In this document: piece after piece, positions 1 through 64,000 of the stretch | How positions within the stretch are numbered: position 1 is the stretch's first letter | Layout: each line of letters opens with the position of its first letter | Assembly: GCA_016931155.1 (NCBI GenBank) | Contig: JAFGFJ010000006.1 | Span: 314,896 to 378,895, forward strand | Direction of reading: 5' to 3' | Length of the DNA stretch: 64,000 nt | Source: Candidatus Dojkabacteria bacterium | Lineage (GTDB): Bacteria; Patescibacteriota; Dojkabacteria; B142; JAFGFJ01 | Translations under genes and position numbers: made by a program | The notes under the pieces: model-generated | Told to the model about the DNA's origin: nothing | What the model saw: only the letters and a program-made list of their open reading frames with translations | The model's database searches: none

Positions 1-9
1 TAAGAAGAT

Positions 10-34
10 GTGAGCTTTGTGCTCACTTTTTTTT
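10..34 (+). terminator. Rho-independent terminator-like hairpin (GTGAGC-tttgt-GCTCAC + T8) upstream of nusA
   Basis: Perfect 6-bp stem, 5-nt loop, followed by 8 consecutive T; seen directly in sequence. Confidence 0.5.
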
Positions 35-87
35 GAAGGGTAGATTTGCATAATAGCAGGGTGTTTAATATTTTTTATAAAAATACA

Positions 88-1431
88 ATGGCAGTACAAT
101 CAGATTTTTTGGTGGCAATCAATCAGATTGCGGCAGAAAGAGGAATAGATGCGAATGAAGTACTTGAAGCAGTAAAGGCTGCTATACTTACCGCTTTCAG
201 GAGAGAGTATCCTATAGAAGAGGAGAATACAGATATTGAAGAGGAAAAAGAGAGTACAGAGGAAGGTCAATTGCTTAAGGTGGATATTAGTTCTGATACG
301 GGGCTTTTCCATGTTTATGCTGACAAAAAAGTAGTAATTGAGGTTGCCAATCCCGCAACACAGATAGGTCTCGAAGATGCACAGAAAATTGAGCCTAAAC
401 TGAAAGAGGGTGATCATATTGAAGTAGACATTACTCCAAAAGGAGACTTTGGAAGGGTGGCTGCTCAGGTTGCAAAGCAGGTAATTCTTCAGAACTTGAG
501 GGAGTTTGAGAAAGAAGCGGTTATGGAGGAATTTAAAGATAAGATGGGGCAACTTGATACAGGCATCATTCAGAGAATGGATGGTGATACTGTTGTTGTC
601 GAAATAAGAAGAGCAAGTGCAGTAATGGAGGCGGAAGACAGAATCCCAGGTGAATTTTACAGAAGTGGAGACAGATTAAAATTTCTTCTGAAAAAAATAA
701 AAAGAACTACTAAAGGGAAAATCCTTACTGTATCAAGATCAGATCCGGATTTTTTGAGAGCTCTTTTTGAACTTGAAGTACCAGAGTTGGTATCAGAAAG
801 TGTTGAAATAAAAGCAATTGCGAGAGAGGCAGGGTCAAGGTCAAAAGTAGCTGTCAGTTCAAATGTTGAAGGAGTTGATCCTATTGGATCGTTCGTCGGA
901 CAAAAAGGTGTGAGGATAAATGCTGTTATGAACGAATTAAAAGTCGGCAGTAACGAAGAGAAAATAGATATAATACTATGGGATCAGGATATTAAGCAGT
1001 TTATTTCAAATGCGTTTAGCCCTGCACAAGTTGTGAGTGTGAAGATTAATGATGAGAAGGCGAAATATGCGGAAGTAGTTGTTCCTGATGATCAGCTTTC
1101 ACTTGCTATAGGAAGGGAAGGGCAAAATGTTAGACTTGCTGCAAAGCTCACAGGTTGGAGACTGGATATTCAGGGCGAGACTATTAAAGTGAATCCGGAA
1201 AACGCTGGTTCTGAAGACGGGGATGCTGGAAATATTTCTGAAGTAAAAAAGAAAACTTCAGCTGTTACAAAGAAAAAGGATGAAGCTAAGGAAAAGAAGA
1301 TAAAAGAAAAGAACGGGAAAAAAGCTATAAAAAAGAAAACAAGTAGTACAAGTAAAAAAAGAAAGGCAGTTATAACGAGTCAAAAGAATAAAACGGGTAA
1401 AACAAAAAAAACAGTTAAGGCTAAGAAGTAA
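88..1431 (+). CDS. nusA: Transcription termination/antitermination factor NusA with Lys-rich C-terminal tail
   Basis: Translation MAVQSDFLVAINQIAAERGIDANEVLEAVKAAILTAFRREY... matches NusA N-terminal/S1/KH architecture. The ORF track start at 46 is a TTG lying inside the terminator region, so ATG at 88 is preferred. Confidence 0.85.
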   Translation: MAVQSDFLVAINQIAAERGIDANEVLEAVKAAILTAFRREYPIEEENTDIEEEKESTEEGQLLKVDISSDTGLFHVYADKKVVIEVANPATQIGLEDAQKIEPKLKEGDHIEVDITPKGDFGRVAAQVAKQVILQNLREFEKEAVMEEFKDKMGQLDTGIIQRMDGDTVVVEIRRASAVMEAEDRIPGEFYRSGDRLKFLLKKIKRTTKGKILTVSRSDPDFLRALFELEVPELVSESVEIKAIAREAGSRSKVAVSSNVEGVDPIGSFVGQKGVRINAVMNELKVGSNEEKIDIILWDQDIKQFISNAFSPAQVVSVKINDEKAKYAEVVVPDDQLSLAIGREGQNVRLAAKLTGWRLDIQGETIKVNPENAGSEDGDAGNISEVKKKTSAVTKKKDEAKEKKIKEKNGKKAIKKKTSSTSKKRKAVITSQKNKTGKTKKTVKAKK

Positions 1432-1442
1432 AAGGAGAAAAA

Positions 1443-1820
1443 ATGCTGATGCTGAAAGAATTATCTCCAAAAAAACATATTCCTATGCGTACTTGTATTG
1501 CAACTGGTATAAAGAAACCAAAAAACGATCTTATCCGTCTGGTCAAACTATCTAATGGACAAGTTGTAATTGATTTATTGGGAAAGGAGAGAGGTAGAGG
1601 GGCAAATTTAGATCTAAATACTGAAGCATTTGATTTGGCTGTTAAGAAAAATGTAATAAGTAAGGCTCTAAAACTTGAAAGAAATTTAACTGAAACGGAA
1701 ATTGAATATTTGAGAAAAGAATTTATTTCTGCTCTTGAGTTGAAAAAATTTCGTCAGGGTAAAAGGTCAGTTACGATCAGGGTGGATAAAGGAACTCTTG
1801 CCAGGAAACTGGCTGAATAG
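1443..1820 (+). CDS. ylxR: YlxR/DUF448 family RNA-binding protein (nusA-operon associated)
   Basis: KKHIPMRTCIATGIKKPKNDLIRLV motif typical of YlxR; conserved position after nusA. Confidence 0.75.
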   Translation: MLMLKELSPKKHIPMRTCIATGIKKPKNDLIRLVKLSNGQVVIDLLGKERGRGANLDLNTEAFDLAVKKNVISKALKLERNLTETEIEYLRKEFISALELKKFRQGKRSVTIRVDKGTLARKLAE

Positions 1821-1839
1821 CGAGTTATTTTTGTTTTGT

Positions 1840-2931
1840 CTATTCTGTGTTGTTTTCTATGTTTGTAAGTTGACCACAAGCAGCCTCAACGTCCTCTCCC
1901 ATTGTTACTCTAATTGTGGCAGGAATACCTGCTTCAGTAAGTATCTTTGCAAAACTATGTATTCTATTTCTACTACTTCGGCGAAAACTCCTGAAAGAAT
2001 ATTTATCTGGCAGAAAGCGAGAACAATTAGTCTGTTTATTTACAGTTTTTATATCATGATAAATGGTAATGGGATTGTAAGGGATGAGGTTTATGTGGGC
2101 AAGTCTTTGCCCTTTCAAAAGTGCAACTAGTTCCTGAGCGTGTTCTCCCCTGTCGTTTACATCGTGTATCATGATGTATTCGTAGCTTATTCTTTTGTTT
2201 CGAAGATCCATGTACCAGGTTGTTGCTTTTATGAGCTTATCAATAGGAAAAAGCCTGGCAATGGGCATAATTTTTTCTCTGAGCTTCTGATTTGGAGCGT
2301 GCAGTGAAATGGCAAACCTTCCTTTGAAACCATCTTTGACCAGTTTCTTGAATTGAGGAATATATCCACAGGTTGAAATTATTATTCTTCTTTTACTAAG
2401 TCCAAGTTTTGCAGGATCTGTAATAATGTCCAGTGACTTTTGAACTTCAGACAGATTAAGTAGTGGCTCGCCCATTCCCATAAAGACAACATTAGTAACC
2501 TTTTGAGGTTTTTTACAACTGAGGAGAAAACGATTGAAATATAATATCTGATCGATAATTTCCTGTGCTGAAAGATTTCCACCGAAGCCCATTTTCCCGG
2601 TTGCACAAAATATACAGCCTACGGGGCATCCAACCATACAGCTTACACAGACGGTATTCCTTTTGTCTTTATGTCTTATGAGTACTGTTTCAATTTTCTT
2701 TTTATCGCTTCTTTCAAATAAGAGCTTTATTGTTTTCGAATTTTTGGATTCAAGTTTTTTTATCTCCCTTAATGTCGAAAAGGTTATTTCTTGAGATAAT
2801 TTATTTTTTATGTCTTTTGGAAGAGTAGTGATTTCCTCAAAACTTCTGATAGGTTTCTGATAAAAGGCTTCCTCAATTTGCTTGAGTCGAAACCCGGGAA
2901 GATTATATTTATTTATGAATTTTCGAAACAT
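1840..2931 (-). CDS. rlmN: 23S rRNA (adenine2503-C2)-methyltransferase RlmN (radical SAM)
   Basis: CxxxCxxC radical-SAM cluster CPVGCIFCATG and RlmN/Cfr-like conserved blocks (GMGEPLLN, second Cys ...ISTCG). Confidence 0.85.
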   Translation of the reverse strand: MFRKFINKYNLPGFRLKQIEEAFYQKPIRSFEEITTLPKDIKNKLSQEITFSTLREIKKLESKNSKTIKLLFERSDKKKIETVLIRHKDKRNTVCVSCMVGCPVGCIFCATGKMGFGGNLSAQEIIDQILYFNRFLLSCKKPQKVTNVVFMGMGEPLLNLSEVQKSLDIITDPAKLGLSKRRIIISTCGYIPQFKKLVKDGFKGRFAISLHAPNQKLREKIMPIARLFPIDKLIKATTWYMDLRNKRISYEYIMIHDVNDRGEHAQELVALLKGQRLAHINLIPYNPITIYHDIKTVNKQTNCSRFLPDKYSFRSFRRSSRNRIHSFAKILTEAGIPATIRVTMGEDVEAACGQLTNIENNTE

Positions 2932-3154
2932 AAAGGGATTATACCCTACATTATAAAGTGCAGACAGGGTAGGAGCTGATTTATGGATTTTTTTGGGACA
3001 GAAGATGAAGGTTATTTATTTGCTTCACACTTTATTGAAAATTTCCTACCACTCTGTTACTATTACCCAGCTTTTTTGAAGTAGGATGTACAATAACCTG
3101 TGAAGAGGGTTGTTGTTTTTTTGATCAAAAATTTAAATTATATTTATAAATTTA

Positions 3155-5302
3155 ATGGCAGGTACAGATTACACATCGGTAAAAGATAAAAATCTTTACA
3201 GGAATATTGGAATTATTGCTCATATTGATGCTGGGAAAACTACTACCACTGAGCGTATTCTCTTTTTTACGGGAAAGAAGCACAAACTTGGAGAAGTTCA
3301 CGAAGGAGCTGCGGAAATGGACTTTATGGACCAGGAAAAGGAAAGAGGAATAACTATCCAGTCTGCTGCTACTACTGCTTTCTGGGAAGTTGATAATACC
3401 AGATATAGGGTAAATATTATTGATACTCCCGGGCATGTTGATTTTACAGCTGAAGTTGAGAGGTCATTGAGGGTACTTGATGGAGCGGTTGTTGTATTCG
3501 ATGGGAAGGAGGGGGTTGAACCGCAGTCAAGTAAAGTGTGGCTTCAGGCGGAAAAATATTTTGTACCAAGGCTTTGCTATATAAATAAACTTGACGCAAC
3601 TGGTGGCGATTTTTTCAAAAGCCTGGAAAGTATTCAAAATGAACTCAACAAAAATGCATTTGCGGTTCAGATTCCTGTAGGTACTGAGTCAAACTTTAAT
3701 GGGATTATAGATCTTGTTGATATGAAGGCTCATATGTATAAGGATGAGCTTGGGAAAGAGATAGAAGTATCCGATATTCCGGATGATCTTAAGATAAAGG
3801 CTGAGGAATATAGAGAAAAAATGATTGAGAAAATTGCTGATGCGGATGATGTCATTGCTGAAAAGTATCTTGGCGGGGAGGAAATATCCCGTGAAGAAAT
3901 TGTTGCGGGTATTAGAAAAGGAACTGTCTCTGGTGTGATTTTTCCGGTTTTGGCAGGATCTTCGTACAAAAATAGAGGTATTCAGCTTATGCTTGATTGT
4001 GTTTGCAGGTATCTGCCGTCTCCCCTTGAAAAGATTCAGGTAATAAAAAACGAAGAGACTGGAGAGCAGACAAAATATATTGGAGAGGTAGTTGGGAAAA
4101 ATCCAAAGACTGATGCTGATGAACACAGGAAGGCATCAAATGATGAACCTTTTTCCGGACTTGTTTTTAAAATTGCAATGGATACTCATGTGGGCTCGCT
4201 GGCCTTTATAAGAGTATATTCAGGTAAGCTTCAGGCTGGAACGTATGTGTACAATTCATCTGTCGATAAGAAAGAAAGAGTGGCTAGAATTCTTTTGATG
4301 CATGCAAATCATAGAGAGGAAGCACCTGAGATAAGTGCTGGAGATATTGCGGCTCTTGTAGGGATTAAAGAATCCTATACTGGAAATACAATTTGTGATG
4401 AAAATAATCCTGTTGTTCTCGAGAGTATCAAGTTCTCTGATCCTGTTGTCTCGCTTGCGATTGAGCCAAAAACAAAATCAGATCAGGAGAAAATGGGTAC
4501 AGCTCTTAATAAGCTTTCGCAGGAGGATCCTACTTTTAAAATTTCGACAAATGAAGAAACGGGGCAGACAATTATTTCTGGGATGGGAGAACTACATCTG
4601 GAAGTAAAAGTGGATATTATGAGAAGGGACTACAATGTGGATGTTAATACAGGTAAACCGCAAGTAGCTTACAGAGAGACCGTAGAAGGAGAAATTGAAC
4701 ATAGAGAGCTTCTCAAAAAGCAGACAGGAGGTGCGGGACAATTTGCCGATCTCACTATCATTCTTTCTCCGAATGAGCGAGGGAAGGGGTATGAATTTAT
4801 TGATAAAATCAAGGGTGGAGCGATTCCAAGAGAATTTATTCCTTCAGTTGATAAAGGAATTCAACAGGCACTTTCTACAGGGGTAATCGGAGGATTTCCG
4901 GTAGTGGATGTGAAAGTTGAGCTGGTTGATGGATCCTACCACGAGGTTGACTCAAATACCGATACATTCAAAATTGCAGCGAACAGAGGTTTCAAGGAAG
5001 CAATGAAGAAGGCTTCTCCTATTCTACTTGAACCAATTATGAAGCTTGTAGTGAATACTCCGGATGAATTTGCAGGAGACATAACAGGAGCGGTTGCTTC
5101 AAAGAGAGGACAGATTAAGAAAATGGAATCAAAAGGTAATTACCAGGAAATCGAAGCAGAGGTTCCTCTTGGTAATATGTTTGGCTGGACGGGGGACATG
5201 AGGTCTATGACTAAAGGAAAAGCGAATAGTGTGATGGAATTTTCGCATTACCAGAAAGTACCTGAAAATCTTGTGGATCAACTACTCGGAAAGAGCGAGT
5301 AG
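3155..5302 (+). CDS. fusA: Elongation factor G
   Basis: GIIAHIDAGKTTTTERILFFTG... G-domain and full-length EF-G domains II-V. Confidence 0.95.
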   Translation: MAGTDYTSVKDKNLYRNIGIIAHIDAGKTTTTERILFFTGKKHKLGEVHEGAAEMDFMDQEKERGITIQSAATTAFWEVDNTRYRVNIIDTPGHVDFTAEVERSLRVLDGAVVVFDGKEGVEPQSSKVWLQAEKYFVPRLCYINKLDATGGDFFKSLESIQNELNKNAFAVQIPVGTESNFNGIIDLVDMKAHMYKDELGKEIEVSDIPDDLKIKAEEYREKMIEKIADADDVIAEKYLGGEEISREEIVAGIRKGTVSGVIFPVLAGSSYKNRGIQLMLDCVCRYLPSPLEKIQVIKNEETGEQTKYIGEVVGKNPKTDADEHRKASNDEPFSGLVFKIAMDTHVGSLAFIRVYSGKLQAGTYVYNSSVDKKERVARILLMHANHREEAPEISAGDIAALVGIKESYTGNTICDENNPVVLESIKFSDPVVSLAIEPKTKSDQEKMGTALNKLSQEDPTFKISTNEETGQTIISGMGELHLEVKVDIMRRDYNVDVNTGKPQVAYRETVEGEIEHRELLKKQTGGAGQFADLTIILSPNERGKGYEFIDKIKGGAIPREFIPSVDKGIQQALSTGVIGGFPVVDVKVELVDGSYHEVDSNTDTFKIAANRGFKEAMKKASPILLEPIMKLVVNTPDEFAGDITGAVASKRGQIKKMESKGNYQEIEAEVPLGNMFGWTGDMRSMTKGKANSVMEFSHYQKVPENLVDQLLGKSE

Positions 5303-5716
5303 ACAAATTCCGGTAGGAGTTCCATTTGTCCATTATCAACTCCAAAGTTTCTCTTTATGGCTAAGTAACTTTATTGTCTGAGAGATTTCTATGGATAAAT
5401 GATCGCATTCATGATCTATCTTTATGGCAGCTAATTCCAATTGAAGCATTGATAAATACTTTTTTTATTACCGATTTCTTTTCTTACAAAATCTACCAGC
5501 GGTCAATGAAAGGGCTAATTGAATAATTGTTTTTACTGAAAAATTCAAATCCCATATCAAGCATGCTGGTGCAATACAAAGCAGTATTAATTCTTTGACT
5601 TATAAAGTCAAAGATATGATTTTACAGTATGGAGTGAAGAATAAGGAGAAATACTGGTCTGAAAATTTCTCGTAATAACTTGATTATTAGTCCAGGATTT
5701 GATATAAATTTGGATC

Positions 5717-5747
5717 GAGAACACAAATTCCTCGCGTGTTCTTTTTT
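5717..5747 (+). terminator. Intrinsic terminator-like hairpin (GAGAACAC...GTGTTCT + T6) in the fusA-tuf spacer
   Basis: 7-8 bp stem, 11-nt loop, T6 tract; located ~415 nt after the fusA stop and ~110 nt before the tuf ATG. Confidence 0.45.
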
Positions 5748-5765
5748 AACTGCCTTTGACAGCAC

Positions 5766-5794
5766 TTGCGGGTGGTTGACCCAACTAATATAAT
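5766..5794 (+). promoter_or_regulatory. Candidate sigma70-like promoter for tuf (TTGCGG-17nt-TATAAT)
   Basis: Perfect -10 TATAAT at 5789-5794 with a weak -35 at 17-nt spacing, placed just after the spacer terminator. Confidence 0.3.
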
Positions 5795-5857
5795 GAGGAG
5801 TTTTTGATTTAAGAGTATTTAACTCCAAACGTATTATTATTTTTAAAATTACAAAAA

Positions 5858-7039
5858 ATGGCAGACACAAAGTTTGATAGAACAAAGCCACATGTCAATA
5901 TCGGTACTCTAGGTCATGTTGACCATGGAAAGACTACTTTACTTCGAGGTGTTCTTGAAGTATTCGGTGGAGAAAGAAAAGAAGAGTTCAAGGAGAAACT
6001 TGATAAATCTCCTGAGTCAAGAGCAAAGAGCGTTACTATTTCCGTTGCTCATGTTGAAGCTGAGACAGATAGCAGGCATTATGCAATTGTTGACTGTCCT
6101 GGACACAGAGATTACATCAAAAACATGATTACAGGTGCGGCTCAAATGGATGGTGCAATTATTGTTGTTTCAGCAAGTGATGGTCCAATGCCTCAGACAA
6201 AAGAGCATGTCCTTCTTGCCAAGCAAGTAGGAGTGAAGAACTTTGTCGTATTTATAAATATTTTTGACGACTCAATGGATACTGAGCTTGTAGATCTCGT
6301 TGAAGAAGAGGTAAGGGATCTTTTAACTAAGTATGACTTTGATGGAAAAGGAGTAACAGTTGTGAGAGGTTCTGCTCTGAAGGCAGAAAAAGGAGAAGCG
6401 GAAGGAATTGAAGCAATAAAGAAACTGATGGAAGCTGTGGATAAGGATATTCCAATGCCTGAGAGGCCTGTTGATCAACCACTTCTTATGTTTATTGAAG
6501 ATGTTTTCTCGATTTCAGGGAGAGGTACCGTTGCTACGGGAAGGATTGATAGGGGAAAGATTAAGGTGAACGATGTAGTTGAGCTTGTTGGACTTTCAGA
6601 GAAACCAGTTGATGTTACTGTTACTGGAGTTGAAATGTTTAATAAACAACTCGATGAGGGTATGGCAGGAGACAATGTTGGTATTTTAATGAGAGGGCTT
6701 AAGAGAGAGGACGTTGAGAGAGGACAGGTACTTGCAGCAAAGGGTTCTATTAAACCTCATACTGAATTTGAAGCTCAGGTTTATATTCTAAAGAAAGAAG
6801 AAGGTGGAAGAACTACTGCATTCTTTTCAGGATACAAGCCACAGTTTTATATGAGAACTACTGATGTGACTGGAGATGTAACATTGAAGGAAGGAACGGA
6901 AATGGTTATGCCTGGGGATGATGCTGAAATCTCTATCAAGCTTATCACACCAGTGGCGGTTGAAGAGGGAATGAGATTTGCAATTAGAGAGGGAGGAAGG
7001 ACAGTAGGAGAAGGAATTATTACTAAGGTTATTAAGTAA
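5858..7039 (+). CDS. tuf: Elongation factor Tu
   Basis: [28 protein letters not shown]... canonical EF-Tu. Confidence 0.95.
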
Positions 7040-7046
7040 GAAACTG

Positions 7047-7081
7047 AAGTTGAGCTGGAAAAAACCAGCTCAACTTTTTTA
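7047..7081 (+). terminator. Terminator/attenuator hairpin between tuf and rpsJ (GTTGAGCTGG-aaaaaa-CCAGCTCAAC + T6)
   Basis: Perfect 10-bp stem plus T-tract, starting 8 nt after the tuf stop and ending 20 nt before the S10 ATG. Confidence 0.6.
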
Positions 7082-7100
7082 TGTTGCTCTTTTTAAATTA

Positions 7101-7400
7101 ATGCAAAGGATAAGAATAAAAATAAAAGGATATGATTATCGTGTAGTTGATAAGGCTGCTCAGCAGATTATTGAAACTGCTGTTAGAACTGGGGCAAAGA
7201 CAGCTGGTCCAATTCCTTTGCCTACGAAGTTGAGGAGATGGGCTGTTCTGCGTTCTCCTCATGTTGATTCCAAATCGAAAGAGCACTTTGAGATGAGGAT
7301 TCACAAGAGGCTTGTGGATATAATTGAGCCAACAGGCCAGACGATTGATTCTTTAACGCATTTGCAACTTGCGGCGGGGGTTGGTATTGAAATAAAGTAA
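7101..7400 (+). CDS. rpsJ: 30S ribosomal protein S10
   Basis: [27 protein letters not shown]... aligns with E. coli S10 from Met1. The ORF-track start at 7050 lies inside the terminator hairpin. Confidence 0.9.
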
Positions 7401-7479
7401 CAAACTTTTTGAACTGACCTTGGTTAATACTGTTCTTTTCAGGATAAGTTACCAGGACTCTGAAACTTCAGGGATCTTG

Positions 7480-7504
7480 GGCTTCTCAAAAAGAAGCCTT
7501 TTTT
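7480..7504 (+). terminator. Second terminator-like hairpin (GGCTTCT-caaaa-AGAAGCC + T6) between rpsJ and rplC
   Basis: 7-bp perfect stem, 5-nt loop, T6; ends 8 nt before the rplC ATG. Possible attenuator. Confidence 0.5.
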
Positions 7505-7512
7505 AATAGAAA

Positions 7513-8082
7513 ATGAAAAAAACTTTAATTACAGAAAAAAAAGAGATGACGAGCCTATTCGATGGAGATGGGAAGTTTGTATCTGTTACTGTACTTGAGG
7601 TAGGGGATAATGTTGTTTTTGGGACAAGAATTGAAGAAAAGGATGGTTATAGTGCTTTTATTATTAAAGATGAGAAATCTGGATTGGTAAAAGAGGTGAG
7701 AGTGGAAAGTGATGAGGAAGTAAAGGATATGAAGGTGGGGGATAAATTGGAGATAGACTTTAGTGAGGGAGATACGGTTTCTGCAACGGGAGTAACAAAA
7801 GGAAAAGGTTTTCAAGGAGTAGTCAAAAGATGGGGATTTAAGGGTGGACCAAAAACTCATGGACAATCAGATAGACAAAGACATCCTGGCTCTATTGGAG
7901 GTGGGACTACGCCGGGAAGAGTTTATAAAGGGAAGAAAATGGCGGGAAGGATGGGTGCAGTTACAAGAACGATCAGAGGATTGAGGATTATAAAAATAGA
8001 TAAGGAGAACAATTTAATAGCGGTAAAAGGTGCGATACCTGGAGGTAAAGGCGGATTGGTTTTGCTTAAGTCGACCAAATAA
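7513..8082 (+). CDS. rplC: 50S ribosomal protein L3
   Basis: Homology by eye to L3 (KGKGFQGVVKRWGF...HGQSDRQRHPGSIG). Confidence 0.92.
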   Translation: MKKTLITEKKEMTSLFDGDGKFVSVTVLEVGDNVVFGTRIEEKDGYSAFIIKDEKSGLVKEVRVESDEEVKDMKVGDKLEIDFSEGDTVSATGVTKGKGFQGVVKRWGFKGGPKTHGQSDRQRHPGSIGGGTTPGRVYKGKKMAGRMGAVTRTIRGLRIIKIDKENNLIAVKGAIPGGKGGLVLLKSTK

Positions 8083-8084
8083 CA

Positions 8085-8609
8085 ATGAAAGCTTTGAAAT
8101 TAGTGCCCTATTTGGTACTTGTTTCTCTCATATCAGTAGGAGTGTACTTACTGATAGGAATAACAAATCAGGAGAAATTGCAAAGTTATTCTGACTTTAT
8201 TGAAACAAGTAGTGGCAAAGTACTTGAAGGGATAAACAAACAGAGTGAACAGATAAACAGAATTGGAAATATTTCGGATATTGAAGAAGGAGTAATAACG
8301 GATAATGAGGATATTTCAAGTAAGTTTAAGACTTTACTTGAAGCAGAAAAAAAAGCCTGGCAGGAATTAAAAAAGCCTGAAGGGTCTAAGGAAACTCAGA
8401 AACAAATGGAAGAGTTTTTTAAGGGTGCAGAAGAAAGCAATAAGCAGTTTGATGAGGCAATGATGGAAATAAAAATACTGAAAAAAGAAGATGAGCTTCT
8501 AAGTACAATTAAGGGCTACAATGAGAAAGTAACAAAATTTGCAGAAACATACGAAGAGCTTATTGAAAACTTAAATAATTATATTGATGAAAGTAACTTT
8601 ATACGATAA
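8085..8609 (+). CDS. Hypothetical membrane-anchored coiled-coil protein inserted between rplC and rplD
   Basis: 174-aa ORF starting 3 nt after the L3 stop and overlapping the L4 start by 26 nt. It has an N-terminal TM helix followed by a K/E-rich, coiled-coil-like region; no family recognised. Confidence 0.55.
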   Translation: MKALKLVPYLVLVSLISVGVYLLIGITNQEKLQSYSDFIETSSGKVLEGINKQSEQINRIGNISDIEEGVITDNEDISSKFKTLLEAEKKAWQELKKPEGSKETQKQMEEFFKGAEESNKQFDEAMMEIKILKKEDELLSTIKGYNEKVTKFAETYEELIENLNNYIDESNFIR

Positions 8610-9402
8610 AACAGGAAAAAAGACTGAGAAAAAGATTGAGCTTGACTCTGCGATTTTTGGGGCAAAGGTTAATAAAAAACTATTAAGCCAGGCTGTCTAT
8701 ATATATCTTTCAAATCAAAGGACAGCCAATCCCCAGACTAAAGACAGGGGTGAAGTTAGTGGTGGAGGAAGAAAGCCATGGAAGCAGAAAGGGACGGGAA
8801 GAGCCAGACACGGTTCAACAAGAAGTCCGATCTGGAGAGGAGGAGGAGTTACTTTTGGTCCCACAAATCAAAAGAATTATAAAAAGACTATGCTTAAGAA
8901 AATGAAAAGAGCGGCAATTAGGTCAGCTTTTAGTTATCAGACTGAAGAGAAAAAAGTGTTGGTAATGGAAAAACCCGATTTCAAAGAAGGAGCACTTACA
9001 AAACAAGTCTTGAAAATTTTAAATAATTTGAGAATTGATAAGAAAGTGTTGTTTGTTCAGGGAGATATTGACCAAAACTTTGTTAAAGCAGTGAGTAATC
9101 TCAAAACTGTTTTGGTAAAACCGGTAAACGAACTTAACACTTATTCAGTATTAAATACACAATGGCTGATTTTTACAGATGAAAGTTTGGGAAAGGTTAG
9201 CGAGTTTTGGGGAGCAGAAAAAGGAAAAACTTTAAATACAGAGAAAGGGGAAGAGAAGAAGCTCAGCTCTGTTCAAAGAGATTTAGTAAAAAAGGAAACA
9301 AAAAGAGTCAAGGATGAGAGTGAGAAAAAGCCTTTGAAAAAGGTTGCAAAAAAATCGACTATAAAGAAAGTTAAAATAATAAAATCAAAAACAAAGAAAT
9401 AA
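8584..9402 (+). CDS. rplD: 50S ribosomal protein L4 with Lys-rich C-terminal extension
   Basis: GGGRKPWKQKGTGRARHGS motif; ~65-aa basic tail. Confidence 0.92.
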   Translation: MMKVTLYDKTGKKTEKKIELDSAIFGAKVNKKLLSQAVYIYLSNQRTANPQTKDRGEVSGGGRKPWKQKGTGRARHGSTRSPIWRGGGVTFGPTNQKNYKKTMLKKMKRAAIRSAFSYQTEEKKVLVMEKPDFKEGALTKQVLKILNNLRIDKKVLFVQGDIDQNFVKAVSNLKTVLVKPVNELNTYSVLNTQWLIFTDESLGKVSEFWGAEKGKTLNTEKGEEKKLSSVQRDLVKKETKRVKDESEKKPLKKVAKKSTIKKVKIIKSKTKK

Positions 9403-9704
9403 TGAATAAGGTCGAGGCAAGCAAAATTATAATAAGACCAGTCGTTACGGAGAAGACGCTGGATCTTGTCGAAAAAGAAAATCAATATACTTTTGTTATT
9501 GGTAAAAGATTCAACAAGATTGAAGTTCAAAAAGCGGTTGCTCTCCTATTTAATGTGAAGGTATTAGGGGTAAGAATACTGAATGTTCTTGGAAAGAAAA
9601 CAAGATTTGGGAAAAGCAGGATTGAGGGAAAGAGACAGGGAATGAAGAAAGCTATAGTCACCTTGAAAGTAGGTGATAAGATCAGTGCATTTGAAATTAA
9701 ATAA
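9402..9704 (+). CDS. rplW: 50S ribosomal protein L23
   Basis: IIIRPVVTEKTLDLVEKENQYTFVI... L23 family. Confidence 0.9.
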   Translation: MNKVEASKIIIRPVVTEKTLDLVEKENQYTFVIGKRFNKIEVQKAVALLFNVKVLGVRILNVLGKKTRFGKSRIEGKRQGMKKAIVTLKVGDKISAFEIK

Positions 9705-9731
9705 TATAATTAGACATTTGATGTTTTTATT

Positions 9732-10595
9732 ATGGCATTAAAGTTTAGAAAACCAGTGACACCAGGACAAAGGCATACAGCTCTTGTTGATACCAGCTGG
9801 TTGACAAAGAAAGAACCTGAAAAAAGCTTGACTGTTGCATTAAAATATAAAACCAGGAATTCGAGTGGGAGGCTTACGGTAAGACATAGGGGGGGGAGAG
9901 TAAAGAGGCTATACAGAATTATTGATTTCAAGAGGAGAAAAGAGGGTATGAAGGCTGAGGTCGTTGCTGTTGAATATGATCCAAACAGAAGTGCCAACAT
10001 CTTGCTTCTCAAGTATGAAGATGGAGCAAAAACCTATATACTTGCACCTGATGGTATTAAGACAGGTGATAAGTTGGAGTCGGGTGAAAATGCTCCAATC
10101 AAGGTTGGAAATGCATTGCCTTTAAAAAAGATTCCTTCGGGAAGTTATGTTCATAGTGTAGAGCTGAAAAGAGGAGAAGGTGCAGTTCTTGGAAGAGCAG
10201 CAGGAGCAGCCATTCAACTGCAAGGATTCAATAAAGGATATGCTCAACTCAAGATGCCAAGTGGAGAAATAAGGCTTGTAAGGGATGTAAATTTTGCGAC
10301 AATCGGAAATGTTGGGAATACAGAGCATAGTGGAGTGAGTTTGGGGAAGGCAGGAAGGAAAAGAAAAATGGGAATAAAGCCAACGGTCAGGGGAGTTGCA
10401 ATGAGCTGGAAGCACCCTCATGGAGGAGGGCAGGGTAAAAGTGGAAGGCACGGTCCAGGGGGACCTGCAAAAGACAGGTGGGGGAATAAAATAGGGAAAA
10501 AGACCAGGGTTAATAAGACTACGAATAAGTATATAGTGAAAAGAAAGACATCTAAAAGAGTAAAGAAAGTTAAAACATATAAAACAATAGTTTAA
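9732..10595 (+). CDS. rplB: 50S ribosomal protein L2
   Basis: MALKFRKPVTPGQRH... and GGGQGKSGRHGPGG C-terminal motif. Confidence 0.95.
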   Translation: MALKFRKPVTPGQRHTALVDTSWLTKKEPEKSLTVALKYKTRNSSGRLTVRHRGGRVKRLYRIIDFKRRKEGMKAEVVAVEYDPNRSANILLLKYEDGAKTYILAPDGIKTGDKLESGENAPIKVGNALPLKKIPSGSYVHSVELKRGEGAVLGRAAGAAIQLQGFNKGYAQLKMPSGEIRLVRDVNFATIGNVGNTEHSGVSLGKAGRKRKMGIKPTVRGVAMSWKHPHGGGQGKSGRHGPGGPAKDRWGNKIGKKTRVNKTTNKYIVKRKTSKRVKKVKTYKTIV

Positions 10596-10606
10596 TAATA
10601 TAGATC

Positions 10607-10912
10607 ATGAGTAGATCATCGAAAAAGGGACCATATATTGACGAAAGGCTTTTAGAGAAAATTAAAAGAGCCAGAGATACTGGTGATAAGAAACCAATCA
10701 AGACATGGGCAAGATCTTCCAGTATTTCACCCGAGATGGTTGGAATTAATTTTGAGGTACACAATGGAAAAGAATTTGTTAAGGTGTTTGCAACTGAGTC
10801 AATGGTTGGGCATAAATTAGGAGAATTTTCACTAACCAGGAAGTTCACTGGTCATAGTAAGAAAGGTAAGATTGCTAAGGCAACAGGAACAGCTGGAAGA
10901 GTTGAGACATAA
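10607..10912 (+). CDS. rpsS: 30S ribosomal protein S19
   Basis: [12 protein letters not shown]...HNGKEFV...GHKLGEF S19 signature. Confidence 0.93.
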
Positions 10913-10916
10913 AAAT

Positions 10917-11402
10917 ATGGAAAAAGAATTGGTGTGTGCAAAAAACAGATATGTTGGGAATGCCCCTAGAAAGGTGAGGCTGGTAGCGGGTTTGGTTCGT
11001 GGGAAAAATGCACTTGAGGCTATTGAAATGCTTAAATTTGTTAATAAAGCTGCTTCTCTCCCTGTTAAGAAGGTGTTGAATTCGGCGATTGCCAATGCAA
11101 CCTTCAATAAAGGATGGGACAAGAAACAGCTAAAGGTATCAAAAATTACTGTTGATGAAGCTCCTTCTTTCAAAAGAGGAAGAGCAGTTTCAAGAGGAAG
11201 ATATAGAAGAATCTTAAAAAGGAACAGTCACATAACTGTTGTTTTGGAGCAGATTTCTGAAGAGAAAAACACTGAAACAGAAAAAGGCGAAGTAAAGAGG
11301 TCTGAAGTAGGAAAAGTTGAGATGAACAATGATAAAGATAGAAAAATAGATAAGAGTAAAATTAAAACAACTAAATCTGTTAATAAAAAAAATGGGAAAT
11401 AA
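10917..11402 (+). CDS. rplV: 50S ribosomal protein L22 with basic C-terminal extension
   Basis: MEKELVCAKNRYVGNAPRKVRLVAGLVRGK... The ORF-track start at 10872 overlaps S19; ATG at 10917 follows the S19 stop. Confidence 0.88.
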   Translation: MEKELVCAKNRYVGNAPRKVRLVAGLVRGKNALEAIEMLKFVNKAASLPVKKVLNSAIANATFNKGWDKKQLKVSKITVDEAPSFKRGRAVSRGRYRRILKRNSHITVVLEQISEEKNTETEKGEVKRSEVGKVEMNNDKDRKIDKSKIKTTKSVNKKNGK

Positions 11403-12042
11403 GACAAATCCGACAAGTATGAGAGTGGGAGTAAATCAAAACTGGAAGTCAGTTTGGTACTCCTCGAAGTCAGACTATGCAAAAATGATGCACGAGGACT
11501 TAATGATAAATGAGATTATTAGGAAAAAACTCAAACCGGCTGGAGTTGACGAAATAAGGATAAAAAGATCTATGAACAAGGTGTTGATTGAAATAACTGT
11601 GGCAAGGCCTGGAGTTGTTATCGGAAGAGGAGGAGCAGGTATTGAAGATCTTAAAAAGGAGTTAAAGAAGAAAATAAAGGGAGATGTCGAACCGAAAATA
11701 TTAGAAGTGAAAAAGAATGATGTTTCAGCGAACCTGATAGCAGAAAATATTGGCAATCAGCTCGAAAGAAGAATTGTTCCGAAATATGCTGCTGAAAGAG
11801 AAGTTGAAAATGCACGAAGCGCCAGTGGAGTAAAAGGCGTCAAAATTTGGATTTCGGGAAGGATTAAAGGAGCAGAGATAGCAAGAACAGAGAAGTTCCA
11901 GTGGGGGAGGATTCCTCTTCAAACACTTAGGGCAGATATTGATTACTCTTATAAATCTGTCCAGGTTCCAAATGCTGGTAAGCAGGGAATTAAAGTGTGG
12001 GTCTATAAAGGTGACAAAAACGAAATTGAATATGACGAATAA
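11392..12042 (+). CDS. rpsC: 30S ribosomal protein S3
   Basis: [23 protein letters not shown]... KH domain [12 protein letters not shown]. Confidence 0.93.
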
Positions 12043-12464
12043 TGTTGCAGCCTAAAAAAACAAAATATAGAAAACAGTTCAGAGGAAAGAGAGGGGGTAC
12101 GGTAGTAAAAAAAGGTGCTTTTATTACTATGGGTGATTATGCACTTCAGGCTATTGAGAGATCCTGGATAACAGAAAGGCAGATTGAATCTGCTAGAAAG
12201 GCAATTGTTAGGGAAACGAAAAGAAAAGGTAAGTTGTGGCTAAAGATCTTCCCAGACAAACCTTACACAGGAAAACCGGCGGAAACCAGAATGGGAAAGG
12301 GTAAGGGGGACGTTGTTGGATATGTCTCAGTAGTTAAGCCAGGCAGGGTACTGTTTGAGCTGGGTGGGGTTACTGAAGAAACTGCAAGAGAAGCGTTTAG
12401 GGTAGCTGGTCATAAGTTACCTATTAAGACTCAGTTTGTAACCAGAATACAACAAACAAGATAA
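12042..12464 (+). CDS. rplP: 50S ribosomal protein L16
   Basis: [19 protein letters not shown]... canonical L16 start. Confidence 0.95.
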
Positions 12465-12465
12465 A

Positions 12466-12753
12466 ATGAAACCAAACGAACTTAGAAAATTTAGTAAAAA
12501 GGAGCTTGAGGAAAGGTTGGTTAAAAAAGCTGAAGAATTAGAGAGCAAGAAGTTTGAAGTCAGGATGAAAAAAGATAATGATTATGCAAGCTTGAAATTT
12601 TTGAAAAAAGAATTGGCAAGAATAAATACAATTATAAAGGCAGGTTCGTTTGCCATTGATGATATAAAGGATAAGGTGGAAAAGAAGACTGTGAAGAAAG
12701 AAACGAAGAAAAAAAACAGTATTGTGAGGAAGGATAAAGAACCTGATAAGTAA
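12466..12753 (+). CDS. rpmC: 50S ribosomal protein L29 with C-terminal extension
   Basis: MKPNELRKFSKKELEERLVKKAEEL... L29 family; ~30-aa extra tail. Confidence 0.85.
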   Translation: MKPNELRKFSKKELEERLVKKAEELESKKFEVRMKKDNDYASLKFLKKELARINTIIKAGSFAIDDIKDKVEKKTVKKETKKKNSIVRKDKEPDK

Positions 12754-12782
12754 TCAGTAAATAAATATTTTTAATATAAGAA

Positions 12783-13094
12783 ATGGCAACAAAAGCAGAA
12801 AAAATAACAAAGAAGTTAAAAACAAAGAGAGTTGAGAAATCTCAGCAGAAGATAGCAAGAATAAAAACAGGAATAGTAGTAGGCAATAAGGCACAAAAGA
12901 CCTTGAGAGTGAGGGTTGAAAGGAAATTCTCTCACCCTTTGTATACGAAGATTGTAAAGAGGCACAAAAATTATCTTGTTCACAGTAATGAGCAGGTTGA
13001 GGTTGGTAAAATAATAAGATTCAAAGAGGTTAAGCCCATCTCAAAAGCAAAGAAATGGGTACTAATTGATGTATTAGAAAAGAAACAAATATGA
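12783..13094 (+). CDS. rpsQ: 30S ribosomal protein S17
   Basis: [41 protein letters not shown]17 signature. Confidence 0.93.
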
Positions 13095-13474
13095 TTCAAT
13101 CACTGACTAGACTAAAAGTTGCAGACAATAGTGGAGCCAAAGAAATAATGGTCATTCAAGTACAGGGCGGCAAAAAGGGTGGTGGCTATCAAAGGTTTGG
13201 TACAGTTGGAGAAATCGTGAGTGCTACTGTCAAAAAGGCACAGCCAAACAGTGGGGTGAGCAAAGGAGAGGTTGTACATGCGGTAATCATAAGGGTTGCA
13301 AAGGAAATAAAAAGAATAGATGGGTCTTATTTGAAGTTTGATGACAATGCAGCAGTTCTTATTGATAAAAAGAGTGGAGATCTTAAAGGTACAAGAATTT
13401 TTGGTCCAGTTGCAAGGGAGTTGAAAGAAAAAGGGTTTAATAAAATTGTTAGTTTAGCACCAGAAGTACTCTAA
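13091..13474 (+). CDS. rplN: 50S ribosomal protein L14
   Basis: [24 protein letters not shown]... canonical L14. Confidence 0.95.
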
Positions 13475-13785
13475 TGAAACTAAAAAAGGGAGATACAGTA
13501 AAGGTATTATCAGGTAAGTATCGAGGGAAAACGGGAGACATCCTGAAGATTTTTCTCGCAAAGAATACTGCGATTGTTGAGAAAGTGAATATAGTAAAAA
13601 AACATAAAAAGAAATCAGCTAATGAAAAAGAACCTGGCGGAATAATTGAAGTTGAGGCTCCGGTTCATATTTCGAACCTTATGCTTCAATGTAAAAATTG
13701 TTTGAAATTTACCAGGGTAGGATTTAGAAACGATGAAAAAGGAAAAAAAGTGAGATATTGCAAAAAATGCGATAAGACAATATAA
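13474..13785 (+). CDS. rplX: 50S ribosomal protein L24 carrying a C4 (CxxC...CxxC) motif in its C-terminal region
   Basis: [26 protein letters not shown] domain. The C-terminal region aligns with E. coli L24 but contains QCKNC...YCKKC. Confidence 0.9.
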   Translation: MKLKKGDTVKVLSGKYRGKTGDILKIFLAKNTAIVEKVNIVKKHKKKSANEKEPGGIIEVEAPVHISNLMLQCKNCLKFTRVGFRNDEKGKKVRYCKKCDKTI

Positions 13786-13791
13786 AAAATC

Positions 13792-14460
13792 ATGATAGAA
13801 CCAAGAAAGAAAAAAGAATTTAATGAAAAAATAAAAAAGGAACTAATGTCAATTCTTGGGATTGATAATGTGATGGCTGTTCCGATGCTAACAAAAATAG
13901 TGATAAATACCGGAATGGGAGAGGCAAAAGAAGATACGAAGCAGTATGAAGAGATGGCAAATGAATTGGCTGCGATTTCGGGGCAGAAACCGGTTATTAG
14001 TAAAGCAAAGAAGGCAATTTCAAATTTCAAGATTCGTGCTGGTAGTATTGTTGGATTGAGTGTTACCTTGAGAGGGAGGAGAATGTGGGAGTTTTTTGAT
14101 AAACTTGTCAGCATCACTCTTCCAAGAGTAAAGGACTTTCGGGGTCTTTCTCCGAAGTCTTTTGATGGTAGAGGGAACTATTCTCTTGGACTTAAAGAGC
14201 ATACGGTATTTATTGAAGTAGATACTAATAAAGTGACAAAACTTAGAGGTGTCCAGATAACACTTTGTACCAGTTCTGGTGATGATAAAAGAGCCTATGT
14301 CCTGCTTGAGAAACTCGGTATGCCTTTTATGAAAAATACGAAAAAACAGGAAGAGATGAAACAGGCAATAGATGCGGTTGAAGCGGGTCCTACTGTTGAC
14401 AAAGAGATCAGGGAAAGCAAGGAGGTTGAAGGTGTACAAGGAAATAATGATAATTTATAA
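13792..14460 (+). CDS. rplE: 50S ribosomal protein L5 with acidic/Q-rich C-terminal tail
   Basis: [17 protein letters not shown]...[16 protein letters not shown]5 signature. Confidence 0.93.
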
Positions 14461-14468
14461 AATTTATA

Positions 14469-14663
14469 ATGAGTACAGAAGCACAAGAAGCAAAATCAAG
14501 AAAATACAAAAGAAAAGCAAATAAGTCGGTAAAAGCATTCAATAGATGCAGGATTTGCGGGAGGAGAAGAGGATATATGAGGATGTTTGATCTTTGCAGG
14601 ATACATTTCAGGGAACTGGCTCAAAAAGGGCAATTGCCCGGAGTAACTAAAAGTACGTGGTAA
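14469..14663 (+). CDS. rpsN: 30S ribosomal protein S14 type Z (zinc-binding)
   Basis: 64 aa, [18 protein letters not shown] with CxxC...C motif. Confidence 0.9.
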
Positions 14664-14687
14664 TTATTTATTATTAGCTGAGTTTAG

Positions 14688-15083
14688 ATGAACGACCCAA
14701 TAGCAGATTTACTAACAAGAATAAGGAATGCACAAATGAGGAAGTCAAAGGTGTTTGTAATGCCTTCTTCCAAGATGGTCGTTTCTATTGTCGATATTCT
14801 GAAGAAGGAGGGTTTTATTGAAGATTATAAAAATAATGAGAGTGGCGTGATTGCAGGAAAAGAGATAATAATAAATCTGAAATATAATGATGGTAAACCC
14901 TCAATTACAGGGCTTAAAAGAATATCAAAACCTGGGGTCAGAAGATATGTTGGATACAGAGATATTAGGAAAGTACTTGGTGGACTTGGTGTGTCTATTG
15001 TTTCTACTCCCAGGGGAGTAATGACAGGTGATTCTGCAAGGAAGGAAAGAGTTGGAGGAGAGATACTTTGTGAAATCTGGTAA
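14688..15083 (+). CDS. rpsH: 30S ribosomal protein S8
   Basis: MNDPIADLLTRIRNAQMRK canonical S8 start. Confidence 0.95.
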   Translation: MNDPIADLLTRIRNAQMRKSKVFVMPSSKMVVSIVDILKKEGFIEDYKNNESGVIAGKEIIINLKYNDGKPSITGLKRISKPGVRRYVGYRDIRKVLGGLGVSIVSTPRGVMTGDSARKERVGGEILCEIW

Positions 15084-15094
15084 TCATTCAAATT

Positions 15095-15667
15095 ATGTCA
15101 AGAATAGGAAAAAACCCAATAACAATTACAGAAGGAGTGATTATTACTGTTGAGGACGGAGGAAAATTTGGTCATAAGGTTGTGAAAGTAAAAGGACCGA
15201 AAGGAGAGCTCAGTGAGGATATTAGAAAAGGGATAGATATTGAGTTGAGTGAAAGTGAGCTAAAGGTTATAAATAAAAAAGATGAGGATAAGTATAACAG
15301 GTCTTTGCATGGATTATACAGAACATTGATAAACAATATGGTAGAGGGAGTAACAGAGGGCTTCCAGAAAAAACTGGAGATTGTTGGTATTGGATATAAA
15401 GCTATACCAAAAGGTGAAGATCTCGAATTATACGTAGGTTTTAGTCATCCTATTTTGGTAAAAGCTCCAGAAGGGATTGCTCTTTCAGTTGAAGAAAATG
15501 TTAAAATCACTGTTTCAGGAATCAATAAAAGACTGGTAGGGGAAATTGCTGCAAGAATAAGAAAAGTGAAAAAACCTGAGCCATATAAAGGTAAAGGAAT
15601 TAGATATGAAGGGGAAGTGGTGAAAAGAAAGGTCGGAAAAGCAGCAGCTACAACAGAAGCAACATAA
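15095..15667 (+). CDS. rplF: 50S ribosomal protein L6
   Basis: MSRIGKNPITI... two L6 repeats. Confidence 0.93.
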   Translation: MSRIGKNPITITEGVIITVEDGGKFGHKVVKVKGPKGELSEDIRKGIDIELSESELKVINKKDEDKYNRSLHGLYRTLINNMVEGVTEGFQKKLEIVGIGYKAIPKGEDLELYVGFSHPILVKAPEGIALSVEENVKITVSGINKRLVGEIAARIRKVKKPEPYKGKGIRYEGEVVKRKVGKAAATTEAT

Positions 15668-15671
15668 TATT

Positions 15672-16013
15672 ATGAGCAGACAAAATTTAAGACTAAAAAG
15701 AAAAACAAGATCGAAGTATAAAATCAGAGGAACTGATTCCAGGCCAAGGCTTAGTGTCTTTAGATCAAATAAACATATTTGTGGTCAGTTAATTGATGAC
15801 GAAAATTCGAAAACCTTGGTTCAAGTTTCTGACATGAAGTTCAAAAATAAAGGTACGAAGACTGATCTTGCCTTTATCGTCGGAGAAAATATTGCGTCTG
15901 AAGCAAAGACAAAAAAGATTACAAAGATTGTTTTTGACAGGAGTGGGTATAAGTATCATGGAAGAGTTAGGGCTCTTGCTGAGGGAGCAAGAAAAGGTGG
16001 TCTTTTATTCTAA
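15672..16013 (+). CDS. rplR: 50S ribosomal protein L18
   Basis: RPRLSVFRSNKHICGQLIDD...GYKYHGRVRALAEGARKGGL L18 signature. Confidence 0.92.
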   Translation: MSRQNLRLKRKTRSKYKIRGTDSRPRLSVFRSNKHICGQLIDDENSKTLVQVSDMKFKNKGTKTDLAFIVGENIASEAKTKKITKIVFDRSGYKYHGRVRALAEGARKGGLLF

Positions 16014-16028
16014 TTTATATATTTATAA

Positions 16029-16616
16029 ATGGCAGAGGAACAAAAACAAAAAGCGAAAGTAGGTACAGTAGAACAGACTTCTCCCGGAGAAGTTAAGGAA
16101 AGGCTTGAACGTATAAAGGTGAGAAGAGTTCAGAGGAAATCTGATGCAAGAGGTAACAAGAGGGGAAGAGATAAAGACAGAGATGAGCTTGATACAAGAA
16201 TCATTAATATAAGGAGGGTAACAAGAGTATATAAAGGTGGGAAAAGGATGAGGCTGAGTGCCTTTGTTGTGGTTGGAGACAGAAAAGGTAGTATTGGACT
16301 GGGTGTGGGAAAAGGTTCTGATGTTAGATCCGCTGAGGCTAAGGCGATAAACTATGCAAGAAAACACATGGTAAAAATCAGTCTTAAAGGAAATACACTA
16401 CCTCATCAGATCATTGGGAAAAGCGGAGCGGCAGAAGTTTTTATGAAGCCTGCTGCCCCTGGAACTGGAGTTATTGCAGGCAGTGCTGCCAGGGCTGTTG
16501 TGGAAGTTGCAGGTGTTAAAGATATTCTTACTAAAGTGCTTGGATCTGATAACAGTATAAATAATGCATATGCGACACTTGATGGACTTACTAAACTTAG
16601 ACTCACTCGAAGCTAA
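16029..16616 (+). CDS. rpsE: 30S ribosomal protein S5 with basic N-terminal extension
   Basis: RVTRVYKGGKRMRLSAFVVVGDRKGSIGLGVGKGSDV S5 dsRBD signature. Confidence 0.93.
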   Translation: MAEEQKQKAKVGTVEQTSPGEVKERLERIKVRRVQRKSDARGNKRGRDKDRDELDTRIINIRRVTRVYKGGKRMRLSAFVVVGDRKGSIGLGVGKGSDVRSAEAKAINYARKHMVKISLKGNTLPHQIIGKSGAAEVFMKPAAPGTGVIAGSAARAVVEVAGVKDILTKVLGSDNSINNAYATLDGLTKLRLTRS

Positions 16617-17068
16617 TGCTTAACAATTTGATCTCGCCAAAAACAAAAAAGAAAAGCAAAATAATCGGAAGAGGTTACGGTTCCGGGGTTGGTGGTCATA
16701 CTGTTGGTAAAGGTCAGAAAGGTCAGAAGTCGAGGTCTGGGTATTCAAAACCTAGACCGGGTTTCGAGGGGGGGCAGATGCCTCTTTCAAGAAGACTTCC
16801 AAAACTTAGAGGTTTCAAGCGGGGGTATTTTAAGTCAAAGTCACACAATACTGTTCTCAATCTTTCTGATCTAGAAGGGCTTGGACTTACAAGGGTTTCT
16901 TTTGAATCCTTGAAAGAAAAGGGATTATTAGGTGGATTTTCAAAAAAACAGGAAGTAAAAATATTATCTGGGGGAAAAATAAGTAGAAAAGTGGAAATCG
17001 TTGGAATTAAAATTTCAAAAAAAGCCCAGGAAAAGGTAGAAAAGGCTGGGGGAAAAGTTACTGCTTAA
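16616..17068 (+). CDS. rplO: 50S ribosomal protein L15 (immediately follows S5; no L30 gene)
   Basis: GRGYGSGVGGHTVGKGQKGQKSRSG L15 signature; the start overlaps the S5 stop (TAATG). Confidence 0.92.
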   Translation: MLNNLISPKTKKKSKIIGRGYGSGVGGHTVGKGQKGQKSRSGYSKPRPGFEGGQMPLSRRLPKLRGFKRGYFKSKSHNTVLNLSDLEGLGLTRVSFESLKEKGLLGGFSKKQEVKILSGGKISRKVEIVGIKISKKAQEKVEKAGGKVTA

Positions 17069-17078
17069 TTTTTTAATA

Positions 17079-18551
17079 ATGCTGGAAACACAAAAAAAAA
17101 GCTCAGGAATGCCTGCAAGTATTTTTAGTCGCACAGTAAGAAAAGTCTCAGGAGAGACTAAGAAGAGTGGCATTTTTACTAAATTCCAAAGGACGTTTGC
17201 AAATAAAGATATAAGGAATCGTTTCCTTTTCACTATGTTGATGGTTTTGGTATTCAGATTATTGTCTGCTGTTCCACTTCCAGGAATTGACCCTGCAGTT
17301 TTTAAAGAATTTTTTCAAGGTACTCCTTTCAGTAATATCTTTACCATAGTTACTGGAGGAAGGCTTGATAATCCGTCTATTGTAGCAATTGGGCTGGCTT
17401 CTTATATTAATGCCTCAATTATGATTCAACTGTTTACAACTGTTATTCCCTCTCTTGAGGAAATGTCAAAAGAAGGGGAAAGAGGAAAGCAAAAATTGAA
17501 TCAGATAACCAGAGTATTGACTGTTCCACTGACAGTGCTGCAGTCCGTAGTGATTTATACTATTTTGAAAAACAGTGCTGGTATTTCAAATCTCGTCGCG
17601 GAGTCATCGGTTTTGGATGTAGTTACTATGATTACGACACTGACTGCCGGGACGATGCTCCTGATGTGGATATCTGAGATTATTTCAGAAAGTGGGATCG
17701 GAAATGGCTCGTCAATAATAATTTCCGCTGGTGTTCTTGCAGTTATCCCGAGTTTTATTTCACAGGATTTCCAAAGTGTTGAACTCAATTTTAAATTTCT
17801 TTTAGAAGGAAAACTTGAAGTTCTATGGAGCTCAAATATGCTTTTGATCTATGCGATAATTGTGGGGCTTGTTGTTTTACTATTAGGTATAGTTTTTATG
17901 TCGGAGGCAACAAGAAAACTATCTATCCAGTATGCAAGAAGAGTAAGGGGTGGTGTGGCGGGATTTCAAAATACTTTTCTTCCGATTAAGCTTAACCAGG
18001 CAGGGGTGATGCCTGTAATATTTGCATCATCAATACTCATTCTGCCGCAGATACTTTCTCAGTTTGTGGTCAGTTCCTTTGAATCGGGTAAGTTTTATGA
18101 TATTGCCAATGCAATAGGAAATTCCTTTCTTTCAGACTATGGATCATTTGGATACAATTTAACCTACTTCTTTGCAATTATTGGGTTTACTTTCTTTTAT
18201 ACTTTTGTTGTTCTAAACCCGAATGATACAGCGGACAACCTGAAGAAAAGTGGAGGCTTCATACCTGGGATTAGACCTGGGACTTCAACTGCCAGTTATA
18301 TTACGAAAGTTATGATCAGATTGACTATTGTCGGGGGTATTTTCCTCGGGGCAATAGCTCTTGCTCCTTCTCTTATTAATCAATTTGCGACTAATCAGTT
18401 CCTTGGAGAAGCTGCAAATTATGGGAGATCGACTCTTTTTTCCGGAATTGGGGGTACCAGTCTTTTGATTTTGGTAGGAGTAATACTTGATACAAAACGA
18501 AAGATTGAATCTATGGCAGTTACACGTAGCTACGAGCATTACAAAGACTAA
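17079..18551 (+). CDS. secY: Preprotein translocase subunit SecY (N-terminal ~35-aa extension)
   Basis: FRLLSAVPLPGIDPAVF and 10-TM architecture typical of SecY. Confidence 0.92.
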   Translation: MLETQKKSSGMPASIFSRTVRKVSGETKKSGIFTKFQRTFANKDIRNRFLFTMLMVLVFRLLSAVPLPGIDPAVFKEFFQGTPFSNIFTIVTGGRLDNPSIVAIGLASYINASIMIQLFTTVIPSLEEMSKEGERGKQKLNQITRVLTVPLTVLQSVVIYTILKNSAGISNLVAESSVLDVVTMITTLTAGTMLLMWISEIISESGIGNGSSIIISAGVLAVIPSFISQDFQSVELNFKFLLEGKLEVLWSSNMLLIYAIIVGLVVLLLGIVFMSEATRKLSIQYARRVRGGVAGFQNTFLPIKLNQAGVMPVIFASSILILPQILSQFVVSSFESGKFYDIANAIGNSFLSDYGSFGYNLTYFFAIIGFTFFYTFVVLNPNDTADNLKKSGGFIPGIRPGTSTASYITKVMIRLTIVGGIFLGAIALAPSLINQFATNQFLGEAANYGRSTLFSGIGGTSLLILVGVILDTKRKIESMAVTRSYEHYKD

Positions 18552-18554
18552 ATA

Positions 18555-19304
18555 TTGGGAATTACTATTAAAAACAAAAAAGAGATAGATTTAATGCGGG
18601 TAGGTGGGAAAATGCTTGGGGATATTGTTGAAGAACTTGGGAGGATGGTAAAGGCGGGAATTTCATCATGGGATATTGAAAAAAAATCCCAGGCTCTTTT
18701 ACAGCATTATAAGGTTAAGCCGGCGTTTCTGAATTATCTTGGCTATCCCTGTGTCTCATGTGTTGGATTAAATGACACAGCTGTACATGGGATTCCAAGT
18801 AAAGATGAAATTTTGAATGAGGGAGATATTGTTAGTATTGATATGGGACTGATTTATCAGGGGATGTATTTGGATCATGCTGTTACTGTCCCTGTCGGAA
18901 AAATCTCCAGTGAGAGTGCGAAGCTCATTAATGTGACTAGAGATGCGATGAAAGCTGGAATAAATCAGGCAAAAGAGGGAAATACGGTTGGAGATATAAG
19001 TCATGCTATTCAGACTACTGCGGAGCTTGCAGGGTTTTCTGTAATAAGGCAAATGGTAGGACATGGAGTAGGTTACCAGGTGCACGAACCTCCTCAAATT
19101 CCCTGCTTTGGAGAAAAAGGGACTGGAGAAATGCTTGAAGAAGGTATGACTCTTGCAATTGAGGCAATGGTAAATGCAGGTGGTGCAGAAATATTGATAT
19201 TGGAGGATGGTTGGACGACAAAAACGCAGGACGGAAAGAATTCTGCAATTTTTGAACATACTATAGTAGTTGGGGAGAAAAAGTCGGAGATTTTGACCGA
19301 GTAG
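18555..19304 (+). CDS. map: Methionine aminopeptidase type I
   Basis: pita-bread fold blocks (DIVSIDMG, HGVGYQVHEPPQI, ALAIE metal-ligand-like motifs). Confidence 0.88.
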   Translation: MGITIKNKKEIDLMRVGGKMLGDIVEELGRMVKAGISSWDIEKKSQALLQHYKVKPAFLNYLGYPCVSCVGLNDTAVHGIPSKDEILNEGDIVSIDMGLIYQGMYLDHAVTVPVGKISSESAKLINVTRDAMKAGINQAKEGNTVGDISHAIQTTAELAGFSVIRQMVGHGVGYQVHEPPQIPCFGEKGTGEMLEEGMTLAIEAMVNAGGAEILILEDGWTTKTQDGKNSAIFEHTIVVGEKKSEILTE

Positions 19305-19455
19305 TTTTAAATTTGGTATTTATTTGATATTTTTTGCGAAAAATTAATGAATTTAGGCAAAATGGCTTTGTTTGAAGGGAGTTCTTTGATATAATTATCG
19401 TCTGCTATGGATTAATGGCTGATGGCGGCTTTGCCGTATTTTTGTGTTTTCAAAT

Positions 19456-19701
19456 ATGACTGGAAGTGAGACCAAGCCAGGAGAGAAATTTAAGGTAACA
19501 GGTACTGTTACAGAGACTCTTCCAGGCGCAAAATTTAGAGTAAATATTAAAATGGGTGAACTCGACCATGAGATAATCGCCTATATTTCGGGCAAGATGA
19601 GAATGCACTATATTAAACTTCAGCCAGGGGATCAGGTGGAGGTTGAAATGACACCATATGATTTACAAAAAGGAAGAATCACTTATAGAGGACAAAAATG
19701 A
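19456..19701 (+). CDS. infA: Translation initiation factor IF-1
   Basis: [61 protein letters not shown]1-like IF-1. Alternative upstream ATG at 19444. Confidence 0.88.
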
Positions 19702-19829
19702 AAGTAAAGGCTTCAATTAAAAAAAGATGTGAGCATTGCTATATTGTGAGAAGACGCAAGAAAAACGGTAAGCATGTTATATATATTTACTGTAAAAGGG
19801 ATGCGACCCACAAGCAGAGGCAAGGTTAA
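19698..19829 (+). CDS. rpmJ: 50S ribosomal protein L36 (43 aa; below the ORF-track length cutoff)
   Basis: Hand translation [43 protein letters not shown] with the C-x2-C...C-x4-H zinc ribbon of L36. Its ATG overlaps the infA stop (ATGA); canonical infA-rpmJ-rpsM order. Confidence 0.85.
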
Positions 19830-19844
19830 TTATTATTTTGTAAA

Positions 19845-20228
19845 ATGGCTAGAATTTTAGGAGTAGAATTACCTGGTGAAAAGAGAACAGAGATTGCTCT
19901 CAGGTATATTTATGGCATTGGACCATCCATATCCAGAAAGATACTTGAAGCAGTGAAGATCAGTCCTGACAAGAGGGCGAAAGATCTTTCGAATGATGAA
20001 GTGAAATCTTTGGCAAATTTTATTGAGCAAACTTTCAAAGTAGAAGGAGAGCTTAAGCAGGTAATTTTTAGAAATATTAAAAGACTGAAAGATGTAAGAA
20101 GCTATAGGGGGATAAGGCATAAACTTGGTCTTCCAGTAAGGGGACAGAGAACAAAGTCAAATGCAGTTACGAGAAAAGGAAGAAATCTTGCGGTCGGAGG
20201 GCTTAAGAGAAAACTGGAGAAAACTTAA
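19845..20228 (+). CDS. rpsM: 30S ribosomal protein S13
   Basis: MARILGVELPGEKRTEIALRYIYGIG canonical S13. Confidence 0.95.
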   Translation: MARILGVELPGEKRTEIALRYIYGIGPSISRKILEAVKISPDKRAKDLSNDEVKSLANFIEQTFKVEGELKQVIFRNIKRLKDVRSYRGIRHKLGLPVRGQRTKSNAVTRKGRNLAVGGLKRKLEKT

Positions 20229-20259
20229 TTTGATGGATTATTTATTTACCGAATAATAT

Positions 20260-20706
20260 ATGGGTAAGAAAAAAGACAAAAAAGCAAAAAAAGAGAATAA
20301 GATGAAGGATAAGGGTAAGGAGGCAGTAGCAGTTAAGAAGAAAAAGAAAGAGAAAAAGGTGGTTACTAAAGGTAAAATATATGTAAAATCGACATACAAC
20401 AATACACTTGTCACTGTTACGGATCTTACGGGCAATGTACTTTCTACCAGTAGTGGAGGTGTAGTTGGATTTACAGGGACGAAGAAAGCGACCGCTTATG
20501 CAGCAACAAAAGCAGCTGAGGATGCGGTAATGAAAGCTCAGAAATATGGTATTAAGGAAGCTGTTGTGATGGTCAGAGGAGCAGGACTTGGAAGACAGGC
20601 AGCTGTGAAGGGACTGAGATCTGGTGGGCTTAGAATTTCTCTCTTGATGGATACTACAAGGATTCCTCATGGAGGAGTTAAGCCGGAAAAAAGACCAAGA
20701 AAATAA
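20260..20706 (+). CDS. rpsK: 30S ribosomal protein S11 with Lys-rich N-terminal extension
   Basis: TGNVLSTSSGGVVGFTGTKKATAYAATKAAE S11 signature. Confidence 0.92.
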   Translation: MGKKKDKKAKKENKMKDKGKEAVAVKKKKKEKKVVTKGKIYVKSTYNNTLVTVTDLTGNVLSTSSGGVVGFTGTKKATAYAATKAAEDAVMKAQKYGIKEAVVMVRGAGLGRQAAVKGLRSGGLRISLLMDTTRIPHGGVKPEKRPRK

Positions 20707-20725
20707 TTAATTCTTTTTACGATAA

Positions 20726-21322
20726 ATGGCAAGATATACAGGACCAAAATGGAAAATAAGCAGGCGAGAAGGGGCTAGTGTTTATGGAGATGAAAAATGG
20801 AAAAAAAGACCTACTCTTCCGGGGCAACACCCGACGAGTATGAAAAGACCGAGTAACTACGCTATTCAGCTTAGAGAAAAGCAGAAAGTTAAAAGGATGT
20901 ATGGGCTATTGGAAAAGCAGTTTAGAGGAGTATACCAGAAGGCAACTGCTGCAACTGGAAATACAGGAACCAGGCTACTGCAACTTCTTGAGATGAGGCT
21001 TGATAATGTAGTTTACAGACTTGGTTTTGCGAAAACAAGAAATCAGGCAAGGCAGATGGTAACCCATGCTCATGTAAAAGTGAATGATAAAAAAGTTAAT
21101 ATACCTTCTTATATAGTAAAAGTTGGTGATCAAATTATGATAAAAGGGGCAGAAAAGAAGGATAATTGTGTAGCACTGATAAAGTTAGAAACAAAAAATG
21201 CTAAGGTTCCTTTGTGGTTGAGCAGAGTTAGTGAAGGAGGAGAGATAAAGAGTGTTCCTACAAGAGAGATGATGGATCCAACAATCAAAGAACAGCTTAT
21301 TGTTGAGTTCTATTCGAGATAA
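20726..21322 (+). CDS. rpsD: 30S ribosomal protein S4
   Basis: MARYTGPKWKISRREG... and S4 domain (RLDNVVYRLGFAKTRNQARQMVTHAHVKVN). Confidence 0.95.
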   Translation: MARYTGPKWKISRREGASVYGDEKWKKRPTLPGQHPTSMKRPSNYAIQLREKQKVKRMYGLLEKQFRGVYQKATAATGNTGTRLLQLLEMRLDNVVYRLGFAKTRNQARQMVTHAHVKVNDKKVNIPSYIVKVGDQIMIKGAEKKDNCVALIKLETKNAKVPLWLSRVSEGGEIKSVPTREMMDPTIKEQLIVEFYSR

Positions 21323-21346
21323 TATTTTAAATTACTGATTGATACT

Positions 21347-22285
21347 ATGTTTCAATTAAATCAATTTAATGTAAAGAAAATAGAAGAAAGGGAGGATTAT
21401 GGTCTCTTTGAAATAGGTCCTCTTCCCAGAGGGTATGGTCATACTGTTGCAAATATATTGAGAAGGATTTTAATGTCTTCTATTGAAGGTGCTGCGATTA
21501 CTTCAGTCAAAATAGGAGGAATTAAACATGAATATTCAAGTCTTGAGGGTGTTCACGATGATATTCTCAAGGTTCTTCTTGGTCTAAAAAATGTTGTGCT
21601 TGTGAGCCATTCAGAAGATCCTCAAGTTTTGAAGTTGAACGTTAAAGGCGGAGCAAAGGCAAAAGAAGTGAAAGCAGGAGACATAGAAACGACAGGCGAA
21701 GTTGAGATAGTAAACCCGGATTACGTGATCACAACCTTATCTGGTCCGAAAGCCAAGATTGAAGCGGAAATTATTGTTGAAACGGGTATTGGGTATAAGT
21801 ATCCTGATGAGTCGAAAAGAAAAGAAATTGGAGTTCTGCCTCTGGATGCGAATTTTTCTCCTGTCAGAAGGATTAATACAAGAATAGTACAGGCTAGGGT
21901 TGGTCAGCAGACAGATCTTGATCAGGTAAATCTTGAGGTATATACTAACAGAGCCGTGAAAGCAAGTGATGTTTTATTGAAAGCAGTGCAAGCCCTTGAT
22001 GAAGTTGCAAATAGATTTGTTTCTCTCTTGGGTGGCACACCAAAAGAAATCGAGTACATACAGGATGAACCAGAGGTTGAAGAGAAGAAGGTTCAATTAC
22101 CAATTGAAGACCTTGGGCTTTCTACCAGACTAACAAATGCTCTTGTAAATTCCCACTATAAGGATCTTGTAGAGCTAGAGGGGATGGGTATGGAAGACTT
22201 TATGAGCATAAAAGGAATGGGGCAGAAGTCAGTTGAGGAGCTGTATGAGGTTATGAAAGAAAATGGATTGGAAACAAAAGAATAA
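21347..22285 (+). CDS. rpoA: DNA-directed RNA polymerase subunit alpha
   Basis: GPLPRGYGHTVANILRRILMSSIEGAAITSVKI N-terminal domain and C-terminal alpha-CTD (LGLSTRLTNALVN). Confidence 0.93.
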   Translation: MFQLNQFNVKKIEEREDYGLFEIGPLPRGYGHTVANILRRILMSSIEGAAITSVKIGGIKHEYSSLEGVHDDILKVLLGLKNVVLVSHSEDPQVLKLNVKGGAKAKEVKAGDIETTGEVEIVNPDYVITTLSGPKAKIEAEIIVETGIGYKYPDESKRKEIGVLPLDANFSPVRRINTRIVQARVGQQTDLDQVNLEVYTNRAVKASDVLLKAVQALDEVANRFVSLLGGTPKEIEYIQDEPEVEEKKVQLPIEDLGLSTRLTNALVNSHYKDLVELEGMGMEDFMSIKGMGQKSVEELYEVMKENGLETKE

Positions 22286-22995
22286 TGAAGAAAGGAAGAA
22301 AGATAAAAAAAATAGGAACAGATAAATCTCACAGGGTTTCTCTGTTGAAGAACCTTTCTTCATCGTTGATCATGACGGAGTATATGACTACTACAAGGGC
22401 AAGAGCCAGGGCATTTGTCCCCTATTTTGAAAGAGTAATTACTCTGGCAAGACCTGCCGATATCAATGCAAAAAGAAGAGTGATATCATTAATTCAAAAT
22501 GAAAAAGCTACAGATAAGATTTTTGATGTTCTTTTGAAGAGATTTGAAGATACCAAATCTGGCTTGGTGAGTGTTTATAAAATTGGGAACAGAAAAGGAG
22601 ATAATGCAGAAGTTGTTAAGCTTGTTTTGAAGGGATATGAACCACCAAAGAAAAAGACGAGGATAAAGGAGGAAAAGAAAAAGGAACAAAGTGAAGAAAA
22701 GATGCTTCAAAAAGATGAGAAGGGTCTTAGTAAAGAAACTAAGCTGAATATGGAAACAGATGTGAAGAAATCGCAAGAAAAGACTGCCGAGAAAGTAGCC
22801 GAAGTTCGAAAAGAACTGGCGAAACCAGAAGAGCCAGCGGGGGGAAATAAAAAGACTATTAAAAAGGAAAGAAGATCAGAGAATAAATCATCCAAGCAGA
22901 ATGGATCATTTTTTACAAAACTATTTGGATTTGGGAAAAAGGATCAACAAAAGACTACTGTCAAAGGAAGAGCTAGATCAAGATCAGGGATTTAA
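22285..22995 (+). CDS. rplQ: 50S ribosomal protein L17 with ~110-aa K/E-rich C-terminal extension
   Basis: RVSLLKNLSSSLIMTEYMTTTRARARAFVPYFERVITLA L17 core. Confidence 0.88.
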   Translation: MKKGRKIKKIGTDKSHRVSLLKNLSSSLIMTEYMTTTRARARAFVPYFERVITLARPADINAKRRVISLIQNEKATDKIFDVLLKRFEDTKSGLVSVYKIGNRKGDNAEVVKLVLKGYEPPKKKTRIKEEKKKEQSEEKMLQKDEKGLSKETKLNMETDVKKSQEKTAEKVAEVRKELAKPEEPAGGNKKTIKKERRSENKSSKQNGSFFTKLFGFGKKDQQKTTVKGRARSRSGI

Positions 22996-23001
22996 TTCTA
23001 T

Positions 23002-23433
23002 ATGAAAACAAGAAGTATTAAAGAAAAAGAAACAGAGATTAAATGGTACATGATAGATGCTACCGGGGTAAGACTTGGGAAGGTTGCGACAAAGGTGGCG
23101 GGGTTGCTTATGGGTAAAGCTGATGTGAATAGGGTGGAGTATCTTGAACCTAAAAATAAAGTTGTCGTTGTGAATTGTGAAAAAGTTGAGGCTTTCCCGA
23201 AAAAATTAAAAACAAAGATTTATTATTCTCACTCGGGTTATCCAGGTGGTTTCAAAGAGAAAACACTAGAGGAGATGATGAAAAAAACTCCGGAAAAAGT
23301 AATTCAGCTTGCTGTAAAAAGAATGCTTCCCCAAAATAGAATGGGAAGAAAGATGTTCAGCAATTTGAATGTAGTGAAGGGAGCAGACCATAAATTTGAA
23401 GCTCAAAAACCAGTAGAAATTAAATTACAATAA
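23002..23433 (+). CDS. rplM: 50S ribosomal protein L13
   Basis: WYMIDATGVRLGKVATKVAGLLMGK L13 signature. Confidence 0.93.
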   Translation: MKTRSIKEKETEIKWYMIDATGVRLGKVATKVAGLLMGKADVNRVEYLEPKNKVVVVNCEKVEAFPKKLKTKIYYSHSGYPGGFKEKTLEEMMKKTPEKVIQLAVKRMLPQNRMGRKMFSNLNVVKGADHKFEAQKPVEIKLQ

Positions 23434-23834
23434 TGGAAGCAAAAATTCAAAAATATAATTATGCTGTAGGAAGAAGAAAAACTTCTGTTGCCACTATCAG
23501 ATTGTTTGAAGGAAAGGGACAGAGTTTTGTAAATGAGAAAAAGGCTGAAGAGAGATTCCCTCTTTTGGCTCAGCAGAAAAGACTTTTGAAGCCATTTGAA
23601 GTTACCGGAACGATGGGTAAATTTTACTTTACTGGGAAGGTAAAGGGTGGAGGAGTAACGGGACAGCTTGATGCTCTTGTGCATGCAATATCTCGAGCTA
23701 TGATAAAGAACGATGAGGTGTATAAAGTTGATCTTAAAAAGAACAGTCTTCTAACAAGAGATGATAGAATGACGGAAAGAAAGAAACCAGGACTTAGAAA
23801 GGCAAGAAAATCCCCTCAGTACTCAAAGCGTTAG
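23433..23834 (+). CDS. rpsI: 30S ribosomal protein S9
   Basis: YAVGRRKTSVATIRL...GGGVTGQLDALVHAISRAM...RKKPGLRKARKSPQYSKR S9 signature. Confidence 0.93.
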   Translation: MEAKIQKYNYAVGRRKTSVATIRLFEGKGQSFVNEKKAEERFPLLAQQKRLLKPFEVTGTMGKFYFTGKVKGGGVTGQLDALVHAISRAMIKNDEVYKVDLKKNSLLTRDDRMTERKKPGLRKARKSPQYSKR

Positions 23835-24026
23835 TTTGTCTCGGGCAATTTATAATTCTTCATATTTTATGTTTTTGGCGTCAATTTTGCGGGCATATTA
23901 TTTATCCCTTGGAAATAATAAGTTCTCGCAAATGCGTAGCTAAATTCTCTCAATATATGATTGTGTTGATTAGGCTGGCTGAATTTTATAGGATTGTTGA
24001 GTATTCAGGCTTAGATTATTGATTAT

Positions 24027-25316
24027 ATGAATCTAAATAGAACCAAATTAACATATGTAATACTTGGTTTAATTCTTCTATTTTCTTTTGTAACGAGAAT
24101 ATACAGAGTATGGATTCCTGCTGAGTACTATTTTGACGAGGTTTATCATGCTGTTACAGCAAAACTTTATGCCAGGAATGATCCTTCCGGGTATGAATGG
24201 TGGCATGATGAGCCAGAACCTGGTACTGCGGTTGAATGGCTACATCCCCCGATTGCAAAACTTACACAAGCTTTAGGAATAATTCTTATAGGTGAGAACA
24301 GTCTCGGGTGGAGAATATCTTCAGTTGTATTTGGAGTTGGCGTTGTTATGGCGACTTTTCTTGTTGCTAATAAACTTTCAAAATCAAGAAAAGTCGCCCT
24401 TTTGTCTGCAATTCTACTAAGTCTTGATGGTCTTGTTTTTGTCCAGTCACGTATAGCAATGAATGATATCCATGTTACTTTTTTTATTCTAATGAGTGTC
24501 TTTTTTTATTCAAAATGGAAAGACTCTCAAGAGAAACAGTTGAATCTTGTTTTGAGTGGTGTATTTACAGGCATAGCGATTGCTACAAAATGGAGTGGTG
24601 TGTTTCTGCTTGGGATATTTATTATTGATCAACTTCTTACATGGATGCCTCGAATGATCTCGAGAAAGAAGTTCCCATCTTTTGCTTTGCTCTCCAATTT
24701 ATTCATTAATTTTATTTTTCTGCCTGTGTTGATATATGTATTATCTTTTTCACAGTTTTTCCTTCAAGGGCATAGCTGGAAACAATTTGAAGGACTTCAC
24801 AGTCAAATATGGCATTATCAGACGAGTCTTGAAGCAACTCATCCTCGTCAATCAAGTCCAATTGAGTGGGTGTTGGATCTGAAGCCAGTCTGGATGTATG
24901 TGAATTATGATTCAGGAGATAAGGTTGGGAATATATATAATTTGGGTAATCCACTTATCTTTTTTGGAGGACTTATTGGTATTTTGGGGATAGTTTATAC
25001 AATTATTCGAACAAAAAACAGGAATTATATTTTGCTCGTTTTAGCATATTTGATCGTCTGGTTGCCATGGATGTTTTCTCCCAGAATAATGTTTTTCTAC
25101 CATTATTTACCCGCAGTACCTTTTCTGACAATAATACTTTCAATTTTCCTTATGTCTATGATAAATGCCAAGTCAAGATTGATAAAGTATTTGGCGTATC
25201 TATTCCTCTTTGCGTGTGCTATATGGTTTTTTCTTTTTTATCCATATTTAACAGGTCTTCCAGTCTCAAAAGAGTTTGTTTCAAAGGTTTACTATATCCT
25301 GCCGGGCTGGAAATAA
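24027..25316 (+). CDS. GT-C family glycosyltransferase, PMT/GT39-like (dolichyl/polyprenyl-phosphate-mannose protein mannosyltransferase-like)
   Basis: Polytopic membrane protein; YFDEVYHAVTA matches the loop-1 DE motif of the PMT family (vFDEVHfgkfa). Confidence 0.6.
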   Translation: MNLNRTKLTYVILGLILLFSFVTRIYRVWIPAEYYFDEVYHAVTAKLYARNDPSGYEWWHDEPEPGTAVEWLHPPIAKLTQALGIILIGENSLGWRISSVVFGVGVVMATFLVANKLSKSRKVALLSAILLSLDGLVFVQSRIAMNDIHVTFFILMSVFFYSKWKDSQEKQLNLVLSGVFTGIAIATKWSGVFLLGIFIIDQLLTWMPRMISRKKFPSFALLSNLFINFIFLPVLIYVLSFSQFFLQGHSWKQFEGLHSQIWHYQTSLEATHPRQSSPIEWVLDLKPVWMYVNYDSGDKVGNIYNLGNPLIFFGGLIGILGIVYTIIRTKNRNYILLVLAYLIVWLPWMFSPRIMFFYHYLPAVPFLTIILSIFLMSMINAKSRLIKYLAYLFLFACAIWFFLFYPYLTGLPVSKEFVSKVYYILPGWK

Positions 25317-25399
25317 GTCTGCTGGAATTCCCTTAGTTTGCTCTTTATCCTTAGCTTCTCTATAATTTCATAGTAATTAGATCTGTTGTTCTACTGTCT

Positions 25400-26095
25400 A
25401 TGAAAAAAATTACGGTTATTATATTCGCTGGAATTGTCCTTCTAGGGCTTGCTGTTTGGTCACCATGGAACAGGCTGGATTTCTCTTGGCAAAGACTTCT
25501 GGGAATTGAAAAGCCGGAAGGTATGGCAGGGCTTACAGTCTATTCACTTGGGGGGAATATGGAGGTAAAAATAGATGGAGAGTTGAAGGGAGAAGTAAAT
25601 CTTGCCAATTCTCCTCTTGAAATACACGATGTTGTTCCTGGTGAGCATAAAATTGAGTTAATTAGAAAAGGTTCACAGGATAACATTTATGCCGAGTATT
25701 TTAAAAATTTAAATTTTGAGGGTAACATAAATTCAATACTAAGTTATGAGCTTGGACCAACAGAAGAGTATAGTTCGGGCTATGTATTTTATGCTGTATC
25801 CAAAGGGAATTATGATGCTCTTGCTAGTTTGTCTGTGGTATCAAGACCTGAGCAGGCAAAGATCTTTCTAGATGGAATAGATGTGGGAAATGCTCCTTTA
25901 AGAGATGTAAAAATTTCTCTCAATCAATTACATAGGCTCAGGTTTGAGAAGGAGGGATTTGAATCACTTGAATTTGAAATTTTACCAAAGGAACAGGCAG
26001 ATCGAGATAAGCTTAAAGATTATAGTCTGGCAGTTGAGGCTCGACTGTTTAAGCTTCCAATAAATATAGTAGAGGAAGTATCAAATGAGAAATGA
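25400..26095 (+). CDS. Membrane-anchored PEGA-domain protein (two PEGA-like repeats)
   Basis: N-terminal TM; repeats such as VYSLGGNMEVKIDGELKGE and VSRPEQAKIFLDGIDVGNAPL resemble PEGA beta-sandwich modules. Confidence 0.5.
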   Translation: MKKITVIIFAGIVLLGLAVWSPWNRLDFSWQRLLGIEKPEGMAGLTVYSLGGNMEVKIDGELKGEVNLANSPLEIHDVVPGEHKIELIRKGSQDNIYAEYFKNLNFEGNINSILSYELGPTEEYSSGYVFYAVSKGNYDALASLSVVSRPEQAKIFLDGIDVGNAPLRDVKISLNQLHRLRFEKEGFESLEFEILPKEQADRDKLKDYSLAVEARLFKLPINIVEEVSNEK

Positions 26096-29000
26096 AGCTA
26101 ATAAGCTAAAAAGTACGAGTAAATACCCAACCTCAATAATTGTTAAGGGTGTTGATACCATTGGTGTAGAGCTTGCAGGTTCACTTATTGAACAGGGGGG
26201 GTATGTAATTATGATAGACACCTACAATGAGGAATCTTTCGGGAAAATAAAACATCTGTTGGAAAAAGATCTGTTTACATTTGTTGATTTTTCAGCTCTT
26301 TCTCATCTGGAAGATGATTTGAGGAGATTGGATTATGTTTTTTTTCTGGGACATCAGGAGACTGACATCGAAAATGAAATTTCTACTCAAGAATTTCTCG
26401 AAGTATCAAATTACTTGAATGCGATTCTTGACCTTTCAACTAAATTTGAAGCTAAATTCTTATTAACAAATTCGATAAGAGCACATAGGAGACTGATAGG
26501 AGAGCAGGACGTTCATCTCAATTTTGATCTAGAAAAGACTAAAAAACACACGGTATATTCAGAAGTTGAAATTCAAAGATATGCAGAAAGTTTGGTGATG
26601 GAGTACTACGAGAAGGTTTCTTTGAATGTAAGAATTTTGAGAATGGGAGAAGTAATTGGTGAGGCTGTTGAGTTTAAAGAAAAGACTCCTCTTGGAAAGC
26701 TTATATTTGATGCAATATCAGGAAATGACCTAGAGATAACTGGTGATGGTCTTGATGAAGAGTATTATGTTCATTATCTTGATGCTGTTTACGGATTATT
26801 GAAGGGTGAATTTACTCCAAATACTAAGGGGAAGATTTTTTCGTTGGCAAATCAAGAGCCGGTTACTACATTATCTTTAGCGTATAAGGTTCAGGAATTA
26901 GAGCCAAAGGCTGGAGAAATAAAATTTGTAGAAAAAAAAGGTCCACTGTCACTCAAACTATACAAGCCAGCTGAAAACCTGGCAGTTATCGGCTGGAGGC
27001 CAAAAGTATCTTTTGACAGAGCCCTGTCACAGTCTATTGAACAAGCATATAACCACTTTAGTATCGAATCTTCTAGTCAGGTGGAAGATGTAAGGGATGA
27101 AAAAAAGAATGATGTGCTTTCCAAAAAACTTAAAAACTTCTTTTTTATCTCAGACAATAACGGAGAAAAGGAGGATACATATAAGCCAAAAGGAGAAGGC
27201 TATGGTGCTCTTTCGAGACTTATTGCAGAAAGAAAATCTCAGGAAATGGGAAGAAAAGGTAGCATTGTTCTGGCAAATGACAAACTAAGAGAAAAGGTCA
27301 AGGGTCAAAATCAGAAACCTGCTATTCAAAGATTGGGTACTAAAGCAAATAAGTTTTATGACAGAATTAAGGTTCAGTTTAATTTCCTTACTAGATTGAC
27401 TCTTAGTGAATTTGCTCTCTATTTGTTTCTTGTAATGATTTTGGCAGTGGTATATTTCGGAGTAGTATCTCCATTACTTAGTCTTGGTAAAGATGTGTAT
27501 TTTGGGAACAGAAATCTTGAAGAAGCAAAAAATAGATTTATTAGTAATGACATAATTGGTGCTAGGGAATCTGCCAAGAGTTCTCTCAATAACTTTGATG
27601 CTGCAGAGAAAACACTAAACAGATTTGAAGCATTTTTTAATCTTGTTTCCCAGAAAGAAGTATTCATTTCAGGGACTACTCTCCTGAGAGGAGCAAAAAT
27701 GTACTCTGAAGGTCTTGAACAATCATTCTCAGCTGTCTCTCCAGCGTACGAGTATTTCGAGAAGTTTGAAGATAATGTCTATTACAGACCGAATGACGGG
27801 AATCTTCTTGTTTCTGAGTCCAGTGCCGATTATTCAGAGTATCTTCAGAAGATGTCAGGAATGGAGATAGTAGCAGATGATGGGATCAGCAAAATAGTAT
27901 CAGCAACAGCTCTTATGTCAACTGCAAGAAAGAACTATTTACCTAAAACAGTAATAGAAAAAATAAATTCTATTGTAAATAATATTGATGAGACTGAGGC
28001 TGAGCTTCAAAGTGCAAAAAAAACGATTAGATATTTACCTGATCTACTGGGAGGAGATGGCCCAAAATCTTACATTATTATTCTCCAGGATAACTCAAGA
28101 TATAACCCTTCAGGAGGCAAAATCAATTCATATGCTTTCTTAACATTTGAAAAAGGTGGTTTAAAATCTATTAAGGTTGAAAATGCATCCAGCCTAAACC
28201 TGTCATTTGATAGGTTGAATCCAAAAACACTTGACCAGATCAATCTGATTTCGTTTCAGAATCTAAAAGTAGAGGACGTAACTCTCAGTGATTTTCAGCT
28301 CATAAATGATTTTGATCTGTTTAGCAGTGAAATTATTCCTTACCTTGAAAATTATTTTGAGAGGGATATTGATGGCGCCATATTTTTAAATATTAACAGT
28401 CTTGAAAAATTAATTGAATTGTATGGCGGAATTGAAGTCGAGCAAATTGAATTTGACGGGAAAAATCTTCTGATGAATGTTGATCTGGTTCTAAGAGACA
28501 ATAGGGAGGAAAATAGAAGAACAGAGATTATTACTCAGGTATTTGCGCTTGTGCTTCAGAAAATATTCACTTCAACAGGAGAAAAAACGCTGGAACTTGC
28601 TTCTCTTTCAAATGTTCAGCTGGAAGTAAAGGATATGATGCTTCAGTTCGAGGGTGAATATTATCAGGAGCAGATTGAAACAAATAATTGGAATGGGAGG
28701 TTTAACAACAACTCAGATTTTATTAAGATTGCAGTGGTTTCAAAGGCAAGGGAATTTTCTCAAACAAAATATCCTAACTTAAATATTGATATAAATGATA
28801 GGTTGAAGTCTGACTTAACAACTGTTAAACAAGTTACAATTGAACCTAAAAGTCTTGAAGATCTTGATTATGTGACTGTATGCCTTCCTGCTGGAGCTAC
28901 AGAATTAAATTTTGGTGAAATTAATCCTTTACTGTACAACCAGAATTTTAGTGCTGGAAATGAGTGTGTGAGTATAAAATTTGGTCAAATAAGCAGGGCT

Positions 29001-29234
29001 GTGATATCATACAAGACCCCAGCTTTTGAAAGTGTAAGGGGCAATAGTTACAATTACAACGTAAGTATCCAAAATACTCCTGGACTCAATCTGATTTATG
29101 ATTATGAGTTGGAATTTGATCCGGGTTTGTACCCTCTTGAGTATGACGATAGAGGATTCCTCCAAAGAGATAAGCTGATATATGCAGGTACTCTTGATGG
29201 AAATTTAATTTTGAATTTAAAATTCGGAAGATGA
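26085..29234 (+). CDS. Large single-pass membrane protein: N-terminal degenerate NAD-epimerase/SDR-like Rossmann domain, TM helix, ~600-aa extracellular domain (DUF4012-like by recall)
   Basis: The N-terminus shows epimerase-like blocks (ITGDGLDEEYYVHYLDAVYGLL) but lacks an intact GxxGxxG and a YxxxK lysine. TM at about aa 435-460. The ectodomain motif LLGGDGPKSYIIILQDNSRYNPSGG resembles DUF4012, from memory only. Confidence 0.5.
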   Translation: MRNEANKLKSTSKYPTSIIVKGVDTIGVELAGSLIEQGGYVIMIDTYNEESFGKIKHLLEKDLFTFVDFSALSHLEDDLRRLDYVFFLGHQETDIENEISTQEFLEVSNYLNAILDLSTKFEAKFLLTNSIRAHRRLIGEQDVHLNFDLEKTKKHTVYSEVEIQRYAESLVMEYYEKVSLNVRILRMGEVIGEAVEFKEKTPLGKLIFDAISGNDLEITGDGLDEEYYVHYLDAVYGLLKGEFTPNTKGKIFSLANQEPVTTLSLAYKVQELEPKAGEIKFVEKKGPLSLKLYKPAENLAVIGWRPKVSFDRALSQSIEQAYNHFSIESSSQVEDVRDEKKNDVLSKKLKNFFFISDNNGEKEDTYKPKGEGYGALSRLIAERKSQEMGRKGSIVLANDKLREKVKGQNQKPAIQRLGTKANKFYDRIKVQFNFLTRLTLSEFALYLFLVMILAVVYFGVVSPLLSLGKDVYFGNRNLEEAKNRFISNDIIGARESAKSSLNNFDAAEKTLNRFEAFFNLVSQKEVFISGTTLLRGAKMYSEGLEQSFSAVSPAYEYFEKFEDNVYYRPNDGNLLVSESSADYSEYLQKMSGMEIVADDGISKIVSATALMSTARKNYLPKTVIEKINSIVNNIDETEAELQSAKKTIRYLPDLLGGDGPKSYIIILQDNSRYNPSGGKINSYAFLTFEKGGLKSIKVENASSLNLSFDRLNPKTLDQINLISFQNLKVEDVTLSDFQLINDFDLFSSEIIPYLENYFERDIDGAIFLNINSLEKLIELYGGIEVEQIEFDGKNLLMNVDLVLRDNREENRRTEIITQVFALVLQKIFTSTGEKTLELASLSNVQLEVKDMMLQFEGEYYQEQIETNNWNGRFNNNSDFIKIAVVSKAREFSQTKYPNLNIDINDRLKSDLTTVKQVTIEPKSLEDLDYVTVCLPAGATELNFGEINPLLYNQNFSAGNECVSIKFGQISRAVISYKTPAFESVRGNSYNYNVSIQNTPGLNLIYDYELEFDPGLYPLEYDDRGFLQRDKLIYAGTLDGNLILNLKFGR

Positions 29235-29695
29235 AACATAAGACTGTAATAACGAAAGAAGGTTTAAAGGATTTGAAAAATGAGCTTGATACCAGGAAGG
29301 ATAAGTTGAAAGAGATTGCTGATAAAATTGATGAGGCACGTCAGCAGGGAGACCTTTCTGAGAATGCTGCTTATACTACGGCTCTTTCAGAGAAAGAAAT
29401 GAATGAGGCGAAAATTAAGGAACTGGAAGATAAAATAAGTGGCTCGATAGTAGTTGAAGCTGATCCTTTAAATCCAGAAGTTGAACTTGGCGAGAAGGTT
29501 CTGGTGCGGCGGAGTTCTGATAACAAAAGGTTAACATATGAAATTGTTGGGATTGAAGAATCCAATCCGAGTGAAGGGAAAATATCTATAGGCTCTCCTA
29601 TTGGCAAGGCTTTGGCACATAAGAAGAAGGGAGATAAAGTAAAAGTTAAACTGCCATCTGGAGAGGAGGAGTTTTTAATTGAGGAAATTGCATAA
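29231..29695 (+). CDS. greA: Transcription elongation factor GreA
   Basis: N-terminal coiled coil with GDLSENAAY acidic tip motif and C-terminal FKBP-like domain. Confidence 0.88.
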   Translation: MKHKTVITKEGLKDLKNELDTRKDKLKEIADKIDEARQQGDLSENAAYTTALSEKEMNEAKIKELEDKISGSIVVEADPLNPEVELGEKVLVRRSSDNKRLTYEIVGIEESNPSEGKISIGSPIGKALAHKKKGDKVKVKLPSGEEEFLIEEIA

Positions 29696-29715
29696 TCAGT
29701 TTTCTCCTGAAAATT

Positions 29716-30981
29716 ATGGAAAGACATTCAGTGCCCCAAAATATTATGGATGTCGAGTTCAAGCTTTTTGGAAGCCTGACCGTAAGACAGTTCGCTAACC
29801 TTGCAGGATCTATTGTCGTTGCGGTTATTTTATATTTTTTTAATATTCCCGGAATTATCAAATGGCCAGCAATCGTCGGTTTTGTTTTCTTGGGCATAAG
29901 TTTGGCACTGGTTAAGATAAATGGTCAAACATTTGGTACTTGGCTTGGCAATTTTCTGGCTTCTATGTTTAGTTCCCAGAGGAAAATATGGAAGAAAGAT
30001 CCGAAAGTTCCTGAGATACTTACAAAGACTTACCGTCCACGAGTAAGTAATGAACAGCTTGTTTCTGCGAAGAAAAAAGAGTTACCTCCTTTTCTACGTG
30101 AGGATATAATTCAATCTACAAACGTAGTAGATGAAGAGGAGGAAGAGCGGCTAAAGAAATTAGAAAAATACATTCTTGGTGGTACCTCTTCAACGATAAG
30201 TGAGCAATTAATTTCAGACGAAGAAAAAGCACAACGACCGGTAATAATTGATCCTTCAGATCAAAATCTTGCTGGCACAATGAATACGGCAAATGAGGAT
30301 AATTATTCTATAAATCAGTCGGACGAATTCGCAGTAATTGGAAAGAAGATGGCTAATCAGAGAGAGCGACCGATAAGCTCAAGACTTGTGCATAAGAACC
30401 TTGCGGAAAACATAGGAATTGCTGTAAGTGAAGATACTAAAGAGTCCGGTTTGGGCAAGGAAAAAGAAAAAAAGTCAGAAATAGGTTATCTTTCTGAGAA
30501 ACCTGTTAATGATATGAACAGAGGATTAGATGTGAAAAGGAGTTCTTCCGACGAATTGATAGAGGCTAATAAAATACTGCAGGAAAGGATACAGGAACTT
30601 ACAGAAAAAGCGAAAAAATCTCCTGATGACTCTCAGATAGCTCAAAAACTTGCAGAGATGGAAAAACGTCTGGTGGAAATTCAGTCGGGAGGTTCGTTCG
30701 CTAATGAAAAAATAGTATCTCAAAAACCAAATGTTATTAGTGGTATAGTAACTGATAAAGAAAATAAATTACTTCCTGATGTTAGGGTGTTGATTAAGGA
30801 CAGAAGGGGTTTTTTGGTTAGATCACTGATTACTGATAAGCAAGGTTACTTTGTTACGACAACTTCACTTCCTGACGGCGATTATTTAGTTGAATTTGAA
30901 AGCGATAGACATCCTTTTGACCAGTATAAAGTTAACCTGAACGGGTCTTTGAAAGATACGTATAAATTTACTGCCAGATGA
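29716..30981 (+). CDS. PrgI/VirB3-like membrane protein fused to a long coiled-coil and a C-terminal CarboxypepD_reg-like beta-sandwich domain
   Basis: N-terminal FKLFGSLTVRQFANL plus two TM helices resembles the PrgI family, which sits upstream of VirB4 in Gram-positive T4SS. The C-terminal ISGIVTDKENKLLPDVRVLIKDRRGFLVRSLITDKQGYFVTTTSLPDGDYLVEFE resembles the CarboxypepD_reg fold. Confidence 0.5.
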   Translation: MERHSVPQNIMDVEFKLFGSLTVRQFANLAGSIVVAVILYFFNIPGIIKWPAIVGFVFLGISLALVKINGQTFGTWLGNFLASMFSSQRKIWKKDPKVPEILTKTYRPRVSNEQLVSAKKKELPPFLREDIIQSTNVVDEEEEERLKKLEKYILGGTSSTISEQLISDEEKAQRPVIIDPSDQNLAGTMNTANEDNYSINQSDEFAVIGKKMANQRERPISSRLVHKNLAENIGIAVSEDTKESGLGKEKEKKSEIGYLSEKPVNDMNRGLDVKRSSSDELIEANKILQERIQELTEKAKKSPDDSQIAQKLAEMEKRLVEIQSGGSFANEKIVSQKPNVISGIVTDKENKLLPDVRVLIKDRRGFLVRSLITDKQGYFVTTTSLPDGDYLVEFESDRHPFDQYKVNLNGSLKDTYKFTAR

Positions 30982-31000
30982 TTTATCTTATTAGTTAATA

Positions 31001-31684
31001 ATGGCGTTTTTAGGAAGAAAAGAAACAACAACTCAGGAACATCTTGATATTGAGGATGTCAGAGATGATCTTGTTGTGTTAAAAAATGGTAACGTTTCTC
31101 TTGTTATGGAGACGACTTCTTTGAACTTTGATCTTCTTTCGGAAGAGGAACAGGATATACGAATTCTTGCCTTTGCAGGGCTTATGAACTCATTGAATTT
31201 CCCTGTACAGATAGTTGTTAGAACAGAAAGAACAGACGTAACTGATTATGTAGATAAGCTAAAGATCTATAAGGAAAAACAGATTTCGTTGGCCTTAAAA
31301 AGACAAATAGAGATTTACATGCAATTTATTAAGAATCTTACTGTGAACACCGAGGTTCTTGATAAAAGATTCTTTGTTGTTATACCAGGAATAATATCAA
31401 GTATACAAAGAACTAGTGCTGTGAGACAGATCTTCGGTAAACCAGTAAAAATTAAAAATATCGAGGAGGTGCTTGAAAAAGCCAAATTACTTCTTTATCC
31501 AAAACGTGATCATCTGCTGAAGCAGTTTCAAAAAATGGGGATAATTGCAGAGCAACTAAAAACTGATGATTTAATACGTTTGTATTACGGTATTTATCAA
31601 CCGGATACTCCTGGAATTAAGAAATTAATTTTGAAAAAACAGGATTTTTCTACTGGGATTGTAGAAACTTTAAAAGAAGAATAA
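31001..31684 (+). CDS. VirB4/TraC-family T4SS ATPase, N-terminal domain fragment (separate ORF)
   Basis: HLDIEDVRDDLVVLKNGNVSLVMETTSLNFDLLSEEEQDIRILAF matches the N-terminal block of Gram-positive VirB4 homologues (Tn916 Orf16/TcpF type). Confidence 0.6.
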   Translation: MAFLGRKETTTQEHLDIEDVRDDLVVLKNGNVSLVMETTSLNFDLLSEEEQDIRILAFAGLMNSLNFPVQIVVRTERTDVTDYVDKLKIYKEKQISLALKRQIEIYMQFIKNLTVNTEVLDKRFFVVIPGIISSIQRTSAVRQIFGKPVKIKNIEEVLEKAKLLLYPKRDHLLKQFQKMGIIAEQLKTDDLIRLYYGIYQPDTPGIKKLILKKQDFSTGIVETLKEE

Positions 31685-31688
31685 CAAT

Positions 31689-33635
31689 ATGTGGATATTT
31701 GGAAAAAGCAAAAAAGAAAAGGAAAAAGAGAAGGAACAGACAAGTCAGTCAGAGGATCTTGAAGAGAAGGCAATTGAAAAATTCGCTGAGGGATTGATTG
31801 ATGTAAAAGATCTGATAGCTCCGTCAGCGATGGAGGTGGATTTTAACGATGTTCTTGTAGGAAATAAGTACTTTAGAACTTTCCTTGCTACTGGATTTCC
31901 AAGCCATGTCGGACCAAATTGGCTTTCTCCACTTATCAATTTTGACTTTCCTGTAGATATAAGCACGTTTTATTATCCTGTGGATAGTTCAATGATAATG
32001 CAAAGACTCAAACGAAAGATTGGAGAAATGGAGGCAACAATCAGTCTTGATCTTGAAGCAGGAAAAGTGGTTGATCCATATGTTAAGGTTGCACTTGAAG
32101 ATGCAAAGAATTTACAGGAACAAATAGCAAAAGGTACAGAGAAATTTTTTCACTTTGCTCTTTATGTAACTATTCGAGCAGGCAGTATCAGGGAGCTTGA
32201 AAAAATCTCGAAGAATCTTATTTCAACAATGTCTTCTATTAGTGTGATTCTAAAGGTGGCTACTTTGCAGCAGGAACAAGGTTTTCAGAGTGTTGTACCT
32301 GTAGGAATAGACAAGATCTATATGACCAGAAATATGGATACGACCTCTTTGGCGACCACATTCCCATTCGTTAGCTCAGAGCTTACTATGGATACTGGTA
32401 TTTTGTACGGAATAAATAAACACAATAGAAGTCTTGTGATTTTTGACAGGTTTGAACTTGAAAATGCTAATGCAGTTGTTTTTGCAACTTCCGGGGCGGG
32501 AAAAAGTTATATGGTAAAGCTTGAGGCTATGAGAAGTCTTATGTTCGGGACTGAAATACTGATAATTGATCCCGAAAGAGAATATGAGAAGCTAACGAAA
32601 ACAATTGGAGGAGAATACGTATCGTTTTCGCAAGATGGCGCGCAAAAATTGAATCCATTTGAGCTTTCAGGAATTTATGACAAAGATGAAGACGAGCTAA
32701 GAATGAAAATTCTATCACTTCACGGCCTTATGAGGATTATGATGGGTGGAGATTTTTCTCCGGAAGAATCTGCAATACTTGATAGGGCACTTATTTTGAC
32801 GTATAAAGAAAAAGGCATTACGGTTGATCCTGTCACACACAAAAAAGAACCACCTCTTCTTGAGGATTTATATAAGATTCTCCAGGCAATGGCAGAGCCT
32901 CAAGCTCATAATCTTGCGACAAGACTTGAGAGGTTTGTAAGAGGAAGTGCAGCTGGTATTTTTGACAGAAAATCAAATATTGAGATTAAGAATACATTTA
33001 CTGTTTTTAGTATTCGAGAGTTGAGTGATGACCTAAGGCCTATAGCAATGTATATGATGCTTGATTTTATTTGGACAAGAGTGAAAAGACTTCGAAAGAA
33101 AAGACTTCTAATAGTGGATGAGGCATGGTGGATGATGCAGTATCCAGATGCAGCAAAATTTATCCACTCAATGGCAAAAAGAGCCAGAAAGTACGGTCTT
33201 GGGCTTACTACAATTACTCAAGATGTTGAGGACTTTTTGAGTACGGATTACGGGAAAGCTGTTGTTACAAATTCATCAATACAAATATTAATGAAGCAAA
33301 GTCCTGTAGCTATAGATAAGATTCAGAAGATATTCTATTTGTCTCAAGGTGAGAAGAACTATCTACTTTCAGCAGGTATTGGGGAAGGTCTATTCTTTGC
33401 CGGATCAAATCATGTGGCAATTCAGGTAATTGCGAGTGAAAATGAGCATAATCTAATAACTACATCTTATAAAGATATGGAGAAAGAGGAGAAGAAAAAA
33501 GCGGCATTGGCAGAAGAAGCTGTAAAAAATGCCGGAATTGGTATTGCAGATATTCCTGAAAATACAAACCAGCAAGTTTCCCCTACTGATAATATTAATT
33601 CCTATACTGGTAATACTTCTTCCAATGCGGTATAA
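31689..33635 (+). CDS. VirB4-like T4SS ATPase, central + C-terminal ATPase domains
   Basis: YFRTFLATGFPSHVGPNWLSPL middle-domain block; Walker A FATSGAGKSY; Walker B LLIVDEAWWMM. Confidence 0.8.
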   Translation: MWIFGKSKKEKEKEKEQTSQSEDLEEKAIEKFAEGLIDVKDLIAPSAMEVDFNDVLVGNKYFRTFLATGFPSHVGPNWLSPLINFDFPVDISTFYYPVDSSMIMQRLKRKIGEMEATISLDLEAGKVVDPYVKVALEDAKNLQEQIAKGTEKFFHFALYVTIRAGSIRELEKISKNLISTMSSISVILKVATLQQEQGFQSVVPVGIDKIYMTRNMDTTSLATTFPFVSSELTMDTGILYGINKHNRSLVIFDRFELENANAVVFATSGAGKSYMVKLEAMRSLMFGTEILIIDPEREYEKLTKTIGGEYVSFSQDGAQKLNPFELSGIYDKDEDELRMKILSLHGLMRIMMGGDFSPEESAILDRALILTYKEKGITVDPVTHKKEPPLLEDLYKILQAMAEPQAHNLATRLERFVRGSAAGIFDRKSNIEIKNTFTVFSIRELSDDLRPIAMYMMLDFIWTRVKRLRKKRLLIVDEAWWMMQYPDAAKFIHSMAKRARKYGLGLTTITQDVEDFLSTDYGKAVVTNSSIQILMKQSPVAIDKIQKIFYLSQGEKNYLLSAGIGEGLFFAGSNHVAIQVIASENEHNLITTSYKDMEKEEKKKAALAEEAVKNAGIGIADIPENTNQQVSPTDNINSYTGNTSSNAV

Positions 33636-33643
33636 ATAAAAAG

Positions 33644-34204
33644 ATGTTTCCACTAGATATTTTTACAAAACAATTCAACCTGAGTGGGCTAGTACTTATA
33701 GCCTCTGTTGCTATTTTTTCTTTGGCAGTAATTATTCTTTTGGTGAATGTTGTTATATTAAACAGGAAGCTAAAAAAAGCTACTACACCGACGTATGGTT
33801 TTGCAGGAAAGCCAATATATCCCATTATTGCAACATTGCTAATATCTGTATCTATACCTCTAGCTGTATATTCTTTATCTCAGGAGACTACTTTTGAACA
33901 AAAAGCAGAAGAAAATGTGATTCTACAGAGTAGTCATTATGTGGTATCAAGAGATGGGGAGAATTTACGGCTTGAGTTTAATGTTGTTCCATATGTAGAT
34001 GGGGTAGCTTGGGGAGAAAAGTCGTTTGATATTTTCTGGTCATTTAAGGGAAAAACATCCAAAACTAGCTATGAGTTTAATAAATCTGCGATTAATCCCA
34101 GTAAAATGACAATTACTTTGCCAAAAGGTGAGTATGATCTTACTATTCTTGTTACTTATGAGAATAGATCTCAGAGGTTAGAACAAAAGCTTGTTCTAAA
34201 ATAA
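33644..34204 (+). CDS. Hypothetical membrane protein (2 TM + ~100-aa extracytoplasmic domain) downstream of VirB4
   Basis: Hydrophobic segments at aa 15-40 and 60-80; no recognised family. Confidence 0.5.
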   Translation: MFPLDIFTKQFNLSGLVLIASVAIFSLAVIILLVNVVILNRKLKKATTPTYGFAGKPIYPIIATLLISVSIPLAVYSLSQETTFEQKAEENVILQSSHYVVSRDGENLRLEFNVVPYVDGVAWGEKSFDIFWSFKGKTSKTSYEFNKSAINPSKMTITLPKGEYDLTILVTYENRSQRLEQKLVLK

Positions 34205-34233
34205 TTCTTGTTTGTGCGTGCTATAATTATTTC

Positions 34234-34626
34234 GGTCTAGTCAGAACGGTCGCTAAGCGTGAGCTTAGAGGAAAGTCCGAACTCCTCTTGGCACAATAGT
34301 CAGGACAAGGTACCTTGGAGACAAGGCAGGGAGTGATCTCTGGGATTAGAGCAACAGAAAGTAAGGAGCCTGCGAATTGCAGGCGATCTTGAAAGGGTGC
34401 CTCCGGGTTTTTCTGGGGGGCGTACATGAAATTTCATGTATGACGTGTAAGAGACCACCGGTCACGATAGTAATATCGAGATGCTGGTAATCCCTATCGG
34501 GAGCAAGATCAAAGTGTAGATCGCAAAGTGTTTGTTCTTTTGATTAATCAGAACAAATACTGCTAGAGAAATGACCGTCATTCTGGTGTTGCCAGAAAGA
34601 ACAGAATTCGGCTTATTGACTAGACC
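34234..34626 (+). ncRNA. rnpB: RNase P RNA, bacterial type (M1 RNA)
   Basis: GAGGAAAGTCCGAACTCC (P4 5' strand) and ACAGAATTCGGCTTA (P4 3' strand) covary with the E. coli GGG/CCC pair. The P1 helix GGTCTAGTCA...TGACTAGACC closes the ~393-nt molecule. The ORF-track ORF 34227-34427 (-) is spurious. Confidence 0.85.
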
Positions 34627-34734
34627 ATTTTTTCAACCACTTCAGGAGTATTTCCATTTGGGTGCATAATACTTCCTGTATAGAAACCATTATTTCTTGA
34701 AAATTTCAATTTACAGTGGGAACACATAGATACA

Positions 34735-35433
34735 TTATCTTCTTGATGTTCCTTTTACCCTTAAGAAGAAGTATAGCAGTGTACTGAGAGATTGGACGGT
34801 GGCAGCAACATAAGTAAATGCGGCAGCGTTCAGGACTTCTTTTGCTTTTTCTATTTCAACGCCATCAAGTAGAGAAAACTCTCTAATGAATTTTAACGCT
34901 CTTTTACTTGCGTCAAGTTCTACGGGGAGTGTCAAAAATGAAAATACAGTAGCTGAAGAAAATAATGTAATTCCTAACCAGGAAATCTGTCCTAGACTCA
35001 AAATGATACCAATTATTAAAAGAGCGTAACCCGTATTTGTAGTAATTCCAACTATTGGTGCAACAAACGATCTGATGCGAATGGCGAGAGTTCCCTCAAT
35101 ATGTTGTGAAAGGTGTCCGGTTTCATGTGCTGCTATTGCAACAGAAGCAATGGACGGAGTTCTACTTACTTCAGAGGAGAGAAGAATCGTTGAAGTAATT
35201 GGATTATAATGATTATTTAAATCATTGTTACCTTCCTCAAAAATAACCTGATAGTTCTTGGCCTTACTTATTGTATATACTGTGTCTACTCCGTTTATTC
35301 CTCTTGCATTCAAAGAATTAGAATACTTTCTGTATGTAGACGAAACTATATGAGAAGACAGAAGTCCTACAAGTAGTGCTGGAAATGAAAAAATTATGTA
35401 TAGTGGATCAAAGTTCATAAGTAATTTTAACAT
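34735..35433 (-). CDS. YugP-like putative neutral zinc metallopeptidase (membrane)
   Basis: HETGH zinc-binding motif and an N-terminal pattern (STYRKYS) matching the Zn_peptidase_2/YugP family. Confidence 0.7.
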   Translation of the reverse strand: MLKLLMNFDPLYIIFSFPALLVGLLSSHIVSSTYRKYSNSLNARGINGVDTVYTISKAKNYQVIFEEGNNDLNNHYNPITSTILLSSEVSRTPSIASVAIAAHETGHLSQHIEGTLAIRIRSFVAPIVGITTNTGYALLIIGIILSLGQISWLGITLFSSATVFSFLTLPVELDASKRALKFIREFSLLDGVEIEKAKEVLNAAAFTYVAATVQSLSTLLYFFLRVKGTSRR

Positions 35434-36162
35434 ATTTTACAAAAGTGTTATTGTACAAACTTTTTTGTCCGGTACTCATGAAGTAATAATAGAGATTAGG
35501 CAGACATGCTAGAAGATAAAAGGCAGGAAGGTATGTATGCCCCAATGTATACCAAATTTGATCAGATAATGATTGATATTGCAGTGTTTTGAATGGTACT
35601 AATATATGGACAAAAAATAGAGCAATGAATTGTAAGGCAATAAATAATATTATAATAATAGAAAGGCAAATTTTCAGTCAATAGTATCTTGGTAGTGATT
35701 ATGTGTTGTTGAAAATTTTCTTACTGTAACATAAAAATATTATATGATATTTAAAAACATTTAATTACGTTAATTAACCAATATTATAAGAAATACTGGT
35801 TAGAATTTGCTTTACAAGTAACAATATAATAACAATAGCTTACCAGTTGTTGGCTTATGTGCTATACGGTACTCTAAATAATCGGTACATTTGTATAATT
35901 GGACACTGTGGACAAGCAAGAATCGATAATTATGTCACACAAAATAGGCTCTAGTAAAGTTAGGGTCGGGATCTACTAAAACTGGTATTTAGTAAATATT
36001 CAATTTAGAGAAATAAAAATAGTAAGAATAAAAAAATTGTACAATAAGTCGGATAAGGCTACAATGGTGACTGATCCGCAAAATCAGGAATGTGTAACAA
36101 TAGGGTAACATAAGGGTGACTTATGAGTATAATAAATTGGGGAAAAATAAATAATGTGGTAT

Positions 36163-39141
36163 TTAGAAGGTTTTATGTTCTTTAGCATTGATTAGTCCGC
36201 ACTTCTTATATTTTAGACCGCTACCGCAAGGGCAAGGGTCATTTCTTCCGATTTTTAGTTTTGTGGTAGTATCCTGTTGTTTACCTCTCTGTAAATATTT
36301 CCCTTCTTTTTTTTGTTTGATTTTTAAATCATTAGGCTGTTGTTTTGTTTGCATTTCTCTATCTTCTATAAGTATATTCTCTATTTGTGAAATATTTGTG
36401 GATACGCTCTCCTGTGTTTTCTGTAATATCCTTTTAATCTTCAAAATTATTCTTGCAAAATTGGAGTCAACATTACCAATAAATTGTTCAAATAATAGGA
36501 ACCCTTCATTTTTGTATTCGACAAGTGGTTCTCTTTGAGCATATCCTCTAAGACCTATTCCTTGCCTGAGGTCTGTCATGCTATCGAGGTGTTCTGTCCA
36601 GCCGTGATCCATACTTTCAAGATAATAGTTTTTTACAATAAGGGGATAGTCTTTACCATATTCCTCAACTTTAACTCTCAACATTCTTCCAACCAAATCT
36701 TTAAGGTAGCTAGTTATCTCATTTAACTTTTTTCCTTCTATTTCCATTTCCAGGTACTCTCCAGCTTTTGTTGCATCAGTTAATTTCTTCTTTGTTGGAA
36801 TTTTAGTGACAAGCTCATCTTCGAATAAGTCCAGGAAATCCGCTATCACTTGTTTTCTGTCCAAATCATCACTTCTTTCAGGGATAAAGTGTTTATTAAC
36901 AATAAAGTCGACTTCTTCCTCCAATAACCTTTGTAATCTTTCGGTGAGCTTCATTGTTTTCTCCTTCGTCTTCAGTATTTCTTCTTTCTTGTACAATGCT
37001 GCAAGATGATCCGTTTCTTCCAAAATCGTTCTTCTCTTTTTGTAATAGATTTCTCTTTGCTTATTTACTACGTCATCATACTGAACAAGCTGCTTTCTTA
37101 CATCAAAATTTGTACCCTCCATCCGCTTTTGTGCGTTTTCAATTGCGCCACTTATCATTCCAGATTCAATGGGCATATCTTCAGGAATATTTGTCATTTC
37201 CATTAATTTTTGTACAATTGGACCGCCCTGTATTCTCATGATTTCATCGTCAAGTGCGACGTAAAACCTGGATACTCCAGGTTCGCCCTGTCGTCCTGAT
37301 CTTCCTCTGAGCTGATTGTCGATCCTTCTAGCTTCATGCCTTTCTGATCCAATTATCTGTAGTCCTCCTGTTTTAACGACCTCTTCAAACTCCTTATCTG
37401 TAGCATTGAATCCACCGAGTTTGATATCCGTTCCCCTACCAGCCATATTTGTTGCAACTGTTACTGCAGATTTCTTTCCTGCATTTGCGACTATGTTTGC
37501 TTCTCTTTCATGGTATTTTGCATTTAGTACTTCGTGATCTACTCCTTTTTTATCAAGGAGCCTTGACAGATATTCCGACTTTTCAATTGAAGTGGTTCCG
37601 ATAAGCACTGGTTGTCCGTCCTTGTTTTTTTCCGTTACTTCTTCTGCTATTGCATTGAATTTTGCTTCCTGGTTTTTGTAGACTCTGTCAGGCAGATCTT
37701 TTCTTATTATCGGCTTGTTTGTAGGTATGGAAAGTGAGTCTAGAGAATATATCTTAAAAAATTCTTCGGCCTCTGTCATGACTGTCCCTGATCCTCCTGA
37801 TAGCACTTTGTATAATCTAAAAAGATTTTGGAATGTAATCGTTGCGAGTGTCTTTGACTCTCTTTTTATCTCCACTCCTTCTTTTGCTTCTATGGCTTGA
37901 TGAAGACCTTCTGAATATCTCCTGCCGGCTAGAACTCTTCCGGTAAATTCGTCAACTATCATGACTTCACCATCTCTAACCAGGTAATGATCATCCAATT
38001 TGTATAAGGTTTCAGCCTTCAGGGCATTCTCAAGATGGTGTGCCAATCTATAATCTTCCCATATGTTTTTTACTCCAAGCAATTTTTCTGCTTTTTCAAT
38101 CCCTTCATCAGTTAAAACAGATGAGTGTGCTTTTTCATCCAAAACATAGTGTCGCTCGGGTTCTAGATTCTTTACAAGTTTTGCAAATTTGATATAAAGT
38201 TCGTTTGATTGTTCAGCTGGGGCAGAAATTATCAGGGGAGTTCGTGCTTCGTCTACAAGAATAGAGTCGGCCTCGTCAACAATGCAAAAGTACAGTTCTC
38301 CCTGAACAATGTCTTCAGTAGTTCGTACCATATTGTCTCTGAGATAATCAAAGCCAAACTCATTATTTGTTCCATAAATCACATCACACTTATATGCTTC
38401 CTGTTTTGATACCTCAAGGAGATTTAGACCATCTGAGTCTCCAGGGTTCATTACCTTTATTTTTTTTCTTTGCTTATACGCTTCTTCATTTTTGAATTCC
38501 TTTATCTGCTCATCAGTAATATATTTGTAGGATTTCTCAGGTGTAATTACTCCTACGCTAAATCCCAACTCAGAGAGAATGTGACCTGCGTATTCACCAT
38601 CTCTTTTTGCAAGATAATCGTTTACAGTGACAACATGTGATCCTCTTCCGGTAAGACTGTATAAGGCTGCAGGCATCTGAAAAACGAGAGTTTTTCCTTC
38701 TCCGGTTTTCAGCTCTACTAACTTAAAACCTTGTGCAAGAATCGCACTGGCCAGAAGCTGAACATCAAACTGTCTAATAAATTTTTTTCCTTTACGCATT
38801 TTTCTTTTGGACACCTCTCTAATCATTGCGTAAACTTCAGGAAGAAATTCAAGCAATTTATCTTGTATGGCTTTTTCGTATTGAGGCATATCTTTTCCTT
38901 TTTCCGGAGTTTTTATTGACATTTTGTCTTCTGAAGGCACTTTTTCTACTAAAGTGTTCAATTCATTTCTTATTGTATCAAGCCTTTTTTGGAAGGATTT
39001 GATGTCTTTTTTTTCGAAATCTGGTTCAAGAGAATTAATTTTCTCGACAATGGGCCACGCAGCTTTTATCTGCTTTTCATTAGAGTCGAAAAATTTTGAA
39101 AAAATATTCAGGAACATTTGTGGAATTAAATCAAACATCAT
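36163..39141 (-). CDS. secA: Preprotein translocase ATPase SecA (with C-terminal zinc-binding CPCGSG...KKCG tail)
   Basis: DEAD-like motor blocks (LKTGEGKTLV, VDEADSILVDEARTPLIIS) and canonical C-terminal Zn finger. Confidence 0.95.
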   Translation of the reverse strand: MMFDLIPQMFLNIFSKFFDSNEKQIKAAWPIVEKINSLEPDFEKKDIKSFQKRLDTIRNELNTLVEKVPSEDKMSIKTPEKGKDMPQYEKAIQDKLLEFLPEVYAMIREVSKRKMRKGKKFIRQFDVQLLASAILAQGFKLVELKTGEGKTLVFQMPAALYSLTGRGSHVVTVNDYLAKRDGEYAGHILSELGFSVGVITPEKSYKYITDEQIKEFKNEEAYKQRKKIKVMNPGDSDGLNLLEVSKQEAYKCDVIYGTNNEFGFDYLRDNMVRTTEDIVQGELYFCIVDEADSILVDEARTPLIISAPAEQSNELYIKFAKLVKNLEPERHYVLDEKAHSSVLTDEGIEKAEKLLGVKNIWEDYRLAHHLENALKAETLYKLDDHYLVRDGEVMIVDEFTGRVLAGRRYSEGLHQAIEAKEGVEIKRESKTLATITFQNLFRLYKVLSGGSGTVMTEAEEFFKIYSLDSLSIPTNKPIIRKDLPDRVYKNQEAKFNAIAEEVTEKNKDGQPVLIGTTSIEKSEYLSRLLDKKGVDHEVLNAKYHEREANIVANAGKKSAVTVATNMAGRGTDIKLGGFNATDKEFEEVVKTGGLQIIGSERHEARRIDNQLRGRSGRQGEPGVSRFYVALDDEIMRIQGGPIVQKLMEMTNIPEDMPIESGMISGAIENAQKRMEGTNFDVRKQLVQYDDVVNKQREIYYKKRRTILEETDHLAALYKKEEILKTKEKTMKLTERLQRLLEEEVDFIVNKHFIPERSDDLDRKQVIADFLDLFEDELVTKIPTKKKLTDATKAGEYLEMEIEGKKLNEITSYLKDLVGRMLRVKVEEYGKDYPLIVKNYYLESMDHGWTEHLDSMTDLRQGIGLRGYAQREPLVEYKNEGFLLFEQFIGNVDSNFARIILKIKRILQKTQESVSTNISQIENILIEDREMQTKQQPNDLKIKQKKEGKYLQRGKQQDTTTKLKIGRNDPCPCGSGLKYKKCGLINAKEHKTF

Positions 39142-39274
39142 GATAGCACAAAAAGCAAATTCCGCGGGAAATTTATTTAAGTTAATAGCAGTATAAATCT
39201 TGTTAATTTAAGATCAGTTTTGGATTTTCTACAAATTTAAGGATTGTCATGAAAAAGTGGAGAGGTGACTCTGT

Positions 39275-40033
39275 CTAGAGTTCCAAAGCAATTACCACAA
39301 TTCTGTTGTCACTTCCCCCGGGTACTCCTGATTGAAGTGAACAGGATATTATCTTGATAAAGTTTCGTTTTGATGTTTCGTAAATATTTACGTCGTTCGG
39401 ATTTTTTATTGTGACACTCCGAACTGAGTATCTTATTGGCTTTCCTGATGGATCATTTACCTGAATTAGATCACCCTTTTCTAGAAGATTTATATTCCAG
39501 CAACTTCTTGGGTCATCTTGTTGAAAGTATCTTCTGTGGCATAGTACTATTGTTTCACCGTTTCCAGGAGTACTGGAAGATGGATACATCCAAAATCCTT
39601 GATCCATTAGAGAATCACCATCGCTTCCCCCGAACACATTTGCTCTCACATTTATTTTTGGAATGATTAACTCTCCAATTACTCCTGTTGTAACTTTGGT
39701 ATCGAATGCAAACTTTTGTTGCTCAGGCGAGAGAATATCATCTCTTGTATATATTTTCTCTTTATTCAATTGACTGTCTTGAGCAGTGGAAGTATCTTCT
39801 GTACTGCTTTTTTGTTTCTCTTCTTCCACCTTCTTAACCTCTGACATTGAAGGAACTAAAAAATTATATCCGTACTTCTGCCTACCATTTTCTCCTTTTA
39901 AAAATACTGAAATAAGGCTTATATGTGTTGTTCTTGCCTTTGTGTATAGAAAAAGTCCGCTAACAATAAGAAAGCTTAGTATAAACAAAATAAAAATCAC
40001 CTTTGTTGTTGAATCTTTTTCCTCGTTTTCCAT
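39275..40033 (-). CDS. Sortase-family transpeptidase (N-terminal TM anchor)
   Basis: His (VLCHRRYF), Cys (FIKIISCS in place of LTLITC) and downstream Arg (DNRIVVIA) in sortase-like spacing. Confidence 0.6.
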   Translation of the reverse strand: MENEEKDSTTKVIFILFILSFLIVSGLFLYTKARTTHISLISVFLKGENGRQKYGYNFLVPSMSEVKKVEEEKQKSSTEDTSTAQDSQLNKEKIYTRDDILSPEQQKFAFDTKVTTGVIGELIIPKINVRANVFGGSDGDSLMDQGFWMYPSSSTPGNGETIVLCHRRYFQQDDPRSCWNINLLEKGDLIQVNDPSGKPIRYSVRSVTIKNPNDVNIYETSKRNFIKIISCSLQSGVPGGSDNRIVVIALEL

Positions 40034-40105
40034 TCCGAATTATATCACAGGAAACTATTGTAGTTATATATTTAATATTGTTCAAAACGCTAATACGATG
40101 ATATA

Positions 40106-41092
40106 ATGCATTATTCCAATATAAAAACAATGAGGAAGGAATTTGATGAGAAAAAAGTGAGGCTGGCTCTGATGGTTTGGGGATTTATGGTTATCCTTAT
40201 TGGGCTTATTATTGGAATTGTGACGGTTGGACCACAGCTTACTCCGCTTGAGGCACAAGGACAGATTTGCACGACTGGTGCAGATTGTCCTCCTTGTGAA
40301 TATCCACAGGTAGCTTTCTGCGACCATAGCGGATCTTCCAATCCTTGTCGTTCAGGAGAGGGTATATGTACATGTAGAGGCGTACCTCAAAGTGACCCAA
40401 CTTGTGGAGGTGCTGTTTGTATCTCAATTTCTCCGAGTGAGGCATGTGATCCTGGTGGGTGTCCTTCGGGTTACACTGACTGCGGGATAAGTGGTCACAG
40501 AACTGATAATTCTTCAGAATGTCAAGCTTTTGGCAGTTGTACTACTAGATGTGCTTCGTGTAATAACCCAACTACATTTGTTAGATATTGCAGACCGGAA
40601 GTTTCACCTGTTGAACCATCACCGTCACCGTCACCGTCACCATCACCGTCGCCCTCCTACCCAGACTATGAAATAGTAAAGGATGTTATTGACTCAGATA
40701 GTTTTTACGAAATAGGGGAGACTGTGAACTTTAGTGTTACAATCAGAAATACAGGGGATGTAACATTTGAAAAGGTAAAATTTAGGGATGTGTACAATCC
40801 TGCACGATTGGATTATCTATCTAGTCGTGGTAATAAAAATGGTGGCACAGACGTAGAGTTAAATTTCAATATTATTGAAAGTACTGGAATTATAACTCAT
40901 TCAAACCTTGCGGTAGAGTTGGGAAATTTGAATCCTGGGGATTACTATCGAATATTTTTTAGCTTTAGAGCTTTGGTAAGTGTTCCGAGAACATGCAACG
41001 AAGCCTTTGTTAATCCTGATGATTTGGGTGAGAAAAGGGACGATGCTTGTGTCTCGATTAATACTGTGTTTATTCCCGTACCTGATTTATAA
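40106..41092 (+). CDS. Secreted/membrane-anchored Cys-rich protein with (SP)n linker and C-terminal DUF11-like beta-sandwich domain
   Basis: N-terminal TM; ~22 Cys within ~120 aa; PSPSPSPSPSPSPS; C-terminal YEIGETVNFSVTIRNTGDVTFEKVKFRDVYNPARLDYLS resembles the DUF11 conserved repeat domain. Confidence 0.55.
   Translation: MHYSNIKTMRKEFDEKKVRLALMVWGFMVILIGLIIGIVTVGPQLTPLEAQGQICTTGADCPPCEYPQVAFCDHSGSSNPCRSGEGICTCRGVPQSDPTCGGAVCISISPSEACDPGGCPSGYTDCGISGHRTDNSSECQAFGSCTTRCASCNNPTTFVRYCRPEVSPVEPSPSPSPSPSPSPSYPDYEIVKDVIDSDSFYEIGETVNFSVTIRNTGDVTFEKVKFRDVYNPARLDYLSSRGNKNGGTDVELNFNIIESTGIITHSNLAVELGNLNPGDYYRIFFSFRALVSVPRTCNEAFVNPDDLGEKRDDACVSINTVFIPVPDL
40616..40654 (+). repeat. Hexanucleotide tandem repeat (TCACCG/TCACCA)n encoding the (Ser-Pro)n linker
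   Basis: ccatcaccgtcaccgtcaccgtcaccatcaccgtcgccc read directly. Confidence 0.8.
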
Positions 41093-41096
41093 TGTT

Positions 41097-41678
41097 CTAG
41101 CTCAATTCAAATCTGGAGATCTCTTTGTATACAGGACCTTGATTTGTTAGTGTGCTTTGAAGAATTGATATTGAATTTGCTGTAAAGGAAGTCTTTTTCT
41201 TTTCTACTCCTTCTAATATGCAGTGAATCTTCTTTTTGAAGTTTCTATTCACAGTTGGTTTTGCTCTTGCTATTGTCATATGATTAATTAAGGTTGCCCT
41301 ATCTTTTTTTCTCCCGGTATCTTCAAGTTTCAGCTCTTTAATAAATGAATGAACGGTATGGACGAGCAGATCAAGCTCTTTGTTTTTATTGACCAAACAG
41401 GAGAGCACAGTTGGTCTGGTTTCTCCTTTGAAGCCAAAATAAATTTTATTGAACTCTATACTTGCTTTCTTTAGTTTCCTCTTATATAGATTAAAGTACT
41501 CGATTATTCTATCAAGACTTTCTTTGGAAACATTATTCCCAAGAAACTTTATTGTTATATGAAGATGCTCCGGTTTTACAAATGTCAAATTTCTCTTTTC
41601 TTTATAAAAGAGTCTGGTAATGTCTCTAATTTTTTCTTTGATTTCCTGTGGCGGAAGAATTGTGATAAATAATCTCAT
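41097..41678 (-). CDS. thpR: 2H-phosphoesterase family RNA 2',3'-cyclic phosphodiesterase (LigT/ThpR-like)
   Basis: Two H-x-T-x motifs (HITIKF and HMTIAR) at the appropriate spacing. Confidence 0.7.
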   Translation of the reverse strand: MRLFITILPPQEIKEKIRDITRLFYKEKRNLTFVKPEHLHITIKFLGNNVSKESLDRIIEYFNLYKRKLKKASIEFNKIYFGFKGETRPTVLSCLVNKNKELDLLVHTVHSFIKELKLEDTGRKKDRATLINHMTIARAKPTVNRNFKKKIHCILEGVEKKKTSFTANSISILQSTLTNQGPVYKEISRFELS

Positions 41679-41682
41679 ATTT

Positions 41683-42507
41683 CTAACTTGATAGTCCTTG
41701 CAGGATAACTAGACTTAATAGCAATACAACGAGATATTCCAGTAACACCTCTTTTTTCAAAGAACCTTCGAGTTTGTGATGAAGAATTGCACTCGTAATA
41801 TAGAAAACCAGTAGGGTGTATGAGGAAGTCGCAAGAATCGAAAAGTTCGTATACGAGCTTAACGCAACTACTGTTTCAATAATTACTAAAGTGGTAATTA
41901 GATTGAAAATAATAGTTAAATAATTGAACTGATTTCTTCTTATCGTGACAATAGTATTGATCATGAATGCTGTCATTCCAATAAGAACGTAAGAAAGAAA
42001 AGGATCAAAACCAAAGTAATTTATAGTTTCAAGAATTGTGTTTGTAAGCTGGAAAAAAGTGATAAATTTGATAATGTCATATATGTAATGAGTTCTTTCT
42101 TCCAATTTGAATTTGTCTTCATAATATGCCCTGATATTAATGAACATTAATGTAAATATGAAAAAGCAAATAAAGAAGAAGAAATACTTGGGAAGTGTCA
42201 GGTGGTAGTAATATATTATTCCCAAGCAAGACATATATAGAGCAGTAGGCAGTAATAAGTGATGTGTAAATTGACTGAATTTAGAATAGGTATCAACCTG
42301 TGGTATTTCCATTTGAGCCAGGATTTTTTTTGAGTATATTTGGCTTGTCAGTACCTCGAAAACAAATACCAGATAAAGGATTATGCTTGCGATGAAGAAT
42401 AATTTTTGTTCCAGATTTATCATGAGCTCAACAAGAAATATGAGACCGATTGAGATGAAAAAACCGTAAAAGATTCCTCTTCTATTGTTTATTAAAAAGT
42501 TCTTCAT
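41683..42507 (-). CDS. Hypothetical polytopic membrane protein
   Basis: 274 aa, ~8 predicted TM helices; start overlaps the stop of the upstream CAP-domain gene (ATGA). Confidence 0.5.
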   Translation of the reverse strand: MKNFLINNRRGIFYGFFISIGLIFLVELMINLEQKLFFIASIILYLVFVFEVLTSQIYSKKILAQMEIPQVDTYSKFSQFTHHLLLPTALYMSCLGIIYYYHLTLPKYFFFFICFFIFTLMFINIRAYYEDKFKLEERTHYIYDIIKFITFFQLTNTILETINYFGFDPFLSYVLIGMTAFMINTIVTIRRNQFNYLTIIFNLITTLVIIETVVALSSYTNFSILATSSYTLLVFYITSAILHHKLEGSLKKEVLLEYLVVLLLSLVILQGLSS

Positions 42508-43952
42508 TTTGTTAACCCTTCAATTATCGTCCCACCTGCTCCTCCAATAAGTACCATCAAAAGCAGAACAATGAAATTTGAAATATGCAAATGATGCTTC
42601 CCTCTTTCTTTATAGCCCAGGGGAAGATTTGTCCTGGCAAGGAGTAGGGCATCAAAAACAAAGAGTGAGACTATAATGAGAAGTGCAGTAATACTTACAA
42701 CATTTTTTACGCTTGGAAACTCTCGAGCAATAATACTTATCAGTTTATTTGTTGCGATTTCTTTTGAGGAAAGAGTTTCCATTGTACTCAATACATTTCC
42801 TGTTTCAATGGTTGAAGATGTGATGTTTCCAGCTTTGTCAATCGCAGTAATTGCTAGCGTGTTAGAAGATTCAGTAATGGGTCTTGCTATGTCTACTTCC
42901 CAGTAATCAGAATAAGGTATGCGAACAAAATTTTTCTCTTCTTCGTTACTGTATAGATATACTTTTTCGGTGTCATCGGAAATAAGTATTCTGAGACGAT
43001 AATTATCAATATTTTCTGTTGACAATATTTCTAACAAATCTGTGTTTATTACTGGTGCTTGAGTGTCTACAACTACGCTAACTATACTTGATTTTTCGCT
43101 GGAAACCCCATGCTCGTCTATGGAATATGAAGATATCAAATGATTCCCCTGTTCAAAAGGTTTGTCTGATGGTGGCTTGTATATAAAGATACCCCCTTGT
43201 GCATCAATATCAGCAATGTTTTTTTCATTGTCAATTATTTTTACTTTTGTTTCCTTTTTTGCTCGACCTCTTATCGTGAAAAATTGATCGTTTGTCCAGG
43301 TACCATTCTCAGGCTCTTCAATTAAGGGGGTATTTTGAATGTCATTTGTTGGAAGTGCTTCTTTCACCTGATGTTTTGAATCACTTGTTATTGGAAGCGC
43401 ATTATAGGAGTTAACTTGAGAGCCGAAATGAACGACAACTACTACATTATTGGGGTTTCCCTGGAAGTTACCCTGAACAATGGAAATACCTATCTCTCTG
43501 AACTCTGGTTTCAGCATATTATCTCTATGACTGGGACTATTCATCCATGCCTGTACTACAGCTTCGTTATCATTAAAACCTTCTGCAAGGTTCTCTCCTG
43601 CATAAATATATTCATAATTCTGATCCTTGAAAAAATCCCAAGGCGATTTCTTATCGGGACAATAGTGAGACCAGCAGTCAGAAGCAAGCATTGCTTTAGC
43701 TTTTTCTGACGCAGAATTAGTCAGTTTGCTGCTAACTACTAATTTCGAAAGTCCTCTGCTGGTTCTTTCTTTATTATGAAGGCTGACAAGTATGGAAGTA
43801 TCGATCGCTGCGTAAGCTTTAGATATCGGTAAGCTTCCCACAGTAATATTAAAAATGAAGAGGATTAGAGTAAAAATGGCTAGACTTCCTTTTCTCAGAA
43901 GAAGTGGATAGTAATTATTTGTTTTAGTAGGAATGAATAAGTTTTTGATCAC
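42504..43952 (-). CDS. Membrane-anchored CAP/SCP/PR-1 domain protein with ~250-aa extracellular extension and C-terminal TM helices
   Basis: CAP blocks HNKERTSRGLSKL, GENLAEG, AVVQAWMNSPSHRDNML; N-terminal signal/TM and two C-terminal hydrophobic helices. Confidence 0.65.
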   Translation of the reverse strand: MIKNLFIPTKTNNYYPLLLRKGSLAIFTLILFIFNITVGSLPISKAYAAIDTSILVSLHNKERTSRGLSKLVVSSKLTNSASEKAKAMLASDCWSHYCPDKKSPWDFFKDQNYEYIYAGENLAEGFNDNEAVVQAWMNSPSHRDNMLKPEFREIGISIVQGNFQGNPNNVVVVVHFGSQVNSYNALPITSDSKHQVKEALPTNDIQNTPLIEEPENGTWTNDQFFTIRGRAKKETKVKIIDNEKNIADIDAQGGIFIYKPPSDKPFEQGNHLISSYSIDEHGVSSEKSSIVSVVVDTQAPVINTDLLEILSTENIDNYRLRILISDDTEKVYLYSNEEEKNFVRIPYSDYWEVDIARPITESSNTLAITAIDKAGNITSSTIETGNVLSTMETLSSKEIATNKLISIIAREFPSVKNVVSITALLIIVSLFVFDALLLARTNLPLGYKERGKHHLHISNFIVLLLMVLIGGAGGTIIEGLTK

Positions 43953-44018
43953 GTTATACTGAAAAAGTTGCTACAATATAGTATAAGTGTTCAGATATAA
44001 TCTCAAGTTTCGTAATAT

Positions 44019-45572
44019 ATGATTGTTAGAACAAGATTTGCTCCAAGTCCGACAGGATACGCTCATTTGGGCTTTGTGAGTAGAGTCCTTATTAATTATG
44101 CAATGGCCAGAAAACATGGCGGGAAGTTTGTATGGAGAAATGAGGACACTGATAGAGAAAGGTTTGTTGAAGGATCTCTAGAGTTTAATATGAGATGGAT
44201 GAGGGAGTTTGGACTTGATTGGGATGAGGGACCGGATATAGGTGGATCTTATGCGCCTTACAACCAAAGTGAAAGATTAGATATCTATAAGAATGCGGCG
44301 GAAAAACTTATTGAGAAAGGTTACGCTTACAGATGTTTTTGTTCAAAAGAAAGACTTTCAGAAATGAGAGAAGAACAGGAAAAAAAGAAGGAGAGAAAAC
44401 ACTACGATGGCCTTTGCAGAAATATATCTGCCAGTGAGATAGAAAGTAATTTAAAAAAGAGTATTGCATACACGGTAAGGGTAAAAATGCCAAGAGATAG
44501 AAAAATAGAATTTGACGATATCATTACACGCACTCATATTACTTGGAATTCAAATGAAGTTGATGATTATATTCTTTTAAAATCTGATGGTTATCCAACT
44601 TATCACCTTGCTGCAGTTGTTGATGATGCTGCAATGGAAATTTCACACGTTTTTAGAGGTTCAGAGTGGATTGCTACAACTCCAGTGCATCAAATAATTT
44701 ATGAAGGTCTTGGTATTACAGAAAAGGAGAGGCCGGGTATTGGTCATTTTACTGTTATTTTGGATCCTTCAACTCCTGGGAAAAAGTTTAGCAAGAGGAG
44801 TAGCTCTTTTAAGGCAAATGGACTTGTGATACAAGGTTATTTAAAACCTGCAATACTTAATTATCTAATGCTTCTTGGATGGGCACCAAAAGATGACAGA
44901 GAGCTTTTTACACTAAAGGAGTTTGTGGAAGCATTTGATCTTTCAGGGATGCAGAAAGCAAATCCAACCTGGGATCAAAATAAAATGGATTGGTTCAATG
45001 GTATTTATATTCGTGCACTTTCCCCAGATAATTTGATAAAGGAATTCACAAACTGGATTACTAATTACCTTTTTAAGGAGCCGGCTGAGGATGTTAAAGA
45101 GAATCTTACCAGTGCTGATCTTGACGTGAAGAGAGTTAATGAATTGTTAGATCTTGCAAGAGTAATTAAAGACTCAGACAGAGATGCTTTAAAATGCCAG
45201 CTTTTACTTACTCAGGAAAGATCTATAAATTTCTGGCATACACTAAGTCAAATAGAATTTTTCTATAGAAGACCTGAAAAAATCGATTGGCAAATTAAGC
45301 AGTTAAATAAAATAAAGGAAAACTTGGAGGAGATCAAATTAGATCTAATTAGTATGTATAGTTCTATGGATGATAATTCTTCAAAGTGGATGCACGCAAA
45401 ATGGGAGAAAGATATCCGTAGACTAGGGGATAAGTATAGGAAAAAACATGGTGATATTTTTATGCTGCTTAGAGTGTCTATTACAGGTGGACCATTTTCT
45501 CCTCCGCTTTTTGAATCTTCGCAGATACTGGGAAAAGAAGAGTGTCTAATAAGACTTAAAAATAATAAATGA
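44019..45572 (+). CDS. gltX: Glutamyl-tRNA synthetase
   Basis: RFAPSPTGYAHLG (HIGH-class motif) and KFSKRS (KMSKS), class I GluRS architecture. Confidence 0.9.
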   Translation: MIVRTRFAPSPTGYAHLGFVSRVLINYAMARKHGGKFVWRNEDTDRERFVEGSLEFNMRWMREFGLDWDEGPDIGGSYAPYNQSERLDIYKNAAEKLIEKGYAYRCFCSKERLSEMREEQEKKKERKHYDGLCRNISASEIESNLKKSIAYTVRVKMPRDRKIEFDDIITRTHITWNSNEVDDYILLKSDGYPTYHLAAVVDDAAMEISHVFRGSEWIATTPVHQIIYEGLGITEKERPGIGHFTVILDPSTPGKKFSKRSSSFKANGLVIQGYLKPAILNYLMLLGWAPKDDRELFTLKEFVEAFDLSGMQKANPTWDQNKMDWFNGIYIRALSPDNLIKEFTNWITNYLFKEPAEDVKENLTSADLDVKRVNELLDLARVIKDSDRDALKCQLLLTQERSINFWHTLSQIEFFYRRPEKIDWQIKQLNKIKENLEEIKLDLISMYSSMDDNSSKWMHAKWEKDIRRLGDKYRKKHGDIFMLLRVSITGGPFSPPLFESSQILGKEECLIRLKNNK

Positions 45573-47299
45573 TATCTTTGAAAATCTTCAAGATTTTTCT
45601 TTTTACAAATTTCTTTTTATTGTTTTCCTTTTTCTTAGGTGGACATAGTACATCTGCTGCATCTTTTTCCCAGGAATTCTCAAGTATTTACACAATAAAT
45701 AGTGATCTTTCTGCGAATGTGACCTTTAGGGAAGTATTTGTAAACATTTCTTCGACTGAAGTTCTTGATCGTTACAAGGTAAATATTCCTTTTGCAGATG
45801 CAACTGATATAAGTGTTAAGGTAAATGGATCGGGGACAATTTCTGGTCATAAGGTGACAGGTGGAAGAACTGAAGTAAGTGTGGATTTTGATCCTGTTAT
45901 TAAAGATCAGACAGCAGTTATTCTTACTTCTTTTAAGACATATCAAGTTGCCAAAGACTTTGGAGGGATAACTGCTTTACTTATCCCTTCAGTGGATTCA
46001 GGGGTAAAGATTAGTAATCAGGCAGTAAATGTTTCAAAGTCACTGGGAGAGTTGAGTTGTGCTTCTACTGACTTTACAAAGGGGAAGGAAACGAAGCAAA
46101 ATATTTACAATTTCAACTCTTCTTCTAATATATACATGACTTTTGGGAATAGTGTGAAATACAATTTCAGCTTAAAACAGTCCTTAATTAACAATACCAG
46201 CAAAGAGGTTACAACAAAATTCCTGCTTCCATATGAAGATTCAAGGCAGTCATTATATTTTTACTTTTCCAATTATGATGCGGTTCTGGTCTCTGATGGG
46301 AGTAACAATAAGGAGATATTTGTGTCATTAAAACCTACGGAAAATAAAAGTATTGGAATAAATGGACTGCTAAGTTCGAAAAATACGGATCGGGAGATCG
46401 TTGAAAGCAAGGTAAAAGATATTTACAAAAAGGTAATAAGTGAGCATTCTCCATCTTCCGACTCCAGATTTGAAAGAAAGTCGATTGGAGAATTGAAAGA
46501 ACAGAAGTCACTTAGTGAGATTCAGTATGCAGATCTATTGGTTTCTCTTCTAAAGGAGAAGAATATTGATGCAAAAATAATTATTGGCAGAAACAATGGT
46601 GCTCGAATGTTTGGTCGCAGTGAGGACATTGATGCTTGGGTTTCCTACTTTGATGAATCATCAAAGAACTGGCAAGGTCTTGATCCATATTTTGCTGATT
46701 CGAACAATCTTGGAGACGAACCCTTTTTTAATCCAGACAGGATAGCATATTTTGTTTTAGATGGTTCTAAAGCCGAGGAATCTTATGGGTATTACTTCCT
46801 TGAAGGACAAGGGTTCTATGTTGAGCTTTCGAAATATGATGGGGACGAATTTTTGATCGACAAGTCTTTTGATTACACTGTTACTATTGATCCTATTGAC
46901 AAGGTGTCACTTGATGTTCATTTTCCTGTTTCCATAAAACTGGCAAATCGTTCTTCAAGGGCAATTAGAATAAAAGATGCTCATTATAAGGGCAAAAAAC
47001 TGGAAATAAGAGCCAGAGATAAGAATTTATGGGTTCTTCCCGGGCATTCGGCAAGATATCAAATTGAAGGGCTTATGGTAAAAGGTCTTTTTGGAGAAAA
47101 AAAACAAACATTTGAACTTTCTTTAAGTATTGAGTCAGCGGGGGGAGAAATACAGAATCAGGAAAAAAGTATCGAAATAACTGCACTTCCGACTGTTAGG
47201 ACTTTCCTTCCGTTGATGGTTGCCCTGACTGTACTTTCAGTGAGTTTTTTCTTGTTTCTCATGTTTAAGAAACATATAAAATTGACACATAAGCGATGA
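45569..47299 (+). CDS. Secreted, C-terminally anchored protein with a degenerate (catalytically inactive) transglutaminase-like core
   Basis: Signal peptide. YADLLVSLLKEKNIDAKIIIG...DAWVSYFDESSKNWQGLDP matches the transglutaminase-like fold but the Cys and His positions are occupied by other residues. Ends with ALPTVRT + hydrophobic helix + KKHIKLTHKR. Confidence 0.45.
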   Translation: MISLKIFKIFLFTNFFLLFSFFLGGHSTSAASFSQEFSSIYTINSDLSANVTFREVFVNISSTEVLDRYKVNIPFADATDISVKVNGSGTISGHKVTGGRTEVSVDFDPVIKDQTAVILTSFKTYQVAKDFGGITALLIPSVDSGVKISNQAVNVSKSLGELSCASTDFTKGKETKQNIYNFNSSSNIYMTFGNSVKYNFSLKQSLINNTSKEVTTKFLLPYEDSRQSLYFYFSNYDAVLVSDGSNNKEIFVSLKPTENKSIGINGLLSSKNTDREIVESKVKDIYKKVISEHSPSSDSRFERKSIGELKEQKSLSEIQYADLLVSLLKEKNIDAKIIIGRNNGARMFGRSEDIDAWVSYFDESSKNWQGLDPYFADSNNLGDEPFFNPDRIAYFVLDGSKAEESYGYYFLEGQGFYVELSKYDGDEFLIDKSFDYTVTIDPIDKVSLDVHFPVSIKLANRSSRAIRIKDAHYKGKKLEIRARDKNLWVLPGHSARYQIEGLMVKGLFGEKKQTFELSLSIESAGGEIQNQEKSIEITALPTVRTFLPLMVALTVLSVSFFLFLMFKKHIKLTHKR

Positions 47300-47344
47300 C
47301 CTAGCATAATTACTTAATAAAAATGTGTCAGTAAGTCTGCCCAA

Positions 47345-49432
47345 ATGAAGATAAAAGACAAATATACAATTTTTCTAGAAAACTATGACCTCAAGCAGGA
47401 GGAAGCTTTTGGTCAGAGAGCTAAAGATTTTTATGATCTCGTACATTTAAACGTGAGTGTTCCTTCTACTTTTTTTGTAAATTCCTCTGCTTTTGATGAT
47501 TTTATACATGGGAATAATCTCAGTGAATATATTATCGAACGTCTCTTAGGTGTGAATATTGATAATTCAAGGGATTTGGAGAAAACATCCAAAGAGATAA
47601 AAGAAGCAATTATGAGTGGGAGTATTTCTAAGGAATTGGAAGAGGAATTGTCTACTTGTTATTCCAGGCTTTCCGGTTTTAGTGATTCACTTGTTTCTAT
47701 GACATATTCTCCGATTAATCCGGATCTTGATTATTCATCATTTAGTGAAAAATCTTTTGTTCATCTAAATATTAGAGGTAAGGATGAGCTTATCGATACA
47801 GTAAAGCTTATCTGGACCTCTTTATTCGAACCAAAGGCTATTTTTTACAGGGAAGCAAAGAGATATTCTGGTGCTCTCACGGTAGCTGTAGTTGTTCAAA
47901 AACTAATCTTTGCCGAGTCTTCTGGGGTTTTATTTACAGTCGATCCAATAACAAATGATTCTACTAAGGCTCAGATTGAGGCGATACTTGGAGTGATTGA
48001 TCCTCTTGTTGACTCAGAGCTTAATCCTGATGTTTATATTTATGACAAAGTGCTAGGTACAATTACTGAAAAAAACACTGTCAATCAGGATTGGATGTTG
48101 GTACGCAAAGGAAGAGTAAAGGGTAATGAAAGTCCTCATGCAAAAGTTAACATATCTCCTGTTTATAAAAAGTTGCAGAAAATTGACGATACCTATTTGG
48201 ACTACCTTGGTAAGCTTGCAGTCACTCTTGATAAATACAACGAATCTCCGCTCGAAGTTGAATGGGTACTTGAATCAGGAAGGATAAGTGTTACAAGAAT
48301 AAGACCAGTGACTACATTGACGATCAATGAAACCGATTGGAAATTTGCTCCTACTGTAACAGCTCTAAAAAGTAAGTTGGAGTCCAGGGAAAAAACAGTA
48401 AATAACCAGTCAGGTTCGCTTTCATTGCAGGAATTTCAAGTCAAAAATAGATCGGATTATGAGGAACAGATGACTGAAATTTCTGAGATGATTCCTGGTA
48501 AAGGAGATCTAGTACCAATTTCTCCAGACATTGGAGTGCCTAAGCTATCACCTCCTTCAATGATTCAGGAAAAGAAGAAAGCAATAATGGGGGAAGATGT
48601 TAAATCTACTGAAGAGCTAGTTGTGCAGGAAGAAATTCTGGTTAATCGGGCTTTTCCAGTCTCTGATGACTTATCAACAGTTACAAAAATCTTTTACGAA
48701 GTTGAAAACAAACAGGGAGTGGAAAAAATTTCTAACTTACCATTAGATGGCGTTGTAGCCCAATTTAATAAAAGTCTTCTGGATAAAGAAATGGGTAGTG
48801 TTTTACTTGAGGCAGCATCAAGGGCAGGGGAGAAACCAGTTCTGTTTTCTCTGTTTTCCAATGGGAGTGTAAATGATATAGAGCTAAAAAAACAGATTGT
48901 GACTTTGAAACAAGTCAGGAATAAAAGCAACAAGAAGAATGTTTGGGTCACAATACCTGCTTTTCATGATAAGCAGGAAATAATAGAAGTTAAGAAATTG
49001 ATTTCAACAATTGGATTGAAGAGATCTTCTACGTTTAAAATTTTCTTGTCAATTAATAGCCCAGCTGCAGCTATGCAGATATTGGAATTTATTGATATAG
49101 GTATCGATGGGATTCTGATAAACTTTTCGAAGTTTGCTGCTCTTAGTCTTGATAAAAAGGTAGGTGATGTCCAATCAAGTGATCTTTTAAAAAACGAAGC
49201 AATTGAAAAAATACTTAGGGGATTGGTAATGGATATAAATAGATCCAAGATTGATTCAATAATTGTGTTTGATCATTTAGAGATTGATGAAAAAATCCTA
49301 ACTAAATTAGTAGAGATTGGGACAATAGGATTTTCTACTGAATTAACAACGATACCTGGACTTAAGAAACACCTCCAGTCTATTGAGGCAGAAAAGATAT
49401 TGAGGCATAAGGGAGGGAAAGCTCACAAGTGA
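47345..49432 (+). CDS. PEP-synthase/pyruvate-phosphate-dikinase-like protein: PPDK_N ATP-grasp domain plus partial PEP-utilizer TIM-barrel-like C-terminus, no phosphohistidine domain detected
   Basis: AVVVQKLIFAESSGVLFTVDPITND matches the PPDK_N nucleotide-binding block; the C-terminal IFLSINSPAAAMQILEFIDIGIDGILINFSKF resembles PEP-utilizers_C; no GGxTSHAAI motif found. Confidence 0.5.
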   Translation: MKIKDKYTIFLENYDLKQEEAFGQRAKDFYDLVHLNVSVPSTFFVNSSAFDDFIHGNNLSEYIIERLLGVNIDNSRDLEKTSKEIKEAIMSGSISKELEEELSTCYSRLSGFSDSLVSMTYSPINPDLDYSSFSEKSFVHLNIRGKDELIDTVKLIWTSLFEPKAIFYREAKRYSGALTVAVVVQKLIFAESSGVLFTVDPITNDSTKAQIEAILGVIDPLVDSELNPDVYIYDKVLGTITEKNTVNQDWMLVRKGRVKGNESPHAKVNISPVYKKLQKIDDTYLDYLGKLAVTLDKYNESPLEVEWVLESGRISVTRIRPVTTLTINETDWKFAPTVTALKSKLESREKTVNNQSGSLSLQEFQVKNRSDYEEQMTEISEMIPGKGDLVPISPDIGVPKLSPPSMIQEKKKAIMGEDVKSTEELVVQEEILVNRAFPVSDDLSTVTKIFYEVENKQGVEKISNLPLDGVVAQFNKSLLDKEMGSVLLEAASRAGEKPVLFSLFSNGSVNDIELKKQIVTLKQVRNKSNKKNVWVTIPAFHDKQEIIEVKKLISTIGLKRSSTFKIFLSINSPAAAMQILEFIDIGIDGILINFSKFAALSLDKKVGDVQSSDLLKNEAIEKILRGLVMDINRSKIDSIIVFDHLEIDEKILTKLVEIGTIGFSTELTTIPGLKKHLQSIEAEKILRHKGGKAHK

Positions 49433-49668
49433 TGTGTTCCAACTTGAAACAGAAACTCAATATAACTGCGTTTTGATGTTGATATGTCGTTTGCTTCTCT
49501 GCTGAGTGAATCGTTTACTTTTTTAAACATATTAATTGGCGGGATTTTTTTGTTTAGAAATACTTATGATAAACAAAGAGATAATAATAAATAAGCTAGG
49601 AATTGTCTGTAGTTAATATTTATTATTTTTTTGTATATTTGATACAACGATAATTACTGGAAAACATT

Positions 49669-50397
49669 ATGAATAAAAAAGTACTAATTTTTCTTGTGAC
49701 TTTGGTTTTATCTTTTACTTTGAGTGGCTGTGCTAAAAACTCGTCTAGTGACTCAATTGCTGATCATACATCAAAAAATGGCAGTGTAATTTTTATTTAT
49801 GGTGCAAGGGTCTTTACCTCTCCGCTTAAGGATAGTGACCTCATTAACGCAAATATTTCGATCACAACGAATATGATTTTTGATTTAAGTAAACAGGTAA
49901 AGGGGTTTACTATTTCTGAGATAAGTATAACTTCACCAGAACTAATAGGAATTGTTAAAAAGTTTAAACCAAAACACATACTGCGTAGTGATAATTGTGT
50001 AAACTGGTATTTGGGGGCTTGCGATGAAATACCTGATCCTGCTGAAATAGCAAGCGAGGGAGACAGCTTTGATTTTTTGGTGGTAGAGCATGAAGCAGCA
50101 TATCTGGATGAAATTTCAAAAGAAGGCTATTTCAATGTTATTTATAATGTTGTTGTAACTGAAATTGCACAGGTTTCATCAAGGAAAATTGAGGCAGATA
50201 CTGGGCATTTTGAGAACTCCAAAGTTCTGCAATATGCTGGTCTAAATGAAAAACAGTTGAGTTTTGATTTGACATATCAGGTGAAAATAGAATTTGAAGA
50301 TGGAGAAGAATTTTCTAACCAGTACAGATACATTGTTAATGCATTAGACTTAATTGAGAAGGGGTACACAACCGAGAACACAGAAGATAAGCTGTGA
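49669..50397 (+). CDS. Hypothetical lipoprotein
   Basis: Signal peptide with canonical lipobox LSGC. Confidence 0.55.
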   Translation: MNKKVLIFLVTLVLSFTLSGCAKNSSSDSIADHTSKNGSVIFIYGARVFTSPLKDSDLINANISITTNMIFDLSKQVKGFTISEISITSPELIGIVKKFKPKHILRSDNCVNWYLGACDEIPDPAEIASEGDSFDFLVVEHEAAYLDEISKEGYFNVIYNVVVTEIAQVSSRKIEADTGHFENSKVLQYAGLNEKQLSFDLTYQVKIEFEDGEEFSNQYRYIVNALDLIEKGYTTENTEDKL

Positions 50398-50491
50398 TTG
50401 GTGATCTATCGTCAAGCTAGATAAAGAAAAATTGACTTCAAGCCATAATGGACTTAGACTGTTGGATAACTAATTTATTAAACTGTCCATT

Positions 50492-51661
50492 ATGGAAAAG
50501 AATTTTTTAAGGCTTTTATCAAAAGCCTTTGCAGTGCTTCTTTCAGTTTTGTGCGGTAGTTCATTCCTCCTGATCAATACTCAAGCAGTAATGGCAAAAA
50601 AACCTAATCCACCGAAAGTGGATATTTTTCTTGATACAGACACTGGGGTAGGAGATGCGGTGGCAGTAGCCTGGGCACTAAAGGATAGTAAGACAAATGT
50701 GCTCGGTATAACCACAGTTGCAGGAAACACTACTGTGGAAAATGCTACAAAGAATGTGCTTACTCTGCTTGATGTCATGGGGAGGACAGATATTAGCGTA
50801 ACTATGGGGGCATCTGAACCTTTAGTTAAACCACATTACAATGTTGGGGATGTAATACACGGTTTAGATGGGCTTTGGTTTCAACAACAGCCACATGATT
50901 TGAGTGCAATCCCGACAGATGCACCCTTAGCACTGGCGACTGCAGCAAGTGAAAATCCAGGAATGACAATAGTTGCACTAGGTCCGTTGACTAACATTGC
51001 TCAAGCTGTTCAAAGATATCCGGATGATATGAGAGGAGTAAAAATTATCACATTAGAGCTGACTGGAAGTGAAACCAGCAGTGCTCACTCGGATCCATAC
51101 CCTGGTGGATTTAATGTGTGGAATGATCCTGATGCCTTGAAAGTATTACTTGAAGCAGATGGACTGGACTTGGATATCTATCTAGCTGGTACTGGAGTAT
51201 TGGATAGTGTAACTGTTGATAGTGCGACTTTCCCTCAGAGATTGATTGATAAGGGAGGTACATTAGGACAGTTTATGGCAGCATTCTTAATACCTAATTT
51301 TCAAATCGCAACTATGGGTGCCGGGGGTCCAGTTGTTATGGATGACCCAGCTTTGACTATCCTGGCAGTAAGACCTGAGTATCTAAAGTCATACGTAGAA
51401 GGTTACGCAAAAGTATCAACAAATGAAGATTTCACAAGCGGTCAAATATTTTTTGGTTATAACGTCAACACCAAGGCATTCCTACTTTCTACGCCGGAAG
51501 AACAATCAATACTTGCAGATAGAATGTTTTCTGATCCCAATTTTAACCTGCAGTATGAAATTGGGCTTATTTTGATGAGGCATCCTGATAATATTAAAGT
51601 GATAACCGAGATTAATGGTAAGAAAATAAAGAAACTAATTGATAAAGACTTTGTAAAGTAG
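50492..51661 (+). CDS. Secreted inosine-uridine-preferring nucleoside hydrolase family protein
   Basis: N-terminal signal peptide; DTDTGVGDAVAVAWAL matches the DxDxxxDD nucleoside hydrolase fingerprint. Confidence 0.75.
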   Translation: MEKNFLRLLSKAFAVLLSVLCGSSFLLINTQAVMAKKPNPPKVDIFLDTDTGVGDAVAVAWALKDSKTNVLGITTVAGNTTVENATKNVLTLLDVMGRTDISVTMGASEPLVKPHYNVGDVIHGLDGLWFQQQPHDLSAIPTDAPLALATAASENPGMTIVALGPLTNIAQAVQRYPDDMRGVKIITLELTGSETSSAHSDPYPGGFNVWNDPDALKVLLEADGLDLDIYLAGTGVLDSVTVDSATFPQRLIDKGGTLGQFMAAFLIPNFQIATMGAGGPVVMDDPALTILAVRPEYLKSYVEGYAKVSTNEDFTSGQIFFGYNVNTKAFLLSTPEEQSILADRMFSDPNFNLQYEIGLILMRHPDNIKVITEINGKKIKKLIDKDFVK

Positions 51662-51684
51662 AAAGCCAGTAATCTGTAATTAGC

Positions 51685-51715
51685 AAAGGGGGGATAAAAA
51701 TCCCCCCTTTTTTTG
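51685..51715. terminator. Bidirectional intrinsic terminator (GGGGGGAT-aaaaa-TCCCCCC flanked by A/T tracts) between convergent genes
   Basis: aaaggggggataaaaatcccccctttttttg read directly. Confidence 0.7.
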
Positions 51716-51777
51716 ACCAATATGGAATCAAATGCTCTGATCCCTTTATTAAGTCTTTTGTCTGCTTAATTCAGATT

Positions 51778-52977
51778 CTAAAGACTCTGTTTTCTCATAG
51801 GGGGTTTGTCTGGAGTATACTTAGACCCCGGGCTGAAAAATTCATTCAGACTATCCTTGGTTTCGTATTCTTCTTCCAGTTTACCTTTGTAGTAATGTCT
51901 AAGTTTCACTGTAGCTTTGTATTTCCGGTAGGAACCGGTCAAATTCCAGGTAAAATTCCTTGACACGAATCTAATTAACTTATTTAACCAAGCAGGATTG
52001 GAGTCTCTTATTGCTGTGAGTTCCAACATTGGAACTACCCTCAGGGTTTCAGTATCATGGACATCAAATTCGTAACGATGATCACCTTCTTCACAGATAT
52101 TATAATATACATTGGCACGATTTCTGTGGGACTCTTTGTCATAATGGTCTTCTCCTCTTTCAAGAGTCCATTTATCAGGGTTGTGAAAAACGATTTTGCC
52201 ATCTTTGGCAAGCAGAATATTCGTTTTTACTGCAGAATTATTGTAGTTATTTTTGCTGATATTATAACCTGCAAGTCCCTGATAGGGTCCTGCAGCAAAC
52301 GAAAACCAGTGCCAGTGATTCCATATATCCAACATAGCATTAGTGAATCCATGATCACTATAGCCGTTGCCATTGAGTTCAATTTTTAAATCGCCCTTAC
52401 GTATATAACCGGTTATCTTTGAGAATGGTTGTGTGACCAGCCAGGCGATGAATTTGTCATCGACATTCGAACAGGTAATACCTGTTCCCTCACGGAAAGC
52501 AGGTACTAAGGCTCTTAATTCAAGGTATACTTCTATATCCAGTTTGGGTAAATACATGGTAGCCTTAAGGTGTCGAGTGTCGCCATTAATAGCCTCAAGT
52601 GTGTTTGGCCCCATTTTTACATTTAAACGATCTTTGCTGTAAGAAAAATCCTTTCCTGAATAATGAAATTCGTTAACTACCTCAATGCCTGGAAAATGTA
52701 TTTCTACAGACAAGTATGGTTCAGCTTTCTTGGATTTATATGTCAGAACGTTGTTATAGGTATAGTTAATCAGCATCCATCCCTCTTTAGTACGGGCATC
52801 AATATAATGCCATTCGAACCATCCTGGCTCTTCTCCAATAGGCGTCCTTACTGCTGCCTCCCAGTCTTCATGGAAATGCTTCAAATTTATCTTGTCACAA
52901 CCAAGTTTGCGATAAATATCTTTGTTTTTGGGATAGCCCAGAAATACTTTTGCATCTTCTTTTGTGTTCTTTTTCAT
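51778..52977 (-). CDS. Hypothetical protein, possibly AttH/CrtC-like lipocalin-fold family
   Basis: Weak resemblance of GWFEWHYIDARTKEGWMLINYTY to the EWWY...dG N-terminal block of the AttH/CrtC family; Trp/Tyr-rich; low confidence. Confidence 0.3.
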   Translation of the reverse strand: MKKNTKEDAKVFLGYPKNKDIYRKLGCDKINLKHFHEDWEAAVRTPIGEEPGWFEWHYIDARTKEGWMLINYTYNNVLTYKSKKAEPYLSVEIHFPGIEVVNEFHYSGKDFSYSKDRLNVKMGPNTLEAINGDTRHLKATMYLPKLDIEVYLELRALVPAFREGTGITCSNVDDKFIAWLVTQPFSKITGYIRKGDLKIELNGNGYSDHGFTNAMLDIWNHWHWFSFAAGPYQGLAGYNISKNNYNNSAVKTNILLAKDGKIVFHNPDKWTLERGEDHYDKESHRNRANVYYNICEEGDHRYEFDVHDTETLRVVPMLELTAIRDSNPAWLNKLIRFVSRNFTWNLTGSYRKYKATVKLRHYYKGKLEEEYETKDSLNEFFSPGSKYTPDKPPMRKQSL

Positions 52978-53246
52978 TATAATTATATTTTAAATAAACA
53001 TAAAATTTGGGATCACTTAGTTGTGTATCCCCTTAATATATTATTCTAGTACATATATATTCTTTTTACTTTAATTCCCTCTTCCCATAAGTTCCATGCT
53101 GTGTATAGCCTTTCTGTGACTGTCATGCTACTTGTCTGCTTAAAATGTAATCTAGGATTGACATTCTAGCAGTTTTGTCGCATTTCTAATGATTATTTAG
53201 CGGAGAGTAAAGAATATATGGTGTTGCTGTTTTTATTGTTTTGGGA

Positions 53247-53873
53247 TTACTTGAACTTAATAACTACACAATATGATTTAGATAAATCTTCAAGGAAATA
53301 TGCAACCTTGAATACCAAAATACCATCAATATGTATATTTTCTATTCTGGAATAACCCAGATTTTCTAACTCCAGAGAAGTTATAGTCGCTGGTATACGG
53401 GCAACTATATTTGTAGTCAAATATTTGCGGGTCAGATTGAACATCTTTCTTAGACTGGGTTTTGTGTCATCTACGCTATTGACATGACTTGATCTGTCCA
53501 TTTTTCTTGTACTCCAACCGGGATCAAGAAATACTATATCAGCTTGAAGTTTTTTTAGAAGACTATGATCTAAGACATCTCCTTGGATAAAGTTTACTTT
53601 ATCGCTCACTCCATATATCTTTGAATTACTGGTAGCCATTTTTATTCTTTTCTCATCTAACTCAATACCTATGACATTGTCCATATATTTCCCAAGTTGT
53701 ATGCACAAAGCCCCGATACAACTGCATAATTCAATTGCTCTTGTAAATTTCCCCATAGAGCTTGCCTGTTTTGCGATATGTTGAGCGACATATTCAGGAC
53801 AGCTAATAAGAGCTGACTCCTTGTCGGAGCGAACCTCTTTCGTGAACCTTTGCGTCTTTTTTAATGTGATCAA
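53247..53873 (-). CDS. SAM-dependent methyltransferase, Tgs1/Methyltransf_15-like (RNA cap guanine-N2 MTase family)
   Basis: Rossmann MTase motif I (VIGIELD) and DPPW-like motif IVFLDPGW. Confidence 0.5.
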   Translation of the reverse strand: MITLKKTQRFTKEVRSDKESALISCPEYVAQHIAKQASSMGKFTRAIELCSCIGALCIQLGKYMDNVIGIELDEKRIKMATSNSKIYGVSDKVNFIQGDVLDHSLLKKLQADIVFLDPGWSTRKMDRSSHVNSVDDTKPSLRKMFNLTRKYLTTNIVARIPATITSLELENLGYSRIENIHIDGILVFKVAYFLEDLSKSYCVVIKFK

Positions 53874-54020
53874 ACGTTGTTATTGAAAAACAGGACGGCT
53901 AATAGGGTTAGAGCCGTTCTCGAAACAGTTTATGCCAAATGGAGTAGTAGAGGCAATTAATGTGTCCTTTTTTTGGATGGTATCAGGATGAGACGGTATC
54001 TTAACTTAATTTTTGAAGGT

Positions 54021-54095
54021 TGGAGCGGGCAACGGGAATCGAACCCGTATCATCAGTTTGGAAAACTGACATAATAACCTTTATACGATGCCCGC
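54021..54095 (-). tRNA. tRNA-Gly (anticodon UCC), CCA encoded
   Basis: Reverse complement GCGGGCATCGTATAAAGGTTATTATGTCAGTTTTCCAAACTGATGATACGGGTTCGATTCCCGTTGCCCGCTCCA folds as a cloverleaf. 7-bp acceptor stem; anticodon stem TCAGT/ACTGA with loop TTTCCAA, so anticodon UCC; T-loop GGTTCGATTCC; discriminator U and G1:C72 typical of tRNA-Gly. Confidence 0.8.
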
Positions 54096-54240
54096 ACAAA
54101 ACACGCAATTGTAGCAGATCAGTCTCCTTTTTGTGAAGCAATGGACCAGGAATTGTGTTAATGGTCGGGTACGGCTGAAACTTTATCGTGTCCTGTTTTC
54201 TGCTAGTTTTCATCTATTGCAATATTGGGATTACTTAGTA

Positions 54241-54312
54241 TGAGTAGCTATCTCCGAAGCACTTCAAGTCTCTGTGCATGAGTAGCTCTTCCCGCAGCAC
54301 TTCAAATTCCTG
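54241..54312. repeat. Imperfect 34-bp tandem direct repeat spanning the 3' end/stop codon of the downstream hypothetical gene
   Basis: tgagtagctatctccgaagcacttcaagtctctg followed by tgagtagctcttcccgcagcacttcaaattcctg. The second copy encodes the C-terminal ...LKCCGKSYSC; the first lies just beyond the stop. Confidence 0.7.
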
Positions 54313-55538
54313 TCGTAAGTAGACGGGTCACCGTTCTTTACGTATTTTAAGACCTTTCCGCAGATGTCACATCTCACCGGGTCGGGTCTGTCAGGGGTTG
54401 GTTGAGGTTCAAACCCCGGATTCAATATCGAGTTTACTCTTCCGAATGTGCTGAACTTTTCCGATATACCGCAGGCGCTCATCACATAACCTTCTTGTCT
54501 CATAAGTCTGGCTTGAGCATATCTATCCATTTTTTGAAAATCTGAGAAACCTCCATCTTGATCGTAATTAATCCCTGTTTCTAGCTTCATTACATCATGT
54601 ATATATTTTCTAAATCCGAACTGCAGGACTGCCATTGTTTCATTGATGAAGGAAAGTTCTTTAGAAATATTTTCCCCTTTATTCAATTTTGCGGCCGTCG
54701 CCGTAATCAATGTTCTAAATTCCTCCCTGACTCTTTCCCAAACAAACGTCTTTGCATAAGCCTCAATTAATCTAATTTTCATTTCTTCGAGACCTTTTGT
54801 TCTTTGTTCTATAAAATCGGTTATGATTCTGAGTTTGTTGTCATCAAAGAAGCCTGATGATGCCATTATGCTTAAATCTGAAAGATTATTGCTGTCTGTA
54901 TTAATTGCCAATTCATTCAGTAGTTCCTCATAATCAAGAGTCGAAGTTGCGGGTAGCCATTTTTGTATAACTTTCTCGGTACCATTTTCATTTATAAATA
55001 AAAAGATGGTGTCGTTCCCCAGATAACCTCTTTTTTTTGCTTCTTCGGTAAGTGGCGGGCTTGGGCTGAATTCTACAAAATTTCTTTTATCTCCCATCTG
55101 TCTTGCTCTTCTGAGTTTTTCATAATTGCTCAGATTTATTGTGTTTCTTAAGATTTCAAATTCAGGAATTTGCCCGCTCGCATTATTTATTGCTTCTCTA
55201 TAGATTTCGTCAAGTGTTCTGTTTCCTGTTGCGAGCTTCCACGGTAAATTGCTCTTATCCCAAGGGAGGCTGTATTCATATATTGCAGTAGTTTCTGCGA
55301 TGGGATGCTCAACGATCTGGGTGTATATGTCGGTAAGGCTTTCTGTCAATGCAATGTTCAACAATGCCTCCCTTTCCTCTCCTCCAGCAGATTGGATAGC
55401 TTTTAGAGCCTGAAGTACATAGTTTATTGAGTTTGAGTATCTGTTTGAATACTGCGCCCTGATAGAATCCATACTTAAATCTGCTTTATTGATCGCAAAT
55501 CTCGACGGTTGTATTTCCTGTATGGCTGTTTCGCTCAT
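54264..55538 (-). CDS. Hypothetical cytoplasmic protein with C-terminal Cys cluster (CDICGKV...CCGKSYSC)
   Basis: 424-aa ORF, no recognised family. Confidence 0.5.
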   Translation of the reverse strand: MSETAIQEIQPSRFAINKADLSMDSIRAQYSNRYSNSINYVLQALKAIQSAGGEEREALLNIALTESLTDIYTQIVEHPIAETTAIYEYSLPWDKSNLPWKLATGNRTLDEIYREAINNASGQIPEFEILRNTINLSNYEKLRRARQMGDKRNFVEFSPSPPLTEEAKKRGYLGNDTIFLFINENGTEKVIQKWLPATSTLDYEELLNELAINTDSNNLSDLSIMASSGFFDDNKLRIITDFIEQRTKGLEEMKIRLIEAYAKTFVWERVREEFRTLITATAAKLNKGENISKELSFINETMAVLQFGFRKYIHDVMKLETGINYDQDGGFSDFQKMDRYAQARLMRQEGYVMSACGISEKFSTFGRVNSILNPGFEPQPTPDRPDPVRCDICGKVLKYVKNGDPSTYDRNLKCCGKSYSCTET

Positions 55539-56149
55539 TTCATTTCAGAAACGAGCAGTGTTGAAGAATTAATTTTCATGGCTTTCTGCTCGGAAAGATA
55601 AAATAATCTTGGCTGGTTTTCTGGCTTTTCCAGTGATGGAATTACAGTTGCGGCACAGCAGCGGTATTTCACCGCTTTTCCCATTTAATCCCGAAAAGAG
55701 AACCTGAAATATACTAGAGTAAAAATTATAATTTTGCAAGAAGTGTAGGTCTGATGTATTTGATGTACAACTTCAAGACCTATGTAGCAACTGAGACTCT
55801 ACGGGCTGTACAGGTTCATGAACATATGCAACAGCCATAGTAGAATACGTTGATGTTTCAAATTATTAATGATTCAAACAAAACGGTTGTTGTATAACGA
55901 GTTTAATCTTTAATATGTTTCATCACACGATAGAGAAGGCGAGTAAAATCAGCTTATTTTTTTCATTAACTGTAGAGACTCTTACAGAGAGCCAAGGATA
56001 AACTAGATGCTTGTTATGTATTATATGTAAGACAAGCAAACTCTCAATGAAGGAAGTAGTAGAGACCACGGCTAAGTTTTGCTCATCATTATTGTTGATC
56101 TTTTGCCAAATGAATTGTACTCTGTATTAGTCAGATTCCTGCCCTAATT

Positions 56150-56605
56150 ATGCAAATAGTATATGCCTCAACATCAGGGAATGTTGAAGTTGTGGTTGAA
56201 AAAGTAAGTGAGGTCTTAACAGAGAAGGGTATAGTTAATCGACTGCACAGATCAGAGCAGACCTCGATTGATCTAATAAGAAATAACAGTCTTTTTGTTC
56301 TTGCTACTTCTACATGGGAACACGGTGAGATAAACCCGTTCTTCAATAAGCTTCTTGCAAAAATAAAAAAAGAGGATTTAAGTAGAAAAAATGCGGCTTT
56401 TATTGGGCTGGGTGATATGCGATATGAGCCAATACTTTTTAATCAGGGTATTAAAATTCTTAAAGATGTCTGGATGGATAAAGGAGGAGGAATTCTCCAT
56501 GAACTTCTCTTGATAAATGGAGAGCCTTACGGAATTCTGGATTCGAGGGTGAGTAAATGGGCACTTGGTTTAGCTGAAGATATTAGGAAAAATGACAAAC
56601 AATAG
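56150..56605 (+). CDS. Flavodoxin (short-chain) family protein
   Basis: MQIVYASTSGNVE N-terminal FMN phosphate-binding loop pattern; ~150 aa. Confidence 0.6.
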   Translation: MQIVYASTSGNVEVVVEKVSEVLTEKGIVNRLHRSEQTSIDLIRNNSLFVLATSTWEHGEINPFFNKLLAKIKKEDLSRKNAAFIGLGDMRYEPILFNQGIKILKDVWMDKGGGILHELLLINGEPYGILDSRVSKWALGLAEDIRKNDKQ

Positions 56606-58334
56606 ATTAGTCATAAAAATATGCGGTAGCTCGGGACAGGGAATAAACTCTGTTGGGGAACTTACTGCAAAGGCTATCAAGAAGCTTGGTTACAAGCTCT
56701 TTGGCTACAGAGAGTACCCATCACTGATTAGAGGTGGGTTTGCAAGTTATCAGATAGATTTTTCGGATAATACTTTGAGATCATCTTCAAAAAAAAGCGA
56801 CGTGCTCATAAGTCTTGGACGTATTGCTACACATAAGTATTTGAAAGATTTAAATTCTTCAGGAATACTTATTCATTCTCTCAAAGGGATGAAATTCGAG
56901 CAGGATGAGGAGAAATTTATAAAAGAAAACAGAATAAAAGTAATTTTTCTTGATGCTTTTGATATGGCAGATAAGCTTGGAGGAAAAACAATAATTGCAA
57001 ACATCATTCTTTTCGGTTTAATGTGGAAAGTATTTGCGTTTCCAATTGAAGTTGTTGACGAAACTGTCAGGGAGGTTTTCGCTGGTAATCCAAAGTACAT
57101 CGAGCTTGATCTAAAAGCATTTGAGGCGGGATACAATTTCGATCTTTCCGGTGTAGAACAAATAAAAGTGCCATTTAAAAAAAATGAGAAGTGGAAGAAT
57201 TCCATGATTATAACCGGGAATGCGGCGGTAGCACTAGGTTCTATTTCAGCAGGAGTAAGAGCATATTATAGCTACCCAATGACACCTTCTTCATCTATTC
57301 TTTCATACCATGCGGACTTTTATAAAGATACAGGGGTTTTGGTTAAGCAAGCTGAAGATGAAATCACGGCAATTCAGATGGCTATAGGTAGTATGTTTAT
57401 GGGAACGCGGGCTCTTGTCGCCACTTCAGGAGGTGGTTTTGATCTCATGACGGAAACGATTTCTTTGTCTGGAATGACTGAAACTCCACTTGTATGTGTT
57501 ATAGGGCAACGACCAGGTCCAGCAACTGGTCTTCCTACCTGGACAGCAGATGGTGATCTAAATCTTGCAATTTATGCAGGGCATGGAGAATTTCCAAGAT
57601 GTGTTATTGCGGCAAGTGATCTGGAATCAGTTTATACGCTTACTCAAAGAGCTTTTGATATCGCTGAAAAATATCAGATACCTGTTCTGATGCTAACAGA
57701 TAAACAAATTGCTGAGGCTCTTTTCAATATTGACTCTTTTCCAAAAGACTCTGAAGTAAAGAGGTATCTGGTTGAGGGTGATGAATTGAAAAGATTAATT
57801 TCTTCTGACAGGTATAAGTTTGTGAATAATGGAATATCGAGCAGGTGGCTACCTGGATCATCGGAAGCAACTTTTGTAGCAAATGGTGATGAGCATATGG
57901 AAGATGGAAGTGTAAACGAAGAAGCAGTAAATGCAAAACAAATGATGGAAAAGAGAATGAAAAAGCTGGAAACTCTATATCAAGAACTACCCAGTCCGAT
58001 GCTTTATGGAGAGGAAACTGCTGATATTGTTTTTGTAGGATGGGGAAGTGCTAAGGCTGCAATTTTGGATGCTATGGATCAGTTGAAAAAGGCGAAGTCA
58101 AGTCAAAGTATATCCTACCTCCATTTTGACTATATTTATCCATTAAAAACAGAGGAAATTATGGATTTGTCAGAAAAAGCAAGGAAGGTTGTGCTTGTAG
58201 AAAATAATTATTCTGGACAATTGGGCAATTTAATTGTACAAAAAACTGGTTATAGATTTAATGAGCTACTTCTGAAGTACGATGGAAGACCGTTTTTTGT
58301 GGAGGATATATTAAATTATTTAAAGAAGCTATGA
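56592..58334 (+). CDS. 2-oxoacid:ferredoxin oxidoreductase, fused gamma + alpha subunit
   Basis: N-terminal gamma-domain GSSGQGINSVGELTAKAIKKLGY followed by alpha-domain ITGNAAVALGSISAGVRAYYSYPMTPSSSI. Confidence 0.8.
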   Translation: MTNNRLVIKICGSSGQGINSVGELTAKAIKKLGYKLFGYREYPSLIRGGFASYQIDFSDNTLRSSSKKSDVLISLGRIATHKYLKDLNSSGILIHSLKGMKFEQDEEKFIKENRIKVIFLDAFDMADKLGGKTIIANIILFGLMWKVFAFPIEVVDETVREVFAGNPKYIELDLKAFEAGYNFDLSGVEQIKVPFKKNEKWKNSMIITGNAAVALGSISAGVRAYYSYPMTPSSSILSYHADFYKDTGVLVKQAEDEITAIQMAIGSMFMGTRALVATSGGGFDLMTETISLSGMTETPLVCVIGQRPGPATGLPTWTADGDLNLAIYAGHGEFPRCVIAASDLESVYTLTQRAFDIAEKYQIPVLMLTDKQIAEALFNIDSFPKDSEVKRYLVEGDELKRLISSDRYKFVNNGISSRWLPGSSEATFVANGDEHMEDGSVNEEAVNAKQMMEKRMKKLETLYQELPSPMLYGEETADIVFVGWGSAKAAILDAMDQLKKAKSSQSISYLHFDYIYPLKTEEIMDLSEKARKVVLVENNYSGQLGNLIVQKTGYRFNELLLKYDGRPFFVEDILNYLKKL

Positions 58335-59212
58335 ATTGCAGTAAATGTATACAAATGTTTGATTATTATTCTGATAATATTTTTACCTGGTGCACCAACT
58401 GTGGTAACTACGGAATTTTTTCAGCAGTAAAGAGGGCACTTGTTGCGGAAGAAATCGATCCGAAGGATGCTCTTCTCTGTTTTGATATTGGTTGTAATGG
58501 AAATGGATCGGACAAAATAAGTGGGTACAGATTCCACGGACTTCATGGGAGAGTTCTACCGTTTGCTGCTGGTGCAAGTCTTGCAAATAGAAAAATTAAA
58601 GTCATTGCCTTCGGTGGAGATGGCGGTACTTTGAGTGAAGGTATTAATCATCTTGTACATTCTGTAAGATCAAATTATGATTTCACCTTTATTCTCCATA
58701 ACAACGAAAACTACGGATTAACAACTGGACAAGCGTCTCTGACAACGAGAAAGGGTAAACCAATGAATGCTGCTCCCGATGGGGTAGTAGTGGAACCAAT
58801 GAATGTTATGGAATTTATTTTAGGGCTAAAACCGTCCTTTGCAGCAAGAGCTTTCTCTGGAGATGTGAAGCATATGACCGAAATAATAAGAGCTGGAATT
58901 AAACACCGCGGGTTTTCTTTTATTGAGATTCTTCAAAATTGTACGACGTATAATGCAGAGACACCTCATGAATGGTATCAAGAGAGGGTTTATGATATTT
59001 CGAAATTAAAAGGATATAACAAAGCTGATTTGGAATCTGCGAAGGAAGTTTCGAAGGATCTGGAGGAAAATATTGCGACTGGTGTATTGTACGAAGATGA
59101 AGATAGTGTAGACTTTTATTCAAGGCTTGCTAACAGGAAAGGAACACAAACAGAGCTGGTTGATGAGGTGAAAAACTATGAAATAGGCAATTTTCTGTCG
59201 CGATTTAATTAG
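58331..59212 (+). CDS. 2-oxoacid:ferredoxin oxidoreductase beta subunit (TPP-binding)
   Basis: WCTNCGNYGI and GGDGG...NNENYGLTTGQ TPP-binding motifs. Confidence 0.8.
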   Translation: MNCSKCIQMFDYYSDNIFTWCTNCGNYGIFSAVKRALVAEEIDPKDALLCFDIGCNGNGSDKISGYRFHGLHGRVLPFAAGASLANRKIKVIAFGGDGGTLSEGINHLVHSVRSNYDFTFILHNNENYGLTTGQASLTTRKGKPMNAAPDGVVVEPMNVMEFILGLKPSFAARAFSGDVKHMTEIIRAGIKHRGFSFIEILQNCTTYNAETPHEWYQERVYDISKLKGYNKADLESAKEVSKDLEENIATGVLYEDEDSVDFYSRLANRKGTQTELVDEVKNYEIGNFLSRFN

Positions 59213-59326
59213 GCAATTGTTTATTAAGCTAGTAGGAGACACGACCTTCTTCACACTGTTTTTCGACCATTGAGATTCTTTTGCATGGTCAGTTTATTGT
59301 TTAGGGAAGTACTTATCCAATTAAGC

Positions 59327-59374
59327 TTATCTATTCATTGAAGATTATCTGTTCATAAATATTTATCTACTCAT
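59327..59374. repeat. Three direct repeats TTATCT(A/G)(T/C)TCAT at exact 18-bp periodicity, plus flanking GAAAGCTT(G/A)TTT duplication
   Basis: Copies at 59327, 59345 and 59363; gaaagcttgttta/gaaagcttattt at 59375/59392; in the convergent korB/acd intergenic region. Confidence 0.6.
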
Positions 59375-59397
59375 GAAAGCTTGTTTACCACGAAAGC

Positions 59398-61515
59398 TTA
59401 TTTGCGCACAAAGATTTTAATATCGACTGCAACACATCTTTCCTTTGTTATCATTGCTGGATTGATATCGATAGATTCAATTTCGGGATAAAGAAGAACA
59501 AGCTTTTGAACGGACTCAATTGTATCTATTAGCTTTTCGTAAGCTAAAGCTTGAAGCCCTCGTGTTCCCTTTACTACAGTTGAGATTTTTGTTTTATCTA
59601 TCATTTCCATTATTTGATTTCTGGACATCGGAACAAGTCCGGTTGATGTATCCTTATATACTTCTGTGTAAATACCTCCCTTGCCGAACAATACAATATG
59701 TCCAAATCCTTTACCATTATTATAAACAAGAGAATCGCCATCTCTGTTTGTGCCAATTATCAATTCTTCATCTGCCCTGATCTGTTCTTGAACCAGTATT
59801 ATAGGTGATTTATTGTTTGTAGCATTATAAATGTTCTTCTTGAGTTGAATGTAAGCTGATTGAAGCTCGTTTTCATTTGAAATGTTTAAAAATAGTGCTT
59901 TAAAGTCCGTTTTATGGCTGATATCTTCGGTTGAGGCTTTCAGCACAAGAGGATATCGAGTCTTATTTGCAAAAAGAATAGCTTCGTCAATATTTTTAAC
60001 AACTGCTTCTTTAGGTAAATCAAAATTCACCTCAGATGCAAGTTTTCTTACTAGATTCTCCGGTAGTGGTGTGGATTTATCTGAAAGATACTTCAAGATC
60101 TCGTTACTATATTTTGACTCACCTTTAAAAATACTGTCGCTGCTCGCAACTTTTAGTCTTGAAGAAATCAGTGAATAATCAGTCAGTTTTTTGAGAGCAT
60201 ATATTGCATTCTCCGGTGAGTCGAAAGAAGCGATCTTATTATTATAAAGTCTTTCCAAGCCCGCCTCAATATATCGTCCACCAATAAAGACTGGAATAAC
60301 TGGTTTCTCTCCAGTTAGGGAGAAATTTATCAACAGTTTAGCAGTTTCCTCTATTTGAGTGACAATTTGTGGTGAGAGAAGACAGATAATTGAGTCAATA
60401 TTTTGATCTTTAATGGCAATATTCAAGGCAGTATTGTATCTATCTGCCTGTGCATCTCCGATTATGTCTATTGGATTGTTGACACTAGCTGCAGCTGGAA
60501 GTGATTTTTTTAGTAATTTCCTTGACTTTTCTGTCGGTTCTGCAAGTTTTAACCCTGCCTTTACAATCTCATCTGTCATAATTATCCCCGGACCGCCAGC
60601 GTTTGTAATGATTGCTACTTTATCACCTTTAGTTTTCTTTGAGTACGAGAGTATCATAAGTGTGTTGAACATCTTTTCTATTCCATCAACCTGTATTATG
60701 CCGTACTGCTGGAGAGCAGTTCTTGTAATGATTGATGATCCTGCAAGTGAGCCGGTGTGTGATGAAATGGCTTTTTGTGCTTCCTGTGTTTCTCCTGGGT
60801 GAAGTACTACAACAGGCTTAAGGGAATTTTTTCTAATAAGCTCAAGGAGATCTCTTCCGTTCTCAAACTCTTCAATGTACATTCCGATGACTTTTATTCT
60901 ATCGTCTTTTAGCCAGTGTTCTAAAAAATCCAGCTCATTCAGGTCGGATTTGTTTCCTAGTGAAACAAAGTGCGAAAACCCGAGATTTTTTTTCATTGCA
61001 AGGTCAAGAAGGGCAGTGTTGAATGCCCCTGATTGTGAAACAAATGCAATATTCCCTTCCTCGATGTCTTGTGCTGCAAAGGTAGCATCAAGCTTATTCC
61101 TGGTTACAGCTATGCCCAAACAATTTGGACCCAGTATTCTAAGCCCATTTTTGCTGGCATAAGCAACTATCTTTTCTTCCAGTTTTTTCCCCTCTTTTCC
61201 AGTTTCACTGAATCCTGCTGAAATAATAATTGCGTATTTAACTTTTTTTTCAGCACAATCTTTTATTACGTCGAAAACGAATTGGGAAGGAATTACGATC
61301 ACAGCTACTTCAACAGCATCTGAGATACAGCCTACTTTTGGATAGCATTTGTTTCCAAAAATTTCCTTGTAATTTGGATTTACTGGATATACCCTGCCCT
61401 CATATCCTTCAGAGATTATATTGTTGTATATAATTGTTCCCAGTTTTGTTGTGTTATCAGAGACACCGATCACTGCGATAGATTTTGGATTAAATAGGCT
61501 GTCCAGATTTGTCAT
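59398..61515 (-). CDS. Acetyl-CoA synthetase (ADP-forming), fused alpha-beta (NDP-forming acyl-CoA synthetase family)
   Basis: N-terminal CoA-binding Rossmann block KSIAVIGVSDNTTKLGTIIYNNI, succinyl-CoA-synthetase-like ligase domains, C-terminal ATP-grasp. Confidence 0.8.
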   Translation of the reverse strand: MTNLDSLFNPKSIAVIGVSDNTTKLGTIIYNNIISEGYEGRVYPVNPNYKEIFGNKCYPKVGCISDAVEVAVIVIPSQFVFDVIKDCAEKKVKYAIIISAGFSETGKEGKKLEEKIVAYASKNGLRILGPNCLGIAVTRNKLDATFAAQDIEEGNIAFVSQSGAFNTALLDLAMKKNLGFSHFVSLGNKSDLNELDFLEHWLKDDRIKVIGMYIEEFENGRDLLELIRKNSLKPVVVLHPGETQEAQKAISSHTGSLAGSSIITRTALQQYGIIQVDGIEKMFNTLMILSYSKKTKGDKVAIITNAGGPGIIMTDEIVKAGLKLAEPTEKSRKLLKKSLPAAASVNNPIDIIGDAQADRYNTALNIAIKDQNIDSIICLLSPQIVTQIEETAKLLINFSLTGEKPVIPVFIGGRYIEAGLERLYNNKIASFDSPENAIYALKKLTDYSLISSRLKVASSDSIFKGESKYSNEILKYLSDKSTPLPENLVRKLASEVNFDLPKEAVVKNIDEAILFANKTRYPLVLKASTEDISHKTDFKALFLNISNENELQSAYIQLKKNIYNATNNKSPIILVQEQIRADEELIIGTNRDGDSLVYNNGKGFGHIVLFGKGGIYTEVYKDTSTGLVPMSRNQIMEMIDKTKISTVVKGTRGLQALAYEKLIDTIESVQKLVLLYPEIESIDINPAMITKERCVAVDIKIFVRK

Positions 61516-61760
61516 GTCAAAGTAATGGTTTATTAATGGAAACAGTTTAGCAGAATTCTATCAGTTTGAAACATTGTCTTGCTTTTCAGTTGTTGTCTTT
61601 AGAGGCTTGTAGTTGATATCTTATACTTTAGAAAAACCAGGCAGAAAAGAAAATTATGTATCCAAGCGAGCAATATCTTCATTTATAAATAATAAGTAAA
61701 AGTCGATTTATAAGGATACTACTTTGCTTCATGAGAATAATGGGGGTTAAGCTGGAACAT

Positions 61761-62942
61761 CTATTTTCCAATTTCAAAGTAATCCCTTTTCTCAAGTTTT
61801 TCAGGCATACATCTTTGATCAGATTTTTTTGAAGGAAGGTTGTGATCGTATTCGTAGCCTTTGCCATATCCCATGTCTTTCATAAGTTTTGTGGGTGCAT
61901 TTCTAATATGCATTGGGACAGGAAGATTCCCATATTTCAGAACGTCCTGTTTTGCTTTTTCAGCTGCTATATAAGAAATATTGTTCTTTGGAGATTTAGC
62001 CAGGTATTCTGCGAGTTGTACGAGTGCAGTATTGCATTCTGGAATACCAAGCTTTTGGCAGGTGTCGAATACAACGTTTGCAAGTAGTAGTGCATTTGGA
62101 TTTGCATTTCCTATGTCTTCGCTTGCAAATCTCAAGAGTCTTCTTGCAATGTATAGGGGATCTTCTCCTGCTTCGAGCATTCTAACTATCCAGTAGACTC
62201 CGGCTGTTGCATTACTGCTCCTCAAACTTTTATGTATTGCTGAGATTATATTGAAATGCTCATCTCCTTTTTTGTCGTAACGGAGAAATCTTTGAATAGA
62301 TTTTTCAATAACCTCTTTATTAATCTCTTTTTCTTTTGTAAGATTGGCAGAAATTTCAAGGCTGTTTAGGGCAAATCTCATATCTCCATTGCTCAGATCT
62401 GCGAGATAAGCCAATGTTGTTTTTTTCATTTTCCTCTTTAAAGTTTTTAGTCCTCTTTCCAGAGCAATAATAATGTTTTCAGGAGAGTGGCTATTGAATA
62501 CGAAAACTCTTGTTCTTGAGAGCAGAGGAGAGATGACTGTGAAGCTTGGGTTTTCAGTTGTTGCTCCTATCAGAATTATCTCTCCAGATTCAACAAAGGG
62601 AAGAAGTGCGTCCTGCTGTGCCTTGTTCCATCTATGAATTTCGTCGACGAAGAGAATAGTAAGTCTGCGGTAGTCTTTATTTGCCTTGGCAGTAGTAATG
62701 ACTTTTTTTAGGGTATCTTTCCCATCAATTACAGCTGAAATTCTAATGAAATCAGAGAAGACGGTTTTAGAAATAATTTCAGCAAGTGTGGTTTTTCCGC
62801 TTGCAGGTGGACCCCAGAAAATCATGCTTGGAATTTTTCCTGAGTCTATTAGTATACGTAAGGAACCGTCTTCTCCTGTGAGATGTTCCTGCCCAATAAA
62901 CTCTTCAAGTGTCTTTGGTCTGAGTTGTGATGCTAGTGGCAT
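61761..62942 (-). CDS. rarA: Replication-associated recombination protein A (AAA+ ATPase, MgsA/RarA)
   Basis: GPPASGKTTLAEII Walker A, ILFVDEIHRWNKAQQDALLP Walker B/sensor, MgsA C-terminal domains. Confidence 0.88.
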   Translation of the reverse strand: MPLASQLRPKTLEEFIGQEHLTGEDGSLRILIDSGKIPSMIFWGPPASGKTTLAEIISKTVFSDFIRISAVIDGKDTLKKVITTAKANKDYRRLTILFVDEIHRWNKAQQDALLPFVESGEIILIGATTENPSFTVISPLLSRTRVFVFNSHSPENIIIALERGLKTLKRKMKKTTLAYLADLSNGDMRFALNSLEISANLTKEKEINKEVIEKSIQRFLRYDKKGDEHFNIISAIHKSLRSSNATAGVYWIVRMLEAGEDPLYIARRLLRFASEDIGNANPNALLLANVVFDTCQKLGIPECNTALVQLAEYLAKSPKNNISYIAAEKAKQDVLKYGNLPVPMHIRNAPTKLMKDMGYGKGYEYDHNLPSKKSDQRCMPEKLEKRDYFEIGK

Positions 62943-63153
62943 ATTGGCTTCGGTATAGTTACGGGTTATCTGATTCTATTTATAAATAAGCCAAAAGTCA
63001 ACACAAGCGTGTGGGAAAACAATGATATTTGCAGGTGTAGTTTTGGAGACTTCTCGCAAATGTGCGTATTGTGTGATAAAAAATCCTTTCCAAATATTTT
63101 TTACTAGAAATATTAGTATTAGATACTATCAGACAAATCATATTCAAGCCCTA

Positions 63154-63182
63154 TTGCCTATATATTAGTTATAGAGTATAAT
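63154..63182 (+). promoter_or_regulatory. Candidate promoter TTGCCT-17nt-TATAAT upstream of the terminal partial ORF
   Basis: Perfect -10 hexamer at 63177-63182, -35-like hexamer at 17-nt spacing, 16 nt before the ATG at 63199. Confidence 0.35.
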
Positions 63183-63198
63183 TTTTGGGCAAACATTT

Positions 63199-64000
63199 AT
63201 GATGCAAATGCCAGATATACAAGAAAATATAGAAAATGAACAAGCTGGATTATTTGATCCAAGTTTTGCATACGAGGATCTGAGACTGCTGGAATATTTT
63301 TCTACGCCTCAACAGGTACTTTCGGATGAGGAAGCAGATAAATATATTGACTTAATAAATACAGTTTTTCAACCCGACTTGGAAGTCAATCGTTCTCACG
63401 CCTTAGGATATAAAGTAATGCTTGGTATGGTGGGTGTCGGGGGTGATTTTGCAGCGGGTCTTGAAGAAATCTCTGCTGAGGAAGATAGACTGCAATATGT
63501 GATAATGATGTCTCGCAGGGATAAGTATGTAAATTATGTAAGTCCATTATACACAAAAGGATATAGTGCTTTAGCGACAAATGATCCTTCTCGAATAAAA
63601 GATTACTCAAAATGGAATTTTAACAACCAGCAGGAAGCGTATGAATATTTTAGTAAGTACATTGAATATGCTAACAGTAATGTTGATTTCATCAAATTTC
63701 TTGGATATATTCTTTATTTTTTGGAACGGAGGGAATCTATTGAGACAGGAATTGATGACAATTCAACTGAGGGGCTAATTCAAATTACATCTGAGAATGA
63801 CTATCTGCATAAAAGTGCGAGGATAGGAATATTTAATTTCTTTATATTTAATCAGATGTATCCACTTGATGATGACAAGAGAAAAACGGTTTTAGAGAGT
63901 CTTGGAATACCTGCGGAGAAGGTTCCAATATTAAACTTGATGGATGATGACCTTGTCAAGACCCTTTGGGAAGAAGATGCGAAAAGCATTGAGTGGGCAC
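63199..64000 (+). CDS. Hypothetical protein, 5' portion (runs off the window end; absent from the ORF track)
   Basis: Hand translation MMQMPDIQENIENEQAGLFDPSFAYEDLRLLEYF... stays open for 267 codons to the window edge; no family recognised. Confidence 0.45.
   Translation, partial: MMQMPDIQENIENEQAGLFDPSFAYEDLRLLEYFSTPQQVLSDEEADKYIDLINTVFQPDLEVNRSHALGYKVMLGMVGVGGDFAAGLEEISAEEDRLQYVIMMSRRDKYVNYVSPLYTKGYSALATNDPSRIKDYSKWNFNNQQEAYEYFSKYIEYANSNVDFIKFLGYILYFLERRESIETGIDDNSTEGLIQITSENDYLHKSARIGIFNFFIFNQMYPLDDDKRKTVLESLGIPAEKVPILNLMDDDLVKTLWEEDAKSIEWA

Follow-up and report, generated by a model that had tools for sequence, protein, structure and literature searches.

The window analysed here, a 64-kb stretch of DNA from a Candidatus Dojkabacteria bacterium, carries the standard fusA-tuf-S10-spc-alpha cluster, in which L29, S17, L5, S8, SecY, map, S13 and L17 were confirmed and secY is located at 17079-18551. 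The sole gene without a known family found in this ribosomal array lies between rplC and rplD and is called gene X in the following. Its product is identical to the NCBI hypothetical protein JW796_03070 from Candidatus Dojkabacteria bacterium. The features of the locus are listed below.

7101-7400, plus strand: rpsJ (S10), 99 aa; Pfam Ribosomal_S10, 9.5e-35
7418-7505, plus strand: structured leader upstream of rplC (terminator scan, MFE folds, motif search, RNAalifold)
7513-8082, plus strand: rplC (uL3), 189 aa; Pfam Ribosomal_L3, 1.5e-20
8080-8087, plus strand: L3 stop/X start junction, TAA-CA-ATG, read from the sequence (relatives: -4 to +16 nt)
8085-8609, plus strand: gene X (JW796_03070; "hypothetical protein" at NCBI), ORF of 174 aa with an ATG start
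8100-8165, plus strand: transmembrane (TM) anchor of X, residues 6-27 (LVPYLVLVSLISVGVYLLIGIT), from hydropathy, with a conserved MK.LK n-region before it
8166-8594, plus strand: predicted four-helix bundle of X, residues 28-170; AlphaFold2 pLDDT 88, pTM 0.78
8587-8609, plus strand: overlap of the X 3' end with the rplD 5' end, 23 nt, in different frames, read from the sequence
8587-9402, plus strand: rplD (uL4), 271 aa; Pfam Ribosomal_L4, 4.6e-62, residues 17-206

The original prediction, made from the DNA sequence, had placed an ORF of 174 aa at 8085-8609 between rplC and rplD, in agreement with the ORF and with the Pfam matches of its neighbours to L3 and L4. It was also right in describing both junctions as tight, and two of its figures required correction. 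The ORF had been said to start 3 nt past the L3 stop; with TAA at 8080-8082 and the ATG of X at 8085, the spacer measures 2 nt. The overlap with rplD had been given as 26 nt, which is the size that the L4 start of the ORF list (TTG 8584) would produce; the L4 N-terminus common to relatives (MKV.LYDK.GKK) begins at ATG 8587, and the overlap therefore amounts to 23 nt. The product of the window rplD gene is identical to an L4 of Dojkabacteria at NCBI. In the other frames of 8085-8609 no ORF exceeds 54 aa, and X itself matches no ribosomal family, which upholds the statement that no alternative reading of this stretch yields a ribosomal protein.

For rpsJ, the true start is probably ATG 7101 rather than the TTG 7050 of the ORF list. 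S10 proteins of relatives have 99 aa, as does that of the window when started at ATG 7101, and TTG 7050 is overlapped by a strong terminator-like hairpin of 13 bp (7046-7083) which the terminator scan located directly after the tuf stop.

The spacer between S10 and L3 is unusually long, measuring 112 nt in the window and reaching 202 nt in relatives. Within it lie a stem with an internal-loop motif (GGTTAATACTG...ATAAGTTACC) at 7418-7457 and a terminator-like hairpin with a T-run at 7479-7505, 8 nt before the ATG of rplC. MFE folds were computed for the spacers of seven Dojkabacteria loci. The motif, whose consensus reads GGYYAAUACUG, a variable covarying hairpin and AUAAGUURCC, is present in the window and in three relatives (L087, 3230-3345; L089, 2081-2180; L091, 1736-1820); L085 and L082 have a variant form, and the spacer of L084 contains just the hairpin and the T-run. 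RNAalifold on six sequences gave 16 pairs, six of them with compensatory changes, and the spacer had no Rfam match even at E<=1. To judge from its folding and covariation, the region looks like a candidate for an undescribed ribosomal-protein leader or attenuator, under whose control X, lying downstream, would also come.

Several other traits of the window deserve to be recorded. From 1 to about 34.2 kb, the plus strand carries every large gene. The secY gene is directly followed by map, with no adk between them (17079-19304), and an ORF of 195 aa (16029-16616) abuts one of 150 aa (16616-17068) with no L30 gene in between; by position, we take these two ORFs to be S5 and L15, respectively. Adjacency of S5 and L15 without L30 is a hallmark of CPR bacteria. 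The window L4 has a lysine-rich C-terminal extension of about 65 aa (about 9205-9399), and Dojkabacteria uL4 proteins of 283-301 aa (L091, 3001-3906; P0007; P0021; P0032; P0121) have a fused region resembling the C-terminal domain of RNA polymerase alpha (PF03118), with PF14520 in addition in P0121. L29 of the window (12466-12753) was matched weakly (29.9 bits), and in the related locus L081 the place of L29, between L16 and S17, is taken by a gene of 139 aa (4777-5196) with no Pfam match; L29 seems to be diverging fast in the clade of these two loci. At gathering level, Rfam identified bacterial RNase P RNA class A (34233-34631, plus strand, 134 bits), one tRNA (54024-54095, minus strand) and a cobalamin riboswitch (55594-55722, minus strand, 60 bits). 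For a reduced CPR genome, this B12 riboswitch is a possible sign of a cobalamin-dependent or transport gene located at about 54264-55538 (minus strand).

Conservation and history of gene X

Codon usage, conservation, synteny and dN/dS identify X as a genuine protein-coding gene under purifying selection. A codon model was trained on 35 further genes of the window. It gives X +0.32 log2-odds per codon in the proposed frame and -0.24 to -0.53 in the other five; bona fide genes score 0.23-0.40. The GC3 of X (0.29) equals that of its neighbours. The closest relative, L081, which was found via its L4 homologue P0003 (69% identical), has a gene of 175 aa in the L3-L4 slot whose product aligns with X without gaps across all 174 residues (38% identity, 63% similarity); the flanking L3 and L4 proteins of this locus are 74% and 69% identical to those of the window. 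Between L081 and L090, the closest pair for which DNA is available (65% amino acid identity), dN/dS is about 0.15 and identities at the three codon positions are 0.73/0.81/0.48, third positions being the most diverged. Synonymous sites are saturated in most other pairs, yet frame and length are kept. A lack of conservation among close relatives together with codon usage unlike that of translated genes had been named at the outset as the observation that would speak against the gene; instead, the slot proved to be conserved and the codons to be gene-like in frame.

Homologues of 173-184 aa were found in the same L3-L4 slot of seven other Dojkabacteria contigs, with an eighth being probable. An exhaustive HMMER search of 1.84 billion protein representatives returned five representatives of 50%-identity clusters, including the window protein, all of them 173-177 aa long, and a repeat protein as a single spurious hit. 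The word-indexed protein search retrieved nothing but X itself when a single X sequence was used as the query, and a profile retrieved three further members, one of them new beyond the HMMER set. Two scans of metagenome contigs with sub-alignments of the X family gave no matches, and X has no paralogue within the 64-kb window.

Synteny was read in the window, in L081, L090, L087, L089 and L088, and in one JGI contig. X lies directly after rplC in every member with readable context, and directly before rplD wherever the contig extends downstream. In the seven sequenced loci, including the window, the spacer from L3 to X ranges from -4 to +16 nt and that from X to L4 from -23 to +3 nt; among the X-L4 junctions of the relatives there are ATGA overlaps in three loci, an overlap of -20 and spacers of +2 and +3. 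The eighth member, assessed by gene calls alone, starts 11 nt after L3. More divergent occupants of the slot were found in two loci. L091 belongs to a lineage whose L4 has the C-terminal domain resembling that of RNA polymerase alpha, and its 184-aa gene is a divergent X homologue according to hhalign (probability 96.9%, E 2e-10, 150 aligned columns). The slot of L085 (NPIE01002906.1) holds two TM-bearing ORFs, of which orf2 (153 aa, 3543-4004) aligns end to end with a profile of eight X sequences at 15.9 bits; of 2000 TM-preserving shuffles, one scored as high. By this statistical link orf2 is probably a remote X homologue; orf1 (105 aa, 3245-3562) has no similarity to X. Comparison of S10 operons among CPR relatives and a search for remote homologues, both of which had been proposed as checks, thus recovered a homologous insert at the same slot in Dojkabacteria and a small protein family that includes L091. 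Judged by these searches, the X family is specific to Dojkabacteria, new and taxonomically restricted.

In three Dojkabacteria loci (L082, L084 and L086) X is missing and L3 abuts L4. A simple NJ tree of six proteins (L3+L4+L23+L2+S19+S3), whose key nodes have 67-75% support, recovered the Dojkabacteria loci as monophyletic (300/300 bootstraps). The four X-bearing loci of the close family group together in it (202/300), and the X-less loci are monophyletic (300/300) within a group that they share with the X-bearing L091 and L085 (226/300). The most parsimonious history suggested by this topology is a single ancient insertion in Dojkabacteria followed by one loss, so that X would have entered the rplC-rplD junction early in the history of this lineage. 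The insert was correctly placed inside the S10 operon by the original prediction, and what appeared as a peculiarity of one genome can now be described as widespread in Dojkabacteria and probably ancient. Since one clade lacks X in the slot, the gene is dispensable there, unless it has been relocated elsewhere in those genomes. Conservation of the slot could reflect the inertia of a tightly coupled operon and not selection for co-expression.

Few bacterial gene arrays are as rigid as the S10 operon, whose gene order is used to anchor the phylogeny and the binning of uncultured lineages. We sampled 80 diverse bacterial loci around L4, obtained by an L4 scan of genome contigs in which the universal KPWKQKGT motif dominated and no Dojkabacteria were returned, as a background. 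The gap between L3 and L4 spans -37 to +127 nt in 79 of the 80, and the premise that the order S10-L3-L4-L23-L2 is almost universally uninterrupted thus held at the junction tested, L3-L4. The sole exception, the Parcubacteria contig L071, resembles the X locus in having a gap of about 0.5 kb at this position in a CPR genome (515 nt; 2701-3995), but it contains a 78-aa ORF with a lipoprotein-like signal (LLISC) that is not homologous to X and, being located on the opposite strand, is not co-translated with L3 and L4. L3 of this contig extends at its C-terminus into a K- and E-rich tail of about 50 aa. Literature searches turned up neither an L3-L4 insertion nor the X family, and a survey of CPR ribosomes does not mention gene X; the insertions reported in the searched literature sit between operons and not at the L3-L4 junction.

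The predicted membrane protein

The N-terminal TM helix of the original prediction was confirmed at residues 6-27, which have a Kyte-Doolittle value of 2.45 over 19 residues. Hydropathy revealed no second hydrophobic segment in any member of the family. Gly19 within the TM segment is nearly invariant across members, as is K5 ahead of it, and K2 is invariant; family members contain no cysteines. The remainder of the protein had been described as K/E-rich and coiled-coil-like. Its helical, K/E-rich character was borne out (K and E make up 27% of X, yet the protein is net acidic), whereas an extended coiled coil was rejected because the AlphaFold2 model, obtained with a six-sequence alignment, is a compact bundle. 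Structure prediction had been recommended as a further check, and the model it delivered is confident (pLDDT 88). Its helices comprise residues 7-58 (the TM segment running into H1), 68-94 (H2), 102-131 (H3) and 135-170 (H4), and the chain ends at residue 174, a few residues past helix 4. X is predicted with good confidence to be a single-pass, membrane-anchored, compact four-helix bundle. Residues Y35, S42, N58, L132 and Y145 are invariant, and Q53, I57, N119 and N146 nearly so. Based on conservation and hydrophobic periodicity, the conserved polar residues S42, Q53, N119 and Y145/N146 occupy heptad core positions, where they may form a buried polar layer or a pocket.

The part of the protein that follows the TM segment has a pI of 4.1-5.0 and a net charge of -5 to -21 in the members of the family (pI 4.6 for the bundle of the window protein), as opposed to a pI of 9.7-10.2 for S10, L3 and L4. 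Ribosomal-protein profiles of Pfam and NCBIfam did not match X above any curated cutoff. A novel ribosomal protein in the strict sense was therefore rejected on the basis of the TM helix, of the acidic remainder compared with basic S10, L3 and L4, and of the missing profile match; the classification of X as non-ribosomal is sustained by its lack of a family match and by an acidity unlike that of these neighbours.

The orientation of X in the membrane was assessed from charge. The numbers of K+R flanking the TM segment are 2 and 1-3 on its two sides, and the C-terminal flank has a net charge of -2 to +1 before the strongly acidic domain begins. Since the K+R counts are similar on both sides, the topology call is a weak one; we consider it rather likely that the N-terminus is inside and the C-terminus outside. 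The N-terminus would then be cytoplasmic and the bundle would be directed outward on the cell surface.

Expression and possible roles

Judged by the geometry of the locus, X would be co-transcribed with the S10 operon, downstream of the conserved leader/terminator before rplC, and translated by termination-reinitiation coupled to L3. The 3' end of X would in turn be coupled to the L4 start or overlap it, such that L4 initiation would depend on ribosomes finishing X. If co-transcription and coupling apply, X would be made whenever L3 and L4 are, and in amounts of a comparable order of magnitude. The original prediction took the arrangement to imply translational coupling: the geometry is indeed tight in every locus, and coupling itself is what we infer from it. 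A Shine-Dalgarno-like AGGAG was found at just one of the 38 gene starts of the window (between 1443 and 33644). In a genome nearly devoid of Shine-Dalgarno sites, the lack of one before X is normal. The sequence around the starts in the window is rich in A/T, and many genes touch or overlap their neighbours. These features suggest Shine-Dalgarno-independent initiation and extensive coupling in this genome.

With moderate confidence, we interpret X as a lineage-specific passenger gene for a membrane and probably cell-surface protein that would be both co-transcribed and translationally coupled with L3 and L4. Its product would most likely be an abundant envelope or surface protein, for example a module for binding or scaffolding, and may form dimers or work together with a partner membrane protein. 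It would benefit from the constitutive, growth-linked expression of a ribosomal operon in a similar way to secY in spc.

A narrower form of the surface-protein interpretation casts X as an extracytoplasmic accessory of export or of the envelope, that is, a translocon partner similar to YfgM or PpiD, or a ligand-binding co-sensor that would signal via a separate membrane protein. Such a role would be in line with the architecture of a type II anchor plus a helical ectodomain, with the TM glycine and the buried conserved polar residues, which suggest a partner or a pocket, and with the presence of secY in the same gene array; moreover, the best TM-scores of the model were obtained with periplasmic sensor four-helix bundles. 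However, such bundles easily arise by convergence, X has neither a second TM segment nor an output domain nor a candidate partner gene next to it, and it shares no sequence similarity with 4HB_MCP, TarH, YfgM or any other family. We thus regard this narrower assignment as plausible in outline and, on balance, unlikely.

Alternatively, the bundle could be cytoplasmic and linked to the ribosome, either as a membrane tether for ribosomes or SecYEG or as an acidic chaperone or escort of nascent uL3 and uL4, and stoichiometric co-expression from the L3-L4 slot would then be the very point of its location. The indecisive topology prediction leaves room for this arrangement, and the strictly conserved position with coupling geometry on both sides across deep divergence would be expected of it, as would an acidic helical domain (pI 4.1-5.0) encoded beside two proteins with a pI of about 10. 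Yeast has dedicated acidic helical chaperones of this kind, Rrb1 for uL3 and Acl4 for uL4. By contrast, the conserved basic N-terminus before the TM segment favours an outward-facing C-terminus, a membrane anchor is unexpected in an escort of ribosomal proteins, and X has no similarity to any ribosome-associated family. Furthermore, X is missing from the slot in a Dojkabacteria clade with normal L3 and L4, and it evolves much faster than its neighbours (38% versus 69-74% identity). We consider a ribosome-linked bundle improbable, and give equally little credence to the corresponding proposal that X is a Dojkabacteria-specific membrane factor whose very function lies in being made stoichiometrically and in coupled fashion with uL3 and uL4. 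If it were true that X is associated with the ribosome or the translocon, the S10 operon of this lineage would encode a new, lineage-specific component of the translation machinery, which could tether ribosomes or SecYEG in ultra-small cells or capture basic nascent uL3 and uL4.

That X is non-functional, be it an artefact of annotation, an open frame arisen by chance in AT-rich spacer DNA or a selfish or mobile sequence inserted recently, is next to impossible: its annotation merely as a hypothetical protein, the lack of a family match and a helical K/E/N-rich composition that readily arises from AT-rich DNA (GC 0.32) stand against conservation and selection, namely frame, length (173-184 aa) and architecture kept in at least eight contigs despite saturated synonymous sites, a dN/dS of 0.15, codon log-odds that are positive in the X frame alone and a confident AlphaFold model, and a recent mobile insertion is further rejected by a GC3 equal to that of the neighbours, by vertical inheritance that tracks the ribosomal-protein tree and by the abutment on rplC and overlap with rplD, which leave no space for accompanying genes.

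Gene X has several implications. Its location at the L3-L4 junction and its retention across a candidate phylum indicate that even the rigid S10 core can accept a lineage-specific gene. It may serve as a simple synteny marker for subclades of Dojkabacteria, and it points to an envelope protein, probably an abundant one, in organisms whose surface biology and attachment to hosts are little characterised. Because the L4 start overlaps X, the coupling of L4 synthesis would be altered, and X together with the leader/terminator upstream of rplC offers a tractable locus for studying ribosomal-protein regulation in CPR bacteria.

Comparison with known systems

Sequence-profile searches with Pfam, NCBIfam, PHROG, PADLOC and PDB gave no consistent or above-threshold match for the X family, all hits being to helical or coiled-coil sequences. 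The best sub-threshold matches (Pfam E 0.014; NCBIfam E 0.018) were to unrelated helical families, and those to JetC and LmuB in PADLOC were weak and compositional. A search of the PDB with Foldseek returned exclusively four-helix bundles, all with E>0.01, among them designed bundles, OspC and sensor or chemoreceptor domains. TM-scores normalised to the target were 0.6-0.78, with 4k0d at 0.78 and the ligand-binding domains of PcaY, Vc1313 and Tar within this range; designed bundles score as well as sensor domains. Given so generic a fold and such E-values, the structural matches convey nothing specific about function. The 4HB_MCP/TarH domains and the histidine-kinase sensor 4k0d share with X a TM segment that runs straight into helix 1 and an antiparallel bundle of about 140 residues. 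Unlike the 4HB_MCP/TarH sensors, however, X lacks both a TM segment past helix 4 and a cytoplasmic module of the HAMP, kinase or MCP type, and both PF12729 and PF02203 were absent from the Pfam scans of all X members at E<=0.1.

A single N-terminal TM segment followed by a helical domain of 100-150 residues is also found in DUF948, DUF4446 and the Rz-like i-spanins of phages. Membership in DUF948 or DUF4446 was rejected because the matches concern single members of the family and lie below the gathering threshold (23.2 bits versus a cutoff of 37.2 for DUF948; 18.5 bits versus 27.4 for DUF4446). Matches to Rz-like PHROGs (E 0.005-0.04) were likewise below threshold, inconsistent across the X family and driven by the TM segment and the first helix. 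LemA (PF04011) is another protein with an N-terminal TM segment and a helical bundle; it was dismissed as PF04011 occurs neither among the Pfam matches of any X member nor among the top 50 Foldseek matches to the PDB. An SMC-like "chromosome segregation ATPase", the JGI name for P0125, does not fit a protein of 173-184 aa with a compact bundle and no ATPase domain.

With respect to genome organization, X has the attributes of an embedded passenger gene: it is encoded on the same strand as its ribosomal neighbours, is separated from them by spacers of a few nucleotides or by overlaps on both sides, and has a conserved position. The closest parallel is provided by secY and secE, which are likewise membrane-protein genes packed on the same strand among ribosomal genes at a position conserved over long evolution. 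In contrast to X, which is restricted to Dojkabacteria, matches no known family, is located inside the S10 operon at L3-L4 and has been lost from this position in one clade, secY is universal and essential, has a known function and is found towards the end of spc. While secY is thus a precedent for a membrane-protein gene in a ribosomal operon, the X family itself is new.

Follow-up and report, generated by a model that had tools for sequence, protein, structure and literature searches.

The window analyzed here, 64,000 nucleotides of a chromosomal locus from a Candidatus Dojkabacteria (WS6) MAG with a genome size of roughly 1 Mb, encodes the cytoplasmic-membrane engine of a Patescibacteria-type type IV secretion system (T4SS): a PrgI anchor, a TrsD-like protein and a VirB4 ATPase whose Walker motifs are intact. 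The best overall explanation, in which we place considerable confidence, is that of a vertically kept Patescibacteria-type T4SS motor that is embedded among housekeeping genes and possibly has lineage-specific partners. The locus matches the published T4SS core of Patescibacteria (PrgI–TrsD–VirB4, relaxase-free and MPF-FATA-like) and does not represent a new apparatus. The first-pass annotation suggested an uncharacterized machine, whereas the set of VirB4, TrsD and PrgI/VirB3 without a relaxase has been described in a survey whose dataset included Dojkabacteria (Quinonero-Coronel et al. 2025, PMC12102498), is essential in Southlakia, where it is needed for epibiotic growth (PMC10633639), and has been reviewed (PMC12857230). 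Here, the motor lies within a string of housekeeping genes in a Dojkabacteria genome, together with a few undescribed, putative lineage-specific membrane partners.

An ORF check recovered the ORFs, all of them on the plus strand, exactly where the first-pass annotation had placed them, and its predicted domains (PMT, PEGA, epimerase with DUF4012, GreA, PrgI and VirB4) were each confirmed by HMM searches; the domain matches at this locus are far beyond chance. The flanks consist, as had been noted, of core housekeeping genes and rnpB, with the order rpsM-rpsK-rpsD-rpoA-rplQ-rplM-rpsI upstream and genes for a Zn-peptidase and SecA downstream. The co-directional rnpB gene (34233..34631, +; RNase P RNA class A, RF00010, 134 bits) ends the gene string. 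Neighboring genes of the string are at most 83 nt apart, and the closest pair overlaps by 11 nt; 192 nt separate rpsI from the first gene, and 28 nt separate the last protein-coding gene, sm186, from rnpB.

The VirB4-family T4SS ATPase (648 aa; 31689..33635, +) is of the CD1110/MPF-FATA type, scoring 392 bits against NF045971, the CD1110 family (cutoff 325), and is also matched by PF19044 and PF12846 from Pfam. The Walker A (GAGKS, 269-273) and Walker B (DE, 477-478) motifs are invariant. Identity to Patescibacteria homologs is 52-92%; the named relatives in this range are overwhelmingly Patescibacteria MAGs, the top matches carrying Dojkabacteria or WS6 names, and the few titles labelled otherwise are probably unreliable. 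The organism labels that many TPA_asm records carry ([quoted passage not shown]) are unreliable. An exact-match look-up with the VirB4 of the window returned no record, probably owing to a differing start-codon call.

The adjacent 227-aa TrsD-like protein (31001..31684, +) is a probable free-standing homolog of the VirB4 N-terminal domain: it aligns to positions 103-233 of the full-length VirB4 model NF045975, and the 648-aa ORF aligns to positions 279-893 of the same model. The match to the TrsD model NF041427 (E-value 4.6e-6, 26.6 bits) is far under the curated 200-bit cutoff, and a search of PDB sequences with a 50-sequence TrsD profile identified no solved relative. Genes of this family are located directly 5' of virB4 in 80 of the 84 related loci, so that the “two-piece VirB4-like ATPase” proposed initially is actually a conserved TrsD + VirB4 arrangement and not a broken gene. 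Long VirB4 homologs (P0094, P0103 and others) were considered as possible TrsD–VirB4 or VirB4–sm186 fusions and rejected, the extensions being unrelated.

The VirB3/PrgI-like membrane anchor with a C-terminal extension (29716..30981, +) scores 41.2 bits with PF12666 (cutoff 27), and its C-terminal domain matches PF13620, CarboxypepD_reg, with an E-value of 3.5e-7. The protein contains a TM hairpin (23-65) and an amphipathic helix (73-85), followed by a linker that is charged and disordered, then by a helical hairpin (276-323) and finally by a conserved CarboxypepD_reg-type beta-sandwich (340-421); an AF2 model has pLDDT > 90 in the structured parts and yielded Foldseek matches. The extension had been described as extracellular, the sole descriptive error of the first-pass annotation; it is instead predicted to be cytoplasmic because it follows the TM hairpin and a K/R-rich segment. 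The fusion of PrgI with CarboxypepD_reg is family-wide (57 of 71 CPR homologs and nearly all database matches), a modestly new observation. The gene occupies the same position beside virB4 in 72 of the 84 loci.

Altogether, the PrgI–TrsD–VirB4 trio is present in 72-80 of the 84 loci, across CPR lineages. The whole 7-gene block is found in L001-L005, L021 and L084, and in L005 and L021 it is relocated as one unit, without rpsI in front. Thus, the greA-prgI-virB4 synteny for which a comparison had been proposed is conserved in other Dojkabacteria, and the proposed attachment to the ribosomal superoperon holds in a sub-lineage only. The unit that moves together is PEGA–DUF4012–greA–prgI–trsD–virB4–sm186–rnpB. 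Between the window and L001, identity is 71% for VirB4 and 63% for TrsD, compared with 70% for RpsK, 63% for RpsD, 54.5% for both SecA and RpsI and 48% for RpoA. The module is inherited vertically and evolves under very strong purifying selection, and the high conservation of VirB4 and TrsD is consistent with a Southlakia-like requirement for epibiotic growth. Given the tight spacing, the stop/start overlaps and the movement of the block as one unit, the genes from PEGA to sm186, possibly together with rnpB, could form a single, constitutively expressed operon; promoter and terminator scans scored no better than shuffled sequence and are uninformative in this respect.

The conserved block opens with the gene for a PEGA-domain surface protein (231 aa; 25400..26095, +; PF08308, 53.5 bits over two stretches) that contains one N-terminal TM anchor. 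This gene overlaps the DUF4012 gene by 11 nt and is kept in L001, L002, L003, L005 and L021. The transcript cleavage factor gene greA (29231..29695, +) overlaps the DUF4012 gene by 4 nt and is found in the same place in L001-L005, L021 and L084; its product contains the GreA_GreB_N and C domains and scores 141.7 bits with TIGR01462 (cutoff 139), which identifies it as GreA. At the other end of the block, sm186 (33644..34204, +), identical to NCBI protein JW796_03255 from a Dojkabacteria MAG, belongs to a lineage-specific family of 2-TM membrane proteins with a predicted extracellular FN3/Ig-like beta-sandwich; the most conserved part is a cytoplasmic loop (YGFxGKP). A word-indexed search for homologs of sm186 returned only the protein itself, and the homologs were found by a full HMMER scan. 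Without exception, they start 1-14 nt from the virB4 stop, and rnpB follows them after 14-57 nt in L001, L005, L021 and L084. The sm186 protein is a lineage-specific candidate accessory subunit; identities as a VirB8/PrgL-like protein (NTF2-like periplasmic fold) or a VirB2 pilin (T4SS_pilin profile) were rejected on the basis of fold and HMM comparisons.

The gene that follows rpsI encodes a bacterial-type, PMT-like GT-C glycosyltransferase (429 aa, about 9 TMs; 24027..25316, +; PF02366, 88 bits; PF16192, PMT_4TMC, 65 bits). The protein aligns to yeast Pmt1 (6p25) and contains the loop-1 DE motif (YFDEVYH, residues 34-40) which, together with the PMT and PMT_4TMC domains, places it in the GT39 PMT family; at 97 bits, it scores far under the 800 bits set by NCBIfam for an equivalog. 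In L001 and L003, no PMT gene separates rpsI from PEGA, and the blocks of L005 and L021 lack the gene as well; these are the four relatives with a readable upstream flank in which absence was scored (the contigs of L004 and L084 end within the DUF4012 gene). On this synteny, PMT was rejected as a part of the secretion system; the gene is a neighbor outside the conserved block. Because the otherwise identical block lacks PMT in these relatives, the coupling to surface-glycoprotein biogenesis that had been proposed is unsupported.

The largest protein of the block (1049 aa; 26085..29234, +) matches PF13196, DUF4012, with 35.2 bits (cutoff 28) and PF01370, Epimerase, with 22.5 bits (cutoff 20.9). 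It is predicted to be bitopic, with a cytoplasmic SDR/UXS-like domain (about 18-328) on one side of a single TM (443-461) and, on the other, a helical stalk that leads to a DUF4012 ectodomain. The fold-level match of the SDR-like domain is real (PDB 4gll, UDP-glucuronate decarboxylase, E-value 3.7e-9). Throughout the clade, however, GxxGxxG reads KGVDTIG and YxxxK is lost (Y-SEVEIQ, with no lysine), so that the domain is a pseudoenzyme without the NAD-binding and catalytic S…YxxxK motifs. The initial description as a degenerate epimerase followed by a TM and a DUF4012-like part is thus accurate. PF13196 is matched by the ectodomains of all 24 relatives tested, and a search of PDB sequences with the ectodomain profile produced only coiled-coil noise. 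Of 35 full-flank loci, 19 have a DUF4012 gene no more than 10 kb from virB4; the two genes are on the same strand in 30 of 30 cases, in three gene arrangements, although the loci are phylogenetically non-independent. This recurrent co-orientation is modestly new. In the WWE3-like loci L028, L047, L053 and L055, the gene lies directly 5' of prgI; in the Pacebacteria-like loci, dnaA-dnaN-rnpA-yidD-yidC-jag-rnhA stand between DUF4012 and virB4, and the linkage may only reflect a common origin-proximal neighborhood (the Pace-like and WWE3-like labels are approximate and based on named MAGs only). In the Dojkabacteria loci L009-L020, there is no DUF4012 gene within 10 kb.

As the first-pass annotation stated, no relaxase, coupling protein (VirD4), VirB6 or integrase is apparent: none was found among the window ORFs of at least 90 aa scanned against Pfam (the non-ribosomal genes plus sampled members of the ribosomal operon), or in the precomputed annotation for about 10 kb beyond each window end. 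Furthermore, no pilin, VirB6 or wall hydrolase was detected within about 84 kb of the locus, and HMMs built on other CPR loci for the pilin (PF18895-positive), polytopic fam17, fam12 and M23-hydrolase families found nothing in the window at E-values up to 1. Genes for VirB6 or pilins may lie in other parts of the genome; in other lineages, T4SS pilin arrays and wall hydrolases adjoin the same PrgI–TrsD–VirB4 trio.

An ICE or a conjugative T4SS was rejected on the lack of a relaxase, coupling protein and integrase among the scanned ORFs and in the annotated flanks, the even GC content (0.34-0.40 across the window, without a break) and the synteny conserved across Dojkabacteria, in agreement with the original view of a chromosomal, non-conjugative locus. 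A decayed or domesticated ICE remnant, drifting to loss after the relaxase, coupling protein, channel and integrase had disappeared, would account for a VirB4 of the conjugative MPF-FATA type (CTn2 CD1110) and for just three recognizable T4SS genes within about 84 kb. Such decay is highly improbable given that VirB4 and TrsD are conserved as well as or better than ribosomal proteins, the Walker motifs do not vary, nearly all CPR lineages carry the trio, its synteny with housekeeping genes is stable, no compositional anomaly or adjacent tRNA or integrase is present (the sole tRNA of the window lies 20 kb from the block), and Southlakia cannot do without the homologous system (PMC10633639). Hardly more probable is a non-secretion role of a VirB4/HerA-like ATPase, for example, in anti-phage defense (as in the mad8-like component of MADS) or in a DNA-processing machine. 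The ATPase does match PADLOC mad8 (71 bits, E-value 2.5e-20) and, weakly, HerA and CedB/CedD, but the T4SS VirB4 model that it passes scores far higher, its obligatory partners, PrgI/VirB3 and TrsD, are specific to T4SSs, and pilin arrays and wall hydrolases accompany the same trio elsewhere. The defense-system reading specifically was rejected, the mad8 match being weak and no further defense component having been detected.

A far more serious contender, to which we assign a probability only slightly below even, is that two unrelated modules lie side by side, the PMT, PEGA and DUF4012 genes serving envelope polysaccharide or the surface layer, sm186 being unrelated, and only PrgI–TrsD–VirB4 representing a T4SS; the adjacency would then stem from the compaction of a genome of roughly 1 Mb and the packing of its operons. 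The string itself includes greA and rnpB, which have no plausible T4SS role, so that neighboring genes in this string need not share a function. In addition, PMT is absent from the block in L001, L003, L005 and L021, DUF4012 is tied to EPS/CPS loci in Bifidobacterium and has been flagged only as an envelope family of Gram-positives and CPR (PMC5412050, PMC6744442), and its gene is 5-9 kb off, behind housekeeping genes, in many lineages and not nearby in L009-L020. Against this separation, DUF4012 and virB4 remain linked and co-oriented in three gene orders, even in lineages whose trio is no longer near dnaA, and DUF4012 lies directly 5' of prgI in the four WWE3-like loci; the 7-gene block relocates whole in L005 and L021; and sm186, with its conserved cytoplasmic part, always follows the virB4 stop within 14 nt.

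Returning to the preferred reading, a T4SS motor kept among housekeeping genes, homology with the R388 and Gram-positive T4SSs suggests that TrsD and VirB4 together would reconstitute a full VirB4, that this would dock as a hexamer onto the cytoplasmic segments of PrgI, and that the docked ATPase would power both the building of a cell-envelope conduit and the transport through it. Judging from synteny, the DUF4012 protein, the PEGA protein and sm186 might be lineage-specific envelope partners of this motor, a tentative proposal that we rate somewhat short of even. Given that VirB6, VirB8, pilins and hydrolases are lacking within about 84 kb, these proteins may cover part of the respective roles. 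A bolder scheme, which we consider rather unlikely, holds that the T4SS of this Dojkabacteria lineage has been pared to PrgI–TrsD–VirB4, that DUF4012 (with its 590-aa ectodomain), PEGA and sm186 replace the channel, stalk and surface parts, that CarboxypepD_reg is a receptor, and that DUF4012 proteins are a widespread, so far unrecognized component associated with the T4SSs of Patescibacteria. The CarboxypepD_reg domain, on the long flexible linker of PrgI, would then be a built-in cytoplasmic receptor for substrates or partners, replacing the coupling protein.

As to function, our best guess, which comes from the literature and not from the sequence, is a contact-dependent conduit to the host cell. 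The function of these T4SSs has been called “completely unknown”, with both uptake and effector ideas discussed (PMC11665869), and host RNA uptake and T4SS-like tubes have been reported (bioRxiv 10.64898/2026.06.21.733656). Uptake of nucleic acid or cytoplasmic material from the host is a reasonable if tentative option, export of effector proteins might be slightly less probable, and a role in pilus formation, adhesion or envelope assembly only seems unlikely; any direction of transport is purely inferential.

The Patescibacteria T4SS is essential in the only organism tested, and a naturally minimal version could mark the irreducible core of the machine; the version here has three canonical genes, lacks a pilin, VirB6 and hydrolase across about 84 kb, and its ATPase is better conserved than RpoA. 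The locus provides testable partner candidates, namely the DUF4012 protein, the cytoplasmic loop of sm186 and the beta-sandwich of PrgI. If real, these partners would help explain how a Gram-positive-type T4SS spans the CPR envelope and recognizes substrates without a coupling protein; if not, the locus is another example of the published system.

Compared with the chromosomal T4SS of the Patescibacteria clade (Southlakia epibionticum SEML1_0006-0019; survey in PMC12102498), the locus has the same MPF-FATA-affine VirB4, with a probable TrsD homolog directly upstream and PrgI/VirB3 upstream of TrsD, and is likewise chromosomal, with no relaxase and no nearby T4CP. It differs in the lack of a VirB2-like pilin array, a VirB6 homolog and a VirB1-like hydrolase within about 84 kb, parts that Southlakia and many, but not all, classes possess, and in its position away from dnaA/dnaN, after the ribosomal operon or, in sister genomes, elsewhere. 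The PEGA, DUF4012, greA, sm186 and rnpB neighbors are not mentioned in the text of that survey or the searchable part of its supplement. H. pylori ComB and archaeal Ced similarly combine a VirB4-family ATPase with the absence of a relaxase and T4CP, but the CedB/CedD matches are weak, the likeness stops at the ATPase, and no ComB- or Ced-specific component was detected; both systems import nucleic acid, whereas for the Patescibacteria T4SS an uptake machine is an idea that has been raised (PMC11665869). The DUF4012 protein shares its PF13196 ectodomain with CPR fam000574 and with proteins encoded in EPS/CPS loci of Gram-positives, such as BL105A_0406 of Bifidobacterium longum; here, the ectodomain is fused to a TM and a cytoplasmic SDR-like pseudoenzyme domain, and the gene is recurrently found near virB4 instead of near genes for glycosyltransferases, Wzz or Wzy. 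Among the Gram-positive MPF-FATA systems, pGO1 (TrsC/TrsD/TrsE), CTn2 (CD1110) and pCF10 (PrgI/PrgJ) resemble the locus in the VirB4 above the CD1110-family cutoff and the PrgI-family anchor, and pGO1 also in the separate TrsD-like protein (PMC12102498). In contrast to these systems, the locus lies off any mobile element and has no relaxase, T4CP, VirB6 (PrgH), VirB8-like protein (PrgL), hydrolase (PrgK) or adhesin, and the PrgI described here has an extension of roughly 330 aa, with the CarboxypepD_reg beta-sandwich at its end, of which canonical PrgI (91 positions in the Pfam model) is devoid.

ORF calling identifies eight ORFs, all co-directional, at positions 24027-34204 of the forward strand. 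HMM searches identify their products as a PMT-type glycosyltransferase (PMT, 88 bits; PMT_4TMC, 65 bits), a PEGA protein (53.5 bits), a DUF4012 protein (35.2 bits, cutoff 28) that also contains a weak Epimerase match (22.5 bits, cutoff 20.9), GreA (TIGR01462, 141.7 bits, cutoff 139), PrgI (29716-30981; 41.2 bits, cutoff 27) with a CarboxypepD_reg-like match at the C-terminus, a 227-aa TrsD-like protein (31001-31684), and a 648-aa VirB4 of the CD1110 family (31689-33635; 392 bits, cutoff 325). The last ORF encodes a 186-aa membrane protein with two TMs and an FN3-like region, here denoted sm186 (33644-34204), which has no family match in the HMM search and is identical to the NCBI hypothetical protein JW796_03255 [Candidatus Dojkabacteria bacterium]. 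The ORFs and coordinates in the first-pass annotation, which was made by a model from the sequence alone, are reproduced exactly, as is each of its family predictions for these genes. The PEGA and DUF4012 genes share 11 nt, the DUF4012 and greA genes share 4 nt, and the remaining gaps are 4-83 nt; the block is therefore predicted to be transcribed as one operon. It is preceded, at a distance of 192 nt from rpsI, by secY, map, rpsM, rpsK, rpsD, rpoA, rplQ, rplM and rpsI, and followed, 28 nt before rnpB (RF00010, 134 bits), by rnpB and the genes for a Zn-peptidase, SecA, a sortase and a DUF11 surface protein.

Two features of these flanks deserve mention. The rplQ gene (22285-22995, forward strand) encodes 236 aa, with the L17 domain confined to residues 20-113 and a C-terminal extension of ~120 aa, compared with 176-179 aa in relatives. 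The sortase gene (39275-40033, reverse strand) is divergent from that of the DUF11/CLIPPER-type surface protein (40106-41092, forward strand); this pair, kept in the related loci L001 and L084, fits Gram-positive-style surface display in this lineage.

The 227-aa ORF has a TrsD match (E 4.6e-6) and also aligns to positions 103-233 of a full-length VirB4 model, of which the 648-aa ORF covers positions 279-893. Given that VirB4 relatives are usually 600-660 aa long and that virB4 has a TrsD-family gene in front of it in 80 of the 84 CPR loci compared, the supposed two-piece VirB4 is most likely the standard TrsD-VirB4 pair. The two proteins would work as one VirB4, docked on PrgI. The database entries closest to VirB4 share 65-92% identity with it and bear the names Candidatus Dojkabacteria or candidate division WS6.

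An integrative conjugative element, intact or decaying, would be an alternative source of such genes. No relaxase, coupling protein, VirB6 or integrase was detected among the Pfam-scanned ORFs (non-ribosomal window ORFs of at least 90 aa and a sample of the ribosomal operon) or in the precomputed annotation of ~10 kb on each side, which contains SufBC, an LCP protein, GT4, a sigma factor and GH1. The scanned ORFs are housekeeping or metabolic only, including nusA, ylxR, fusA, tuf, ribosomal proteins, secA, gltX, and PFOR and acetyl-CoA synthetase-like genes; five have no Pfam family. Across the window, GC content stays at an even 0.34-0.40 and does not shift at the block, and the single tRNA lies 20 kb away. 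Between the window and L001, identity is 71% for VirB4, 70% for RpsK, 63% for both TrsD and RpsD, 54.5% for both SecA and RpsI, 48% for RpoA and 44% for GreA. Because VirB4 is more conserved than RpoA, and its Walker A (GAGKS) and Walker B (DE) motifs are invariant in the alignment, these genes encode core machinery and not a decaying element. The block contains the PrgI (VirB3-like)/TrsD/VirB4 motor of the Patescibacteria type IV secretion system (T4SS), vertically inherited and strongly constrained, in a housekeeping setting without conjugation genes.

In a survey of 80 GTDB loci with a VirB4 alignment, for which ORFs were called and all neighbours clustered, the PrgI-TrsD-VirB4 trio is near-universal. 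GreA, PEGA and sm186 adjoin it only in the window's own clade. Two other large Dojkabacteria contigs, CP129475.1 (an NCBI chromosome of 1.17 Mb) and one of 1.2 Mb from JGI, likewise have the order PEGA-(Epimerase+DUF4012)-greA-PrgI-TrsD-VirB4-~187-aa protein after rpsI, and the order is found again in L004, L005, L021 and L084. The rnpB gene lies 14-57 nt 3' of the sm186 homologue in L001 (12557-12918), L005 (12449-12779), L021 (12437-12760) and L084 (7821-8208), and occupies 34233-34631 (forward strand) in the window. The conserved unit is PEGA-DUF4012-greA-prgI-trsD-virB4-sm186-rnpB. A promoter-like site, TTGCCA-17-TACTAT, is located at 34118-34146, within the 3' end of sm186. Other CPR lineages have rnpA, which encodes the RNase P protein, near virB4 in place of rnpB.

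The glycosyltransferase has a loop-1 DE motif, can be aligned to yeast Pmt1 and lacks a MIR domain; it appears to be an intact GT39-like enzyme of the bacterial type. It is missing from the block in the four relatives with a readable upstream flank (L001, L003, L005 and L021; the L004 and L084 contigs stop within the DUF4012 gene) and lies outside the conserved unit. In L005 and L021, the block is intact without rpsI in front. Since the block is kept without PMT and without rpsI, its proximity to PMT and to the ribosomal operon is incidental, and neither the glycosylation link nor the significance given in the first-pass annotation to the fusion with the ribosomal superoperon is supported.

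In Pacebacteria-like and Microgenomates-like loci, the trio adjoins dnaA, dnaN, rnpA, yidD, yidC, jag and rnhA (mostly named from representative sequences, rnhA by Pfam; dnaA, dnaN and rnpA agree with PMC12102498). These loci often also encode T4SS_pilin arrays (PF18895), polytopic membrane proteins of a family that has no counterpart in Pfam, and very large proteins in which a coiled coil and Gly-rich TM segments are joined to a Peptidase_M23, C39 or NAGPA domain. HMMs built from the pilin, polytopic and large-protein families have no match in the 64-kb window at E up to 1. The very large proteins that flank the trio in other CPR lineages (e.g., L036 2401-6405, L063 6917-9613, L072 12758-16150, L041 4059-7169, and similar ones) are 700-1335 aa long, with an N-terminal coiled coil and a C-terminal Peptidase_M23, C39-like or NAGPA domain, and are likely PrgK/VirB1-like wall-remodelling subunits. 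A family of ~330-aa proteins with one TM and no Pfam match (family 12) is encoded directly upstream of prgI in 13 loci. In other Dojkabacteria-like loci (L009-L020), the VirB4 ORFs are 800-880 aa, with a ~200-aa C-terminal extension absent in the window's clade, and virB4 is followed by a conserved ~80-aa ORF (family 15) and an opposite-strand gene for a Lon-like AAA protein (family 16); neighbour clustering detects no DUF4012, GreA or sm186 nearby.

The CPR PrgI homologues have a median length of 370 aa versus 91 positions in the Pfam model; PF12666 is matched by 68 of 71 and CarboxypepD_reg by 57 of 71, and this fusion, of which no mention was found in the literature, recurs in nearly all database matches. 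The AF2 model, built on an 80-sequence alignment, is confident for a TM hairpin (23-41/46-65), an amphipathic helix (73-85), a helical hairpin (276-323) and a beta-sandwich (340-421, pLDDT about 97), connected by disordered linkers. Foldseek matches to the sandwich are carboxypeptidase-D regulatory, CnaB/SdrD-B and SusC-NTE domains, with no T4SS part among them. The first 26 residues are near-invariant, and 5-6 Lys/Arg occur in the 30 residues past TM2. A TM hairpin places both termini on one side of the membrane, and in characterised systems the VirB3 termini are cytoplasmic. Natural VirB3-VirB4 fusions also exist (PMC12102498). Taken together, these features make it reasonably probable that the extension is cytoplasmic, and not extracellular as originally proposed. 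Across CPR classes, the sandwich and the membrane part are similarly conserved, with median identities of 30% and 35%, respectively, against 13% for the linker; the clearly external DUF4012 ectodomain shows 10-24%.

The DUF4012 protein has a constant layout in 23 relatives, with 300-450 aa in the cytoplasm, one TM and ~580 aa of ectodomain. Its cytoplasmic part can be aligned to UDP-glucuronate decarboxylases (4gll, E 3.7e-9). Across the clade, KGVDTIG stands in place of the glycine motif and the catalytic Tyr/Lys are substituted; an intact glycine motif is confined to WWE3-like relatives, and in Pace-like ones the domain can no longer be recognised. By these sequence criteria, it is a pseudoenzyme domain. 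PF13196 is matched by 24 of 24 ectodomains, for which a profile search found no solved relative. Of the 35 loci with full flanks, 19 have a DUF4012-family gene no more than 10 kb from virB4, against a chance expectation of ~2% for one gene of a ~1-Mb genome in such a window, the loci not being independent. The two genes share a strand in 30 of 30 cases, and three layouts occur: the DUF4012 gene is immediately 5' of prgI, immediately 3' of virB4, or separated from virB4 by the dnaA…rnhA string, 5-9 kb downstream. Part of this signal may stem from a neighbourhood close to the origin that the loci have in common. Neither the text of PMC12102498 nor the searchable part of its supplement mentions the linkage; earlier work had noted DUF4012 solely as an envelope family of CPR and Gram-positive bacteria, found in a Bifidobacterium EPS locus (PMC5412050, PMC6744442). 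DUF4012, PEGA and sm186 may, tentatively, be lineage-specific envelope partners.

Three other loci are of separate interest. A 174-aa ORF (8085-8609, forward strand), between rplC and rplD in the S10 operon, encodes an N-terminal TM segment followed by a charged, coiled-coil-like remainder, with no match in Pfam. A cobalamin riboswitch (55594-55722, reverse strand, 60 bits) lies directly upstream of a gene (54264-55538, reverse strand) for a 424-aa protein with a C-terminal Cys cluster (CDICGK…CCGKSYSC) and no match in Pfam or PADLOC, which may be an uncharacterised B12-regulated gene. In the locus ~6-8 kb upstream of the window start (L085 1371-3863), an intein that carries a LAGLIDADG homing endonuclease domain splits SufB.

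The window T4SS would serve host contact, with import of host macromolecules ranked slightly above effector export. In Southlakia, a homologous cluster is essential for epibiotic growth (Wang et al. 2023, PMC10633639). Reviews describe the T4SS role as "completely unknown" and consider effector delivery or nucleotide/DNA uptake (PMC11665869, PMC12857230), and a 2026 preprint describes host-RNA uptake and T4SS-like tubes in another phylum member (bioRxiv 10.64898/2026.06.21.733656). The DUF4012 linkage, the family-wide PrgI-CarboxypepD_reg fusion, the sm186 family and the apparently minimal local gene set are modestly new. The system itself is published: Quinonero-Coronel et al. 2025 (PMC12102498), with a dataset that contained Dojkabacteria, place Patescibacteria VirB4 in a monophyletic clade that has the Gram-positive MPF-FATA class as a relative. 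It is chromosomal, often close to dnaA, with patchy VirB6 and VirB2-like pilin arrays and relaxases nearly always absent. The core reading of the first-pass annotation is right, and this central interpretation of the locus is already covered by the description of the Patescibacteria T4SS (PMC12102498).

Follow-up and report, generated by a model that had tools for sequence, protein, structure and literature searches.

A PrgI/VirB3-family protein with a tethered, probably cytoplasmic beta-sandwich head in a chromosomal type IV secretion cluster of Candidatus Dojkabacteria

The window, ie the whole stretch of 64,000 nucleotides of DNA from an ultra-small Candidatus Dojkabacteria bacterium that was analysed, contains a co-directional gene cluster in the order PEGA, DUF4012/epimerase, GreA, PrgI-ext, TrsD, VirB4 and p186. 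PrgI-ext is the name used here for the product of the reading frame at 29716-30981, which was exactly as originally predicted. The genes, and the parts of PrgI-ext, are as follows.

25400-26095, + strand: PEGA-domain protein (Pfam)
26085-29234, + strand: epimerase + TM + DUF4012 protein, 1049 aa (Pfam)
29231-29695, + strand: GreA (Pfam)
29716-30981, + strand: PrgI-ext, VirB3/PrgI-family protein with a C-terminal extension, 421 aa (ORF; Pfam; 146 homologues)
29716-30000, + strand: PrgI/VirB3 domain, aa 1-95 (Pfam, aa 6-90; AF2 pLDDT 77-97; conservation), with the conserved N-motif HxVPQNIMDVEFKLFG, a helix at aa 10-19 and a basic RKIWKK
29782-29838, + strand: TM1, aa 23-41
29851-29910, + strand: TM2, aa 46-65, followed by a helix at aa 73-85
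30001-30537, + strand: variable, mostly disordered tether rich in K, E, Q, P and S, aa 96-274 (AF2 pLDDT mostly <60; poor conservation; composition)
30088-30180, + strand: conserved acidic amphipathic helix, aa 125-155 (AF2 pLDDT 68-86; motif count)
30538-30684, + strand: alpha-helical hairpin, aa 275-301 and 306-323 (AF2 pLDDT ~88)
30721-30978, + strand: transthyretin-like / CarboxypepD_reg beta-sandwich, the head, aa 336-421 (Pfam PF13620; AF2; Foldseek)
31001-31684, + strand: TrsD-like protein, 227 aa, corresponding to the N-terminal domain of VirB4 as a separate protein (NCBIfam TrsD/TraD NF041427, E 4.6e-6)
31689-33635, + strand: VirB4 ATPase of CD1110/MPF-FATA type, 648 aa (NCBIfam NF045971, 392 bits, cut-off 325)
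33644-34204, + strand: p186, a conserved, fast-evolving 2-TM protein of 186 aa (ORF; no family match)

The genes are closely packed. The junctions from PEGA to PrgI-ext overlap or leave 4-20 nt, PrgI-ext lies 19 nt upstream of trsD, and trsD 4 nt upstream of virB4. The TrsD-like protein also matches VirB4_plasma at positions 103-233, its homologues match Pfam TraC-like, and in the loci compared it invariably sits between PrgI and VirB4. VirB4 itself matches Pfam P-loop_TraG and AAA_10 and has both a Walker A (SGAGKS) and a Walker B (LLIVDEAW) motif, and it lies downstream of PrgI-ext. This neighbourhood, expected of a PrgI/VirB3 gene, is kept in 24 genomes, the upstream order PEGA-DUF4012-GreA recurs in about 24, and a distant lineage, too, has DUF4012 directly 5' of PrgI-ext. 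Dojkabacteria and related bacteria share this conserved cluster. A p186 homologue lies immediately 3' of VirB4 in 21 loci of group A, as distinct from the sister family described below as group B. No known family in Pfam or NCBIfam matched p186, and a homologue search returned the identical NCBI protein only. Its inter-TM loop is basic and its C-flank acidic, the beta-rich C-terminal domain is predicted from the sequence to lie outside, and it is probably an accessory envelope component.

No relaxase, T4CP, VirB6 or VirB8 was found among the 34 window ORFs scanned, and no VirB2-like pilin array was recognisable in the window. Terminator-like signals inside the cluster were at the background count and promoter-like signals only modestly above shuffled sequence. 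The surroundings are of housekeeping type (r-protein operon, GreA, RNase P RNA, SecA). [quoted passage not shown]

Residues 1-90 of PrgI-ext are, judged by profile and hydropathy, a genuine PrgI/VirB3 domain. An N-terminal match to the PrgI profile, the absence of which had been named in the original prediction as counting against it, is present: PF12666 (PrgI) matches residues 6-90 over profile positions 2-88 of 91, with 41.2 bits against a gathering cut-off of 27. Hydropathy gives a single hydrophobic hairpin, at approximately residues 23-65, and no hydrophobic segment beyond residue 70, in agreement with the two-TM, PrgI/VirB3-family identity first suggested. The helices at 23-41, 46-65 and 73-85 are modelled with pLDDT >90. 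A sequence search of the PDB returned no VirB3 structure, the only match being a weak one to SdrD (E 0.011). Proteins of this family are described as 10-15 kDa with short cytoplasmic extensions only; since the size of PrgI-ext, with 330 residues beyond the domain, departs from that description (PMC12857230), it was filed as an extended variant. The canonical length of about 100-120 aa given earlier holds for plasmid PrgI (117 aa, PMC12857230), but in this clade the extended form is the norm.

The spacer between this domain and the head (residues ~91-335) had been described as a coiled-coil stalk of about 300 aa, which is an overstatement. It is about 240 aa long and mostly disordered, with pLDDT <50 at 158-193, 215-221 and 234-275, and AF2 models only three helices in it, at 125-155, 275-301 and 306-323, the last two pairing as a short hairpin. 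Helices account for about 76 of the ~245 residues, the remainder being of low confidence, and the long continuous coiled coil expected of a stalk protein is missing from the model. The supposed stalk is, as modelled, mostly a disordered tether. The segment originally read as coiled coil corresponds to the alpha-hairpin, aa 275-323. An acidic region following the TM hairpin was correctly noted, and contains the patch VVDEEEEER at aa 137-145. Among homologues the spacer sequence is unconserved except for the acidic amphipathic helix, a loose pattern for which occurs in 110 of 216 VirB4-linked homologues, compared with 15 of 216 shuffled sequences, a significant difference. A strict regular expression for an 'LKKLAYILD'-like motif gave almost no matches in the homologues.

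The last ~85 residues are confidently modelled as a transthyretin-like beta-sandwich of CarboxypepD_reg/CnaB type, as had been proposed. PF13620 (CarboxypepD_reg) matches PrgI-ext with 30.9 bits (E 3.5e-7), just below its gathering cut-off of 32.3, and AF2 predicts the head with pLDDT ~97 as the seven-strand sandwich of the transthyretin-like fold, on which Foldseek agrees. The PDB matches are 3mn8 (the transthyretin-like domain of carboxypeptidase D, E 2.4e-5), 8bdw, 3e8v, 10ps and 5aq0, and CnaB2 and SdrD-B are also found; E values to solved members range from 2e-5 to 1e-3, with a TM-score to target of up to 0.76 (3e8v). In the 109 diverse homologues taken as representatives, PrgI is matched in all and PF13620 in 75 at E<=1e-3 (best 3.6e-13), the others carrying beta-sandwich or helical/coiled-coil families. 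The head has no sequence similarity to PEGA, p186 or DUF4012, the cluster's further proteins with beta domains.

The search with PrgI-ext found 146 homologues, almost all with both PF12666 and PF13620, the nearest apart from identical proteins having E 4.5e-163; the N-domain matches 1596 representative clusters at E<=1e-3, and homologues vary in total length between 93 and 776 aa. The combination of PrgI and beta-sandwich occurs in hundreds of independent assemblies (NCBI, JGI, ENA, Logan). No description of such a fusion was found in the literature, common though it is in the databases, and we regard it as a new, undescribed form of a known VirB3 subunit. When metagenomes were scanned with VirB4, nine loci were obtained; they belong to other CPR lineages, and their PrgI is short, at 142-206 aa. 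The sister family, group B, is found in other Dojkabacteria genomes, has the same domain plan in 332-395 aa, and in one relative an equivalent alpha-hairpin is modelled with pLDDT ~90. Groups A and B were never found together in one genome, and the lengths given for the longest contig in the two match lists showed no agreement.

The original prediction was of an extracellular stalk or adhesin on the VirB4 platform, and a wall-spanning structure of this kind would require the hairpin to be inserted N-out/C-out. Some observations are in its favour: surface proteins and pilins of Gram-positive bacteria characteristically have the fold of the head, the tether resembles wall-spanning spacers in its great but variable length and its abundance of E, K, P and S, and a VirB8-like wall component was recognised neither in the 34 window ORFs nor in most clusters of PMC12102498. 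The head also diverges fast (mean pairwise distance 0.69, compared with 0.71 for p186, 0.66 for DUF4012, 0.45 for TrsD and 0.31 for VirB4) and co-varies somewhat better with the outside-facing p186 and DUF4012; its best mirror-tree partner is p186 (partial r 0.40), a value confounded by their similar fast rates. Against it, a third TM helix is absent from all 308 homologues, and with only two the C-terminus must return to the side of the N-terminus. Lysines and arginines average ~2.5 in the N-tail and ~4.6 in the 30 residues after TM2, but only ~0.9 in the ~6-residue loop, and the K+R bias towards N-in/C-in is at least 3 in all 240 anchored homologues. Both termini of VirB3 are cytoplasmic and wrap the VirB4 N-domain (PMC9259494, PMC12857230); in an N-out orientation the family's most conserved motif, which probably binds VirB4, would come to lie outside the cell, in conflict with this topology and with the R388 structure. 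The outside location expected of an adhesin (signal peptide or odd number of TM helices, wall-anchor motif) is at odds with the two TM helices and the charge bias of PrgI-ext, and the helical content of the model is insufficient for a 300-aa stalk. With two TM helices and basic residues flanking both, the termini and the whole tail are predicted, with good confidence, to be cytoplasmic and next to TrsD/VirB4. That outcome had been named in advance as speaking against the stalk, and is reached here at the level of prediction. The extracellular reading is thus unsupported and we consider it unlikely; the head most likely lies inside the cell, near the motor ATPase. Characterised members of the head fold are mostly extracellular (carboxypeptidase D, CnaB, SdrD, pilins), which is a point against a cytoplasmic tail. 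Cytoplasmic members of the fold, PucM/HIU hydrolase and dioxygenases, are also among the Foldseek matches.

A different possibility is that the PrgI hairpin serves mainly as a generic anchor for an alpha-hairpin and beta-sandwich whose work is independent of the T4SS, adjacency to VirB4 being historical. Group B gives some reason to consider this, for no TrsD or VirB4 gene was found within +-8 kb of its gene in 25 genomes, the neighbours being housekeeping genes, and the acidic amphipathic helix is present in only 2 of 83 members as against the 110 of 216 VirB4-linked versions. However, group B retains the VirB4-type N-motif almost unchanged, and may therefore still serve a VirB4 encoded elsewhere. 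In addition, the short spacing and the gene order described above are kept in the 24 genomes and in the distant lineage, and distances in the PrgI N-domain co-vary with those of TrsD (partial r 0.55) and VirB4 (0.65), compared with 0.22-0.27 for other neighbours. From homology, gene order and co-variation we infer that the N-domain works with TrsD/VirB4, and an anchor unrelated to secretion seems improbable. A mis-called ORF, or a short prgI wrongly joined in the assembly to some unrelated gene downstream of it, was considered for the sole reason of the unusual length and was rejected as having a negligible chance of being correct: the same pair of N- and C-terminal domains is present in hundreds of independent assemblies, and an identical protein is encoded on an independent Logan contig (P0001).

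We therefore favour, as reasonably probable, the reading of PrgI-ext as the VirB3 subunit of a Patescibacteria T4SS carrying a cytoplasmic, tethered docking or regulatory head. Residues 1-90, by homology with R388 TrwM/VirB3 and pCF10 PrgI, would clamp the VirB4 ATPase, here split into TrsD and VirB4 and both encoded immediately downstream, to the cytoplasmic membrane. The remaining ~330 residues are a lineage-specific extension, comprising the tether with its acidic helix, the alpha-hairpin and the transthyretin-like head, and would stay in the cytoplasm next to TrsD/VirB4. The head, presumably present six times in each machine, like VirB3 in R388, would most likely recruit or regulate some cytoplasmic protein that partners the ATPase platform, in a system whose clusters have no coupling protein, relaxase or VirB8. 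More speculatively, and with a modest chance of being right, hairpin and head together may form a cytoplasmic receptor that delivers substrates, or a partner ATPase without an anchor of its own, to VirB4/TrsD, replacing the coupling protein and/or the tails of VirB8; group B could then represent a second use of this head, once VirB4 had been lost or had moved elsewhere.

The T4SS is widespread in Patescibacteria, and the only member tested requires it for epibiotic growth, yet it has neither the coupling protein nor the relaxase usual in such systems. A VirB3 with a conserved tethered head near the ATPase is a candidate, open to test, for the recruiting or regulating element that is missing. 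Were the head to prove extracellular, the accepted topology of VirB3 would be overturned. The division into groups A and B within Dojkabacteria is a natural experiment on whether PrgI-ext functions without an adjacent VirB4.

Of the systems compared, the chromosomal T4SS of Patescibacteria (Quinonero-Coronel et al. 2025, PMC12102498) are alike in their MPF-FATA-derived VirB4, TrsD and PrgI and in having no relaxase; most of those clusters likewise have no relaxase, T4CP, VirB6 or VirB8. The cluster in the window differs from those described in that conserved genes for PEGA, DUF4012-epimerase and GreA in front, and for p186 behind, take the place of a VirB6/pilin array. The T4SS of Southlakia epibionticum is essential (Wang et al. 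2023, PMC10633639), as is its PrgI, SEML1_0010, which is also extended (300 aa), but the extension is helical; a beta-sandwich on PrgI is absent from the descriptions in both papers. The staphylococcal plasmids pGO1/pSK41 (MPF-FATA, pGO1 subclass) have the same order of VirB3-like protein, TrsD and VirB4 in TrsC-TrsD-TrsE; unlike the cluster here, their TrsC is short and the system is conjugative, with a relaxase and T4CP. PrgI of the Enterococcus plasmid pCF10, the VirB3 family and R388 TrwM share with PrgI-ext the amphipathic helix, two-TM hairpin and short C-terminal helix just 5' of virB4, and by analogy 1:1 binding to the VirB4 N-domain would be expected. They are of ~100-120 aa, whereas PrgI-ext has 421 with its ~330-aa extension of tether, alpha-hairpin and beta-sandwich, and unlike plasmid PrgI it is encoded on the chromosome among housekeeping genes, with neither a relaxase nor a coupling protein in the vicinity. 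The CarboxypepD_reg/transthyretin-like domains (PF13620; CnaB, SdrD-B, the SusC N-terminal extension) share the seven-strand fold of the head; most of them serve as spacers or docking modules outside the cell or in the periplasm, whereas the head follows a two-TM hairpin whose C-terminus is predicted to be cytoplasmic. Natural VirB3-VirB4 fusions (cited in PMC12102498), eg on Campylobacter plasmids, resemble PrgI-ext in that a cytoplasmic polypeptide continues from the C-terminal end of the VirB3 hairpin, and this end must therefore face the cytoplasm in the fusions. The Campylobacter-type fusions attach VirB4 itself, whereas PrgI-ext attaches a tethered beta-sandwich and leaves VirB4 as a separate protein.

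PrgI-ext, the 421-aa product of an ORF at 29716-30981 (+), consists of a VirB3/PrgI domain, a variable tether containing one conserved helix, and a terminal alpha-hairpin plus transthyretin-like sandwich. The ORF was borne out exactly as predicted. It starts with ATG, and this start is confirmed by conservation of the N-terminus, MERHSVPQNIMDVEF. PrgI-ext is not a chance ORF: among 5.8 billion proteins searched, 146 were related to it, one of them identical and encoded on an independent contig, another 63% identical (E 4.5e-163). Pfam placed PF12666 on residues 6-90 (41.2 bits, cut-off 27), in agreement with the proposed N-terminal PrgI domain, and hydropathy revealed the expected two-TM hairpin as a single hydrophobic hairpin at residues ~23-65, with no hydrophobic segment past residue 70. 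CarboxypepD_reg (PF13620) matched residues 341-398 with 30.9 bits (E 3.5e-7), slightly below the cut-off of 32.3; the fold itself, a CarboxypepD_reg-like beta-sandwich as originally suggested, was upheld by AlphaFold2 and Foldseek.

The AlphaFold2 model, built from an input alignment of 51 sequences, gave a confident PrgI domain (helices 10-19, 23-41, 46-65 and 73-85, pLDDT 77-97), an alpha-hairpin at 275-301/306-323 (pLDDT ~88) and the sandwich at 342-421 (pLDDT ~97). In the PDB, Foldseek matched the sandwich to the carboxypeptidase D transthyretin-like domain (3mn8, E 2.4e-5) and also to CnaB2 (8bdw), a Bacteroides fragment (3e8v, TM to target 0.76), SdrD-B and Gram-positive pilins. The spacer was mainly of low confidence (pLDDT <50 at 158-193, 215-221 and 234-275), apart from a helix at 125-155 (pLDDT 68-86). 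The original prediction of a ~300-aa coiled-coil stalk therefore fails, as only ~76 of the ~245 spacer residues are helical; in the model the non-helical remainder looks like a flexible tether.

PrgI-ext lies within a tightly packed co-directional block, listed here by window position.

Genes of the block and the adjoining RNase P RNA
25400-26095, PEGA-domain protein; overlaps the epimerase + TM + DUF4012 gene
26085-29234, epimerase + TM + DUF4012 protein, 1049 aa; overlaps the GreA gene
29231-29695, GreA; 20 nt gap to PrgI-ext
29716-30981, + strand, PrgI-ext; 19 nt gap to the TrsD-like gene
31001-31684, TrsD-like protein (free-standing VirB4 N-terminal domain), 227 aa, NCBIfam TrsD E 4.6e-6; 4 nt gap to VirB4
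31689-33635, VirB4, 648 aa, CD1110 family, 392 bits (cut-off 325); 8 nt gap to p186
33644-34204, p186, 186 aa, 2 TM, without family match
34233-34631, RNase P RNA

The TrsD-like protein aligns with the N-domain of VirB4, in which Walker A and B are both present. Within the block, the promoter/terminator scan found terminator-like sequences at background level and no promoter signal, the promoter-like count being just modestly above that of shuffles. No relaxase, coupling protein, VirB6 or VirB8 was found among the 34 window ORFs scanned. The remaining window genes are housekeeping (NusA, EF-G, SecA, sortase, GluRS, PFOR and others), with an r-protein operon assigned by synteny. The order PEGA, DUF4012/epimerase, GreA, PrgI-ext, TrsD, VirB4, p186 recurs in 24 of 49 genome loci, and in a more distant lineage (L004) a DUF4012 protein directly precedes PrgI-ext-TrsD-VirB4. 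Adjacency to the split VirB4 is obligatory in the lineage of PrgI-ext.

Several features of the neighbourhood deserve mention in their own right. In the 1049-aa protein an NAD-epimerase-like domain at the N-terminus is followed by a TM segment and, at the C-terminus, DUF4012. Like the PEGA protein, it is syntenic with PrgI-TrsD-VirB4 in ~24 genomes, and it may be an unrecognised T4SS envelope component. Besides its two TM helices and a basic loop, the p186 protein has a beta-rich C-terminal domain, which is predicted to lie outside; p186 is conserved directly 3' of VirB4 in 21 loci, yet diverges very fast, and a word-indexed search matched it solely to the identical NCBI protein JW796_03255 (100% identity). 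At locus L036, where VirB4 is absent, a p186 homologue adjoins a group-B gene. One Dojkabacteria genome carries a NUDIX-like gene (L001, 12462-12995) between trsD and virB4, which are contiguous elsewhere. Further along the window, a cobalamin riboswitch at 55594-55722 (-) (60.1 bits, cut-off 31.5) is located immediately 5' of ORF 54264-55538 (-), whose soluble 424-aa product has a Cys-rich C-terminus (CDICGK...CCGKSYSC), no Pfam match and no TM segment; this is a putative B12-regulated gene without known family in a reduced CPR genome. Across the first ~35 kb, where nearly every gene is on the + strand, GC skew is strong and positive (0.14-0.37), with AT skew as well, and the sign flips at 36-40 kb, where genes change strand (SecA, sortase). 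The pattern looks like the effect of purine-rich coding strands and not like an obvious replication signal.

Co-occurrence with VirB4 separates two versions of the protein: group A, linked to TrsD/VirB4 in the 24 loci just described, and a sister version, group B, in the other 25 (L005, L025, L027-L033, L035, L036, L038, L039, L041, L042, L044-L050, L052-L054), with no TrsD/VirB4 within ±8 kb. No assembly gave two of the 49 loci, so the two versions occur in separate genomes and never together. Group-B proteins are 332-395 aa, tightly distributed in length, begin MEPHPVPQNIxDVEFKLFGxFTLKQF and end in the same sandwich; AF2 gave the same plan of hairpin, disordered spacer, alpha-hairpin (pLDDT ~90) and sandwich (pLDDT ~97). 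The scan pattern matches 80/83 of them and 105/223 others. In most of these loci the gene is at ~8001-9100, among housekeeping neighbours (ThrRS, L21, L27, SecG, a solute-binding protein).

Of the 146 relatives 120 were listed, and nearly all of these combine PF12666 with PF13620; they are 256-684 aa long, and their named sources are Dojkabacteria, WS6 or Patescibacteria. With residues 1-95 as query, exhaustive HMMER found 1596 clusters (50% identity) at E<=1e-3 and 761 at E<=1e-10; the best 150 of the 1596 were almost all 250-780 aa. PrgI was present in 109/109 diverse representatives and CarboxypepD_reg in 75/109, the rest of the matches being to other beta-sandwich or helical/coiled-coil families. 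The fusion is therefore the norm of the clade and not peculiar to this genome. A BFVD entry labelled 'uncultured Caudovirales phage' (A0A6J5RTX8, 247 aa) aligned structurally over the full length of the query (321 columns, E 2.9e-7); it may be a PrgI-like plus beta-sandwich protein, from a contig either phage-labelled or mis-binned CPR.

The spacer is unconserved and highly variable in length, with the exception of an acidic amphipathic helix, [DE]xx[DE]xxxPhixxPhixxxPhi, at about residues 134-152, ~60-90 residues beyond TM2. The pattern was matched by 110/216 homologues and by 15/216 shuffled controls, and its window copy, DEEEEERLKKLEKYIL, falls inside the AlphaFold2 helix 125-155 (30088-30180). 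Short CPR PrgI proteins end in a similar "LKKLAYILD"-type helix (L055, L056, L057, L059, L060); group B nearly lacks it (2/83). Being common to VirB4-linked PrgI with and without the sandwich, the helix is a candidate partner-binding motif.

On which side of the membrane the tail lies was assessed from several directions. No third hydrophobic segment was found in 308 family members, so the C-terminal module and the N-terminus share one side of the membrane. Four weak TM candidates in the family were rejected as beta-strands of the sandwich. K+R averages ~2.5 over the 25-residue N-tail and ~4.6 over the 30 residues that follow TM2, against ~0.9 in the ~6-residue loop, and by the positive-inside rule the N-in/C-in bias is at least 3 in 240/240 homologues that could be anchored. 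VirB3 itself has both its N- and C-termini in the cytoplasm, with two TM helices and a C-terminal helix (PMC12857230); the VirB3 of R388, in the cryo-EM structure, wraps the N-domain of cytoplasmic VirB4 (PMC9259494), and VirB3-VirB4 fusions exist in nature (cited in PMC12102498). Across 17 genomes, with GreA controlled for, the distances of the PrgI N-domain follow those of TrsD (partial r 0.55) and VirB4 (0.65) more closely than those of other neighbours (0.22-0.27). From TM count, charge bias, VirB3 topology and this co-variation, the tail is predicted to be cytoplasmic, and probably is.

The extracellular stalk or adhesin of the original prediction is contradicted by the two-TM topology and the uniform charge bias, as well as by the known location of VirB3 termini, and is unlikely. 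Some evidence does point against a cytoplasmic tail: the sandwich fold is known chiefly from extracellular proteins, and the head's rate of evolution matches that of p186 and DUF4012, both outside-facing, with its strongest co-variation being with p186 (partial r 0.40, in a test confounded by rate). A membrane-tethered module independent of any T4SS is, in our estimation, likewise unlikely, and an ORF or assembly artefact scarcely conceivable given 146 relatives and an identical protein on an independent contig. In the preferred reading, the N-domain of PrgI-ext would anchor TrsD/VirB4 to the membrane, by analogy with R388 and pCF10, and the tail would hang into the cytoplasm. The head would be a tethered protein-docking or regulatory module, working on the ATPase platform or bringing in a partner; the system has no coupling protein, relaxase or VirB8 nearby. 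The family is abundant, and in its head it offers a concrete candidate for the cytoplasmic element, recruiting or regulatory, that CPR T4SSs lack.

A 2025 study (PMC12102498), whose preprint lists Dojkabacteria, described the PrgI-TrsD-VirB4 module of Patescibacteria, and S. epibionticum cannot do without this T4SS module (PMC10633639). A carboxypeptidase-regulatory-like domain on PrgI is mentioned in neither of the two, and none of the literature searched combines "PrgI" with "carboxypeptidase regulatory". Both domains of the fusion are already auto-annotated in databases. PrgI-ext is therefore an undescribed form of a known subunit, not a new type of system. In other CPR lineages, by contrast, the PrgI beside TrsD-VirB4 is 142-206 aa and without sandwich, and Southlakia epibionticum has an essential PrgI of 300 aa (SEML1_0010) whose extension is helical.

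What the first reader, a model, noticed from the sequence alone, without database searches (positions are those of the whole stretch)
31001..33635. VirB4-like ATPase encoded as two adjacent ORFs in different frames, 4 nt apart
ORF 31001-31684 carries the characteristic N-terminal block of Gram-positive VirB4 homologues. ORF 31689-33635 carries the middle block plus Walker A/B ATPase core. The first ends TAA, then CAAT, then ATG in another frame, with a purine-rich AAGAAG just upstream. This is either a genuine two-polypeptide VirB4, split exactly at the N-domain boundary and followed by a KEKEKEKE linker, or a single-nucleotide frameshift (pseudogenisation or assembly error).
Basis: seen in the sequence. 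Interest (0 to 1): 0.6.

Follow-up and report, generated by a model that had tools for sequence, protein, structure and literature searches.

The report
Two-gene VirB4 secretion ATPase, already described
The motor ATPase of this tiny bacterium's type IV secretion system really is encoded as two neighbouring genes, not one gene broken by an error, but the same arrangement is conserved in hundreds of related genomes and has already been published, so it is ordinary.

Summary
ORF1 (31001-31684, 227 aa) ends in TAA, CAAT follows, and ORF2 (31689-33635, 648 aa) starts in another frame.

It is not a frameshift, pseudogene or assembly error.
- All 79 related species-level loci that hold both genes have a closed ORF1 homologue followed by a separate ORF2 homologue.
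- The frame offsets are 0, +1 and +2 in 10, 36 and 33 loci. The junctions range from a 29-nt overlap to a 36-nt gap; TAATG is the commonest.
- In one locus a third gene lies between the two.
- The best 120 ORF1 homologues are free-standing proteins of 188-257 aa, and NCBI annotates both ORFs as intact genes.

ORF1 is the detached first ~200 residues of VirB4, the module called TrsD/TraD or Pfam 'TraC-like'. ORF2 is the rest: a middle block plus the Walker A/B ATPase. The two tile a rare natural single-chain relative (787 aa) collinearly and without overlap. The same VirB3-like, TrsD, VirB4 gene order occurs on staphylococcal pGO1-type plasmids.

The window is a Candidatus Dojkabacteria (Patescibacteria) chromosome. 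A 2025 survey already reported TrsD next to VirB4 in about 1,660 Patescibacteria loci. The finding is already known and of low interest.

The parts
29716..30981 (+). VirB3-like membrane protein (PrgI family) with an unusually long C-terminal extension that contains a CarboxypepD_reg-like beta-sandwich; first gene of the module
   Evidence: Pfam PF12666 PrgI, aa 6-90, E 2.5e-10, 41.2 bits against a cutoff of 27; CarboxypepD_reg at aa 341-398 is below its cutoff. NCBI names it PrgI family protein, MBN1915981.1. A homologue lies directly upstream of the ORF1 homologue in 68 of 80 related loci.
31001..31684 (+). ORF1: free-standing TrsD/TraD-like protein ('TraC-like', PF26593), equivalent to the first ~200 residues of a one-piece VirB4. 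Structured core is about aa 15-200; the C-terminal tail, about aa 202-227, is disordered and variable.
   Evidence: NCBIfam remote hits to TrsD (E 4.6e-6) and to VirB4_plasma profile positions 103-233 of 894. The best 120 of 367 homologues are 188-257 aa. 41% identity to residues 7-199 of the fused relative P0332. hhalign to staphylococcal TrsD, probability 85%. AlphaFold2 pLDDT 76.6. The top 14 Foldseek PDB hits are all TrwK/VirB4 chains.
31671..31691 (+). Junction: TAA in the ORF2 frame (31671-31673), ORF1 stop TAA (31682-31684), CAAT spacer, ORF2 ATG (31689-31691)
   Evidence: Read directly from the sequence. Junctions in 79 related loci run from -29 to +36 nt, with outliers of 150 and 651 nt, in all three relative frames.
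31689..31814 (+). ORF2 N-terminal peptide (MWIFGK, then a Lys/Glu-rich low-complexity run) and linker, aa 1-42; hypervariable among relatives
   Evidence: This head is 34-176 aa long in 79 loci. The N-terminal motif M-[GAS]-[LIFVM]-[FLIM], followed by lysines, occurs in 70 of 120 homologues. The region is absent from the natural fusion P0332.
31815..32396 (+). ORF2 'middle block', aa 43-236: the second half of the classical VirB4 N-terminal domain, highly conserved (starts IAPSAMEVDFN; contains TRNMDTTSLATTFPF)
   Evidence: Together with the ATPase domain it matches NCBIfam conju_CD1110 profile positions 178-734 of 752. Many invariant columns. Aligns to P0332 from residue 213 onward.
32397..33458 (+). 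ORF2 ATPase domain, aa 237-590, with Walker A GAGKS (nt 32493-32507) and Walker B LLIVDEAW (nt 33105-33128)
   Evidence: phmmer to the VirB4 C-terminal domain structure 4AG5, E 8.6e-47. Pfam P-loop_TraG, AAA_10 and DUF87. Motif coordinates. AlphaFold2 pLDDT 77-95 over about aa 290-520.
33459..33635 (+). ORF2 C-terminal tail, aa 591-648, plus stop; a predicted helix then a disordered, poorly conserved stretch
   Evidence: pLDDT below 50 over aa 616-648. Conservation in alignment A3 ends near aa 593.
33644..34204 (+). Small membrane protein (186 aa) of unknown function, downstream in the same orientation; a possible further component of the module
   Evidence: No Pfam or NCBIfam hit. A homologue lies directly downstream of the ORF2 homologue in 23 of 80 loci, all in the closer Dojkabacteria relatives.

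Best explanation
This is a genuine, anciently conserved two-gene VirB4, the motor ATPase of a type IV secretion system.

ORF1 is a free-standing TrsD/TraD-like protein that corresponds to the first ~200 residues of a one-piece VirB4. ORF2 supplies the remaining 'middle block' and the Walker A/B ATPase domain. They sit in a compact chromosomal module of a Candidatus Dojkabacteria (Patescibacteria) genome, in the order VirB3-like (PrgI family), ORF1, ORF2, small membrane protein.

Shown here: the two genes are separate and conserved as separate genes; they are homologous to consecutive, non-overlapping parts of one-piece VirB4.

Inferred:
- The tight junctions (small overlaps or gaps of a few nucleotides in most relatives) suggest co-transcription and possibly translational coupling, which would favour matched amounts of the two proteins.
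- The two polypeptides probably reassemble non-covalently into a VirB4-like protomer that forms the hexameric motor.
- ORF1 probably provides the membrane-proximal surface through which VirB4 N-terminal domains contact VirB3 and VirB8 and pair protomers, as in the R388 system (summarised in PMC12857230). The adjacent PrgI-family protein would be its anchor.
- The disordered ORF1 tail and ORF2 head are probably remnants of an inter-module linker.

No relaxase or coupling protein is present in the window. The machine is therefore probably not conjugative and serves the host-dependent lifestyle proposed for Patescibacteria.
For: Separate genes, conserved:
- 367 ORF1 homologues were found; the best 120 are 188-257 aa, down to 52% identity.
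- None of the best 120 ORF2 homologues contains an ORF1-like region.
- 509 loci in species-representative genomes encode an ORF1 relative. Of the 80 fetched, 79 entries (78 fetched loci plus the window) hold both genes. In each, ORF1 is closed by a stop and ORF2 is separate, in relative frame 0, +1 or +2 (10, 36 and 33 loci). Junctions are typical of operons: TAATG in 20 loci, an 8-nt overlap in 11.
- In L031 a 177-aa gene lies between the two.
- NCBI annotates both window ORFs as intact genes with the same boundaries.

The two halves make one VirB4:
- A natural 787-aa fusion, seen on several contigs from different samples, aligns to ORF1 8-200 at residues 7-199 (41% identity) and to ORF2 43-613 at residues 213-785 (60% identity).
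- The ORF1 profile aligns to residues 53-225 of an 810-aa Streptococcus VirB4, and ORF2 aligns from about residue 239 onward.
- NCBIfam profile coordinates are complementary.
- The Foldseek top 14 hits for the ORF1 model are all TrwK/VirB4 chains.
- ORF2 matches the VirB4 C-terminal domain structure 4AG5 at E 8.6e-47.

Same architecture elsewhere:
- Staphylococcal pSP01 has membrane protein, trsD (227 aa), VirB4-like gene (670 aa).
- A Pontibacillus megaplasmid has a 274-aa protein (29% identity to ORF1, E 2e-26) overlapping a 621-aa CD1110-family VirB4 by 11 nt.

Literature: PMC12102498 reports TrsD, a remote homologue of the VirB4 N-terminal portion, as the most abundant T4SS component in Patescibacteria. 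It counts 2,272 homologues, 1,664 of them next to VirB4, and notes that the TrsD homologue is essential in the cultivated strain ML1.
Against: - Physical association of the two polypeptides is inferred, not shown. No complex could be modelled, and the ORF2 model is poor outside the ATPase domain (mean pLDDT 60; the conserved region aa 32-98 is below 50).
- Sequence similarity of ORF1 to staphylococcal TrsD and to one-piece Firmicutes VirB4 N-termini is weak: 26.6 bits against an NCBIfam cutoff of 200, hhalign probability 85% and 55%, Foldseek E about 1.6e-3 and query TM-score 0.41.
- No function has been assigned experimentally to TrsD (PMC12102498).
- Raw reads for this assembly were not available, so a local error cannot be excluded directly, only by comparison with relatives.
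Confidence: 0.9

Rival explanations
1. A recent single-nucleotide frameshift (pseudogenisation) or a sequencing or assembly indel broke a single ~875-aa virB4 gene in this genome.
For: The ORFs lie 4 nt apart in different frames, and the ORF2 frame is open for only 5 codons upstream of its ATG, so a single indel within 31674-31684 could fuse them. The sequence there is A-rich (AAAAGAAGAATAA), a context prone to indel errors. One-piece VirB4 is the norm outside this lineage, and a fused relative exists within Patescibacteria.
Against: - Both ORFs end and begin at the positions typical of their families. ORF1 homologues are free-standing in the best 120 database hits and in all 79 loci with both genes. 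Frame relations vary, and in 10 loci the two genes are in the same frame, separated by a stop codon.
- Homology does not continue past the ORF1 stop in another frame. This differs from a real frameshift seen in relative L019, where the conserved ELIRLYY motif continues in a second frame.
- A close relative with 89% identity to ORF1 has the same end.
- NCBI annotates both as intact genes.
Confidence: 0.02
2. The two ORFs are joined during translation by programmed +1 ribosomal frameshifting or stop-codon bypass, so the cell makes a single fused VirB4, alone or alongside the separate products.
For: The two ORFs are close together, and a +1 frame relation is the commonest in relatives (36 of 79 loci). 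The A-rich sequence before the stop could in principle be slippery.
Against: - No conserved recoding configuration exists. Relatives show frame offsets of 0, +1 and +2, overlaps of up to 29 nt, gaps of up to 36 nt, and in one case an intervening gene.
- ORF2 homologues have their own conserved N-terminal peptide that starts at the ATG (MG[LI]F followed by lysines). This argues for independent initiation.
- No structured element stands out at the junction.
Confidence: 0.03
3. ORF1 is an independent accessory protein that merely shares ancestry with the VirB4 N-terminus, for example a regulator or adaptor with its own role. On this reading it is not a structural part of the ATPase protomer.
For: [quoted passage not shown]
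- In other Patescibacteria classes the ORF1-type domain carries long P/Q/T/S-rich tails of 100-480 aa. The survey reports that TrsD is not next to virB4 in Gracilibacteria. Both suggest some autonomy.
- The ORF1 fold is predicted with fair confidence on its own.
Against: - ORF2 lacks exactly the segment that ORF1 supplies: CD1110 profile positions 1-177 are missing from ORF2.
- The natural fusion joins the two collinearly with a 13-residue connector.
- Adjacency and tight junctions are nearly universal in the loci examined.
- This rival differs from the main explanation in degree, not in kind.
Confidence: 0.05

Closest known systems
TrsD plus VirB4 of the Patescibacteria type IV secretion system (Quinonero-Coronel et al., Microb Genom 2025, PMC12102498)
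   Same: Same phylum-level lineage and same gene set (VirB3/PrgI, TrsD, VirB4). The location is chromosomal and no relaxase is nearby. TrsD is described there as a remote homologue of the VirB4 N-terminal portion and lies next to virB4 in most genomes. The window is simply one instance of this.
   Different: Nothing substantive. The present analysis adds junction statistics, a natural re-fused form and the mapping of the split point. The word Dojkabacteria does not occur in the main text of the paper.
TrsD/TrsE of staphylococcal pGO1/pSK41-type conjugative plasmids (here pSP01, NZ_KR230047.1); NCBIfam names the family TrsD/TraD
   Same: Identical order and sizes: a small membrane protein in the VirB3 position, TrsD (227 aa, the same length as ORF1), then a VirB4-like ATPase (670 aa against 648 aa), with a 20-nt spacer. 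The ORF1 profile aligns along nearly the whole length of TrsD (hhalign probability 85%, E 6e-6).
   Different: Those are plasmid-borne and part of a full conjugation operon with relaxase and coupling protein. Sequence identity is very low (26% over 85 aa by BLASTP), and ORF1 scores far below the NCBIfam TrsD cutoff (26.6 against 200 bits).
One-piece Gram-positive VirB4 of the CD1110 family (for example the 810-aa protein of S. agalactiae plasmid pR31-snf2-M, L083)
   Same: ORF2 passes the CD1110-family cutoff (392 bits against 325). A PrgI-family gene lies immediately upstream. ORF1 and ORF2 map to consecutive parts of the single chain.
   Different: That protein is a single polypeptide. Here the first ~200 residues are a separate gene product, and each half has acquired a disordered tail or head.
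TrwK/VirB4 of plasmid R388 (cryo-EM structures 7O41-7O43 and 8RTB/8RTD)
   Same: Best structural matches of the ORF1 model. This system provides the mechanistic template: N-terminal domains contact VirB3 and VirB8, embed in the membrane and connect protomers (PMC12857230).
   Different: It is a diderm system with a one-piece 823-aa protein. The structural similarity is weak (query TM-score about 0.4), and the aligned range on TrwK was not reported by the tool.

Membership tests
VirB4 family ATPase (CD1110-type, NCBIfam NF045971) | Whole-protein score above the curated cutoff | tested here: met
   ORF2 scores 392.1 bits against a cutoff of 325, E 4.8e-117. It covers only profile positions 178-734 of 752.
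VirB4 family ATPase (CD1110-type, NCBIfam NF045971) | Walker A and Walker B nucleotide-binding motifs in a VirB4-type C-terminal domain | tested here: met
   GAGKS at aa 269-273 and LLIVDEAW at aa 473-480. Match to the VirB4 C-terminal domain structure 4AG5, E 8.6e-47.
VirB4 family ATPase (CD1110-type, NCBIfam NF045971) | N-terminal ~180 residues present in the same polypeptide | tested here: not met
   Profile positions 1-177 are absent from ORF2. The separate ORF1 supplies them.
TrsD/TraD family (NCBIfam NF041427) | Score above the curated cutoff of 200 bits | tested here: not met
   ORF1 scores 26.6 bits, E 4.6e-6. It is a remote homologue only; hhalign probability 85%.
TrsD/TraD family (NCBIfam NF041427) | Free-standing protein of about 200-230 aa encoded between a VirB3-like gene and a VirB4-like ATPase gene | tested here: met
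   The window order is PrgI, ORF1 (227 aa), ORF2. pSP01 has the same order, with a 227-aa trsD.
Pfam PF26593 'TraC-like' domain | Match to the family model | tested here: inconclusive
   The local Pfam copy returned no hit for ORF1. The database's precomputed annotation lists PF26593 for the identical protein P0001 and for most homologues, and names it TraC-like.
Patescibacteria chromosomal type IV secretion module (PMC12102498) | VirB4 with adjacent TrsD and PrgI/VirB3 homologues on the chromosome, with no relaxase nearby | tested here: met
   The gene order is established. The flanking genes are housekeeping: GreA, RNase P RNA, SecA and the ribosomal protein operon. Pfam scans of the larger ORFs of the window found no relaxase, VirD4 or VirB6 domain.
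Patescibacteria chromosomal type IV secretion module (PMC12102498) | VirB6 and VirB2-like pilin genes associated with the cluster | tested here: not met
   None was detected by Pfam among the ORFs scanned in this 64-kb window. They may lie elsewhere in the genome or be too divergent. The 186-aa membrane protein at 33644-34204 is unassigned.
Conjugative (DNA-transfer) type IV secretion system | Relaxase and type IV coupling protein (VirD4) | tested here: not met
   Not found in the window. The rest of the genome was not available.

The most novel reading that the evidence does not exclude
The fission may matter functionally and not be merely tolerated.
- Each half carries its own short hydrophobic N-terminal peptide (M-G-L/I-F), followed in ORF2 by lysines. 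This could be an independent membrane-binding tag.
- The inter-module linker has been freed to expand into disordered tails of up to several hundred residues.
- The resemblance of the two N-termini could be a footprint of fission by gene duplication followed by complementary loss.

If so, the split would be a shared derived character linking the Patescibacteria system to the pGO1-type and Pontibacillus-type branch of monoderm systems. It would also allow the anchoring module and the motor to be dosed or exchanged separately in a secretion system that is essential for the epibiotic lifestyle.
Probability: 0.15. Interest if true: 0.4.

Novelty: already known. Interest (0 to 1): 0.15.

Why it matters
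It matters mainly as a correct call. An annotator or automated scan should not flag this junction as a pseudogene or assembly error, and should not merge the two genes.

Biologically, the locus is one more instance of the chromosomal type IV secretion module of Patescibacteria. That module is reported to be essential for epibiotic growth in the one strain tested (PMC12102498, citing Wang et al. 2023).

The one point that goes modestly beyond the published description is the precise complementarity of the two genes. ORF2 lacks what ORF1 supplies, and a natural re-fused form joins them with a 13-residue connector. This supports reading TrsD, a protein with no assigned function, as the detached anchoring sub-domain of VirB4. 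That reading is directly testable by co-purification or cryo-EM.

Tried and rejected
- Frameshift or assembly error: rejected on comparative grounds.
- AAGAAG as a ribosome-binding site: rejected, because genes in this window generally lack Shine-Dalgarno motifs.
- Promoter and terminator scan of 29000-34800: counts no higher than in shuffled sequence, and nothing at the junction.
- Profile search of ORF1 against PDB sequences: no hit at E up to 1. Only the fold comparison found VirB4.
- Local Pfam scan of ORF1: no hit.
- Mixed alignment of the fused protein with ORF1 and ORF2 homologues, intended for modelling the assembled protein: MAFFT placed the ORF1 rows on the ORF2 region, so it was not used.
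- AlphaFold2 model of ORF2: confident only in the ATPase domain, with aa 32-98 and 184-257 below pLDDT 50. This is probably because the alignment was shallow (32 sequences at about 70% identity), so it gave no domain-boundary information.
- A 2026 paper on pELF plasmids uses the name TraD for a VirD4-like protein, which is unrelated to TrsD/TraD here.
- The main text of Guglielmini et al. 2014 does not mention TrsD by name. The statement about TrsD homology is therefore cited from PMC12102498.
Full report
**Observation**

The window holds two adjacent plus-strand ORFs exactly as described. ORF1 is 31001-31684 (227 aa, stop TAA at 31682-31684). The spacer CAAT follows. ORF2 is 31689-33635 (648 aa), in a different frame. 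ORF2 starts MWIFGKSKKEKEKEKE and carries Walker A (GAGKS, aa 269-273) and Walker B (LLIVDEAW, aa 473-480). The ORF2 frame is closed by TAA at 31671-31673, so a single indel could fuse the ORFs only if it fell within 31674-31684.

**Context**

The window is a chromosomal segment with uniform composition (35-39% G+C). It contains the ribosomal protein operon, EF-G, SecA, GreA and RNase P RNA. ORF1 is 100% identical to a hypothetical protein of a Candidatus Dojkabacteria metagenome-assembled genome (JW796_03245, contig of 559,650 bp). ORF2 is MBN1915983.1, 'ATP-binding protein', 648 aa, and the upstream gene is MBN1915981.1, 'PrgI family protein'. NCBI therefore calls both ORFs as intact genes with these boundaries.

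The local gene order is:
- DUF4012 protein
- GreA
- PrgI-family, VirB3-like protein (29716-30981)
- ORF1
- ORF2
- a 186-aa membrane protein (33644-34204)
- RNase P RNA

Pfam scans of the larger ORFs found no relaxase, VirD4 or VirB6 domain in the window.

**What the two ORFs are**

ORF2 passes the curated cutoff of the CD1110 family of VirB4-like conjugal transfer ATPases (392 bits against 325). It matches only profile positions 178-734 of 752. Residues 237-590 match the crystal structure of a VirB4 C-terminal domain (4AG5, E 8.6e-47).

ORF1 has no hit in the local Pfam copy. Its evidence comes from other sources:
- Remote NCBIfam hits to TrsD/TraD (E 4.6e-6, 26.6 bits, far below the cutoff of 200) and to positions 103-233 of an 894-position VirB4 model.
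- Precomputed database annotation that assigns ORF1 and its homologues to PF26593, 'TraC-like'.
- An AlphaFold2 model of fair confidence (mean pLDDT 76.6; residues 1-14 and 202-227 disordered). Its 14 best Foldseek matches in the PDB are all TrwK/VirB4 chains of the R388 secretion system. The scores are weak (E about 1.6e-3, query TM-score about 0.41).

**Frameshift or genuine split**

The comparative evidence is decisive.
- 367 ORF1 homologues were found. The best 120 are free-standing proteins of 188-257 aa (median 230), down to 52% identity. An alignment of 40 of them has 29 invariant columns, and their C-terminal ends vary freely in length.
- The best 120 ORF2 homologues are 582-1049 aa (median about 648), and none contains an ORF1-like region.
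- A scan of one genome per species found 509 loci that encode an ORF1 relative, and 80 were fetched.
- 79 loci hold both genes: 78 of the fetched loci plus the window. In all of them the ORF1 homologue is closed by a stop codon and a separate ORF2 homologue follows.
- The relative frame is 0 in 10 loci, +1 in 36 and +2 in 33.
- The junctions are those of ordinary operons: TAATG-type 1-nt overlap in 20 loci, 8-nt overlap in 11, others from -29 to +36 nt.
- In L031 a 177-aa gene lies between the two.
- L019 shows what a real frameshift looks like. Its ORF1 homologue stops early, and the conserved ELIRLYY motif continues in another frame. Nothing of that kind occurs in the window.

The split is therefore ancestral and maintained, not an error.

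**Do the halves add up to one VirB4**

Yes.
- Among the 150 best cluster representatives matching an ORF1 profile, 2,961 in all at E up to 0.001, exactly one is a fusion: P0332, 787 aa (MEK7091100.1).
- P0332 has several cluster members from different sources. It was read on three contigs, and the two places shown come from different samples (an ENA/NCBI assembly and a Logan run). In both, a PrgI-family gene precedes it.
- ORF1 residues 8-200 align to P0332 residues 7-199 (41% identity, E 7e-46). ORF2 residues 43-613 align to residues 213-785 (60% identity). The tiling is collinear and non-overlapping, with a 13-residue connector.
- The ORF1 tail (about aa 201-227) and the ORF2 head (aa 1-42) have no counterpart in the fusion.
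- The ORF1 profile also aligns, weakly, to residues 53-225 of an 810-aa one-piece VirB4 from a Streptococcus agalactiae plasmid (hhalign E 1.2e-4, probability 55%). ORF2 aligns to that protein from about residue 239 onward.

The solved C-terminal domain begins at ORF2 residue 237. The split therefore lies inside the classical N-terminal domain, after its first ~200 residues, and not at the boundary between the N- and C-terminal domains.

**Same architecture elsewhere**

- The staphylococcal plasmid pSP01 (pGO1/pSK41 type) encodes a small membrane protein, then trsD (227 aa), then a 670-aa VirB4-like ATPase 20 nt downstream. The ORF1 profile aligns along most of TrsD (hhalign probability 85%, E 6e-6).
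- A Pontibacillus megaplasmid encodes a 274-aa protein with clear similarity to ORF1 (29% identity over 218 aa, E 2e-26). It overlaps by 11 nt a 621-aa CD1110-family VirB4 that is the best plasmid match to ORF2 (37% identity).
- In a rough neighbour-joining tree of the ATPase portions, the fused P0332 nests among split Patescibacteria loci, with the split Pontibacillus and staphylococcal genes outside them. This suggests that the split predates the Patescibacteria clade and that P0332 is a secondary re-fusion. The inference rests on a simple distance tree and is tentative.

**Anatomy of the junction region**

The linker between the two modules is hypervariable.
- In the 79 loci, the ORF1 tail after the conserved Y-x-P motif is 2-134 aa (median 26). 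The ORF2 head before the conserved IAPS block is 34-176 aa (median 78).
- In other Patescibacteria classes the ORF1-type protein carries P/Q/T/S-rich tails of 100-480 aa.

The 'purine-rich AAGAAG' is not informative. Only a handful of the 41 genes examined in the window have even a short Shine-Dalgarno-like core upstream, and the ORF2 start context is typical of the genome. A promoter and terminator scan gave nothing above background.

**Mechanism**

Shown: two separately encoded, separately conserved proteins that together cover a complete VirB4, next to a VirB3-like gene.

Inferred:
- The tight junctions suggest co-transcription and possibly translational coupling.
- The two proteins probably reassemble into a VirB4-like protomer.
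- ORF1 probably provides the membrane-proximal surface. In R388 the VirB4 N-terminal domains embed in the membrane, connect the protomers of each dimer, and contact VirB3 and VirB8 (review PMC12857230). The adjacent PrgI-family protein would be the anchor.
- Because no relaxase or coupling protein is present in the window, the system is probably not conjugative. This agrees with the published view of Patescibacteria systems.

Physical association was not tested. The ORF2 model was confident only in the ATPase domain, and no complex could be modelled.

**Comparison with what is known**

Quinonero-Coronel et al. (Microb Genom 2025, PMC12102498) report the following:
- It is the most abundant T4SS component detected in Patescibacteria: 2,272 homologues in 2,221 assemblies, 1,664 of them associated with VirB4.
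- Among the monoderm subclasses it occurs only in the pGO1 type.
- It has no assigned function.
- It is listed as essential in Southlakia epibionticum ML1.

The finding is therefore an instance of an arrangement that is already described and already annotated. What this analysis adds is modest: the junction statistics, the exact complementarity with a natural re-fused form, and the placement of the split point within the N-terminal domain.

**Verdict**

- Novelty: already known.
- Interest: low (0.15).

Noticed in passing
window 31001-31012 and 31689-31736; homologues P0001-P0240: Both halves start with the same short motif, M-[GAS]-[LIFVM]-[FLIM]; the commonest forms are MGLFS and MGLFG. It occurs in 73 of 120 ORF1 homologues and 70 of 120 ORF2 homologues. 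In ORF2 a lysine run follows it. It could be a membrane-binding peptide or a footprint of how the gene split arose.
   Followed up: partly
window 29716-30981: The PrgI/VirB3-like protein is 421 aa, against a 91-position PrgI family model. It has a long C-terminal extension ending in a CarboxypepD_reg-like beta-sandwich, which scores below the Pfam cutoff. Long PrgI homologues also occur in related loci.
   Followed up: no
window 33644-34204: A 186-aa membrane protein with no family match sits directly downstream of ORF2. It is conserved in that position in 23 of 80 related loci. It may be an unrecognised component of the secretion module.
   Followed up: partly
L084 4001-6364 and L085 877-3240: A natural one-piece version (787 aa, MEK7091100.1) of the split VirB4 exists in another Patescibacteria lineage, between a PrgI-family gene and a Peptidase_M23 gene. 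It nests among split relatives in a rough tree, which suggests re-fusion by deletion of the junction.
   Followed up: yes
L031 4723-5256: In one Dojkabacteria genome a 177-aa gene is inserted between the ORF1 and ORF2 homologues. By eye its sequence resembles a Nudix hydrolase; this was not tested.
   Followed up: partly
L019 about 4400-4720: In candidate division WS6 bacterium OLB20 the ORF1 homologue is interrupted by a real frameshift or sequencing error: the conserved ELIRLYY motif continues in another frame.
   Followed up: partly
proteins P0246-P0385 (representatives): In other Patescibacteria classes the ORF1-type domain is followed by P/Q/T/S/A-rich low-complexity tails of 100-480 aa. 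In the L045-L080 clade ORF1 is short (about 205 aa) and the extra length sits at the N-terminus of ORF2 instead.
   Followed up: partly
window, whole (41 gene starts examined): Almost no gene in this window has a Shine-Dalgarno-like motif upstream; start contexts are A/T-rich.
   Followed up: no
window 55594-55722 (-) and 54264-55538 (-): A cobalamin riboswitch (60 bits) lies upstream of a 424-aa ORF that has no Pfam match.
   Followed up: no
window 26085-29234: A 1049-aa protein combines an N-terminal NAD-dependent epimerase-like region with a DUF4012 domain. The order DUF4012, GreA, PrgI, ORF1, ORF2 is conserved in 26 or more related Dojkabacteria loci.
   Followed up: no
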